DNA of 62,626 nucleotides, filler included, from Bipalium vagum (lineage: Eukaryota), in NCBI GenBank assembly GCA_037834085.1. It is 3 parts of 3 records of this genome, joined end to end, with 100 filler letters (N's around TTAATTAATTAA, not from the genome) between each part and the next. Parts side by side here need not be neighbours in the genome. Positions count along the whole stretch, not along the records: positions 1 to 15,945 come from JBBMKC010136747.1; 2 more parts are not named here. One strand, given 5' to 3'. The position numbers and the translations under genes were made by a program. The notes beneath the pieces are model-generated. The model saw only the letters and a list, made by a program, of their open reading frames with translations. It had not been told where the DNA came from and made no database searches. Positions within the stretch are counted from its first letter, which is position 1; each line of letters starts with the position of its first letter. Shown here piece after piece: positions 1 through 62,626 of the stretch.

Positions 1-70
<70 letters not shown>
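1..70. repeat. (TTA)n microsatellite
   Basis: Pure TTA tandem repeat at the window start. Confidence 0.95.
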
Positions 71-254
71 CATATTGATAGTGAGATTTTGTATAAAAGT
101 TATCCATTCTATGAGAATAAGCAGTAAATACCTTTAAAAAATATAAAATAACAAATAATATCTTAAACTTTTGGTTTTGCTAATTTATACAAGGTTCGTT
201 TTAGTTTCAATATTAAACTTTTTTCCTGCCTTATATTTTTAATTCCACAATTAG

Positions 255-740
255 TTCTAGTAGGTGATAGTAGTTGCAAGATCAGGAAAACTTTGAAGAG
301 CTTTTACACAATCTGGTTGTTCAAATCTGGTTATATCATTAGTTTTTCACACCCTCATTACTGATAATATGCTCCTAAAATTTTATTTCCTTCTGTATAA
401 ATGAGCACTTATCTGGTTCATTCGTAGACCTACTGATCTGATTCTCATCAGCACTTTGTTTAAACGTTTGTAGTACTCTTCCGGGCCTTCAAAATGTATT
501 ATAATGTCATCTAGATACACGACAGCTTCTTTCATAACTCTCAGGATTCTGGTCATCAAATCTTGGAATGTTCCTGGCGCCACAACAATTCTGAATGGAA
601 TACGATTGAAACAGAACTGACCTTCTGTCTTCAAGAATGCTGTCTTTTCCTCTTCATCAAATTTTATATAATAATAAGTTTGTCCGAGGTCGATAGAGCT
701 GAAATAAATGGCTGAAATAAATAAATACCTTAGAATATAA
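255..740 (-). mobile_element. Ty3/Gypsy LTR-retrotransposon reverse transcriptase fragment (degenerate)
   Basis: ORF 383-754 reads YFSSIDL..YY.I..EEKTAF..GQFCFNRIPF..APGTFQDLMTRIL..VVYLDDIII, the Gypsy RT motif series including YxDD. Broken frames continue downstream (QPDCVKALQSFPDL). Confidence 0.9.
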
Positions 741-1019
741 TATATCTTGTACATATTTAGTTTTTTATTTATTTTTAATTCGTCAAAAAGTTTAATACTA
801 AATGCAATCTACTGTATCTTTAATTGGATCTTCATTTTTTCTATCTGGTATCCATTCAAATATTTCTCCATAATTATTTTTATTAATCATTACAAAATTT
901 TTTATAAAATTTATGAACTTAATTTTAAAGCTACATTAGAAAAAAAATAAGGAAAGTAATTTTTTGTACAGCTGTATTTCTTTTTGCTTTTATGTCCTCA
1001 ACTTCAATTTCAAAATCTA

Positions 1020-1500
1020 TATTTGCTTTTAATAAATGATTGAAATAAATATATTACAGAACTTTTATTATGTCTTCCTCTTGTAAAATATATTTCTATA
1101 ATATGTTGATTCTTTTCATTTATAACATCATTAAAAATAATTAAGTTTCTAAACTTCACATTTAATTTATCTGATAGAGGAATTTCATCTTTATCAGGTA
1201 AAGTTACTTATTTTTCTTTTTGTATAATTATATTCTTTTTTTTCAAATTTTGGTTTTATTTTATTTTGAAATTTATTATAAACTTACTTTAGATAATCCA
1301 TATTCAAAACAATTTCGTATATATTTAAATTCTGGTTGAACAAAAGCAACTTTAGAAAAATTATAAGATTATTATAATCTACAGTATATAGTTTTCATGT
1401 TAAAGTATATTTTATAATAAATTTGTGTTTCCTGATCCAGAAGCACCAATAAAACACATTCTAAAATTTTGTGATAAATTATGATGATGATTAAATTTTA
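1020..1500 (-). mobile_element. Polinton/Maverick (adintovirus) FtsK/A32-type DNA-packaging ATPase pseudogene
   Basis: Manual minus-strand translation gives QNFRMCFIGASGSGNTNLL (degenerate Walker A), DYNNL..FSKVAFVQPEFKYI, and DEIPLSDKLNVKFRNLIIFNDVINEKNQHIIEIYFTRGRHNKSSVIYLFQSF (Walker B, RGRH motif, downstream Q). Stops and frameshifts are present. Confidence 0.8.
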
Positions 1501-1879
1501 TATTAATCTCAAACAAAGATTCTCCATTTTGATATAAAAATTTTAAAATCTTTTTAATTGAAACTTATTTCAAATACAAGGTAAACTTGGTTTTTGGTAT
1601 CTGCTTTAAATGCGATTTTGTCTTAACACACAGGGAATAGTATGCTTTGGAAAAAAGGTTCATCAAATTTGTTTAAAGTAAATAGTAAAACTGATTTCTT
1701 CTCCATTAAAATTTATTAGTTCATTTTTTTATATCAATATCCAAAATTTTATTTCATTATTTTTTGTATTAGGTGTATGCATAAGTATTAGTATATTTTT
1801 TAACGGGAAAATATGTTTATCAAAAAGCTAATAAATTTATTTTTACATAACATAGGTACAAAAAATCAATCTTCAAAAT

Positions 1880-2500
1880 AAGATTCGTTCTTGTCCATCA
1901 CTTTTTCCATCTTTCAGGTATTTGACGAATTCCCAAACGATAGAATGATCTGGGTTTCAAAGTAATTAAATAATCCAGAAATTCTCGAATCTCAGAAACA
2001 TTTTAAAATGATGTTTTGCTAAAAAGTGTTGCATTGATTGAAACATGCGTTAATCTGTAGAAGCCAGGTCCGCGAAATAAGTTGCATGAGGAAGAACATC
2101 CCAACCTTATTGTGAGATTGTCCTTTGTGTAAGATTTGTTTTATGCTGTCTGGTATTGTCAAGCAATAAGACAGTCATATGTAATCTTTGATCTGAAAAA
2201 GCTTTTTTCTTAATTTTTTTCAACCAATTGCAACTACGGCTTGCTGTAGAGTTCTGAATTAACGGTTTTGCAATCTGGAGAAGAATCTTTAATAAATGGA
2301 TCCCTTAATTCCACCAGATACAATGGATCATTTGTTAGTTGTGAATATTTACTTTTGCGGTTAAAGTTTCTGGCATGCCGGGGTCTACCCACGAATAAAT
2401 GCGCTTTGGATTATCGTAACCAATCCACTTTTCATCTCCAGTGACGATCTGCAATAAAGAGTATTTTTATCTTGGTTTTGCAAGAAGCTTTAGATATTTT
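1880..2500 (-). mobile_element. mariner transposase relic
   Basis: Minus strand reads IVTGDEKWIGYDNPKRIYSWVDPG. A degenerate LPHATYFADLAS corresponds to the HPPYSPDLAP motif. Frameshifts are present. Confidence 0.85.
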
Positions 2501-2589
2501 CATTTTAGAAGAAATTATTATGAAGAAATTTTATTATCAGTAATTTTTATATAATACTCTTCTGATTTTAATGATTCTAATTCTTTTAT

Positions 2590-2690
2590 TGTTTTAAATA
2601 TAATCTGAATATATGAAGATAAATCATAATTTTCATAAGCCCCTGGATTTATCTTTATCTTTCGAGATTCTTTTCCCTTTATGAATCTAT
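2590..2690 (-). mobile_element. possible Polinton minor capsid (penton) fragment
   Basis: Minus strand KIKINPGAYENYDLSSYIQ resembles the IPxGxYxxxDxNxYI motif of Polinton-type minor capsid proteins. It lies on the same strand as the ATPase relic. This is a short motif only. Confidence 0.35.
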
Positions 2691-3358
2691 AAAATTAACT
2701 TTTTTATTAACTTTTTATCTTTTGCACTTTTACAATAGTTTTTTCATAATTTTTTCGTTATTGTTTATTTTATCGTTAGTCATTTTTTGCTCGTTGTTAT
2801 TGTTTTTACGTTGTTTATTATTTTTATGATTTATCGTATCTTCATGTTTCTTTTATTATTTAGAGATATATTTTTTACAAAGTTCTTAATACTAATTTTC
2901 ATTCATTTTTTAAGAAAATAAATTAGTTGATTGATGTACATGATCTAACCTGAGTAGAGTACAAATGAATAGAGAAGATCGCATCCAGTCATAGATTTTT
3001 TTATGAAACGGGCTGTTTTGTTAGGTGATTAACATTTTCTTACTGTATTGAAGTCTAAAAAAATAACTGAAGAAATTTATTTTCTAATTTCAACTTTAGG
3101 ATTGTAAAGCTGAGATAAAGATTTATTTACATGAAATTTAAATTGTAAATCACTATTAACTTAAGATATTATTTAACAATTATAAAAGCTTTCTTTGATA
3201 AAATTTAACATGATAAAATTCACTGTTTATAGTTTCGATAAATTAAAATAATATGTAAAGTTATTCTGCTAAACGTTGTTTTAATTTTTTATATATAACT
3301 TTCATAATACAGTTAGATTTAAATTAATTTTGCGTATCAGTTGATTTCTTTATATTTT

Positions 3359-6300
3359 ATGGAAAATTCAGAAACTGTGGATGATTTATCAGATTATAAT
3401 TGCACATTTGAAATGTCATTAAATGATATTTATTTAATTGCGCTTAAATTTTTCAAAGGTAAATATTAGATATTCAGGTATTTTTCAATATTAAGTAAAA
3501 TAAAAAATAAGGATTTTTGCTTATTTTATTTACTTATCTATAGTAAATAATTAAGTTAAAATTATTTTTGTTTATTAAGAAAACAAAGATAAGGCATTTC
3601 ACTTGAATTATGCTAACAAAATAAAAATGATTTCTTTATCTCATCATATCAAAAACGGACCGATAAACATAAAATCTATGCCAGAAATTGGCGTTCTTGA
3701 TGTAATAGGTAAAGATATAAGGTAATAGCATAATGGAAAGTATTATTATTGTAAATGATTTAAGGAATCAGTGCCAAAATTTAGGTAATATATCTAAAGA
3801 ATCCGCTCAGCAAGAATTTATTGAGTTTTTAAAATTGTGTTGTCCGGAATTCAAAGGGTTTTTGGAAGCAAAGATTAAACAGATTGAACTAGAAGCACAT
3901 GAGAAGTTATTTAAATTAATATTGCCAAATATTTTGTTTTTCAATTTAGATATGAAAAGATGAAGTTAGGGAAAGAGTTGTTAAAAAAAGAACAAGAAAA
4001 GGTTGCTCGAGATAAAGCTTTCATGCAAGCATTGGTTTTGGAAAATCAAAAACGAGTTGATGAAGAGTATGTCTATTAATGATAATTGGAAATTTCTCTA
4101 ATTTCATTTATAAATAAAGTTACATTGATTTTTTAAAATTGATTAATTAAACAAAATAATCCATGCCAGTTTTTTCATTTTAAATAAAATAAAATTCTCC
4201 AAGAAAATGTGAAAAAGTGATCTGTAATAGTTTCTCGACAATTCATTCATTCAAATATTGATTAACGGAGATTCTTACTCCCATTTCCTATCCTTTTGCT
4301 TTTTCACGTTCGAGACCTCGTCCGTTGGTGTGATCGCCATCTTAGTTGAAAATAAATCTGAGATACCGGGATTCGAACCCATTCGAGAGGGCCTTTTACA
4401 AGCGATATGGATTGCTCGACCACTGAGCTACATCCCCCAACTAATTTTCAATTTATCTCACAATCGACATTTGAAAGTGATACTTTTCAAATAAATATCT
4501 TTTCTTCCGAAATTTACATATAAAAAATATATAAATTTTCTTTCTCAAGTTTTCAAGTACGTTTATTATTATCATTCGTGAAAAATAAACACAATTATAG
4601 ATATTCTATAAATTATTGTAAAAATATCGAATTTACATTTCTAATTTTACTTTTGTGAGAAATATATGGTCTACCGACGAAAATATTAAAAGTTAAAGTA
4701 GATTTAAATGTTTGACTTACTCCAGATCCTCAAAAATGCATGTTATTATTGATTTTTAAAAGTAATAGTGATACGAAACAATTTTTATTGTCAGTAGTTC
4801 ATGATCAAGGATTATTGTGGAAATAATTTTTTCAATTAATAAAGATTATTATTAATATTTGTTTGTTGGAATGATTATTGATTATTTGATTAATACATTA
4901 AATACTATTTCTCTCTGTTTAGTCCTCTGAATGAGTGTAATTTTTACTTATTGTTTTCTGAAGTCTGTTTTATTAATTTTATTTATAATTATTAAAAAAT
5001 CGATTTTGTATATACAAATGTGTAAGGCGGGCCAAAAGTGACTTAGTTCACAAATGCATTTGTTATTCTTTTGTTATGATTATTTATCAATTAATATTAA
5101 TGTAAAATTTGAAAGTACAAAATATAAGACCAAGATTAAAGGATAGAAGATAAATTCTCAAATAAAGTCTGATAAAATGTGCCGTTTTACTTTGAAAATT
5201 AGAGGAATCTTTCTGAATCTAAAATTCACAAATGACGTAATCGTTTCAAAATTTCTGCAATTTGGATCAATAAAAAATGAAAAATGATTCACTTGGGTAA
5301 CTTGAAATATTTTGACATGGAAAAGACCTCTGGCTTTTTAAAATCCTGAAGAGTAGCACAATTTAGAGAATATCATGTCAAATGCTAATTCAAAAAATCG
5401 ATTTTCAGTAGATAAATTGGATCATGTTTTTTTGACCGAAATGTCTATCAAGTCTCTTTTTTTGACCGATCTCAACTTTTCATGTTGATATTAAAGAAAT
5501 GAATATTCAAATAATAACCAGTGTGGTAATGGGTATTCCATCCTATTCAATTATGTGTTTAAGGGAAAACAGACTGTTATTACTATAATTATTACTGATT
5601 GTGTTTTATGGCGCTGCTACACAAAAAATTGCATAAATTACAATAGATATTTTTCTAATAGAAGAAATTCCTTTTTTTAGAAATTCAAAGTACCTCTAAA
5701 TAAATTTGTCCATTAAAAAAAGCAACACTTTTGCACCATCTTTTTTTCATATTTCTTTTTGATCTTCACTTAGTTTATTTATCTCTTTTTCATCAATCTT
5801 AGGCAGGCCAGAATGTGATTCGTTTCAAGTCTCTTTTTTGACCGGTCAATCGTATCAAGTATGTTTTTGACCACGACGGTAAAAAAAAACATGATCCAAT
5901 AAATTTTCTATTAAGTTTATTTTTAATTAAATTAAAATGACAAAACATGTTTAATTGAAAAATCAATTAAAGTTATTGAATATTAGATATTATCGGGAAT
6001 TACAATTTTGATTTAAGTGTCATTTTGACCATCTGTTTAAAGTTTGAATGAATCTGTCATAATTTGTATGTTTTCGTGGTTTCGCTACTATAAATATTGA
6101 TCTATATGGTAAAAAGCATTTTAACCTTATGTCCGTGGCAAAACATGGAAAATAGTTTTTAAATTTTGTGTAAGCGGAAGAATCGTCCTATCTCAACACA
6201 AAAAATAAGTTTAAAAATATTTGAAAAAATTATTAGATAATAATTTTTCACACTGTATGGAATTATTATCATACGACGAGGATTATAATTTAGAAATCAT

Positions 6301-9300
6301 GAACAAAATAATAATAAATGAATCAATAATCAATACATTTAAAGAGAATTGAAAGTCTGAAAATGTGATAATTAGATGTTTTTAAATTCATATTTTTTGT
6401 TAGAAAATAATCATGGTGAATATTAAACCAACTGATGTTATAGCGACCTCACAAAATTCATTTATAATTTTTGTACAAATTACAATTCAAAAATTAAATA
6501 TTATTTAAATAAAAAGAAAGGGTCGCACTGAAATCTATTTTATTAATTATGTTAATAATAGAACTTATCAGCCTGAAATTAATTAATTAACTGTATTTAT
6601 GAGTAACATATCCATAGAAATAGATTGCGATCAGTAATCAATCAACAGACATTAGCTCAATTTCACGCATATGCTGTACAGCAACATCCGGACGATATGA
6701 AGCTGGTGAGACCATTATTTTCGCTTGTGGCTTTTGAAAAAATTGACGGAAATTAATATATCTAGCAAGAACAGTTGATTGCCCAGTTGCAGCAGCACCA
6801 TTTCCATCAGTACATGTTGGCAATTTATGAAATGAATAGAACGGAAAATCAGACGAATAATTCTGAAGAAGTCATCACAGATCCCAATAATATGGAAGTC
6901 GACAGCTCGTTTGTGTACGAAGTCAACAACAACATTCCTCGTGAAAGCGAAATAAAAGGTGGATGTTTACTCATAATTTTTATTTGGAAAAATCTGTATT
7001 TTTAAAAAAGTGTGATTAAATTATGAAACTTTAAATATTCACGATTTCATTAATTTTTGTTTATTATCGAAATAACAATTTAATTATATTTATTAATGGT
7101 TATTATTAAAAATATTTGATTTATTGATGTTTTTCATTACAATTTTCACTCATTCCAATTAATGACTTGTGAGACTACTTTTGTCTAAACTATTTACAGG
7201 CCCGTATCATATTTACCAAATCGCAATCGTCCAATTGATATTTTCACAATATTTTTATGCTAAGTAGTGACACTTTAGAGATTTAGTTCTATTGACTTTA
7301 TTGAAAATCGAAATAACTGTTTTATTCAATTTAATAAATTTTTTAAAAAATAATCGATTTATTGATATTTTCCTTAAATTTGACTCATTTAAAAAACTGA
7401 TGGTTTGTAAAATGGAAGTTAAATACTAAGAATGATCTTTTGATCTGCAAAAATCCGTAACTGCTTTAATTCAGTTGCAATCGTTAAATTCTCAAAACAC
7501 CTCTTAAAGCCACTTAAAACTGTCAAGTGATTACTTCATTTTGAAACAGAAAAAAGTTAATCTCTATTTGTTGATTTGATTATTCCTTCCCTCGTTCAGT
7601 TGAATCTTCTAGTATTGTGTGCTGCATCGTTATGATCAACAATTTTCATTATTAAACAATTATCAGGATGGTTAAAGTGAGAAATAAAGTTCGTCTGAAG
7701 AAAGTCTCCCAAAAGAAGTTGATGGAATACCAGAGACTTGAGTTAAGATATTAAGTGATTCACGTTTAGTTCTCCGAGAAATCGAAAGTTCTTGGTGGAG
7801 GATTATGGCAAAATTGGAAAGGTCTAAAGGAAAAACAAATGAATTCTTGTGGAATACAAAACAGCAGAAAATCGAGTATTAAGAAAAAAAAATTTCAATC
7901 GTTAAATTAATTTCTTAGATTTTTTTGTTTCGTTTTATATTTGTGAGCCGCCCTGGTATGGAAGATCGAAGCGTGCACTTGAGATATATTTTACTTCTCT
8001 ATTATCGGAAAGACAAATATACATCACAAGCTTACAAAAAATTTGTATGTGTTTGGTGAGACTGCAATAAAAGAACGCCAATATCGGAATTGGTTTGAGA
8101 AATTCTAAAGGGGTGATTTTTCATGGCCGTCCACTGGATATCAAAGAGAAACGTGACATTGGAAAGAAGCTCAACGAATCACATGCAACCACAAAAACAA
8201 TATTAAGCATGTGGACAACGTTAAAAAACTCGATTTATGAGCTCTTTACCAATTTAAAGAAAGTCACATTAGACAAAGCTTTGAAATCTGCCATTTGCTT
8301 ATCAAATACAACATACTTCAATTTTGATTTTCCACAATAATGTTCATTTAAAAAGATCATACTACAAGTGAGAGGAAGCAGCTCAGACATTGTCCAAGAT
8401 TGATAATCATCAAAAGAAAGTTGTGATATCCGTTCGGAGGGATTATCAAGAAATAATATACTTAAAAATTTTGTTAAGCAGGCAAAGAATTAATTCTGAT
8501 ATTTACCTTGATGATGATCAGTTGACAAAATTGAACACGAAATCCAAGTTAAACACCCAAAATTGGCAAACCATAAAGGTATTGTTTTTCATCATGACAG
8601 TTAAAAATCACATACTTCTCTGGATGTATTACCATATAACTCTGACCTTGCTCCTTTTGATTACCATTTGTTTCGCTCTATGAAAAAGTTTTTAAATATT
8701 AAAACTTTTACTAATGAAATTGATGTTCAATCCGATTTGTTGCAATTTTTTCCGATAAACTCCAAAGGTTTTATGAGCGAAGAAATTCTATTTTTAAAGA
8801 TTTTATATTTTTGTAGTTTATATTTGGTTTGATATTAAATTGGGCAAAACTAAAAATCATGATTTCTTAAGTTCATTTCTGAAGGCTTTTTCAGTCAGCA
8901 AATATTAGAAATTGTAATAATTTAAAAATACTCAATATTGTAAAAATGAGAATAAAGTCAAAATTTGTCGGGGTAGTTGAGAAAAAAACTAAATCGGACA
9001 TTCACATGATTATCTAAAATCGAAAGTATTAAGGACACATTTTTTATAGGGAACTTGTTACAATTTTTTCTTAAGTCTCGTTACTTTTCGCTTACGAAAA
9101 TAATCTGGTCATTTTTCTCTGGAATTTATTCGATCACTTGCAAAATATTATTATTTAATGATATCTGTTAGAGATAAAATCTTTGCGTAATGATATATAT
9201 TTATTGATCTGATAATATGGGAAATAAAATGTCGATAAAGATCAGGATTAAATTGCGATTGGTTTATTATACTTGTTGAAGACATCAGCTTTTCATTATT

Positions 9301-12300
9301 ATTATTTTCCTTTATTTTCAAACTAATATTACATTTAAAACTTCACTTTTTTATTTTTTGTTCCGATTTTCTTCAAGTTAACTGTGACGTTCACCAGAAA
9401 TTATTCATTGAAAACACTGCATTTTCAATGCAAATACGTTCAGTTTTTAACAATTTAAATATCGATTGTTCTATGATTTTGTACTCCTCGCATATTACAT
9501 GCTTTCTTAACAATTTTATTTTTACATTTACATTTTTTGTGAATTTAAAAGTTTAAAAAGTACTAAACCTAACAGTCATTTATCTCGTTATTAACAGGTT
9601 CCTGCCTATTTTGAATAAAACAGTCATTTATTATACATTATGAATATAAATAAATGTTTTTCTTTTTACTTTTATGTTTGTAATGAGGCTGCTAATCAGA
9701 CCATGGGAATTTTTAATTTTGGAGTCATTTTTGGAGTCGTGACTTTATTAATATTATAATATTTAAAATAATAATTAATTATAACCAATTATAAATAGTG
9801 CTATTATTAAAATTATTGATTTAATGCTTTGTAAAATTTTAATAATTTTCTGAATAAAGGAAAAAATTTAATCAGTTAAATATGATGAAAGGTATCGAGA
9901 AATTGGTAAACTGTCGTAGAGAATCGGCATGGATGGTAGATAATGTGTTATCACATGAATTTACAAGAGAAAAGTTAAAGAAGCTTTGGTTAATTGCATT
10001 AATGGTGCTGAAGTTGAAAAAGAGAAGAGTTGAGAAAATTGTAATGTGTATGAGAGATTGAGGGTATCATGGAAAAAAACGGATGAAATATGAGACAAAA
10101 ACAGTCAGACTAATAGGAGTGCAGTTTTAATTTTATAAATTTTTATTGGTTTATTTAAAAATTAGAAAATCATTAGAAAATTAAATACATTCAAATATGG
10201 AAAATCATAACTCAACCGATGTAAAATAAAATATTGAAAATAATAATGATAAATTATAATTTAATAAAGAAAGACTTTGTGACAAAAACAATTATTGGGT
10301 CTCGTCAGTGCTTTGACACAGGAACATGTGTTTTACGAAAAGAAATAATGTCATTCGTTAAGGTATAAGTAATTAATTGATAGAAAATCATTTCACTTTG
10401 AGATTTTTTCAACAATCCAGTTACAAAATTGAACCCTCGCTCGACAGTTAAAAATTTCTAAAATCTTTTGCAGACTAGTTTCGGACTCAAGACTGTTTTC
10501 TTTATTCTGAGGATCCTTAGTTAGGACAAGCAGTGGTTATAATCTCTTTAATTGTTTATTGTACTCCATATCTGGCAAATAGTTAATAAAAAAATTTAAA
10601 AAGTGAAAAAAGTTTTTTAATGTTTATTTATTCTCGTTATATATTATTAGATTTGTTATCCTCAGACTCCGATTTGAGTGTAATATGATTTATTCATCAC
10701 TAAAATATTGAATTTTGAATCTGGTCTTCATATTTTTCTTTTTGATTTTTTTAAAAAATTTTAATTATGGACTTTAAATTATTTTTTACTTTTATTCGTG
10801 AAAGATGAGCAATATTTTCAAAGTTACTTTTAATAAATTATTACTATTTTCTTTTTCATGCAATATTATTTATTTTTAGTGTATGAATAGTATTTCATGG
10901 TTCTATTTACAAATTGAGATTATCGAGTTTACGACAAAAATCAATATTTTAATAAATTTTTCAACTATATCTTGGAAATTTGTTTGATTTTCTTTAAAAA
11001 ATTCAGAATGGCATTCTCTTTCTCTCTTAATTTTAGGAAAATTAATATTTTATTCAAAAAAATTATCTGATTATGTCTTAAATCTCTCAGAATGCCAATC
11101 AATGAACAAAATCAATTTTTAAGTGGCCTTTTTATTTTTAAAATATATTTACCTTGCGCGGTTTTTGTTTTCTTTTTGAGTTTTTCTTTATCATAATGGA
11201 ACAAAATATTACCTTGGCAACTCTATATTATCTCTGGTCAAGAATGATTGCCAATTCTCTTCAGGTTATCTTTGAAATTCAATCGATATTATTTTAATTT
11301 CATGCTTCAAAAAAAAGTATATTTCTCCGAACCCAGATATATGAAAAACATGATCAGTAGAATATTAAGTGCACAATCTTGAAAAGTTATATTTCGGGAA
11401 TTTCTTTCATTATCCATCTCATAATTTTCATTTTACACTGCTGAGATTAAAATATATATGATCTTTTCAACTCGAAAGTGGACCATGAAATCATTAATAA
11501 TTTTATCAGTGACTGATCCAAATGAAAAATAAATAACTGTTGTGACCAAATTAAAAATAGTTTATTCTCCAGAGTTTTCGGAAAAGAATTTCACTAAAAT
11601 CATTTTCCTCTTGAATTTTTCAGTGAACAAATTATTTTTTAATTAATCAATAACAAAAAATTTTCAAAACACTACAAGCATCGAAATTAAAACTTATTAT
11701 TGATTAATTAACAATTACTCATATATTTGGAAGTTAAATAAATATTTATAGGGATACCTTTTAAAGAAATAATGTTTTCTACCTGCTCCTCTCTTTACCG
11801 AGATTGATAATATTAATTGAATTATTGATTATTTTGTGCTATTATAAATTTGAAGTCTTTGCTACTGTCATCAGAGAATGGAGATTTGAGTTCCCACGAT
11901 CAATCGAATTTATACAATTCCAACGCCGTCGAGATTTGGTGTCAAGCGTCGATCAATGAATTCAAGGCCAGTTTTTCATCGGAGCCCGACAGCGTAATGA
12001 AAATTGGGTCTGGAGAAGTTGTGACAGTCAGTTATTCAAATGTCAACTATGATCATGATGAGATTCCCGATCTTTTATAGATCCGCGTTCCAGGCAGTTC
12101 AAACAGTGAATATTTGATCTGGCAATTCGCCACCGATGAATGTGATATTGGATTTGGAATTTCCGTGTGCCATGACGGAACTAACGAGGAAGTGGAGCCG
12201 GTGTTGAGGCGAGACAGTCACAAGCAGGTCTATTGCGGTCGATTAAAGCTTATCAAAGACGCCAAGGACTCAGAACAGCCCTTCTTTCTTTTGCGGTTTG

Positions 12301-12362
12301 ACAACTCCTACTCTCTATGGCGGCACAAATGGCTTTATTACCGTGTGTGCTATTCCGATTGA
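3359..12362 (+). CDS. ACBD3: Golgi resident protein GCP60 / acyl-CoA-binding domain protein 3 (ACB - coiled coil - Q-rich - GOLD)
   Basis: Exons 3359-3458, 3580-3721, 3765-3905, 3950-4066, 6618-6705, 6766-6958, 11875-12026, 12081-12362. All introns are GT-AG and phases are consistent (1215 nt). Motifs: IYLIALKFFKENKDKAFHLNY..PEIGVLDVIGKD, INQQTLAQFHAYAVQQHP..QLQQHHFHQYM, SVMKIGSGEVVTIRVP..LIWQFATDECDIGFG..FDNSYSLWRHKWLYYRV. AATAAA lies ~12 nt after the TGA. Confidence 0.95.
4342..4466 (-). repeat. tRNA-Ala(CGC)-derived element, copy 1 (pseudo-tRNA inside an inverted repeat; in ACBD3 intron 4)
   Basis: Minus strand GGGGATGTAGCTCAGTGGTCGAGC...GGTTCGAATCCCGGTATCTC has intact A and B boxes, a disrupted anticodon arm and an insertion before the T arm. 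It is homologous to 19890-20006. Confidence 0.75.
5419..5897. mobile_element. non-autonomous DNA transposon, probably Merlin family
   Basis: TIRs GGATCATGTTTTTTT...AAAAAAAAACATGATCC. Flanks gATAAATT/aATAAATT form an 8-bp TSD with one mismatch. Subterminal TCAAGTCTCTTTTTTGACC repeats are present. GG termini plus an 8-bp TSD fit Merlin. Confidence 0.65.
7958..8790 (+). mobile_element. mariner transposase relic
   Basis: N-terminus MEDRSVHLRYILLLYYRK, then GRPLDI, KKVVISV..DYQEIIY, VFHHD and PYNSDLAPFDYHLFRSM. Many frameshifts. Confidence 0.85.
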
Positions 12363-12639
12363 GATGTACTTTCAATAAAGGAATTTGTTGCTTTTCTTCA
12401 TAATAATAAATAATAAATAATGATACGTCTTTTCAGGCAATTGTGATTTATTATGGTCCTCGTTTGTATAATGAGATTTGTGATTTTAAATTTAACTAAG
12501 ATGTCATCAACATCGTCATGTTTTATTGTGGGAAGAGGTTTTTTCTTTGTTAATAATTTGGTTTTCATGTTTAGGTATTTGTAAAAAATTTTTTTTAATA
12601 ATATCCGAAAAACAATAAGGAATCTAATAACTAATTTAC

Positions 12640-14330
12640 CAGTGGTCTACAAGATGGGAATTTTAAATTTTTCTTTGAGCTATTTCTATTAATTTTATAC
12701 ACATCCTAATTGGTTCAATTTGAATTGATAATTTCATACAACAGGTAACAGTGCATTTAAAAGGTCTAATCTGAATGGTTTAAAAATTTCTTGTAAGTTA
12801 ACATGTTCAAATGGCTTGTCAGAAAAGGCTTTGCTTTTGTTAGACAACGCATGAGCCACTGTTCAAATCTCTCATATGTTGAACATCACTTTTTACCAAA
12901 AAAATTCTACTGGAATATGACAATCGATAGATGCCGGTATAGGTAATGCTTTCAATACCAAATACCGAAAGCGAGTTTTATGAAACTTATTTCAAAACCA
13001 GAAAATAATATCCCTATAATTGCAGACAAAATTATTAATCTTTCTGAAGAATTTTTTGGGTTAGCCAAGGACACATCTCTGTACACCCTTGTAAAAGCAT
13101 GTTAGAGATCGCAATAGGATCTAGATTAGTTATATTATATTATAAATTAATTATTAAGACCGCAAAAGAGTCAGAATAAAAATAATAATCAATTAAAAAG
13201 TACATCAAAACAAAAAGGGGCAATTAATTATTATTTTCAATGGATCTAATCTTGACAATGGCGAACATAAATTGCCAAGATTAGATCAGGGTCCTCAAGG
13301 AGGGACCGATTTAGAATTATCGGTCTAAAAAGGGAATTGACATTCCCCATTAATCAAGCTGATCTACGACTGATTAGTCGTCTGATCAGAATGGTATATA
13401 AGGAAATGGTCCGCAGTGGATTGCCAGAAAATTTCAGAGAAATTTGCGTCAGAAGCCACGACTTTTTCTTGCAGTTAGTAATCATTCTTCATGCTCCCTC
13501 TGCGACAGGAGCTCAAGTCTGGTTCTGTGCTGTTAGGGGTTTTTTAAGCGAACCGGATTGGGGTCAGCAAACCACCTTTTGGACCTGTCGTCATCACAAT
13601 TGTCGTGAGTATCTTCACTTTCTTTTCTTTATTTTTTTAATTAATTAACATTTAATTATTTGATTTTTATTATTTAATTGATTATTACTATTTGATTTTT
13701 AGTCTGAAAACATTCGATTGCAGACATTTTAGTGATTATTTGAGAAATTTTGTGATTTTTTGTTATTGTTATTTCAGCAATAAAGTTGTCTTGATTCATT
13801 CATTTGCGTACACGTATTGACAAAAGTGAAGGGGTCAGTAAACTTTGCGAGCTAAGTGTTACGACAGTGTTCATAGTGAAATAATATCGTAACACATTTA
13901 TATTAGAGTGTATTTGTAACTGTTGGAAGCATATAAAATTATAACTGATAACAGTGAAACTCGACATTTTTTGTTGCTTTTGGAAAAAAACATCAGCAAA
14001 TAGAATATTAAGTATCCGCTCAAGAATATATTGATTTTGACTCTAATATAGGAACTACTGAATACTTAGTAATTTCACTGGTTATGGAAAATAATAATTG
14101 GTTATCTGATTCCGAAAAGAGCAGCAAAGAAATGACTATTGTTCATCAAAATGTTTGTCCAAAAGTAAGATAGTTAAGTGAAGCTTTGAATACTATTTCT
14201 AAAATTTTCTAATGTTTTCACTAAAGCCGAATCTAAAAATATCAACTAATTTGTTTGTCTTTTCAAGGCAGCATTTAGAGTTCAATGAAAAAAAAATCAA
14301 CCAATAATAACAGATTTTTTAATAAATAAA
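12640..14330 (+). mobile_element. pogo/Tigger (DDE_1) transposase relic, interrupted by an LTR-like element
   Basis: RKALLLLDNA*, FLPKNSTGI*QSIDAGIGNAFNTKYRKR before 13100, and ICNCWKH resuming after 13894. Outer boundaries are approximate. Confidence 0.7.
13100..13894 (+). mobile_element. solo-LTR-like element, copy A
   Basis: TGTTA...TAACA ends, hairpin block 13243-13389, TATATAA 13395, GTGAGT donor-like site 13605 and AATAAA 13779. A ~190-bp block is shared with 32541-32725. No clear 4-6 bp TSD. Confidence 0.65.
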
Positions 14331-14759
14331 AATTTATTTCTAGTTCCAATTAAATCTAGTTAAAATAATGCCATCACACATTCCTTATAATATCGAAGTG
14401 ACTTGAATATTTTCTATTTTGCTCATGAAGTCTTTTCAATATTGCGCTTTCTATAATGCATTTCTCTTATATTTAAATTCATATAATAGACATTGATTTT
14501 CGGCCGTTCTCATTTTCTCTTATCCAGAGTTTTATATTATTAAAATAAAGTTTTATTTCAATAGATGCTTACCAATCCTAATATTATAAATCAAAATACT
14601 AATTGAAATCTTATACTTTTGCTTTAAAGTTTGTTTAGAGAAAAGTGACCATACTTTTCTATCAACCCGATATAAAAAAAATTTCCATCTATTAAAAATA
14701 TAAATTTACGTTTCTATGTACAAATTGGTAGTAATATGCATTGTAAATAAAGGAAATAT

Positions 14760-15540
14760 TAATACTTTTGAGACATTTTCATCAGTTAGGAAGAGTCAGT
14801 AGAAGTTCTGGAAGTTCCTCATGAACTGACTCCAGAAATGACAAAAACAAGAGTTTCAATTTGTAAAAAATTGATGGAAAATCCACATGATCTTCGTTTT
14901 TAAGGCGAATTATCAGTGAGGAATAGAGATGATTTTATTATCGGTATTCTGATAATAAAAATCAGTGGGTGGATAAATGTGATCCAGCTCCTGTGGTCGT
15001 TAGAAGAGAGCGGTATGAAAAAAAAGTCCTTACTTTTTTGATGGTGGAATATTGATGGCATAATCAATTTTGAAGTGATTACTGATGGACAGACCATGAA
15101 CGCTGAAAGTATTGGAAACAGCTTCAACAACTTCATGATATTCGTCAATGGCAAGCGAGTAATTATACAACAGGATAACGAAAAACCGCATAAAGCAAAA
15201 CGAACGCGCGAAAAAATAAGACTTGGAGGTTGAACTTCTTCCTCTCTCCAGCATATAGCGCGGATCTTGCTCCATTCGATTATTACCTATTCAGGTCATT
15301 GTCTCACTTCTTACGCGGTAGGCGCTTTGAAAATGATGATGAACTTAGAAGTGATTGCCAAGAGTTCTTTGATTCTAAAGAACTTACTTGGTATCGGAAA
15401 GTCATAGAAATGTTGGCAGAATGATATATAAAGACCATAGAGTATGAAGAAACGTACTTAGATGAATAAAATATTTTAAATTTTTTATTATTTATACAAT
15501 TAATATATTAAAAAACGAACTTTTTTCCTAGACACCATAA
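14760..15540 (+). mobile_element. mariner transposase relic
   Basis: VPHELTPE, KVLLF*WWNIDGII, LLPLPAYSADLAPFDYYLFRSLSHFLRGRRFENDDELRSDCQEFFDSK. Confidence 0.9.
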
Positions 15541-15945
15541 TGCAACAGTAAAACATTTTGATAATTTATTTTGTACAATAAATGATTAGATTTTAAATAC
15601 GTACATCTTGAAACTCAACTTTATAATGAAAAGTTTTGAAAACATTCAAATTTTTAACTTTTATGTAGATTTGTGGAGACTACGAGGATCAGAGCCGACA
15701 GTGACAATCACAACATCACCAAGCACAGTCTCAACCAATCCCGACAACCAACAGTTATCATAAACTATTCCTTTATTGTGTTTAACAATTCTCTTTTATT
15801 GTGTCTGAAAATTCTCCTCTATGATATTGTGAAATTTTAATTGTTTTATTGTGTTTTTATTTAAAAAGAGAAAAATATATGTATATATCTATTAAATGTA
15901 TTTTGAAATAATGTAAACCAATTTTGACCGAAATGAAGTGAGAAA

Positions 15946-16045
15946 NNNNNNNNNNNNNNNNNNNNNNNNNNNNNNNNNNNNNNNNNNNNTTAATTAATTA
16001 ANNNNNNNNNNNNNNNNNNNNNNNNNNNNNNNNNNNNNNNNNNNN
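15946..16045. other. assembly gap with six-frame-stop linker (44 N + TTAATTAATTAA + 44 N)
   Basis: Exactly 100 nt. The same structure occurs at 44451-44550. Confidence 0.95.
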
Positions 16046-16397
16046 GTGGAAATAATAAATAATAATTTTGATATTTCGTGGAGAGAAAAAAATTTGAAAA
16101 TTGATAAATTTTCTCTCGATATCCACGATTGTTTATCCACACAGAATGCCTCGCCTGTGCCATTAGACAGCGAACAACTTGCTCTCCAGTATTTTCTTTT
16201 TACGCTAAAGCAAACTTCTCCTGCTCTCTTTTTCATTTATTCATATAGTAACAATTGAACTAACATTTTCGCTCGGCCAATATTTATTATTTATTTTTTA
16301 TAATTTTTATATTAATCATTATTTATAATGTTTATAATATAAATTCATTTTTCCACAAATTTAGCTTCGCCTGTCAATACAAAAATGTGTTTCCATT

Positions 16398-17951
16398 AGG
16401 GTGTCCCAAAATAATTTCGTTTTTTTAATAAAAAGAAATCAAATTATCAAAACTTGTTAAATACACGTCAAATATCAAAGTATAGACACCATTGTGTTCG
16501 ATGGTCTTCAGCCATCTTTAGATAGTTCTTGAATTCCACTAAGATGTCATTGTTTCGATTTGTAAGAGAAGAACTCCAAGCAGGAAATTTCCACATTGTT
16601 AACATTACTAAAATCGACCACAGTAGGCGCCAAGCTGGATGTGATAAAACGCACACATGACCTTTTTTCATATCGTTGCTCTTTAAATACAGGAAATGCT
16701 GTTTGCCCAATGTTTTACCATGCTGGTTGTATTTACACATTATTAGTTCATTTATCTGTGCCTAGTTAATTTTTTAAAAATTTTAGAATGTCAGAAGAAA
16801 AATTTATAATACGAGGCAACATAAATTGCTTAGAGAAATTTACAAATTTGGTCTAGATGCTGATCGTTCATAACGACACATCAATAAAGCCTTTGGAAAG
16901 GATATCATTTTTTTCGGTCACATAATAGGTTTAGGAAGTTTAGTAGTGGTAATTTTGACATCAAAAATCAGCCAATAGATGGTCCTCCGACATTCATTGA
17001 GTGTCTGTATCGAACCGGATCCACATAATAACATCAAGTGACCTTTTTAAAATCAATGTGTCAGTCATACACTTGCTTACGTTATGTGAAGGAAGGTCAA
17101 AAATTTGACATTCCGATCCGACACCAACTGACAGACTTTGACCGTCAATGCCGCATGGATGCATGGCATTACTATGGAAAAACTGTGGTTATGATTAGAT
17201 TGACAAAGTGGTCAGCACAGATGAAAAATTGTGTATGGTACTCAGAAGAAACTTGGTAGACAATCAGATAAAATAATGGTTTGTGTTTTGTGGGATCAAA
17301 GCGCAATCACAATATCAATTCTGAATCAAAAATACTGAAAGCCTAAGATAAAAAGGGTACAAATACACATCCACCCCGAAAGAGGTTCGTTTATAATAAA
17401 TAAAATTTTGCTTATTACTGCCAATAAATGCAGCGAGTGACAGTTGTAACTGCCAAAAAATGATCAAAATTCACCAATGCTATTTTTCGTCATGACAATG
17501 CCTCACCTCAATTTACTAACACTAGTCGTAAAAACTTTTGTATTTGACATGGGAAGTTCTCGCACAATCTTATTCTCTTGATCTGGCAGCGACAGATTAC
17601 CATCTATTTCGGACCTTGCAGAACTACTTGAATATAAAAACAATCGCAAACGTTTTGAAAGTTTTATTTGGTGACTTTTTGGCAGTAAGTCTTTTATAAT
17701 CAAGACACCAATGATCTACTCCTTCATTGGAATTATGTACCTCAAAACTATTGTGATTACATTAATAATTGAAGCACGACATTTTCCTACATTGCTTCAA
17801 TATATTTTGTTATCAATAAAATTGAGCGATTACTTTGTTTCCAACCCAATATCAAACAGCCTGCGTCTGTATAAATAACATATTTATTGTCCTGTTGGAT
17901 ATTTTGAATATTTCATATTTATAAGAATGTGTTGATTTTTTGAGACACCCT
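16398..17951. mobile_element. Tc1/mariner-type TIR element containing a nested degenerate mariner (~16780-17850, +)
   Basis: Outer TIRs AGGGTGTCCCAAAA/TTTGAGACACCCT. The inner relic has MSEEKFIIR, IFRHDNASP, and the mariner-type right end TACTTTGTTTCCAACCCAATA. Confidence 0.65.
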
Positions 17952-19889
17952 TTATTTTTAATCAGGGCTTAATACAATTTTATTGGTCAAAAAACATTTT
18001 ATTGGTCAAAATAAAAAATAATAATAATATTATTATTGAATATTATTAATAAAACCTGTTGCATTTTAACATTTATTTCCACATTTTAAATAAATATAAT
18101 ATTTCGTGGAGAACGATGCATCTGCAGATATTTCCAGGCTCAGATGTACAATTAATTATTCAAATTAATTCCATCTTTAGAGACATTTATAATTTTAATT
18201 TAATGGTTTATTAAAAATAAAAATTGAAATATTCAAGAATATTTATTTCCTTTGAGAGAAATAACTTTGAAAATCAATTGAGAAGAAAGGCAAGGAAATT
18301 ATTGTCTTTGATAAATTTCTATGGATATGGTTTTTTTATTTTATTTTTCTGAAAAATAAATTCCCAAATATAATTAATTAAGTATTTTATGGCTGGCCAT
18401 TTAATTGATAAATTACAACTTCGTTGCCTCTGAATAATCGACTTTCCCAAAATGGTCTTTCAATTTGAAATTAATTAATTTATTAATGACTTTGACAATG
18501 AAATAATTTAATTTATATTTTCAACTTGTTTTGATTGTTTCGAAAATATTTTTTGAGATTTATCTTTTATATTGTTAAAAATGATATACGGTAAAGCTTA
18601 AGTTTGAAAATTGTGAAATTATTCACTAAAAAGATATTGGTTAAATTTTTATATTTTTTAATTATTTAATTATTACTATACTTCTATTTACGTGCTGCAC
18701 CCAATAAGTTGTGAGACTGACATAGAAAGATGTAAAGAAAATATCTTTAATTATGCATATGAATCGATATATATTGATGGATCAATAAAATAATCTTTGT
18801 TTTAATAATTTATGCATTGATTTTAATTTAGTGACAACAATCCAAAAATGTCTTTACGAAAAGTATTATTATTTACTATTGTTGTATGTTGATTTATATT
18901 TGTTCCTAAAAACTTAAATAGATTTTTTATATTACTTGATACAAAACTCAATTTATAAACTTGTAATTTTTTAAACCGTAATATTTTAGTGATTTCCAAT
19001 TTATAATTTATTTTCATTAGCCTAGAATAAAAATTTTCTTAATAAATTCTAAAAATTTAATTAATTATACTTAGTAATAACCTTACCAATCTATGTCAGT
19101 ATAGATGACGTAATAGTGCGTTTGTTTAAATTTAATAAAAATGGGATGTATTCTTCTTCATTACATATTATATTGCTTATTTCACTTAGAGGAGGACTGA
19201 TCGATACATTTATTACTAAATTTTGATTTTAAGAAATCATTTCCAGTTTTAATTATTGTTATTCTACTATGTTTAAAATAAAAAATATTTTTTAATAATA
19301 AATAAAACATTTTGTTTATAAGTTGATTAAATTGAAAAGTTTAAACAAATACACTAATTCAAATTTTTTCCGAAATACAAATGTATATCCGCAATTTTTA
19401 AATATGGAAAAAAATCTGATAAAATATATTAAATTTTTTTGTTCTCTTTACCTTATACTTTTTTTAAAAGGCCTCAATATTTTGAAACAAATATTGTTTA
19501 ACATTTAAAAGTGACTCTGTAAAAGTTTGGTCGCATTGATGTTTGATAGTTATTCCTGAATAATCTTAATGCACAGGCTGTTAACGTATGTTGTTATTTA
19601 CTGAGAAGACCATTCATGTAATTCTGGCACGTACCGCTACTAAAACAATTGAGTTTTCGAAGTTCCAAATAAAAAATAATAAATTACTTGGAAGGTTTGA
19701 CATGGAACATAATTTTATTTATACATATAATGAATGAGTTACTGCATTCATATTTGACATCTTAAGAAAAAAGGGTATGGAAACTTAAAAATAAAAATAC
19801 GGAAAAATAAAGAATCGTGTTTTTTTTATTTTAAAAATTATAAAAAGATCCCACTGTGATCCTCATTAAATGTTTTTAATTAATGGTTG

Positions 19890-20006
19890 TTAGTTGAAAA
19901 TTAATCGGAGATAGCGGGATTCGAACCCGAGACCTTCACATGCGCATGGACTGCTCTGACCCCTGAGCTCCATCTCCCGACTAATTTTCAATTTATCTCT
20001 CAATGG
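19890..20006 (-). repeat. tRNA-Ala(CGC)-derived element, copy 2
   Basis: Minus strand GGAGATG-GA-GCTC-AGGGGTCA-GAGC-A-GTCCATGCGCATGTGA-AGGTC-TCGGGTTCGAATCCCGC-TATCTCC. Acceptor, D and T arms fold but the anticodon stem does not. Flanked by an inverted repeat. Confidence 0.75.
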
Positions 20007-20589
20007 TTAAGCTAAAAATTATAGAATTGAGATTTTCATTAAAGTTGTCCATAAACTCTCAAAATTTTGAAAATTATACTTATGTCCCCATTTAAGATTT
20101 AACATAAATAAACATTTGTTTTACTTAAGCAATTTTTCGTACAAATTCAAATTTGTTAAATTAAAAGAATTTTTACAATATTGATATTTTTTCTTAATAT
20201 TTTCGATAATTACATTTCTTCATGAAAAATCTGGCTCGAATATCATTATTGTACGAGTTCAAACTCGGTCTTTTGGCAGTTGAGACTATTTAAAATATTT
20301 AATGAAAGCGCCGCATATGAATGATTCAAGCACTCAAAGGTTTTGACAATACAAAATATAAACACCTTGGAATATGACCGGGAAAGATTCTGTGGAGATT
20401 TTATTTTTTGACAATTTTCTGTTGGATTCCAATTGGAAAATATTTTACAGGATAAATTTTAAATATTTTTCATAGAGTTTGTAAAACATTTAAAGAAGAT
20501 CATGAGAAATTACTTTCTCGGTTCAATGAATATTTAACGAATGAAAAACTCGCAAAAATTACTTGAAATACGTAACAAAATCTCATAAA

Positions 20590-23500
20590 TCTCACCCCTC
20601 TGAAGTTATATACGTGTTGTGAAATGACTTCTGCGGAATTATAAGTCTTCCGTTTTTGAACCAAAATATCTCCGGCTTCGGTCGTCCAGCAGCAGAACAT
20701 ATCAGTTCAAGGATGGCGCCTTCGTTGATCTCGACATTGCCATATCGAGGTATAGATTCACTTCTAATCAGAGCAGCTAGAATGTATATCATAAATTAAT
20801 GGTTTATTATTAAACATTTATGATTCGATCATTAACATTCTATTGTTTTCTAAGTGACCAAATGAAGAAGGTTCCACTTGAAATAAAAAAAGTTGGTTAT
20901 TGCAGCGTCAACATTTGCTATGTACCCTTTGAATGTAATAATACTAATCCTTTTTTAAAGAACACAGAGTGTGAAATAAATTTGATTTTTTACTCTAAGT
21001 CGTACAATAATAATAAACCGATTCTGGATGATCCACCACAAAATATAACATTACAAGAAAGATCCTAATAAGGTAATGCTTAGTGACCGTCACTAACCAA
21101 GTTAAATGGATCCTTGTGAGTTCCATTAAATCTTTCGTCTTGTAAAGAGAGGCCAAAAGATTCGGAAATTGGCTGGAAGTTGTTGCCAAATCCATCATCA
21201 AGTCATAATATAATATTGTCAGGCTCCTATTTATTTATTTATTTTTATTATATTTCAATATTGATAATTTGTCCTCCTTTAATATTCGACTTTTCACACT
21301 ATAACTGGATGGTAGTGTTAGGGGTATGCATGTTTCTCTCGCTCACATATTTATGATATTAGAAGTATTAAAGTATTATATACGTTTTATTTGGAAATAT
21401 CTTTGTTTAAGTAAGTCAATATTGATTATATTTATATGTATTGTTCTCATAGTTTATTTAAAATAACATATTTATTTACAGGAAATAATATGGAAATCGA
21501 TAAAATGCATATTCGCCACTGCATGCTGTTCTTCCTCCATCCAATGAAAACAGCTGCCGAAGCAACCAGATTACTTCACAAAACATATGTTGATGAAACA
21601 ATAGAGAAGAGTGAATACCCTTAATGGTGATAAGCGGTTATATGGATTTGATAGATAATGAGCGAGCTGGTCGACCACATGAATTAGATTCCGATAATTT
21701 GGAAGCGCTTTTGCAAGAAGATTGCACTTAATCGTGTGCAGAACTGGCGAGAAGATTGCATGTGAATCGGACTACCGTACTTCGGCGGTTGCATCAGTTG
21801 GGGAAAATTCTTAAAGAAGGAAAATGGATTCCTTATGAATAACATTTTATTCACTGTTACTGTGAAAATTAAATAGTTAATGGATTATTCTGCAGATCTG
21901 TTTTTTAGATAACCAGCCCTATACGAAAACACTGTCCATCCTTAAGGCAAAGGTGAAACAACTCTTACCGTCAATCTTTCGTCAATTGTATCTATCATAG
22001 ATTCTACCATTAATACCAATCATCCTTCATTCTCATCTCTCCTGGGAAAACAGCGGATATTTCGACAAAAACCCCAATCCAATTCGTGACGAACATTTCA
22101 CCGAAAACGTTTTAATGTATAAGATCACCTTCAACTTGGGTATACTTGAATCATTAGTAAAAACTCTTAAAGCTTAATAGATTTTCTTACACTTTAACCG
22201 ATTTTCCTTTTCACAAACGATGAGAGAGACCGATTATCTGAAACTGGAATAACAATTATTTTCAGAATTAGGACTATTTGACAAAAAGAATAATAGAATC
22301 GGAGAAAATTCCTGATTTTAAATGGCGAGTAATTTTATGGGAATTTTATGTCTTTCCCTTGACTCGTGGTCGTTCTCCTCGCTCTTGACATCGGGCTCAT
22401 GTCAATGGACTTTGTGAATCTCAGATTTTTAATGGTAATTTCCTAAATGGAGGCGAGCTTGTCGGTGACGGACCGGCCTAGTTTAGTGGACTCAACAAGC
22501 GATTTGTTCGCCCTGACATTGAGCTCTGTAACGATGTGGGAAATGATGGTCAAAGAAAATCCTTAGCTTTGAGATTCATTTCAAAATTCATTTGTTTTTT
22601 CGAAGTTTTCTTGACTTTTTTATAATGATTTTGTTAAAATAAAGTGCAAAAGAATCTTTAATTAATAAATAAAATCATTATTATTTTTTGGCGCCGTTTT
22701 TAACCTTGAAATAAAAAGGTTAAATAATTAATAAAAAATTTCTTTTGAAAATTTTCTTTCAAAAACTTTTTCTCACAAGCGAATTTTTTTAAACCAAAAC
22801 AAATTATGATGAAGTATAAAGAAGAAAAATCGGTCATTGACATTTTTGAAGGATAGTCATTTACCTCTTTTACAGGGGTCTCGGGTGTAGTGTATTGAAA
22901 GCCTTGCAAAATTCGAGAGGAATATTACCTTGCTTTGGAACCACGATATTTTATGGAGCCCAGAACTTTAATAAATATTCAATCATTCCTTAAATGGCTC
23001 CCATATTGTGGTACTACAATTAGGTCACACTTTGCTTGAGCTTTCAGATTTCTCCTCTTCTTTCTTTTTTTGATTATTTGTTTTAATCTGTTTGAATATT
23101 GATTAGATGAACAATAATTAGATTAAATTAGGGCCATAAAAACCGATCCATTAGTCCTTTTGAAGAATTATATAAGTGAAATTAATTGATCTTTTGTAAA
23201 AGAAAAAGTAAAGTAAGAAAAGATTAATTAAGATTATTACTGGGATTCTCAGTGTTGCTTTGAAAAGGTAAGGAAAGGTGAAAAAGACATTATACAGAAC
23301 CTTCCAGTTAACATCGACAAAGGAAGTCTGTCTTGGTCTGTATCATTTATGAAACAATGTTCAGCTTGACAGTATTGATCACTGTTCTATGGCCTCACCA
23401 CTCACATAATCAATATGGTCCAGGAAAGAATAAAAGCCCACCAAAAAATAAATAAAAATAAAATAAAACTTACAAATATTGGCATTGAATCTGGTGATTC

Positions 23501-24260
23501 TCAAATCGACAATGTTGGTCATGAAAAGAAATCTTTGGGAGATCTTTAGATTCGTTCAATTTATAATAAATGATTTTGCTAATAAAAATTGACAATTTTC
23601 CTCGAATCTCATTGGTGGAAAATTGGAAAAATGAACTGCTTCTCCTAAGCAATGTTCATTGTTCTCCTATTTACTCTTGAGAAGTTTCAAAAATCAATTT
23701 TCTTTTATAAGGCGTCCGATAAATATCGCTAAAAATAAAATAAATAAAAAATGTCCTACAAAATCTATAAAAAAAAAATTTCACTTTTGAGTTTTGGAGG
23801 AGATTTTAATTTTTGTTTATTATATAATTATATATAAATATATATACGCTGGGCACAGGGAGAATATCTCAAGTCTTAACGGGCCATCATCGATATTGAG
23901 ACAGGGATTTCAGATATGTTCTCCGTTGGAAAATATAACATAAAAAAGGACAGAAACTGGGCAATTAAATGTCCATAAAGGCCTTAATTATTTCATAACG
24001 ATTACAATTTCAAAGAGAGCTTGCCTTTTGGCACGGGATGAAATGAGACTGATTTTCAGTGACGTCCATCAATGAACCAGGTCAAACTGCTTTATGGAAG
24101 GCAATTTCTGAGGAGGTGGAACTGATAATCATAATAATGATAGTGATATCCATTCTTCTTTCCAAGAGTCTGTTTCAATGGAGAAAGACGTCCATGACGG
24201 ATCACTTGCACGACTAGTTCACTGGGGGAAATGTATTGGAAGCACTTTTGGAACTTGTAA
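20590..24260 (-). pseudogene. multi-exon extracellular protein gene (Ig I-set domain; possible sushi/EGF-like remnants), disrupted or unresolved
   Basis: Clear Ig exon ~20597-20776 (NVEINEGAILELICSAAGRPKPEIFWFKNG) with an AG acceptor and GTGAGA donor. Upstream exon-like blocks are separated by 26, 30 and 33 nt GT-AG introns. In-frame stops prevent a full model. Confidence 0.5.
21490..21842 (+). mobile_element. mariner 5' fragment
   Basis: MEIDKMHIRHCMLF..KTAAEATRLL, ERAGRPHELD, ELARRLHVNRTTVLRRLHQLGKILKEGKWIPYE. Confidence 0.85.
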
Positions 24261-24379
24261 AAGAGAAACTTTTTAAAGTATTTTTCCAAAATTATAAATT
24301 TTCCTTGTACTTTTATAAGGAGAACCATGATAGATTTATCTATAATGGCAATTTTTTTATTATTTAAGAGAAATTTATT

Positions 24380-24900
24380 CTAAGTGACAGCGTTTTATAC
24401 CAGGCTTTAATAAAGTACCTTGTATTTGGTATCCATATGCGTAAACATATGATAATCTGATGGCAAGAGTTCCGGTTAATAAGCTTAATGAAGTAAAACC
24501 TGGTAGTTTAAATCATGCAACTTTTGTGCTGTCAACCTCGACACTTGGAGTCTTGCATTATCATGGAACAAAATGAGTCTCTTTCTTTAAACAAGGTTGA
24601 TTTTCAGGCAACTTCTGGAGCACTACTTCACTTTTCTGTTTTTCATCCACATTCAACCATTGTGCTGATCTTTGTCGACTGCCATACAAAGTGTACGTCT
24701 GGTCGAAGGTAATAGTTCTAGAAAAAATGGATCATCTCGACTCTGAATAATCAAAAGAGAACAAATTTTAAAAATCCTATTTCTTGCTTGTCATTTAATT
24801 GGTTTGATACCCATTTATCTAGTTTCTTTACTTTACAAAGCTCTTGAAGATATCACGGAAAATGATTGACTTAGTGACACTACGTCCTTTTAAAATTATA
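24380..24900 (-). mobile_element. mariner relic
   Basis: LILFHDNARLQVSRLTAQKLHDLNYQVLLH*AY*PELLPSDYHMF. Confidence 0.8.
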
Positions 24901-25849
24901 TGAAAAACGAAATTGGCGCTCCAGTTTGATATATTAAAACAATAATCATAAAAATTGATTGGTTAATAAATCTTTGAAATATTAAAATAAAAATCTGCCA
25001 TTTCATGTGGTACAATCCTATATTTATACTGAACCACGTTACAATGAAAAATTTGCTCAGGTTTTCAATTTCGGAAACATTTTCAGGACCAGTTTTAATT
25101 TCAAGTATTCGTCCTCAATCCCAGGAAGACCTTGTGAACTGTATATCAACCCCCCGAATATACTCATTAAAATATAATTTTTCCTGTTACTAATATTTCT
25201 TCGAATTATCATTAGAATTTTTTGATTATAATTCGACAAATGAAAACGGAAAGATTCACTCATTTTTCTTGGTGAATTAATCGACTTTAATAAGAGCTTT
25301 AAGGTTTTCCATTTTCTACTTTAATTAATATGAATTAAATAAACTTTTTAATTTCCTCCCAACTACAACTTCACAATAATTGTTTGATATTTTTATAATT
25401 ATACTAAATCTTTCTTAATTAAAAGAAAAATTAGAGAAAAAATAATTTATATCCTTTACCATCATGTTTATATAATAATTTTAATTTTAATTTTTAATTT
25501 TAATAATTATAATTTTCCTTGAAATTCATTAATAATGAAATAATTAATTAATTTGCCTGTATCATTTGTGAAAATCTGTATACTAATAGTACTACGTGAT
25601 TAATCTTTAAGAAGGAATTATTTATGAGAATATTATGTTGTTAAGTTAGCAATGTGTGTTTTAATCAATTCATTATTGTATAAATTACCAAATACCGCGC
25701 ATTTTAAATTTTGTTATGTATATTTTTCGGATTTAAAATATTTTATTAATATTACCATTTATTTAATTCATTTTTAGTTGAAAATTAAGGAATAAGAAAT
25801 ATAAACGGCCAACTATAAAAAATTCGTATTTGTATGTTGTATGATTTCA

Positions 25850-26130
25850 AACAAGGAAAAACTGACTTATTTGAATAAAACCCGATATGTTTGGTGATAT
25901 TTTTATCAGTAATAATTAGTACAGGAGATGGTTTGAACAATTTAAGCGTGGAAATGTAAATCTGAAATATGATCAGCATAAACTACAATCTCAAAAGATG
26001 TGAGATGATGATGACTTAAAAGAGGTCATTGAGACAGATCCTCGACAAACTACTCGAAAAAATCCTGATAGGTTCAAATGCAGGCAAGTGGCCATATCAA
26101 ATTATTTACATTCAATAATGACATGTATTA
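25850..26130 (+). mobile_element. mariner 5' fragment
   Basis: TVQEMV/RWFEQFKRGN and DDDDLKEVIETDPRQTTRK HTH-region motifs. Confidence 0.7.
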
Positions 26131-29100
26131 AATGGATCAACTTAGTCTTGGAAACCCACATTTTTACTTACCGCTTAATATAAATGTTTAAATATAACAC
26201 GTAAAATGCTGTAAGAAATATTCGTTCCCAAAATGTTCCTTTTTGTGGGTCAACTATCAGATTAAAAGTTCACCAATTTTCGAAAGCTTTTTTATCTTTT
26301 GAAGATGTTTTCAAAGCTAGTGGTGGTTGTCTAACTTGTTTTAAACCTAAACATGGAGCTATTTTTTAAATTATTCAGAGTGATTCTGGATCTAAGAGTC
26401 TGGTACAGAAAAATTGTTTAAAAAAATCGTTTACCAGACTTGCATCAAAGATATTTTTAATGCACAAGAATCAACTCTTTTACTCGCAAAGAAGCTCATT
26501 TTAACGTACTCTTAAAATCAATTGATTTTAAAACAAACACAATGTCTAGGTTTATTGATTAATTTATCAAATTATTGAGATTTTTATCAGTGATACAATA
26601 ACTGCAACGATAGTCGGAAAGATTTCCACCAATCTAATAAGTAAAAATAAAATTAATTAATTTATAAAATCTCATAATTAAAGAATTTTAAAAGAAATTA
26701 GAATTATTAATCGATTTAGGCATTAGGTTAACGAAAGTCACACATAAAACATTCTCTTGTCAATCGTTGAAAATACACGTGTAAAGTTAATCATTTTGAT
26801 TCATTTAAACAATGATCGAACAACCTTTATTATTTTACTCTATATAGTTCAGATATGGCGCTTTCAAAATTTTTGACAATTTGTCTTTTAATCGTAACGC
26901 AGTAAAATTTAATTTAATTATTTAATTAATTTAATTTCCATAAAATACGTAACACATTCTCCTAACATAAGTACTGAACGTGAAATAACAAAATATATAA
27001 TATTTTATTCCCATTATAAACAGGACTCTCTTTTACATTGCCAGGAATTCACCAATGTTCAAATTAAAGATTTTATTTAGTCCCCCAATTTCCCCGATGA
27101 TAAAAATAAAACAACTCAGAATATGTAACAAAAGTACACTTGATAATGCTTTCCAAACAATATCTCCCCGTCATGCCCAATTTTTGCATTAGATTTCTTT
27201 GAAGGATAAGAGAAAAGTCTCCGTTTTCCATTCCAAGTTAAGAGACTGCAAATATTGCCCATCATAATTATCTGTAATTACCCATTGTTGTTATGTCACA
27301 ATGCGACCATCGATTCTGCTACATGAGACAGTCACAATAGATTTTTAATAAGAAATATGTTCAGATTAATTATTCTTCTTTCATAAACTGGTTACAACAA
27401 AAAGCTTTAGGGTTCCTCACCAACAATTTTTTTTCATTATTATTTTTAATATATTTTCTTTTTTTTTTAATTTTTAAAAAAGGCTCTTTTTTTTCTTTTT
27501 TTAATTTTTAGGTACCAGAAATTTCTCAGTATAAATTTTGGAAAATTTTCACCAAATAAAATTGCAAAATGAGATTTGATAAATATTAGGAAAGTTTCCA
27601 AGCCGTTTTACGCGGTACTTGCTCAGGGGTCTTGTTCAACCTTCACTGTTCGATCCACGATGGATACCGTGCTGCCAGAAAAGGAGATTGTATTAAAAGG
27701 ATAACGTTTTACAGCTCCTCTTCATCGACCATGTATATTCAAAAAGGTCTCTCCTTTCTCTAATTGATTATCTTTAATCTAGAAATCGTCAGAAACAAAT
27801 GGGGGAAAAATCGAAAATTCCGAAACTTTATCAAAACAATAAAAGTTTTCCATGTAATATATATGATGAAGGGAAAACTCTCTTGATTATTCTGCCCAAC
27901 TTTATTCCATTTGCGTCAGAAAATTAATTTTTATTCTGCAAATATCGTCTGAAACGTGGAGGAAATATTAGATTTATGATAAAATCATAAAAGTGAAATA
28001 AAACTTTAGACAATGTATCGAGCGAGACAATAAAATGCAAGGCCCTTTTATCTCCCTATCCTTTAATTATCTAATATGAAAGATGATGGTAAAGAATAAA
28101 TTTTCCTTTGGATTGACATAATTTCCATATATAATTCGCANNNNNNNNNNNNNNNNNNNNNNNNNNNNNNNNNNNNNNNNNNNNNNNNNNNNNNNNNNNN
28201 NNNNNNNNNNNNNNNNNNNNNNNNNNNNNNNNNNNNNNNNNNNNNNNNNNNNNNNNNNNNNNNNNNNNNNNNNNNNNNNNNNNNNNNNNNATATTAGAAA
28301 ATGATATCAATATATATTTCGTCAAAATATTTTTTCCAATTTTGCCTTTTTGCATTGATTTAAAATATTTTCCACAATAATTATCCCTAATTATCCTTTG
28401 CTGAAAGAATTCCCTATGAAACGAAGAAATAATTAAATATATACAAGTAAACTGGATGTCGAACTTCAACGTAAAAATTATAATTTGCCTATATTCTGGA
28501 TTATTACTATTATTATCATTATTATTATTTATAACCATTTGGTTGAGTTGCGACAACAAAGGAACAATTTAAAAATAATAATTTATTTAAATATTTATAG
28601 AATTCAATTTTTTTATTTAAATAATTATTTTCATATTAACCTGAAATTTGGCTCNNNNNNNNNNNNNNNNNNNNNNNNNNNNNNNNNNNNNNNNNNNNNN
28701 NNNNNNNNNNNNNNNNNNNNNNNNNNNNNNNNNNNNNNNNNNNNNNNNNNNNNNNNNNNNNNNNNNNNNNNNNNNNNNNNNNNNNNNNNNNNNNNNNNNN
28801 NNNNNNNATATTATGTTAATTAATTGATTGATTAATAATAAATATTTTGCTTATAACATAAAATGGATAATTTATAATATATATATATATATTCGTGAAG
28901 TCAAATGAAACCACCTCCGCACCATTTTTTCTGATATGGTACTTGACCCATAAGCGACAAATTTTTTGATGACATGACGGTCGTTTTTTCTTTTCGGGAA
29001 ATAACAATTCATAACGCATTTGATTTCTTTTTATTTTGAAATTTTGTGACATCCATTAGTTCGAATAAACAAATTATATTAAATATATTTTGTTTAATTA

Positions 29101-30288
29101 TCTATTCTAAGGAATTGATTTTATCGATAGATTTATTAAATTTGAATTTCAAACATATTTTAAGTGTAATTCAAATTAAAACATTCTATGACGAAAACAA
29201 CGGAATAATTTAGGTCACATAATGTATTCACTAATAAATATCATATATAGTAATAATATACAACAAAAGTCATAAATAATAAATAAATAAATACTAATCA
29301 AACGTGGTTAGAATTTTTGTAAATTTGATAACCATTACTAAATTTCGACATTAATCATGATTGAGACTTGGTTGGTCTCAACATCAAGAATAATATTATA
29401 TTACTCTGAAAAAGGAGAACTTTAAAGTTGTAAATTCCTTTTATTTGAATATTAAAAAAATCATTTGCTTTTAAGCAAAATTCCTTTGAGACTTTAGAAA
29501 TTCGGTTGGAAGGAAAACTTAACATTTAAGTAGATTCGACAATGATGTGTGCGTGTCAAATTTGACCCTAAAATTGTACTTGGATTACGAGCCATTTTAA
29601 CAGCTTGAGAATTACTAAGAGGAGATCCGGTATATTGTTATCAGGAGTTGAAACTACCATTTTTATCTTGTGACTCTCCTTTGTATTTGAATTCATCAAT
29701 GTTTTGTTTTATTTTACAATCATTTTAGGGATAACTTTATCTTGATCATTGCAGCAGGAATCGATTCAATTGATATTTTTAGAATTGATTTGTGACTTTT
29801 GAGATGAAATAAAATTTTCATCATTGCACCAATGCCCTCGTTAGAATGATATGCAGACATTGGATGGTTGAGATAAAACACGACCATGGGTGAGGTGCCA
29901 GATGTGAGTTCGGTGAGTAATTTTTTCTAACACACCGGTTACAAAAATTCTTATTTTTTCATCATTAACAAAATAATTTTTTCTAAATTGGTTTTCGACT
30001 GTGATTTCAAAAATGCTATCAGCTTCGCTATAAGTTATCAGTATTTTAAATTGACTAATTTTAAATTTGAATTGTATTCCAATTGAAATGGGATTTTGCA
30101 CGTGACTGTGTTATTTATAACAAATTAATTAAGTGGTTAAAATGTGTTTTAATACTTCCATAACTGACCATGTCTTCATGAAAAGTTGAAAAATGACCCG
30201 AGCACTCAAAATAAATTTATTATAATAAGACCGCCGCTCTCTAAATGCCTGATCAATTTGAACCAATTATTCTGTCCCAATAATATTA

Positions 30289-30465
30289 CAGTGAAACCTG
30301 CATAAATGAACACCTTTGTTAGCTAAACACCTCTTTTATTTGAACATTTAATTCCGTAAACTGTAAATATAAGTTAAACTTGAACACCTTGATTATCTGA
30401 ACACCTCTCTAATTTAAAATTTTCAGCAAGGACACTATGGTGTTCAATTTAAGCAGGTTTCACTG
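30289..30465. mobile_element. pogo/Tigger-type MITE (177 bp)
   Basis: TA TSD on both sides. TIRs CAGTGAAACCTGCATAAATGAACACC / GGTGTTCAATTTAAGCAGGTTTCACTG. Internal AACACCT repeats. Confidence 0.9.
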
Positions 30466-31949
30466 TATTATGATTTGTATTAAGAATTATTAACATTTGT
30501 GAACATTGTTGAAATCTTTTATTATTCTTAATCAGAATGTCAGTGATTGTAATACCTTCAAACAAAACAAATTTTCATTAAAAAACTTTATTTTTATAAT
30601 TCTTACTTCTTTTCAAATTCGCTACCTGATTTTCTGATATTCAAATAAACTTTTTTTTCGAAAAATATTGATTACTGAATTTTATAAGCAAGAATTATTT
30701 TGCTCTTTCTTTTATTTTAAAACATAATACTTTAACACGATACACTGAAAAATTCTTTCTCAAAATAAAGCCTTGATAGCCATTTCTGTCAAAAAAACAT
30801 GATCTTACCTTAAATTTTTACTTTTTAAACTTAATTTAAGATTTTCAATCAATACATTAATTTAAATTACATTTAAACTTTAACATTTATTTTTATAAAT
30901 ATCTCCAAAGAATCGAAGAATGAAGACTGGCTATCGGAGGGTAAGATCTTAAAAATGATGGACTAGTTTTTAATTCGACTCCTCAAATTTCTAGCCAAAG
31001 TATGCATAAATTATTGATAAATTCTTGACAAAACTCAACAATTCCGAAGATTTCTGAACTAGAACGAAATTGGAGGAATAAAAATTAAGATTGAAAGGAT
31101 AAAAAATAAACAAAGTACCGTCTCCACAATCAAGTCAACATGTGTTCTTAAGAGATTTCCCCCGTTCCCAACGAAAAGATCAGAACACAACCAAAACTAA
31201 GAATCAAATGAACGGGCAAGTGAAGTGAAAATTTTATGTGATGAATTTCCAGCGAATATTGAGAGCATTTCAATTTATTTTGTTAATCAAATCAATTTTT
31301 ATTACACAGAGCTCTCCCAAGGAGGAAGACATAGTACAGGAAACCCGCGAAAATTGGCAAAAATCATAAAATTTTCTGCTTTTAATCTCATTCCAGACTC
31401 TTGAACTTTCACGGTTGACCAAATTTATTTGTAATTTGATTAATAATATCATTGTAAAGGAAAGCGTTGATAATTTCTTTTTATGGGTTTTTGCTTTTCC
31501 TGAAATTTGATGTCCTAATAATATTTCCTTCTCTCCCTCCATTTTGGGATTTTTATTTGTCCAGTTATTATAATATATCAAACGGAGATCCTTTCGTGAT
31601 GGTATAACTACGGTGAAAGGTTACATTTGAGCAGTGGTCTTTTGAAGACTGGTATGTGTGATTTAATGGATCTTAAGGGGATGTATGACGGCAGATAACC
31701 GTTTGTCCAGGCATCGATCTTCTCCGGGACAATAAATACATATAGATGAAGATATGGGCCAAAAGAAAAAATAACCAGTTTTATGATTGCAAATAAATTT
31801 TTGTATTCTGGAATGTTCAAAGGTTATTTCCAGAAATTATTTTCATAGATTAACAAAGAGGACTAAAGAACTAAAGTGAATTGTTTTCGTTAAAAAATAA
31901 TCCTGTGATGCTTTAAAAATGAGAGAAATATTTGGTATCTTAAATAATA

Positions 31950-32800
31950 ATAATTTGTTCACTATTTAGTGTATCAAATTTAAACCTGACTCCAACTCTT
32001 AAATGGTGCAAAGTATTAACAAACAGGAAACCAATAACTTTTATTTATAACACAAAATTCAAACGAAATCACAATGATAACAGTAACACAAAAATCGTCA
32101 AACTCAAGAGAAAGAGATTGTAATTGTTTTAATTAATCAATCAAACATAAAAGTTAATAATATCGAGTCAAGAAACACAAATAGATTTTTAAAGTTAATC
32201 AACAATCAAACTAATATGAAATAATATAATCAAATTAATACGTAATAATTTTTAACCAAAAATAAAAATAAGATGATAAAAAAAATAGAATAAGCTTACG
32301 AGTTATATTCGTTTAAGCTTCCCGGACTATTAGCTGAGCCTTTACAGTTGTTCAGAAATACCCTTTGGTGAGGAACTCAAACACAATCACAGGCAAGATA
32401 TCATTTTAACAAAATACTTGGGTTTCAGATCTGGATAGTCTTCACGATAATCTGTCTTCAACGATAGTTTACAACAAATAAGGTCTTCCAAACCACGATA
32501 ACTGTTTCTAGTTAAGGGTGAAATTATGGAGAAATTCTTCTCCTTATATAGTATTTTGGTCGACGACTAATCAGTCGCAGACCAATTTTATAAATGGAAA
32601 ATGTCAATTCCCTTTAAGGATCATTAATTCTAATTCGGTCCCTACTTGCGGACCCTGATCTAATCTTGGCAATTTAGGTTCGCCATTGTCAAGATTAGAT
32701 CCCAAAAGAAATAATGTATTGCCTTTTTTCTTTTTTAATTACCTTTTGTAATTTTTAATTAGCTAAAATTATTATTTAATTATTATTCTTAGTATTATTA
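31950..32800 (-). mobile_element. solo-LTR-like element, copy B (diverged; ends not resolved)
   Basis: 32541-32725 is the reverse-complement homologue of ~13218-13403. Downstream on the minus strand it has TATATAAGG, a GTAAG donor-like site at ~32299, a T-rich tract and AATAAA at ~32046. Confidence 0.6.
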
Positions 32801-34401
32801 TTATTATGATTATTACTATTATTATTATTTTTGTCCTTTTATGCACAATTTCAAAATTATTATTATTATTCTTATTATTTTGTGCACAATTTTACAATTT
32901 TCATTTAGGATGGATGGGTGCTTAGGGAAAACCAAACAAATTTATATATTAACTATTAATTACTATTATTTTACTATTATTTATTAATTACTAATTTTAT
33001 CAATTTTTATTTAAAATATTGAGAAAATATAAGAAATTCTTCCACATTATTTTGCAAATGAGCAAAATAAACTTTAAAACACTTTTGCTTGCTCCTCTTT
33101 CCTTTTTGCTATTAAAAAATTCAACCAGCGGATCAGAGAATAGGGAGGAAAAAAGAGTCTACTTTGAAGACTCACATTGAAATGCGATCAATCCAATTTA
33201 AAACTGTTAGAATTTTTAATTTTTCCGGGAAAAGTTGGCATTGTTTTTCTCAGACAATACAAAAACCATTGTCATTATTTCCATGTTTTATCGAAAATTC
33301 AATAATGAAAAAACCCTTCGTATCATTTGCTAGGTCTCAATTAAGTTAAAATACTTTATTATTCACAGCTGAAATAATTAATTAATAAAACGACTCTTGC
33401 CTTGGGTACAACTGGGAAGCAAACAATAAGAAAATTGGGAAATCAATTAGCTAAGTAGGAAGGGGAAAAAGAAGGAAAGTTCACTACGCTAATTTTACAC
33501 TTAAACTTTCTGCTAAGCAGACCACGAGCTGATTACTTTCCATTCGATGTCAGAGATATATTAAAATGAAAACGTCTTTTTCTCTTTCATTTCATCGGGT
33601 ATTTTAAGAGTTTTGCCCTTAGATCTAATTGGTGACAGCTACTCTGTTTGTAAGTATTATTAAATCAAAAAATTCAAAGCATGTATTATTTATATTTCTT
33701 ATAAAATATTTATTAAATATAATGAGTGTAATCATATCATGGAAAATTTTAATTGTTTTAGGTTTGTATATAAGAAATGTCGTTTTTTTGCATTTTTGAA
33801 GACCGTTTGTAAAATAAATGAGATCTCACAATGAAATAAATAACATATTAACAAGGTAATGAATGACATTTTAATAATATTATTGGTTGCAGAATTCAAA
33901 TTTAACCTTGCCATATTTAAATTTTGCTGAGGTTGAAAATGATGAAATGAGGTTTATAATTCAGTACGAATTCCTACTTGGAAATAATGTGTGTTGATTC
34001 TGATGAATCTCATTTTGACAAATAAAATGTTGTATAAAACCTTTTTCTCAATTATTTTTGACAACTAATATTATATAAAAACGATATTTTATATGCACCA
34101 ACCTAATAAGAAAACCATAATATTTATCAATTTCATTAATAAACACGAAAATATTAATATATTAAATGGCAGTTAAAAAAACTGATGTCTTTCCTTTATT
34201 GAAATAAATGTGCCTATTTTTCTTTTAAAAAGACATCATTTTAAATTTGGCAATTAATTTTCGCTACTTCCAGATTCTACAAAGAAACGGTTAACCAAAT
34301 TGCGAAAATTAACATCGAGGCCGATTTGTTTAACTGTTTGTCTGCAATGAAATCGGATTCCATTCTTGTGCGCGCAATTTGAAATTTGCTCATTTCGATA
34401 A

Positions 34402-34608
34402 ATGAATAGATTGTCAATTATATTCGCGTTTGCCTTAGGATTTATATCTGGGTTTTTTTATCACCGAAATGTCAGGTGCTACCCGAGGAGTGAAAGTCAA
34501 ATTGGATTTGTGACAATTGATCATTCAAAATTAAACGATATCCAAGACAGATCGAAGGACATGGTTTTGAACACCAAACGTAAAATTGAGAATATACGCT
34601 TAAACTGA
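34402..34608 (+). CDS. small single-TM protein (68 aa), unknown
   Basis: ATG-initiated ORF with an N-terminal hydrophobic Gly-rich helix (LSIIFAFALGFISGFFY) and a charged amphipathic C-terminus. A CpG-richer promoter-like stretch lies upstream. Confidence 0.5.
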   Translation: MNRLSIIFAFALGFISGFFYHRNVRCYPRSESQIGFVTIDHSKLNDIQDRSKDMVLNTKRKIENIRLN

Positions 34609-35402
34609 CCTCTTTCTGGAGCAATTCATAATGTTCAAGACCTATTATGTTGTAATTTTGTAAATCATGCACAAATCGTTAAATACTTTACTTGAGAATA
34701 GATTGATTTCAATTTAGTTCACTTGCATAAAGTGTGATTTTGTTTAATGACTGATGTACACTTTTTATAAGTTTTACTCTATATTTATTTTGAGTTCACG
34801 GTATTTTTAAAGGTGAATATTGAAGACTTAAATTACCAACAAATGTAAATTATTTAATCTTAAAAGATTGTCATTTCATACAAAATGAGTTTTCATGGTG
34901 CCAGGAATGTAACTGTCTTAGTTTTAAGTTATAAATTATGTTAATTGACAATTTTGGACAAATCTCTAAAGTTAAGCAGTTACTCATGCTCAATTTGAAA
35001 TAATTTCATTAGTTATAAATTTTAAATGTTATTTTTTAAGGTTAATTTCACAATTCAACAACATAACTTGAAATACAAGCTTTGTTGTGACAGCTGATGT
35101 TTACAGTTTAAAGATATTTATTTTTAATTCAAAAATTATTTCAAAAACACGAATGTTAAAATGTAATATTTAAACAAATAGTTAAAAAAACATTTTATAT
35201 TTAATTTTTTAAAAAATCAATACCATACGAAAACAGTCTGTTTTTTTCTTAGTTTAATATTAAAAATTGATATTTAAAAACTTTCTATGTAGCTTTAAGG
35301 AAAAAAATCAGAAACTATGAGAACCAGTCTTGGAAAATGTTAAATATTAATAATATCATTGATAAATTTGATTCAATATTTAATTGATCAAATTAATTTA
35401 TA

Positions 35403-36149
35403 ATGATGGAAGCCAAGCATATCAAAATTCTTACAGCTCCACAATTAATATCTAAAGTTTGGTGGTCGAATCTAGATAAATTTCAAAAAATATTCTTGAT
35501 TTTGTTCCTTATTTTGTATGTTCTGGCTACACTTTCTTCTAGTTCTATTATGATTATGGACGATATTTATAGTATTACAATGTTTTTGATAAGTTTTATA
35601 AAAGAAAAGAATAAGATCCCGGCACCTTATAATATATCATTGACAGTTAAAAGAGGATTTTGGAGAACCGAAAGAATTTTCAATTTTCCAAATAATACCC
35701 AAGGTCTTTCAGGAATCGAACTTGAAAGGCATTTAAAAGTTGGATCAAATTTATGGGATACATGTCAAGTGCTGTCATATAGAGGACATCCTTGTGAGGC
35801 TGCTGCAATACTTTTTATATTGTTTGGAATGTTACTGTTTTATTATCACTGTACTACAATCATTTTGTTTCGCATCTTGACAATTTTGAATTTGTCAATA
35901 GGAGCATTTTTCACAATGATAGGTTTCGGGTTGATGTTAGCCTCCTCACAAGAATATTTTTATTGTATATCAGAATTAAATTCTGAATTTCATGGAAAAA
36001 ATGGATATTACTATGGAAGAAACTTTCAATCCGTATTAAACTTCTCAACGCTTAATTTTAAGCTAATGACAGTAACAGAATTAATTTTTCTTTTGCCCAT
36101 GATTTTTATAGGGTTATATTTAATGACCTTTAAGAGAAAAAATTTATGA
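35403..36149 (+). CDS. intronless 4-TM protein, claudin/PMP22/EMP superfamily-like
   Basis: 248-aa ORF in AT-rich DNA with four hydrophobic segments. GFWR plus two Cys in loop 1 (claudin W-GLW-C-C-like) and YYYG before TM4. AATAAA downstream. Confidence 0.7.
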   Translation: MMEAKHIKILTAPQLISKVWWSNLDKFQKIFLILFLILYVLATLSSSSIMIMDDIYSITMFLISFIKEKNKIPAPYNISLTVKRGFWRTERIFNFPNNTQGLSGIELERHLKVGSNLWDTCQVLSYRGHPCEAAAILFILFGMLLFYYHCTTIILFRILTILNLSIGAFFTMIGFGLMLASSQEYFYCISELNSEFHGKNGYYYGRNFQSVLNFSTLNFKLMTVTELIFLLPMIFIGLYLMTFKRKNL

Positions 36150-36699
36150 ATAATTCTGTATTGTGTGAATTAATCCAGCTCCTATTTATTGCAGAGATTT
36201 GACGATATACATTTCATCGTTGTAATGTTTAAAATAAATAAACTTATCATCTTTGATATTAAAAATATTTTACGATTGAAATATTAAAAATTTTGTTGAA
36301 TTACATGAAAAATTTCAGCTGGTAACTGAATTTATTTAAAAATGCTGAAAACTTATCAACTGTCAATGTCGAGCCTTTCAAGAAACATCGATCATCGATG
36401 ATAGCCTTCCTAAAAGTATCCTTAACATCTATTTTCTCCAGTTTTCCTATTTTTTATTTTACATATTGTTTAATCACATTAAATATAACTTTCGTAATTT
36501 ACTCAAGTATTAGTGACAGTCTTGTGTTATTAACCTACTATTGGATTTTTAAAGCAACATTGCCTAATCCTTGTAAATTTCTGGATAAATCTCTTTCATT
36601 ATGTACAAGTTATTATACTTGTGATTGCTTTCAAATTCATACCGTACATATTAATTTTGTGTGTGAAATCAGCGAAAAACAACGGAAAACCTACATTAA

Positions 36700-37572
36700 A
36701 TCATATAAAATGAAAGAAGAATCATAATAAGAGAGCTCACTGTGCGTCTAAATGTTAGCAAGTCATTATTGGTAAGTAGTGGCATCAGAAAGTTGAGCTC
36801 ACAATTTGTGCCACGTTTTCTAACTGATGATATGTAAGCTCACCGTTTGGAGTGCTGAAAACAGAATCTGGAATCTTTTTTAACGTATTGTGGACCTCAT
36901 GCTGGATAACATCTTCACGATGGATGAGACGCTTCTATCTCTCAATATTCCAGAGTCTAAAAGGAAATCAAAAGAATGGAAACTTCTAGGAGAGATCAGT
37001 TCATGAAAGATATCATCACTCAAAAAATCCTTAATGTTCTCCATTTTTGGGGATGATAATAGCGTGATACCAATTTGCTGAATCACGCGTTCGTGTCAAT
37101 GGTAAATACTACATTAACCTTGTGTGACCAGCTGGGATATTGAGAAGGAATAGCCCAGTCACTGGGTTGTATTATCTGCATGACAACACATTTATTCACA
37201 CTAGTGGATTATCAATAACAGCAATTAAGGATTGTAGCTTGATTTTCCTCTCTCATCCTCCCTACAATCCCGACTGGACTCCTTGAAATTTCTTTTTGTT
37301 CAAACACTTCAAGTAGGAACTAAGAGGTAAAACACTTTCATCAAAAGACGATTTGCAGTAGATCGTCATTGATTATCTGAACGATAAATCTCCCGATTTC
37401 TTCAAAAATGTCTTCTCGCAACATGTCACTCGCTGGAAAAAATGTGTTCACGTTTCTGGGAACTCTGAAAAATTATTACCTGTACACAATCAGTTTTATT
37501 AATAAAAATTGTTTTGTGATCATTTTTTGTTTTTTACATTTGACTCAGTACTTGTTGGGTACATCAAGTATA
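36700..37572 (+). mobile_element. mariner relic
   Basis: YLHDN, LSHPPYNPDWTP*NFFLFKHFK*ELRGK, RWKKCV. Ends in a TIR-like TACTTGTTGGGTACATCAAGTA. Confidence 0.8.
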
Positions 37573-37901
37573 TAAAAATATGGGACAGATGTTTTTTTTC
37601 GTAAAGGTTTGTTAATAATTTGTCATTTCCTTTAAAATTTCGATATTAAATTAAACCCTCTCTTCATTTTTATTCCTTAGTATTGATCAATAAAAACAAA
37701 AAGAAAAACTTTGTTATTCTCAGTAGTATCGAAATTTATTTTTAATAAAAATATTGATTTATTTATTTCAAATTCAAAAATCAATTTCATTAATTAATCA
37801 AAATCATCTAGAAGTATGCATTCATAATTTCAAAATGACATTGACAACTCCATTGGAATAATCAAAGGTAAAGAGTATATATCACCATATCCGAGTATTA
37901 T

Positions 37902-40900
37902 TCAAAAGCGAGTCACTCTAATGGGGATGTTTTCGGTGACCAAATGGTTATCGGCAAACAAGATCACAATGACAATTTCGAATTCTGCAAAAAGCATTTA
38001 GAAATAATAAAAAATGTAATGACCAAGAATTATCAAAATTTTATTGTGAAATAGATTTTTTATGACAAATTCGTTCAATTCTTCAATTATTAACATTGAT
38101 TCTTTTCTGATTGTTTTTGTATTTGATTTTTAATATATTTTTAAAAATATTTGTATGTATAACCTTTGTCCTTTTCTTGGCATATTTCAAATAATAAACT
38201 CCTACCAATATATATTTCGGTAATTTAAACATTAAATTTTATAAAAATTTATTTATTTTAATTTAGTTTCTTATTTTAGTAATATCAAAAACATCATTGA
38301 AATTGTGTGACGATAAAGCATACATTCCACATTTACTTTGATATAAATTTTAGCAAGGTAAAAATTCTAAATTGAGTTTCCCACAGCACATGTACAATCA
38401 GGATTTCTAGATTCAAAGAAGAAAATTGATATCTACATGAAGATTGGAAACTTGGAAGAACTGCTTAGGGAGAATACTACCAGGCACTCGCATAACTCAC
38501 CATACAATTGTTAGGATATGGTTACATGATATTGGAAAAATTCAGAAGCTTGGAATGTTGATGCCACACGAACAATTTTTCTTGCATGTCAAGATGTATC
38601 TTTTTTTCTAGGTAGGCACAGAAAAAGACTATTGAATAATGTTGCTGGAGTTGAGAAATTGGTTAATTATGGTAATCCTAAGCACAGACATTCCATGGTG
38701 GATTCTGGTATGCCAGCTACCCCGGTCGCAATAGAACATATTCACGGCAAAAATCTGCTATTTTGCATACCATATGATATGAAAGGTTTTATGCATTATG
38801 ATCTTCTTAAAGTAGGTGAAGACTAGTAATGCTGAGCGTTACAGAAAGCAGCTAATGCATTTGGCTTAAAAATTGAGGACAAGAATTTTTTTTGACAAGT
38901 GTTGCCTAAGATTATTTTGTTACATGAAAATTCCATGCCGCATGTGGCTAAGCATACGCAGGAAACAATTTTGGAATTAAGTTAGGGAGTTCTTCCTCAC
39001 CTGGCTTACTCTCCAAATTCAGCTCTTAAGATTATTAATTGTTTTCTTCAATGCATCACTCTTAAAGTCGGATGTCACTTCAAGAATTTTTCCGATATAC
39101 GAGAATTTCTGGATAATTTCTTTGCTTCAAAATCTAGAACTTTCTATCGACCTGGAATTTGCCAATTATCTGAAAGATGGCAAGTGATGACCAATATTAG
39201 GTTTTATATTGGGTTCAGGAATATATTCATTAAGTAGTTATATATTCTACTTCCTTCTTAATTACTTCTTGCCAGCGATCCACAATGTTTTAATTCCATG
39301 ACGATAAAAAGCCAAATCTCTTGAGGCAAACCATTTTAAAAACCAATTTTTATTTCTCTTTCGTTTTCAAATGATTTGAGCGATCGAAAATCCGGTGAGT
39401 AGGGAAGATGTGAAAGACCCTCCCAACCGAGCTTAGATCCCGCGGAATTATTGTGCCCAGCTTTTGAACTTTTCCAGAGTGCAAATGGTTTAGAGAAAAT
39501 TTTTCATTTGGGCTGCCGATTCCTGTGTTATTTGGTAACTATCCTCTTTGTGAATGGCCAATAATTTTTACTCATCACATTCAATTGGAAGCTTAACGCG
39601 AGGGACATCATCAAAAAAAATTTTCTTTAAAACGGACAAACTACTTTCGGGCTGTTCTGACTACAATAAATTTCTTCTTATATACACTATTAATGATTGT
39701 GATTGCCTGAGTGCATTACAACCACGATTAAATTCAAACAGAAGATGACGGGTATGTTCATTTTTTTCGATTTGGAGGCCTATTTCTTAAGTAGTATAAA
39801 ATCATAAGTCACGGTAATATTTAAGCAATAACATAAAATCAACGGAAGAATTAGAGATTTACATTAATTTAAAACACGGAATGAACTTATTCTAAACTCA
39901 ATACCTTTATTATATAAAGAATTATCAGCTTTTTTATAAAATTAAATTTTAAGAAAGATTTTAAATTTTGCTTACCCATAATATACAGTACGTTAACTAA
40001 TACCATGAAAAAAAAAATTATGAAAATAAAAATATGTAAATATAAACCGATTGAAGATACATATCGTGAAAACTTTATGTAATCAAATTCCAAAACAATT
40101 ATTGTTCTAATATACTCCATTTCATGCCAGCAAGACTAGTGAGAGTTATCAAGACTAAAGCATATGTTCATGCTTATTCTATTGTAATTGGATCTCTATG
40201 TTAAATTAAGGAAATCGTTTGCCCTAATATATGTTTTTATTTTTATAGTTTTTTGTTCAGGATATTAGTAACGTACTATATAATTAGAGAATAGCGTAAA
40301 ATTAATGATAATATTAATACTAAAATAACAATTTTTTACCGATTCTGAAATTTGTGGAATTCACTGACGGACAAGTGAACAAACGAGGAAGTAACAGGTG
40401 GAGTGGGATTTCAGTGTTTCGGGGCACATCACCATCACCCATTTGAAGGTTTTCAATTTCTGTGACTAAAAGTGTGATGGGAATAAAACAATAGACCATA
40501 TAATATATTAATTAGAATCAGTTTTCTTTTTTACGTAATTATTTTTTCAATTATCGGATTTTGGTATTTTATGTTCGTAAACGAAAATTTTAAACTTAGT
40601 TTTCCTAAAAAAACAGATTGTAAACGAATATGGGAACTACGTCAATTATTTCAATATTTACTTTTTACCTGCAAGCTAATCAATAATTATTTTCAATAAT
40701 CGAATATATTATTTTAAAAAATAAAAATATGAATAATCAATATTAATACTCAATAATTACTAAAAAGTACTAATAATGTTATTAAATCATTAAAAGTAAT
40801 CTATTATTATTTTTTTTAATATTATTATTATTGATCAATAATTATGTTATTACAGTTATTAATGATTTTATTATATTTAATAAAATAATCGATTATTTTT

Positions 40901-42422
40901 AAAATAATTTTTGTTATTTTCAAAATATTTTTCAAAAAGATCAAAAGACTCACTGTCCTTAGAAAAACCTTCAGCACAGCCACAGGTCTCTATGCGAACC
41001 AGTTGCAATTCCACAGACTTGATTGTCTGGTCACAATGCTCAATGATGATATGTCCATTGATGGGTTGGGCCATTGGGATCTCTGAACTGTCTATTTGAC
41101 CGACAATACTGAAATTGGGCAGCTTGGGAATCTGAAAGTCAACAATCAAGCTAAAGTGATATTTCGTTTTGTATTCGGCGGACTGTTTCAAAAAGAATAT
41201 ATCCTCCATTTTATGAAAACGAAATTTATTAATTTATTGATTTATTACTGTGTAAAACGTGTGTCAGTTTCCATCTATCAATTATTTATTAAACAAGAAT
41301 CGGATTTTTATACTCAATCATTAAATGACTTTGCTGTTGATGAAAAAATGACAATAAAATCCATTGTATACTCATTATTTTAGAAGCATTTTGCTATTTT
41401 ATTGAATTGCATCGAAATTATTGGATCTGTTGTTTAATAAATCTAGTTTAATCAGATATCTATATTTTTGTATTATTATTATTTAATATAGTATTATAAA
41501 TCATTGAATATATATATGTTGATAAATTTTTATTCACCAAAATCATCATAATCTTTTTTCAACAACAACAAAATTAAATATTGAAATAGCTTTACGAAAA
41601 TGTACTATCAACATCAATGACGTATGACGTCGAAATAGAAAACTTTTAAAAAGATATTAGTTTTTGATCAAATCAAAATAATTAATAAGAATTACATTGA
41701 TAACATTGGTAACGCTTTGGGGATTCATTTGGAACGTGACTTGCTTCTTCTGAGCGATGTCTTCCTTAATACCCAGATCCTGAATGCACAGTACGAATAA
41801 GAAAATGAACCTCAACAATAGCTCACTTTATATTGGACCAAAACGTCAGTTTGTACCTGGATCGATTTCTGCAACAATGAGCGTTTTATTTCGACAGTCA
41901 GTGTGTACTGCGAATTAAGGAAATGAATAAAATGAAGGTGGATTAATAAACGTCTCACTGTGATGTTGATGAACACTCCTCGATATGTTTCCAGCAATCT
42001 TTTGATACCAGAGGTCGAGCTCACGCTCATCTGCAACGGAATCTCGAACGGGATTTCAATACCGCTCGGAGGCAGTTTTCCCGACTTAGACAATTCGATG
42101 GACTTATTCACTATTTGAATTGGCTAACATACACATTCAAATACTTCATTAAAGATAATTAACTAAACAACTTTGACGGAATTATAAATAGCATCAAATC
42201 GACCATGGGTTTTACTGCTAATTTCAAGATTTATGATACCGTTTAGAGTTAAATTTATGCTCTGGTATGACAACTCTTGTTTGGAATCCACAAATACTAT
42301 ACCGGATATCATTTCCTAGATTAAATTAATCAGTTTTTTAACCTATTTAGATAGAATTCTACATTTTCAACATATGTTTTGTTGGCTTTCTTCAGTCTAA
42401 TCTCTACAACGGGCTGACTCAT
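37902..42422 (-). CDS. VPS26C: VPS26C / Down syndrome critical region protein 3 (Retriever complex subunit)
   Basis: Exons 42422-42363, 42315-42172, 42123-41959, 41907-41827, 41779-41696, 41131-40954, 40465-40340, 37984-37902. All GT-AG, 921 nt in frame. Motifs: EIRLKKANKTY, GRFDAIYNSVKPIQI, EIPFEIPL, ETYRGVFINI, IKSVELQLVRIETCGCAEGFSKD, PRLFTCP, EFEI..LVTENIPI. Confidence 0.95.
38300..39200 (+). mobile_element. mariner relic (in VPS26C last intron)
   Basis: IHGKNLLFC, IILLHENSMPHVAK, VLPHLAYSPNSA, GICQLSERWQ. Confidence 0.85.
39240..39780 (-). mobile_element. mariner relic, tail-to-tail with the previous one
   Basis: LGWEGLSHLPYSPDF and DRWQEVIKKEVEYI on the minus strand. Confidence 0.75.
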
Positions 42423-42789
42423 GCTTGAATATTATCTGGAACTATAATAATTGAAAGTTCATCAATTACCACGATTATTTAAACAAAACTTAAAACTGTT
42501 ATTATTTCTTTTTTTTAATTTTCAGTTTCATGTTTTAGTATTTTTGATTTTGTCTTTTTCAAATTAATCTAACTTTATTGAGTTTTAGCTTCTTCTATAA
42601 ATTTAAATATTAATTAATACGAAAAACCTACTTAGTAAATCACAGTGCTACCTTATTATTTTAACTTCGAGATAATGTCATTATAATTAATATCGTATTA
42701 GTAATACAAACATATTTTAAGGTTTCAAGAAAATTATATAGCACGATCTTAATTGCTTTGTGTTGATGAATCTAAACAAAGACTTCAAG

Positions 42790-44331
42790 CTAGAGCTGAT
42801 GATTGCTCTGGAATATGAGTGTTAAATATAAGTGTGATTATCTTCAGTCTGATTCTTCTTAAGTCAAAGTATGGATGGATTTCTGTGATATATTTGTCTG
42901 TTATCAGAATACTTACCTGTTAATAAGAACTGATAAATCCGAGTTACAGGATATTGCGTCACTTTCACAAGAGATTTTATGATCATTTTTTTATTATCCT
43001 AAAGGCTTATTGTAGATATTGTAAATTCTCGATTTTCAAAAATCTTTATTTCTTTGTTCTATTATCCTCTATACACAAAATTTTATTTCAAAAAAAATTT
43101 ACATGCTAGATAATGATGATAAAATTTTCTACTGGGCCACATTCACAGGTGTTACAGATTACAGTTATCAAATCCTAAACTTTTAAGAAAAAACTGTAAA
43201 TGAGCCATAAGTAATTGAGAGATTGAAATATCCCATAGTACTTTCTCTAAGAAATCAGTCAAAATTAAGCAGCAAAAACAAATAAAAAGAAAGAATCACT
43301 CATTTACCAAAATACATTTATATTAATAAATACATGTATATTATTTTTATATAAACCAATTTTTATTAATTTAATGTTTATTTTATTAAATTCCTGTCCC
43401 CCATTGTCATAATTTTTAGCCAATCGTTAAAATAATTCGTGATCTCCTCTCAACTACTAAGACAATATTCACATCATCAGATCGGACTTATTAGGTAAAA
43501 ATTGTCGATTAGTTAATTAATTCAATAAATATTTCATCGATCGTTCCTTATGAAAACACTGACTTGGTAACTGATCGTAAATTCTACATACCAAGACTAG
43601 ATATAACTACCTAGAAATATAAGTCAAATCAGTCATACGGTGCGAGGTATTTTGGTTTTTGTGTCTACTTTCTCTTAAATGGCCAATGACTTAAATTCCA
43701 TATATCACAGGTAAGCAGATCATATTTCACCGGTTTTCAATATTTACTTACCAAAACTGTAATTTTATCAGATTTCACATTTGGCGTAACACTCAAGTTT
43801 AGCAATTTCAAAAATTAGAGTAGTAAAATCAAATATTAATAAATCTTAAATACTTTTGAATAAATATTAAATTGCACTTTCATCTTTCCTAAAATAATAA
43901 AAATTGAAAAATGAAGAGAAAACGATAGACAGCTAAATATTAATATTTTTAAAATCAATAAATGTTCATTATTCGAACACTTGAATTATTTTTTCTTGTT
44001 CAAGAAAAATATGGAAATAGATTTGCGGGATGACGATGTAGCCCATCAAATTAGTTAACAATTAGTCAAAATGAACAGAAGCCTAAAAATTATTATACAA
44101 GATTAAGTTTTTAATATGTAGAAATTTAATAAATAATAATTTATAATTAATAGTAATTAATTTAATAAATGACCGAAGCTAGTTTTGGTTTAAGTCGTCA
44201 ACAAAAATTATCATCAAAATTATTAATCTAAGCTGGATAAAAACATTAAAGCAAATTCCACATACCTGACCTTGGCCAGTTAAACTGAATTTCAGCCAAA
44301 ATGTCTTGTTAAAAGGTGCTAAAAATATTCT
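42790..44331 (-). CDS. possible multi-exon gene of unknown function (3' part; 5' end may be lost in the gap)
   Basis: Exon-like blocks with canonical sites: IFLAPFNKTFWLKFSLTGQGQ|GTATGT (~44266-44329), and DNKKMIIKSLVKVTQYPVTRIYQFLLT|GTAAGT followed by a 34-nt intron and EIHPYFDLRRIRLK..ALA*. No recognisable domain. Confidence 0.3.
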
Positions 44332-44450
44332 GGAAATTCAACATACATACACTACCGCTCAAAAGTATTATAAAGGTACTTGAATTTTTAAATATAATAC
44401 AAATAGATCATTTTCATAAGGATTTATTGTTTTTAAAAAGTTTATTTAGA

Positions 44451-44550
44451 NNNNNNNNNNNNNNNNNNNNNNNNNNNNNNNNNNNNNNNNNNNNTTAATT
44501 AATTAANNNNNNNNNNNNNNNNNNNNNNNNNNNNNNNNNNNNNNNNNNNN
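44451..44550. other. assembly gap with six-frame-stop linker
   Basis: 44 N + TTAATTAATTAA + 44 N. Confidence 0.95.
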
Positions 44551-47185
44551 TATATATATATATATGATTTTTTTCTAAAAAAATGAATGTTAAATATTAA
44601 AATTATAAGGGCTTAGAAACAAAGTCTTCGAGAAACAGTCTTCTCTACAAGTTTAAAAGAGTTTACTTAACATTTCAAATTATTACTATATGAATAAAAT
44701 AAAATAAATCTTAACTTGGTTAAAAGTTTATTATCAAAATTCATGAAACTAAAAATAAATAATTGTTTATTATCTGCTACACATACATTTTATTTTCAAA
44801 TCTAGACAATTTCTTTCATTGACAGTAGTCTATTTTAAATAGAGTAATTGCAAAATAAACAACCATTAATTGCTAGAATTTGCAGACTCATTTTGTTATT
44901 CTTTTGTAAAGGAAAAAGACTTAAACACAGTCCAAATAATTTAAATGGAAACTACCAAAATGTCTCATTTTTTAAACACTCAATGAATTTATTATATTTC
45001 TTAAATCGTAAAATATCTGAATTTTTTCTAATGACACCTACTGTCTTAATAAAGTAAAAAATAATTGATTTAAATTAAAATATTTTCCTGTCAAATTTTA
45101 AAACCATTCTGAAAAATATACCACTTATTTTCAATTTTTAAAAATTATTTTAAAATTTTAAGTTTAAATTTAATAGACATTTATGAAATTCACATCTAAA
45201 AATTATAAAAATCAATAGTACCAGAAAACTGTTAATTATTTTTGAAAGAAGGAAAATGTTAAATATGATTAAAATGAACAGCCGATAATTATATTCAGAA
45301 CTCAAATATTTATATTATATTTCAACATTATTTTTATTGTTTGACAATTCAATAGACTCATCCTCACTTTCTAAACAGTTGTTGTAGATAGTTTCACAAT
45401 GTACTTGCATTTCACATTTTTTAATCTTCAAAAATATATTAAAACGGAATAACAAAAGTATTTTACTCAATCAATAAGTTCAAACTGATATCCTGTGAAA
45501 AATAAATTGTTAACGATGTAAGAATTCTAGACTAGCTAACATATATGTATATCAACTTACTTATATCTGTATTTTTGCTTTTAGTCTCACAAATAAGTTA
45601 TAAAATATTTCATGTAATTATGATGAAATATATGAAGATCTACTCAAAATTCGAAAAGAAGACATTCAATTAAATAATCAAAATTTATAAATACAAAAAC
45701 AATTTTTCACTCAAATACCCACACTCATGAAGTTTCTTTTCATTCAAATTTCTGACATTATCTGAAAATTTATTTTCCGTTGAACTTTTCAATGATTTTT
45801 AATCCTTTGAAAAATTTTCGTTCCAAAGAATGCACTGTTGATCCAAAATATACAATCAATTATATCCTTCGTTTTATTTCTGAAAATCAAGTGATTGATA
45901 AAATGTTAATAGTAATTTTTTCTGAAATGAAGTCAAATCGATTCTTCTTTTCTTAATTCCACTTCCTTCAGTTTTTGACCTTATGTTTTTAACAATGTGT
46001 TAACAAAAGGTAATAATACAATTCTTTGTCTTATTAAATGTATTATAAAAATAAATTTAATATAAATAAAATGTATTGTTATATTTCAATTTAACAAAAC
46101 ATATATCGAAGTTTTTTTATTTTTTAAAAATAAAATAATCCTATGGATATGGATATATCAAGAAAATAAAAGATTAAAAATGATGATATTTACGATAAAG
46201 AAAAGTTTTTAAAAAAATGAAATTTCTTAAGACATAAGCAGCTTTTATTAGTTGTGAATTGAGAGTTCATTGGAATTTCTTTATCCCGGATCATTTAAAA
46301 TTCTTTATCCAATGATCATTCCTATATAAGAAATCTGAGATAGATTTTTGAAAAATTATTAATTTTATATTGCCTTTTCATGCCCTTTCATTAAACGAGA
46401 AAAAATTAAAAAATACTTATATATAAAAATTCATTACATATAATTTTATATTACTCAAAATTTCAGATACGTTTTTTGTAATCGGGTATTAAATTAAAGT
46501 AAAAATTCTTACTCAGATCATGATTTTGGATACATCTTTCGGTAAAGATATAATCGTACAATGAAGCAAAATATACAAACCGAGGGTTTAAAATATCACC
46601 TGGTTGTAATATCGGTTGACAGCAATTAATAGGACCTGAAATCAATGTCATTTGTATTTTACATCAAATTGAATATGATTGGTTTAAATAAGAATTTAGT
46701 TGTAGGAATTTTATTCAGTAAAACAGTATTTAATTTAATTTGAGATAATTTTCAAAATTTTCTAGGATTTTTTCAAGTCTAGCTTTTTTAAAATTCCAAC
46801 CTTAATATATTAATTTTTCCTTAAAAGTAATATGAATTTTAATAATATAAATTTTTATTTAAAAATATAATAATTTATTTAAATTGAAATAATTTTTAGA
46901 ATATTAAATTTTCAGTTGACAATATAATAAATGAAATATTGTGAAATGATAATAAAATACCAGAAATTAAAAAATATTGATTTAAATCAATTATCTACGA
47001 TTTTAATGAAAATTTTTTAATAATTAGTTGAGAAATTTTATAAAATTTGAAAAAATAATAAAGTAAAATATATTTAAAAATTACCAGTTGTAATATTTTC
47101 TCCGATATATAAAAGATCTTTTTTTTACAAATAAAAAGAAAATTGTCAACTATTTGACTTTCGTAGTTATTTCATGAAATATATT

Positions 47186-47782
47186 AGGGGGTGCATTAAT
47201 TCTGATCGAAAATTAATTAAAATAAACAATAATGTTGGTGATATTTTAAATAGTAACAATTCAAATTTATTTTAAATATTTGAATATCTACTGTAAGTTT
47301 ATGTAGGTTTATAAATGCTATTTGTTTAAATAAACAAATAAAAGACTCAATGAACAAATAGATCAAATTTTACATTTCAAATTTGTATTGTTTTTTTCGA
47401 TAATCGCACAAATAAAAGGTTATTATTTGTTTCGGTTGGAGGTTTTATTTTCGATACAAAGCCTCGCAAGATCACATCTTTCTTTAACCGCCAAGCAAAC
47501 ACTGTTAGAAATGCAATAGGAAATCCTAAACATACTGAGCACTTTCCAGACCAGCTCCGACAGATTTTCATTATTTCAGGTCAATAGCACATTCTCTGGA
47601 TATGCAAATTGATTCGTTCAAAATTGGGTGTCCATTCGGATTCATTCTAAAGAAAAATCAATTTATCAAAGTGGAATATTCATGTTGCCTTTGTTATGGG
47701 AGAACGTTGGAAAATACTTTGATTCTAATGTATTTGTCATAAAATAAATATTTAAAATCTGAAATTAATGCACCATTCTAAT
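47186..47782. mobile_element. degenerate Tc1/mariner-type TIR element
   Basis: Imperfect TIRs TAGGGGGTGCATTAATT / AATTAATGCACCATTCTA. The interior is decayed. Confidence 0.4.
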
Positions 47783-48386
47783 AAATAACTAATATTTTTA
47801 TAGAAACCTCAAGACATGTACATAATATTGTTTTTGAATTTTTATATAGACTCAAAAAATGTCCTTGAAAAATTATAGCATTAATTAAGTGAAAATAAAT
47901 ATCAAGCTCAGTTTTCTTGAAATTTTAATAATTAAATTTAAACAACATTGTAAATATTACATTTTTAGATCGAAATTGTAAAGTGAATCTATATCTATGA
48001 GTGGATCTGTAAAAATATTGTTCTCTCTGGTCTACAACAGAAAATATTTATGATAAAAATCTATCATTTTCTAAAGTTAAAAAATCAAAAAAGTTTATAA
48101 TCAAAAGACTGGATTAATTTTCAAAGAAACAAGGATATATATCGTATTGGAAGAAAAACTGCTCGGATAATTTGAAAAACTTAACAAATCAAAGTAAGAA
48201 ATTTTTTAAAAACATTTTTAATAAAATGATAATTTTAACTTCAAATGATCTAGAAATATTATTTATCAATATTAATATTGGACAATGAATTTTTTCAGAT
48301 AAGCGCATATGCGCATGTTACCCATCCAAATCATTTGTAAAATCAGTAAACAAAGAGATTTCACTACAATAGTACATATAAAAAAT

Positions 48387-51300
48387 TCAATAAATTTCAG
48401 TATACAAATTTATAGGACCTATTAAATCACAATATAACAATTAACACTTAAATCGATTTTCAATAATTAATTAACCGATAAATAAAAAGCATTACAATAA
48501 AGCTAATTGAATAAGCCGAAAGATTACAATTACAAATGATAAAAGTTTCGAAAAAAATTATCCCTTCTACTACATTACCTGACAGTTACTCGTTAGATAA
48601 AAAGTAATTAAATTTTAGAAAATTTATTTATTTGTCGGACGTAAAGATTGGTTAGTTTTTTTTAAAAAAATAGCCATGTAATACAAAAGAGTGTACTGAA
48701 TAATTAGTCATTAGTTGATTTAGTTAAGTTACATACTTGACCGAAAAAGGCTTAGCAAGGTACGGATGGACAGTGATGTTTTCAAAAGTAACGAAATTTT
48801 GATTTTGAAACATAGTTGAAAAGATTTGAATAATTTTAGTATACGCTGATTAATAACAAACGTTTCAACCAAAATTTTAATAAAGAATGTTTAATGGTGT
48901 CAAAAACACCTGCCTTTGAAAAGTTTTTTCAACATTATTGTATGGTAAGTATGAAAATCACATTTTTTAAAACAATCATGGTGATATTTGCAAAATACTG
49001 TTAATAAACATTTAATATTTAAATTTGAAAGACTTATTTGTTTTTGGGTCACATAAACCTATTATGATAGAGTAAAGTTTTACTAATCGAAAGTAAAAAA
49101 AATCCTAAGAATTTGCCAAAGTGCTAAAATTATTTAATTCACTTTCGGGGTCTGAATTGACAGATCCAAATGATTGAAATCACATTTAAGACCTAATTGA
49201 TTAGTTCAATTAAATGAAGTTTCAAATGTAATTTCTCTGATAAATTTTTAAAGTATAAATTTATTAAATCGTAAAAATATAATAATAGTAATGAATTGAC
49301 AGTAATTTGAAAATTAGTAATGAAATTAAAAATGTTTGTTTACCATCATTTTTTGGAAAGATAACAATAACTGCACTGATTAAAGATATTTCAAAGTCGT
49401 CCATTTCCATTGTTAAAACAGAATTGCAATTTTTGGCAAATTGAAAAAGGAATTTAAAGAATTTTTTCATTGGGGTTTCTATGAGAACGGAGTGTGGGAA
49501 TTTCATTGTCAATTTATTATTGTAGATAACATCTTCAGAAACATTTACCAATCTAGTCAACCAAACATAAAGAGTTTGTATTATTTTCCTTTTTAAGAAA
49601 TCATCGTTTTCTATGGTATTTATATCAAAAAATTCCATGTCTGAATATAAATTGAATTTATCAATAATATAAAGCAAAAAGTGTCATTTTATAATTTATC
49701 TTCAACGTAATCAAATATAATTAATATTCATATCATTTTTATTAATATTCTTTAATACAATTTTGATTAATATTTATTGTTATAAATTTGGAAATCATTT
49801 CTTCTTTTATTCAGGTAAATGGGTAAAAATTCTATAGTGACGTAAACGCATGATACAGGTGATAATTTAATTTCACAATAATTTACAAAGAGAATACCAG
49901 TTAATTTAATAATAATCAGAAAATTCGAAAATCAACCAAATAAATTCTTGGTTGATTTTCGAACAATTTTCGACCAAAACATATTTTTTACTCTTCATCA
50001 TAAAAAGATACTTAACCAAAACTAAAAAATAAGAATATACAAAAGCCTAAAACGAATAAGGTTATTACATCAACAACAATTTAACAATGATTATTTTCTG
50101 ATGAAGATAATCCAATTTCAACTGGAAAAGAGAAACGACAATTAATATCTATCATATATGTGAATAGAATTTCAAATGTTTAATATTATTTTGTCTTGAA
50201 CAAACTGGATAAATCGAATATTCATTGCTTTTTTTTAAAAAATTTACTTTGAATACTTTTACCATGGCTTTTAGACGTCTGTTAATTGAAGACCAAGAAG
50301 CATTTTTTGATTTAGCAAATTCAGTTTGAGTTTGATCTTCAGCCACCAATACTTCCGTCTTGATCTTCAAACACTTTCGTTTGTCCTAGGCGCTCTTTAT
50401 CTAACATCATAAATAAGATACAAGCAAACCATCTTTTGCAAGAGTATTGTCCCCAAGCCCCTACAGGGATTTTGTGCTTTTACTGCAGATTTTTCTGTAG
50501 CAAAATGTAATAACATTACTTCGCACAAATGTTGCTTATTTTATTTATTTAACAGCCATCTAAAAAGGAATAAATATAAGATATAGTTAAAGATATCTAA
50601 ATGCTTTTATTTTTGAAATGCAAATAATATATTCAAATAGTTTATTAAACAAATGAAAAATGTTCTTTATTACAGCTATTAAAAAAAGGTTCACTTTCAA
50701 TTCATATACCTAATATATGTGTATTTAATTTATAATTTGGAATTATTATCTGATGACGTAAGATATAAGATGAACATAGTGTTAATTTTTTCAACTTGTT
50801 CTCATTTGTTAAGGAATGTGGAATCCACTTGCTTAGTTTCAAAGTTTTCCCCATTGTATGTAATTGTGTGCGACATGTTTCATCACTTAAGAACTTTTAC
50901 CAAATCCCGGCATGATAAATTTGAATTCTCTTCAATAACTTCTTGCAACTAATTGATGCCTGAAGGTTTGCCGGAATAAAAAATAAAACCATTTCTCTAC
51001 ATAATAATAATATTTTTTGAAGTACTGTTCAGAAAGATGTCTGATGAATATGGTGGGTGAGATAAAACTCTGCTATTGTATGCTTCACTAATATCGAAGT
51101 GTGGGGGCCAGCATTATTATTCTGTAACATCAATGTCTCATGTCTATTGGAATAATTTGTCCGTTTTTGGTGTTATTGTTGTTCAGAACGTCGATCATTC
51201 ACATTTGTTCAGGAGATCAAAATAAAAAATACCCATTTGATACAAAAAATGGACAACAGCACCTTGTATTCATGCAAGTCTCGTTTTCTATTTAATAATA

Positions 51301-54300
51301 ATGAGTTGTTAAAAAGATCTTTTCCTTTGCCTGCTAAGGGGAGTCTGACAGTCTAATCATTTTGCGATATCTGCTTCTTTCAATTGATGAGACAACTATT
51401 TTCAGAATTTCTGCTTGTATCATATGCTTATGGTGGATTTATTTACATCAATGACTTCTAACATGGTTTGCTATTGATCTTTGATCGCCAAAGTACCAAC
51501 TCGATCAGAACCCATGCATGATACTTCTGCATACCATTAAAAGATGCATAATATGAGATTTTTAGTAATAGATGTTCCCCAATTTTAAAATATTACAAAT
51601 GTTACGTTATGTATTTACTGTTATTATTTTCAAAGGCTTCAATGGAATTATATATACATGTATATTAAAAAGAAATATAATAAGTTATAATAATCATTTT
51701 TCTCAAAATATATAAATGGGAAGAAAATCAATTACCGGGTAAACTTCTTAAAAAGATAAAAATTCCTTTCATCATTTGTGATATATCAAATATCATTTCA
51801 GTAAAAACAAGTATTGGATTACAGATGTAAGTGACCTAAAAAGGAGATTAAAATATTGATTAAAACTCTAAAATCAGTTCTTTGAATAAAATAATAGTCA
51901 AAAGGATTCCTAGCTTACTACTAGTATTAATTAGAATTTTTCCAATTGAGTCTTTTCATATATTTTTAATGATTTATCAGTACAAGAGAAGACTGTACCT
52001 GACAGTACATGCTCAATAGGAAATAATTTTAGTGAATATATTATTCGTTATTGTTTGCACTTGTATTTTTGCTGTTATACTGGTGGTAGGCGGTCTCGTA
52101 TTGTTGAAAACTACTGCCTGGAAGTGTTTCCATTAACGGAAGTAATACGGGTAAACTTCAAATTATCTCTGATAAATACAATGGTTGACCAGAAGCCAAA
52201 ACACAGAATAATAATTGAATAATTCCAGATGTAATTCCTTGTAATTTGGTCACACCAAGTCAACATTTTGTCGTTTTCCATGGTATCCTCTCGTCTCAAG
52301 CGTCCATAACTTCGCCATAAATAGTATCATTGATTTATAAATAAGGATGATACGATTCCATTCGTCACTTCAATGTTGTCTTTCATGATACCAGCTAAGT
52401 CTTGCGGCTTTATGATGTGATAGCACTTGTGGATGGTATGTGCAGACTAATACTATTAAATCTTAGATATGTAATACTGAGAGATAGCCATATTCTGATA
52501 TTCATTTTATAATTTGTCAATGTTGGTATTTGGCTTAAAATTGTCTCTAACACCCTGGAGAGGAAATGAAGATCTCAATCTTTGCGTCCTCTGGTGCTTC
52601 GATATTGTCCACTAGCACTGCCACGATACTTCAAGTCTTCCTCAAACCACGCATTCCATGCTCTTAAAGTAGTGCAATGATTTCTTTAAAAAATTCCATC
52701 GATTTTACTGAAACTTATTCAACAGATAGTTTGATGAAAAGTATTCTTATTACAGCCTGTCTCAAAAATCTGTGCATCTACTAAAATATAATTTTTCATT
52801 ATAAAAATTCACAAATCATTGAAATTATTAATAAAAATAAGTAAGCGTTCACATATAATTCGTCACATATGTTTGAATAACAGGTTAACAGAATTTTAGT
52901 AAAATACTGGTTACCAAGTTATAGGGCTGTTCGAAAGCCTTTCTTAATCAAAAACAACAAAAAAGAATTGATTGGGTTTGTTCTAAGCGTCATTCTTGAA
53001 TGGTCTGTAAATTCAATTTATGGCATTTAATTAAGAGCCTTTTTCTTCGGAGCAAATGTGGACAGAAATACAAAAATCCTGGCATAATATTCTCGGTTAT
53101 GTATGTTGTGCCATAGTTGATTCCATGCCTCGAAGAGTTAAAACTATGTTGAAAATGATAGGGTATCCAACGAAATATTAATTTGTTTCATTTTCTTAGT
53201 AAATATAATGTTTCATTGTATTTCGTCAACTTTTTAATTGATACAATGGTTAAAATATGCTTTTTAGTAGGTGCGAACCGACTTTTGAGACAAACTGTAC
53301 TAAATATAATTTAAGTATTCCTATCACTCATGAATTATTTACTTATATATTAGTTAAATAATACCCTTACAAAAATGTGGATATTTGATTAAATTATATT
53401 GATTAAGCAACAATTGTAATAATTCTGGTGCTCATTAAAATAATAAAAAAACATTAAAATAATAAGTGGTGTTTTTATTGAAAATTAGTAGAAATATAAT
53501 ATTATAACAAGGAAATAAATATTATGATAGAAAAATTCACCTGTTCAACACCAGTTCTGTAAAATTCTTCCATTTCTTCCAAATTCGGATGATAATAATA
53601 ATTAATTAAGGCAAAAATCTTCGCTTTATAATTTCTAAAATAGAGATACTCTTCAAAATTTAAGTTGTTATTGCGGTACAAACGAATTGTGTGGAAAATT
53701 TTATCAATTTGTATTTTTTGTGAGTTCACTTTTATTTTATCAACAAAGCGAAATGCCTTGTTCCATAGAAAAACTTTACATCCATTGCCATTGTCGTTTT
53801 CTGGATTAATTTTTGATTTCACACTTGAGTGGAAGTTAGGATCGGTAATTAAACAGTTATTATTTGATTCCTAGATTTTAATAGTAAACTACAATAAAAA
53901 ATAATAATCAAATATTCATAGATAGTTCTAAAAATCATGTTGTTTATTTGATTAATCCATGTAACAATAACAAAAAGAAGTCTGATTTAAATGCTCTACA
54001 TTGTATTATGTAATTAGGTTTTTACAAATGAAGCTTAGAACTAAATATTTGATTCATAAATATCATTCACGGAGAAGTGTAATTTGGAATTGGAGAAAGA
54101 ATTGTATTGAATCTTTCTTCAGGTGTAGAAGAAATTATAGTTGCAGGTCAAAAATGGAATACTTCTTTATTCCTTTCAAGTTACATTTAACAGAGATAAC
54201 GCTTAATTTTATATTTCTTAATAGGCGATATAATTTTTTTTATAACATGATAATTTGGTTTAGATGATGGAAGTACTAAATTTGACAATAAAACCTCGTT

Positions 54301-57300
54301 AATTCGAAAACGGCTATAAGTCCAAATAGACATCTTATTAATTTATATGTAAAAAAATAAAGTCCATTAATTCCTTACAAACTTTTGTGTCCCACGCGTT
54401 TCTAGTGTATATACAGGTCTAATAGTATATTTAATTTATTATAAACTAGAATACAGTTGCGAACAAAACTGTCCATTATTAAGATCTAAATTACTATGGA
54501 TTTTATTTGACATTCACGGCGTATGTTTAATTTTGTTACTCAACTCATGTCTTCCACAAAGTATTTCTTAGTGTAAACCCATAAAAATAAGATACTCTTA
54601 ATTTGCATTTTCTTAATATTTTGAATTGTCTGCTGTAAAAATACCAGTAAATAATAAGAATTAATTACAGATTATGCTTATATTTAATCATTTTGCACAA
54701 AAACGATTTTCAATAAAATCTCTCAGATGCTATGCAAAAAACGTTAATTACTTTCGGAAAATCCTAATAACTTGAATATTTCTATATGAATACTAATCTG
54801 ATAAGGAAAATAAGAAAATTTTATTTGTCATTCATATTTTTATATAAAAACAATTTATTTGATCTGTAAAAAATAAGGAAATTAATTAAAATTTAAATTA
54901 GCAAAAATAATTTTTAATAATTTTATAAAAATAAATCGCATTTTTTCATTAAATGATCTTTAATATTTTATTTCTTATCAATGTATATATCTTTAATAAA
55001 AAATGATAAGGAAAATACTAAAATCGCCTTTCTTATTTTTTTCAATAAAGGTTAATATAACCAATTACAATTTACCTTCATTCAAATATGAAAATAAATT
55101 TTATATTTTCCTATAGAAAGATTATTTACACAACATCAGGGATATTAATTAAGTAAACTTTAAAGGATTCTCATAATAAAATAACATTAACAAATTACAT
55201 TTCTTTTTAATGACGTGAATTCCATTTTTCTGTTTCTAATTTTAAAAAATTGAGTTTGTGACGTTTCTGTTTCCTTAAATTTTTGGTTTCATTTGATTCT
55301 CTTTTAAATATTGATTAATTAAGGTAGGATATGCCGAAGAATTTAAATTTTTTGTTTACCAAGATTTATTTGATTTAATAAAATTTTTTAAAAGATACGG
55401 ACAAGTATTTTATCTTATTTTCTTTGATTATGAAAATTAATGGAAAAATTATAAACATAGGACAACAAAATAAGTATACATTTATTTAATTAAAAGAAAA
55501 TGAAATTTGTTAATTAAATGAATTTGAAAACTTTGTTTTCTGATGAAAAAATTAGATATAATTCATCAATAATATTAAAATAAATTATCCGTGTTAACGA
55601 TGAACCAATGAATAAACTTCCATTAGGTTGAACATTAAGTCATTTAAAAATGATAAATAATAAAAAATGATAAAATAAAATAAAAACTTTTTACTCAACC
55701 TACAAAACAATGTTTCAATTATCTCAAAATTACTTCTTTTATTTCAAGAGTTTTCGTACTTTTAGGATATTTTTTCAATAAAATGTATCGTAATAATTTC
55801 ATTTGTTTTTGTGTGAATTTTATTTTTATGTTGACAATTATTTGGAATTGAAAGCAGTTTATTGTATCAGTTATTATCATAAATAAAACTGTCTTCTAAT
55901 TTTGAATTTAAGGTTAACAATATAAAATATATAAGTATTCCTAATATTAATCTGTTGTTGAATTGTTAATTATGAGAATCGTAATGAAAATTGTTTTTTA
56001 ACATATAAATAATTTTGTTAAAGCAAAATATGATTTATATGTTATGTCCGGATTAAATGATATCGTCATTATAAATGATTCTCAATTCTCATTTTTGTGA
56101 ATTTGTTTCCAGATAAATTCACACAAATGTTCTTCAAATATCTGACTTATATTTCTTGATTGAGTTCATTATATGTTCCTACTATTTGATTAGTGTGCAC
56201 TCTGATTACTTTATCTTTCAATGTTTAAGACTGGTTAGCCATAAGATGTTTATAACTGGTAATTTTGTTGATTATAACCTTTCCACATGTACGTGCGAAT
56301 GATGGAGTCAGATTTGATTTTTCTGTATTTAAAAAAAATTGTTTGCATTTGTCATTGACATATCTCTATAAACCTTTTACCTTATCTACTTTGAGAGATG
56401 TCTTGAACAGAATTAACATGATTTTATACTGTTGTTCAGTAAATTTTTGCTCACCAGAAACTCTATACATACAGTTCCATCAAGGATAATTGATTGCCTT
56501 CGTAAAATAGATCGATTCATCTAATTTTTAACTTTTTGAAGTTATGTAATAATATTTTTTAATTTTAAAACTAAAACATTTTTAATAAAAAATAAAACTA
56601 TTCTTTTGTTAACATTTAAAATTCTAATAAAAATTGCTATCACAAATGTAATTTAATTGAAATGAGAAAATTCCAGTGATATTTTCAGTGATTATAAAAA
56701 TGTATCAATACTATTGTGTATCAAAACAAAACTGATTAATATTAAAATGAATTTACGTAAGAAAATTTTATAAATTAATTATTTTAAAATATAAAATGTT
56801 TTGTGATTAAAATTTTCTGAAAAATTAAGAATATTACCATTTTTGATTTTTTCTCACTGTATAATTTAGCTTTATTTTTAACACATTTAGCTTCAAATAC
56901 CTTTTCATCCACTTTTAAAAAATTATTGTCAGTAGATCCGTTGTTATGAAAATAACTAATTTCGCGTTTAATTAGTTTAATCATTTCTTCATCACTAAGA
57001 AATGAGTTGACTTTACGTGGATAAACCGTATTCAATTTTAATACAAGATCTTTAGTCCGACGTCCAAGTCTTGTTTCTAAAAAGAAAATATCCCAGATAG
57101 AAGAAAATATTGAATGATTCATATAAATTCGCAATAACAAAAACTTAAAAGCGTTAATTGAAAAAATTTTTAGGGTGAAGGCCATCAAAATGTTTAGATT
57201 TATTGAAGAAACTTTTAGATATTTTGAAATTAAGAAAAGGTATATTGAATTTGTTAAGACTCAGTAAACGATGTTTTTTAAAAAAGATTTTTGTGCATTA

Positions 57301-59839
57301 ACATATATTTTATTATTATCAATATTACAAAAGATTCTGATTCATAACATAATCTATTTATATATTGTAAAAAACAATCTTTCTATTACTATTTATTTCT
57401 TAAAAAATATTGAATTTCTATCACCGTACTTATGAAGGATCTTTGTATCTATAGATTACAACAATCTTAATATAGGACAGAAAATTAATAGCTTGAGTAC
57501 AAAAAATTATGCATAATAATAAATACTTCTGACTTACTAACGAATTTTTTTACAAATAAACTATCTGCAAAAATAATTTTTCGAATAATTTAAAAATATT
57601 AAAAAAGTATAACTTTACGAAAATATTTCAATATCGAAATACCCCATATATTAACTATAAGTGATAAAAATTATTCAGAAAAAAATTAATCGAAATTAAT
57701 AATGTTAACAAATTCAAATTTAGAGATTAAAAAATCAAAATTTTTCATATAAAGAACTGAATAATCAAATCAGTTAATCGATTTTTCTTCAATATATTAA
57801 TATGTGCAATTTACAATTGAAATAATATTTTTAAAGTTGATAAAAACTTTCATATTAATAAAAATAGATTAAATTTCCTTAGTTTTTGCCTCAATATTTT
57901 ACTGAAAGCGTTAAGATAACTCTTTTATTACATTAGAAACGAATTATTGACAAAATGAAAATAATTAAACGATTGCTTATTTTCAACTTTTTAATTATGA
58001 CCTGCTGGTGGTTATGATTTTTTATTGCATTTTATTTTAGCTTACCAAACCAATTTTTGTGGGAAAAACTCGCTAATTTTTTGGTATTAAAAATTAATTT
58101 ATCTTTTGACTATAAACTAAATATTTAAATTTTGCTATTCTCAATTTTATACATAAATTTTAATATTTAAATGAATTAGTGAAATAAAAATTAATATGTA
58201 CTGATAATGAATGTTTGCCTTACTATTTCTAGTCATTCCCATTTGAAAACATTTCTGCAATCGGCACCGTTGACAGTTATTACGAGTAATGGTATTTATT
58301 TCACATTTATACTTGATAGATCCTGTACACCGTAACACTAAATGAGCTAAAATTCCATTTGTTACCATTCTTCGAAAGAAACCCTAAAATAATTAAACGT
58401 GTATACTTTTTCAGATAAACTAAATGAATTTTAAAAAATTAATTAAAAAGAAAATGATTTAATTTATAATTATTCGAGTTTTCATACAGTTTATTAAAAT
58501 CAAAATGTATTTAAAAAAAGTAACTTTAAAAATTTATCAATAAATAAAGATTATACATCTTTTTTTAATTAATAGAAAAAATCGTTTCAAAAATTTCAAA
58601 ACAGAATAAAAAGTAAAAATCACTATTTTGATTTTTGTTTTAATTTGAATATTTCTAAATTTATGAAATTTTAAAAATTACTACTAATAAAATATGTAGA
58701 ATACGTTTATTAATAAATAAAAATTATATTATAAATACTATTTTTGTAAAATAATTTTTCAAAAGAAAATTAACAATTAATTTGAGGTTTGAAAAACAAT
58801 AAAATATGTGAAAGAATAATGGAAGACAATAACTCAACAATGTACACATAAAATCTGATATATTATGAATACAATATTAAAAGTACCAGGTATTATGATA
58901 AAATGAAAATACTAGTACAATGATAAAATATACGGATTATCATTATACAGGAAATGTATTAAAATTAATATAATCAGAGAAATTTTATTTCTAGTATTTT
59001 TGGTTACTGGAAATTTTTCACGAATGAGAACGGAAGATTTCACTAATGGTGTGCTGAAATAAAAAATATAAAATAAATTGTCTATCTTTAATAACTGTAA
59101 TTTCAGTTTTTTCTGGAGTAATTATTTAAGAATATATACATCGGAAATTATTTATAATATTTTATAAAATGTTATAGACATTTAAAACAACCGCATTTGA
59201 AAAAATATTTTGGTGATTGCATTAACACTTCTTATTCATTAAAACAATGACTCTAAATCTCATTATTCTTATTGAGACTAATCATATGTGCATTCGTTAG
59301 GATGCAGAATATAAATATTATTGTTAGTAGGCCTTAATAAATTTTTTGAGCCCAGAATTAACGCTATAAAGATATATATAACGCTATATAGATATATATA
59401 TATAACGCTATATATATATATATATATATATAACGCTATAAAGATAGGGGCTAGTGGTACGCGTCCATGATTTTTGACAACGGAAAAATATCCTTTCTTT
59501 GTTAACAATACACAAAAAAATAAAACAGCTTAGTATTTCGAAAATATTATCCAAACGTCTGTGAACAATATGTATGATAAGTAAAAACTTATTTTTTCAA
59601 AACAAAAAATTGGCGACTTATAAAATATCTGTTCATTTCTGGGTGTATCTGGAAATATAGAAAAAGTGGTTTAATATATTTAGCAAAGGTACCTTACATC
59701 CTTCACATGCATGTGTTCCATAGTGAAAACCAGAAGATTTGTCCAAACAGATTGTACATAGAGGATTCGTTTCAACTTTATTCTGTATCAGTGGTTTTAT
59801 TTCATTTCTAGAAGCTGTTAAACCAAATTCTGAGTTCAT
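48387..59839 (-). CDS. nuclear hormone receptor, NR1-like (C4 zinc-finger DBD + divergent LBD)
   Basis: Exons 59839-59693, 58383-58224, 57076-56838, 53870-53541, 51835-51736, 49640-49344, 49192-49143, 48845-48737, 48418-48387. All GT-AG, phases consistent (1464 nt). [58 protein letters not shown]-box [43 protein letters not shown]-2-like PINLYTEIY*. The last three exons are less certain. Confidence 0.88.
50100..50560 (-). mobile_element. mariner 5' fragment
   Basis: [32 protein letters not shown]. Confidence 0.7.
50800..51600 (-). mobile_element. mariner relic
   Basis: [12 protein letters not shown] and GAVVHF..MGIF motifs, heavily decayed. Confidence 0.6.
52080..52710 (-). mobile_element. 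Tc1-like transposase relic
   Basis: [23 protein letters not shown] matches the Tc1 HxxxRLxW....W..EW..V.FSDE region. Confidence 0.6.
52753..53297 (+). mobile_element. internally deleted Tc1-like element
   Basis: TA TSD and TIRs CAGCCTGTCTCAAAAATC..CTACTAAAA / TTTTAGTAG..GACTTTTGAGACAAACTG. C-terminal [22 protein letters not shown] is the Tc1 signature. Confidence 0.85.
56090..56490 (-). mobile_element. Merlin (IS1016-like) transposase relic
   Basis: [15 protein letters not shown] (GS.I.TD.WKGY), [26 protein letters not shown] (H.TVNHS..FKDP...HTN.IEG), [10 protein letters not shown]. Confidence 0.75.
59358..59446. repeat. compound minisatellite (TAACGCTATA units separated by TA runs)
   Basis: Four TAACGCTATA units with variable (TA)n spacers in the first coding intron of the nuclear receptor. 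Confidence 0.8.
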
Positions 59840-62479
59840 TTCTACAGAAAATATTAATTTATGAAATGAAATCATATTAACAATAAGCTATCGTTGATTT
59901 GTTAATAATTTCATTGGTGAGAATATTTCTTACTATTGTTGACGAACCAATTAATAATAAATTATAAAATAAATTTTAGTAGGAAGCAGGAAAAATTATT
60001 ATTAAAATTATTGATAAAATTTTATTAAAATTACTTAAGACAACAGTTAAAATGATAACATAATATTTATTTTTCTTGTTAGGATTTCAATCTTAATAGA
60101 ATGAATTAAGTTATTTTATATATTATTTTACAATGTTTGATAATATTGAATAAATAAATTTCTTAAATTTTTTCTATATTATAAATAATTATAAATATTT
60201 TAAGGGAAATATAACTCATCAGATTGTGAAAATCATTAGTGTCGAAACATTCATAAATTGGTTGCATTATTTTTTTACTTAAGTTTATAAAGACTATTTT
60301 TAAAATTAATAGATTTTAATTTATATATTAATTACTTAGCCGATGTATAAATAATTAAAGAAGACAAATGCTTAAATAAAATTAATAACCGTTACTACAA
60401 AAGAGATGAAATATATAAAATTAATTATTATAACAATAAAATGTGTAATTAATAAAAAAATAATACAAATGGTTCTCAAAATTTTCTATATATGTATATT
60501 GATTTGCTTTAACCATTTTCGTCAGGAGAATATTTTTTTGTTTTTCTCACATTTCATTTTTTCAAAGAAATCTGAAAATATTACGCAGCGAAATATCTGA
60601 GAAATTAAAATACATTATATATATTAATTTAATCTTTTAAGATTATAACATACCTTTAATGTTCTGATTACATCTTAAATAATTATATTTTTCTAAAATT
60701 AAATGATTTTTTGTCTTAATTTTATTGATTTACTGATTTGAACACTGAATCTGCTATTTCAAAATAAAATAATAATTAATATAATATTAACATTTATAAT
60801 GTGGACAATCTACCTCAAGCACAAAAAATATCAAATAAACAGTAGATTACGACACATTTGTAAATAATTTAAATGAATAAAAATATTTTTCAATGAAATA
60901 GTGGCAAAATTTGAAGATATATTACCAGGTTTCTTTTTATTGTGAATATCTACTTATTGTTTACAAATTTTCTTATAATATTCTATAGAAAATCAGGTTT
61001 GGCAATTTAAAGAATTTAAATTTAAAACAAAATTAGCAAAAAAACAATAATTTTAGAAGGTTAAGAAGAAGAGTTTGTAAAAGGTTTGTTAAATAAAATA
61101 TTGACTAGTTTTTGACTACTAATAAATGAATTCTTTGAATTTTATGGCTATACTCAATAAATGATTCATTAATTTATAAATAAAAAAATTGTTGAAAAAG
61201 AATTGAATTTTTCAACATAGTCGTTTTATTTCTTGGATTATTTTTTTATGAAATTTCAAAAGGAACTCTGTTTGTTTATAAAATAAATATCACATTTTTA
61301 GTTGAGCGAGTTGAGTTACAATTAAAGTGAGATCGATTAAAAAAACATTTAATTTCATGCTGGTCTCACGGAAAAATGTGTGTATTAATTAAGTCTAAGA
61401 TAAAAAATATTTGTTATAAATAATTTTGAGTTCGATAGTGGGAATGCATTTCCAAACGTTTTATATTAAACTTAAATTCAGTAAACCTCTTGATTTTAAA
61501 TCGAGTATTTTATTATAAAACTCCAAATTCATTATAAAAAAGATTATCAACAATATAAATTTTAAAGCAACAGTAAAAGTCAATAAATAATTAAAATATT
61601 TTCATAATATTAATTTCTGTTCTCAAAAAATAGGAAATTCCAAAACCATATCATTTATTTTAGACAGGGATAAAATTAGAATAGAAAAGTTATTGTGCTG
61701 ATCACATATATGTCGACATAATTGTGTGAACAAAATACAAAAACTGTCTGGGTCCTATGGGACTCCACTTAAGAGAAATTTTTTCTGATATCGGTTGTTC
61801 AGTTTTCTGGTAAACCACAGGGTTTTTCATATGGGGTGACATTCCTATAAAAAATCTAACTTGTATTTTCAAACAAAATGTATTTCCAAAATATCTTTCA
61901 TTTCGTAAAAGAAAGTACAGAAATTTGATTCAATTCTTATTTTCACCAAAGTTAAGAGGTATCTATTTAGAATATTTGCAAATAAATTTAAGTTGATGAA
62001 TATTCTTTGTAATGAATATTTGTTAATCATGAAATCCATTCACTATTTCATTAGTATTTAAAATGAATCTGATACTAATTCAGACTGCAAGATCGTTTCA
62101 TCAACTAATGAAGAAAATTGAAATTTTCAGAAAATTGTTTCATTAATTTCTTAAGATAATTCATGAAAATTTTAGTTATTAATTAATATTATTTAGTTTA
62201 TTCAGCCTTTTTTCTCCTTGAAGCTCATACTTAATTCAATGGTTTATAATGATATATTTTACCACTCTAATTAAGTATACTGATAATAAAGTTGTAAAAT
62301 ATTTTACAAAAAAAACTAACATTAGAATCAACACAATAATATTAGATGACCTGAAAAGTTATCATCGTTTTCGTCGAAGACTGTTTTAATTTAAATTACA
62401 AGCAATATATAAGTTTAAAATTCAATTTTCACAAAAATAATAGTAAAATAAATAATAAAATAAAAAAAATAAAAAGTTG

Positions 62480-62626
62480 TCAATAAAAGTGAAATTTTCT
62501 AGTAATTCTACAATGTATGGATCAGACTCGTTCACATTCATTTCATTTAGTCGAACACAAATATTCTTGCGTTTCATGAAATTATCAGTCCATTGAGAGC
62601 TCGCGACAAATCCTCCAATCTTCATC
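62480..62626 (-). mobile_element. pogo/CENP-B-type HTH transposase fragment
   Basis: GGFVASSQWTDNFMKRKNICVR matches the F.AS.GW...FMKR..L..R motif. Truncated by the window end. Confidence 0.7.

Follow-up and report, generated by a model that had tools for sequence, protein, structure and literature searches.

The window, that is, the whole 62,626-nt stretch of DNA analysed here, contains two solo LTRs of an abundant retrotransposon family (copies A and B), which share a block of conserved and covarying hairpins ending at the TATA box. The element type is ordinary; the structured U3 module with its repeated, covarying stem-loop is the new part. Within LTRs, U3 usually evolves fastest and has the least structure. 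The hairpins are tentatively interpreted as sense-strand RNA stem-loops, which would lie at the 3′ end of the full-length RNA and be bound by Gag or a host protein, a reading based on sequence to which a probability of about 0.45 is assigned.

Copy A is 841 bp long (13054-13894, plus strand, with the 5′ end at 13054 or 13055). Its boundaries are defined by the rise and fall of depth in contigs of the public run X1 and by the unlike flanks that follow 13894. The 5′ end reads TTTTGGG and is without a TG start, and the 3′ end reads CGTAACA and includes one arm of an 8-bp inverted repeat identified by folding (13857-13864 with 13887-13894). The target-site copies, AATT on the left (13050-13053) and CATT on the right (13895-13898), match at three of four positions, or at four of five when the duplication is read as 5 bp. 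The insertion is hosted by a decayed pogo/Tigger-like DDE_1 transposase (12732-13053, plus strand), with a PF03184 match (E 4.4e-4) of 20.3 bits that lies below the cut-off of 22; in frame translations, protein-like text resumes past 13894. Copy B (31956-32938, minus strand) is 983 bp long, has TGTT...AACA ends and is bordered by an exact AATT/AATT duplication. Six TG..CA pairs occur near its ends, of which only this one comes with an exact 4-bp duplication and none with one of 5 bp. Both LTRs are located in AATT target sites (13050-13053 and 32939-32942), pointing to a possible preference for palindromic AT 4-mers. No PBS, PPT, gag-pol or other coding region adjoins A or B, and scans of two frames of A against Pfam gave no match. 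Given their LTR ends and target-site duplications, A and B are very probably solo LTRs. An LTR-like element with the block in a U3-like position had been proposed in an earlier, sequence-only reading, and this is borne out by the ends, the duplication and the TATA/AATAAA layout.

The family is likely of the Ty3/gypsy type. As an internal region was never linked to the LTRs, this assignment rests on the ends and the 4-bp duplication, which appear to suit either Ty3/gypsy or a non-autonomous dependant. BEL/Pao elements have target duplications of 5 bp or more. Copy A ends in agreement with the CGTNACA motif given for rGmr1 and Sushi in Table 3 of PMC3601003, and the order of TATA, AATAAA and GT-rich sequence in both copies fits the LTR layout in the same source. 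More generally, TATA, AATAAA, a GT-rich stretch, a short duplication and, in B, TG..CA ends are shared with the LTR models of Ty3/gypsy elements (Metaviridae), but these models have U3 as the least conserved part and place conserved stem-loops in R-U5 (Benachenhou et al. 2013, 2009; PMC3601003, PMC2664473). The LTRs of A and B show the reverse, with a structured and conserved part upstream of TATA and an R region that cannot be aligned. Giant gypsy elements of planarians (Burro/GYPSM1), compared here by description, are present in thousands of copies in AT-rich genomes (PMC6431247) and would come into question as the source, should the host be a planarian. A Ty3/gypsy-type reverse transcriptase fragment is found at 386-808 (minus strand; RVT_1 E 6e-11; best PDB match Ty3 reverse transcriptase, E 3e-14); it is the only reverse transcriptase fragment identified in the window and was not linked to the two LTRs.

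Several other classes of element were considered. The flatworm ta-TRIM (PMC4558846) and the animal Helenus elements (PMC10886601) are described with duplications of 4-5 bp and 4 bp, respectively, and with many solo LTRs. However, A and B differ from both in their length (0.84-0.98 kb), their Pol II-type TATA layout, the lack of a tRNA-like part and the lack of any observed two-LTR form. Helenus/TRIMp3 was rejected, as neither copy has a B-box, an Rfam tRNA match or an ARAGORN match. A retrozyme or hammerhead element was likewise rejected, as a pattern search detected no hammerhead core on either strand and no Rfam ribozyme was matched. More broadly, a search of Rfam, ribozyme models included, had been suggested beforehand; no family matched, and the 4 and 2 matches in the LTRs are at chance level. 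At the gathering score, Rfam returned for the whole window only a tRNA match at 19906-19977 (minus strand). This match is part of a tRNA-like repeat present in two copies (4342-4464 and 19890-20004, 81%) for which ARAGORN reports no gene.

The window is eukaryotic, with a GC content of about 27%, and a scan of 121 frames of at least 62 aa identified exon-sized pieces of genes for a nuclear receptor, Ig, Vps26 and GOLD proteins. The nuclear receptor DNA-binding domain is divided over two exons (58150-58383 and 59636-59887, minus strand), and a possible ligand-binding exon was recognised by eye at 49264-49683, where Pfam gives no match. An intronless, hydrophobic frame of 250 aa at 35397-36149 (plus strand) was blank in Pfam and homologue searches and has a weak likeness in Atlas to amastin/claudin-type membrane proteins. 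In addition, the window holds fragments of mariner (Transposase_1, HTH_48) and Tc5 transposases (8372-8680, 21415-21621, 38530-38823 and 62425-62625), a single-copy, perfect 14-bp inverted repeat with a 12-nt spacer (49924-49963), and dispersed repeats unrelated to the LTRs (73-89%; 1896-2045/39040-39189, 41370-41486/53354-53467, 29114-29223/62341-62453 and 5420-5465/30760-30804).

Contigs of public runs were placed on positions 12600-14400, yielding 6109 contigs from X1 and 91 from X2. The unique left flank of A is present in X1 without a difference, so that X1 may stem from the source of the window itself; it was used solely for viewing other copies of the family. The family is abundant, occupying many insertion sites with sharp ends, as follows from the 6109 X1 contigs and from the variable flanks past 13894, where 118 contigs diverge into unlike sequence (agreement 0.46). 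Summed depths in X1, which are not copy numbers, amount to about 22-35 for the unique flank, rise to about 11,000 from bin 13027 (13027-13087) and reach 358,000 in the block; R has 6,000-19,000, the part near the 3′ end has 104,000, and values beyond 13941 are below 100. The block and the 3′ end are thus more widely shared than the middle. Among the 15 of 105 X1 joints listed, three contigs run from 13404 to 13784 and three from 13403-13405 to 13521-13525; different middles flanked by a common block and a common 3′ end are expected where the R regions of subfamilies have diverged. In one X1 contig, 13894 is joined head-to-tail to 13052, a junction that could reflect tandem insertion, a circle with two LTRs or a TRIM-like form.

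The block itself recurs in inverted orientation, as had been observed for a segment of about 190 bp. The alignment of 13195-13404 with 32747-32541 extends over 210 bp with 81.4% identity (E 1e-50). No third copy occurs within the 62,626-nt window, and an exact-pattern scan of metagenome contigs, prokaryote genomes and viral contigs revealed no further ones. The similarity stops at the TATA box TATATAAGG, an inferred promoter element that is identical in both copies (13395-13403 in A; 32542-32550, minus strand, in B). The absence of clear similarity past this point, also part of the earlier claim, was confirmed for three post-TATA segments, with 299, 117 and 107 of 300 shuffles scoring as high as the actual alignment. 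Upstream of the block, the 5′ end and the AT-rich part of the two copies align weakly (2/300 and 1/300 shuffles, respectively). Both copies of the block fold unusually stably (z -5.19 and -5.20), with none of 200 shuffles being as stable in either case. In windows of 80 nt the excess folding is centred on the block, and z -3 is reached by 2 of 149 background windows. The R regions of both copies fold no better than shuffles. A weak hairpin just past the TATA box of A (13407-13423, plus strand) has G.T in three of its six pairs, and a 6-bp hairpin at the corresponding place in B (32543-32528, minus strand) has an unrelated sequence.

Four stems are found in the block. Stem 1 (13243-13287 in A, plus strand; 32657-32701 in B, minus strand) contains 17 bp, an A.C mismatch (13255/13275) and an 11-nt loop, and the claim that B has the same pairs and the same mismatch holds for all 17 pairs. 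Stem 2 (13290-13307, plus; 32637-32654, minus) consists of 5 bp with an 8-nt loop. Its changes are indeed confined to the loop, where two of eight bases differ, and the five pairs are identical. Stem 3 (13359-13389, plus; 32556-32585, minus) has an inner and an outer part of 6 bp each and contains the two compensatory changes that had been reported for it, at 13359/13389 (C-G to T-A) and at 13362/13386 (A-T to G-C); an additional change from A-T to G.T in the inner stem had been overlooked. A fourth stem of 6 bp (13332-13347, plus; 32597-32612, minus), absent from the earlier description, has two G.U pairs in B. An alternative stem of A (13304-13325) is broken in B.

The substitutions between A and B are distributed unevenly over this structure, affecting 5 of 68 paired and 18 of 93 unpaired sites (Fisher p 0.04), and none of the 44 sites in stems 1 and 2 has changed (p 0.0007). 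The consensus fold of the two copies, the only ones on which it is based, comprises 39 pairs, of which 2 differ by compensatory changes, 3 by one-sided changes and none is broken. When changes were placed at random, at least two compensatory pairs were obtained in 0.06-0.5% of simulations, a figure that applies to stems picked after inspection of the data. The loops are conserved as well (1 of 11 positions changed in loop 1 and 0 of 4 in loop 3), which is also expected from sequence-level selection or from a recent swap.

Stem 2 belongs to a repeated unit, consisting of a stem of 4-5 bp, a loop GCAA-N(1-2)-AG and an AT-rich tail GA(A/T)T(A/T)AG. The unit pattern, defined from stem 2 and scanned on both strands of the window, gives four matches, at 13110, 13161, 13294 and 32650; each of them lies within one of the two LTRs and has sense orientation. 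In A, unit 1 (13106-13122, plus strand) has a 5-bp stem with loop GCAATAG, and unit 2 (13158-13172, plus strand) has a 4-bp stem with one C.A mismatch and loop GCAAAAG; stem 2 represents unit 3 of A and the hairpin unit of B. The presence of two units in the upstream U3 of A was matched by none of 5000 shuffles. Units 1 and 2 do not occur in copy B, where 426 of 1000 shuffles are as good. Of the 20 cells in the four units, 18 pair, and three of the five pairs change on both sides while the loop is constant; the corresponding covariation score is reached by 4 of 500 shuffles, a fraction that does not represent a probability and comes from a set of four (n = 4). Further variation is seen among the 40 of 138 X1 variants listed, which are marginal frequencies and do not include the partners of 13362 and 13370. 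The pair 13109/13119 in unit 1 is T-A in A, but X1 contigs mostly have C at the first position (45 contigs, 90% of depth) and G at the second (38 contigs, 81%), so that this is probably a further compensatory pair, as judged from marginal frequencies for which phase is not given. At 13169 in unit 2, 86 X1 contigs (93% of depth) have a G that would pair, and at 13295 in stem 2, 123 contigs have a G as in copy B, giving the GCAA loop.

Selection on structure, as proposed in the sequence-only reading, is upheld insofar as the pairing is conserved, and the covariation has become stronger with the repeated unit and the extra pair in X1; either RNA or DNA may be the carrier of that structure. The covariation is derived from two genomic copies and four aligned units. 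With respect to strand, all three one-sided changes between A and B leave G.U on the sense strand (chance 1/8), which mildly favours sense RNA, although the strand signal is mixed. The mismatch of stem 1 is a wobble on the other strand, as had been pointed out, but this does not extend to the three one-sided changes. The opposite strand of stem 1 also folds better (-20.4/-22.0 kcal/mol, compared to -17.3/-17.5 kcal/mol for the sense strand), and the sense-strand mismatches, A.C in stem 1 and C.A in unit 2, count against the RNA reading, as does the end of the block right at the TATA box, a position suited to a role in the promoter. The RNA role is the weak step of the preferred explanation. 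On the other hand, a constant loop on variable stems would fit shape recognition better than it fits double-strand sites.

According to the explanation in terms of RNA stem-loops, integrase would insert full elements, from which recombination between the LTRs would then leave solo LTRs, in line with established LTR biology. Sequence upstream of the TATA box enters RNA only from the 3′ LTR, so the stem-loops would be situated at the 3′ end of the RNA. There, the fixed GCAA-N-AG loop on exchangeable stems would be bound by Gag or by a host RNA-binding protein, and the bound stem-loops would serve packaging, localisation or 3′-end handling. Through recombination between RNAs packaged together, the block would be retained or exchanged among subfamilies that differ in R-U5. 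For Ty3, both transposition and localisation have been described to depend on 3′ UTR sequence (PMC11381356).

A rather less probable reading is that the same solo LTRs carry inverted repeats that act in DNA, as a palindromic cis-regulatory array of dyad sites or cruciforms in front of the TATA box. This would agree with the position of the block, of which about 150 bp lie directly upstream of TATA, and with the end of the similarity at that box. Furthermore, stems 1 and 2 are invariant in sequence, and both copies contain three occurrences of GATTAG/CTAATC and two of TGACA; a heat-shock element was not found in the LTRs. The closest known system has a comparable layout. In the LTRs of maize Sireviruses, a palindrome-rich, hairpin-forming region precedes a conserved TATA box, and the LTRs of the families Ji and Opie have contact nowhere else (PMC4728375). 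A and B have in common with this system the predicted hairpins before a conserved TATA, the otherwise different LTRs of the families concerned and a proposed swapping of LTR parts. However, Sireviruses are plant Copia elements, and each of their LTRs contains about seven copies of a single near-perfect palindrome whose arms are conserved (PMC4728375), whereas A and B reside in an animal host, have a 4-bp duplication and contain stem-loops with a conserved loop and covarying stems as well as one 17-bp stem. Membership of the Sireviruses is excluded by the animal genes in the window (nuclear receptor, Ig) and by the different repeats. Plain double-strand sites would not predict stem changes on two sides under a fixed loop, nor does the lean of the one-sided changes (3/3) toward sense-strand G.U favour an action in DNA, although both leave a cruciform version conceivable.

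It is improbable that the structure arose from template switching at quasi-palindromes during reverse transcription or replication, combined with a recent spread of the promoter by recombination, in which case selection, if any, would act on sequence only. Template switching is reported to be able to create and maintain perfect stems and apparent compensatory changes (PMC8794818), and even outside the pairs the block retains about 80% identity, in contrast to R, which cannot be aligned. Nevertheless, the A.C mismatch of stem 1 was left uncorrected in both copies, the loop motif has been kept across paralogous units with diverged stems, and not one of the 39 pairs is broken.

The sequence downstream of the TATA box bears on the question of whether the units are themselves mobile. 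In both copies, the order of TATA, donor, T-rich tract and AATAAA is present as had been described. In A, a donor-like GTGAGT, 201 nt past the TATA motif, opens a candidate intron (13605-13778, plus strand) with a T content of 55% that ends in TTTCAG, directly before the AATAAA poly(A) signal (13779-13784) and the GT-rich bases following it. In B (32040-32299, minus strand), a donor-like GTAAG at 32299, 242 nt past the TATA motif, is followed by a tract of 54% T and by AATAAA at 32045, but an acceptor directly before AATAAA is absent. Since GTRAG occurs 0.89 times per kb per strand of the window, the single occurrence in each copy is at chance level. Moreover, none of the 15 of 105 X1 joints listed matches the loss of an intron at 13605-13777. 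Foamy virus LTRs also have a splice donor upstream of the poly(A) signal, and an RNA structure has been proposed to set poly(A) use there (PMC3694450), but the donor-like sites of A and B are putative and their predicted accessibility is not lowered by U3. The predicted unpaired share of the donor is 0.14-0.15 without U3 and 0.24-0.48 (A) or 0.14 (B) with U3, values that derive from long-range folding and are unreliable for this purpose. A foamy-type poly(A) switch that hides the donor is thus unsupported by these predictions.

The suggestion of a portable promoter that carries variable cargo and gives rise to a small spliced transcript is not supported, as the units are solo LTRs with target duplications and the variable part is R-U5, with Pfam blank in two frames of A. 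That a unit of 0.85-1 kb is itself mobile in this manner (LTR-only, TRIM-like or Ginger/MITE-like) is most improbable. In its favour, no internal region is seen, X1 includes the head-to-tail contig and several contigs with the block and the 3′ end but another middle, and A has a donor and an acceptor before AATAAA. Against it, the donor is at chance level, B is without a matching acceptor, and the terminal inverted repeat is at most about 4 bp, as only 8 of 20 terminal positions match in each copy. Short internal or read-through transcripts are, moreover, already on record for solo LTRs, namely those of ta-TRIM, which start short or spliced transcripts (PMC4558846). Ginger and MITE-type DNA transposons carry long terminal inverted repeats, and the same 8 of 20 matches led to their rejection. 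Quite improbable, too, is the far-reaching version of the RNA reading, in which a self-contained, shape-selected RNA module, made up of a long stem and repeated stem-loops with the GCAA loop, is swapped as a unit among unrelated LTR subfamilies. Such a module would act at the 3′ end as a signal for packaging or as a poly(A) switch, and would allow LTR-only units with variable mini-exons to be mobile in spite of having no internal region.

The papers searched gave no account of the block, nor of U3 hairpins of this kind in LTRs of flatworms; repeat libraries such as Repbase and Dfam may already contain the LTR of A and B. Little is known about cis signals located at the 3′ end of gypsy RNAs in animals. 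If the block is promoter DNA or a mutational by-product only, it amounts to a note in repeat annotation. Otherwise, an LTR family with thousands of copies, in which stems covary under a fixed loop, is a natural data set in which to look for a 3′-end signal. The block furthermore offers a test of whether the Sirevirus design of palindromes before the TATA box has arisen again in animals.
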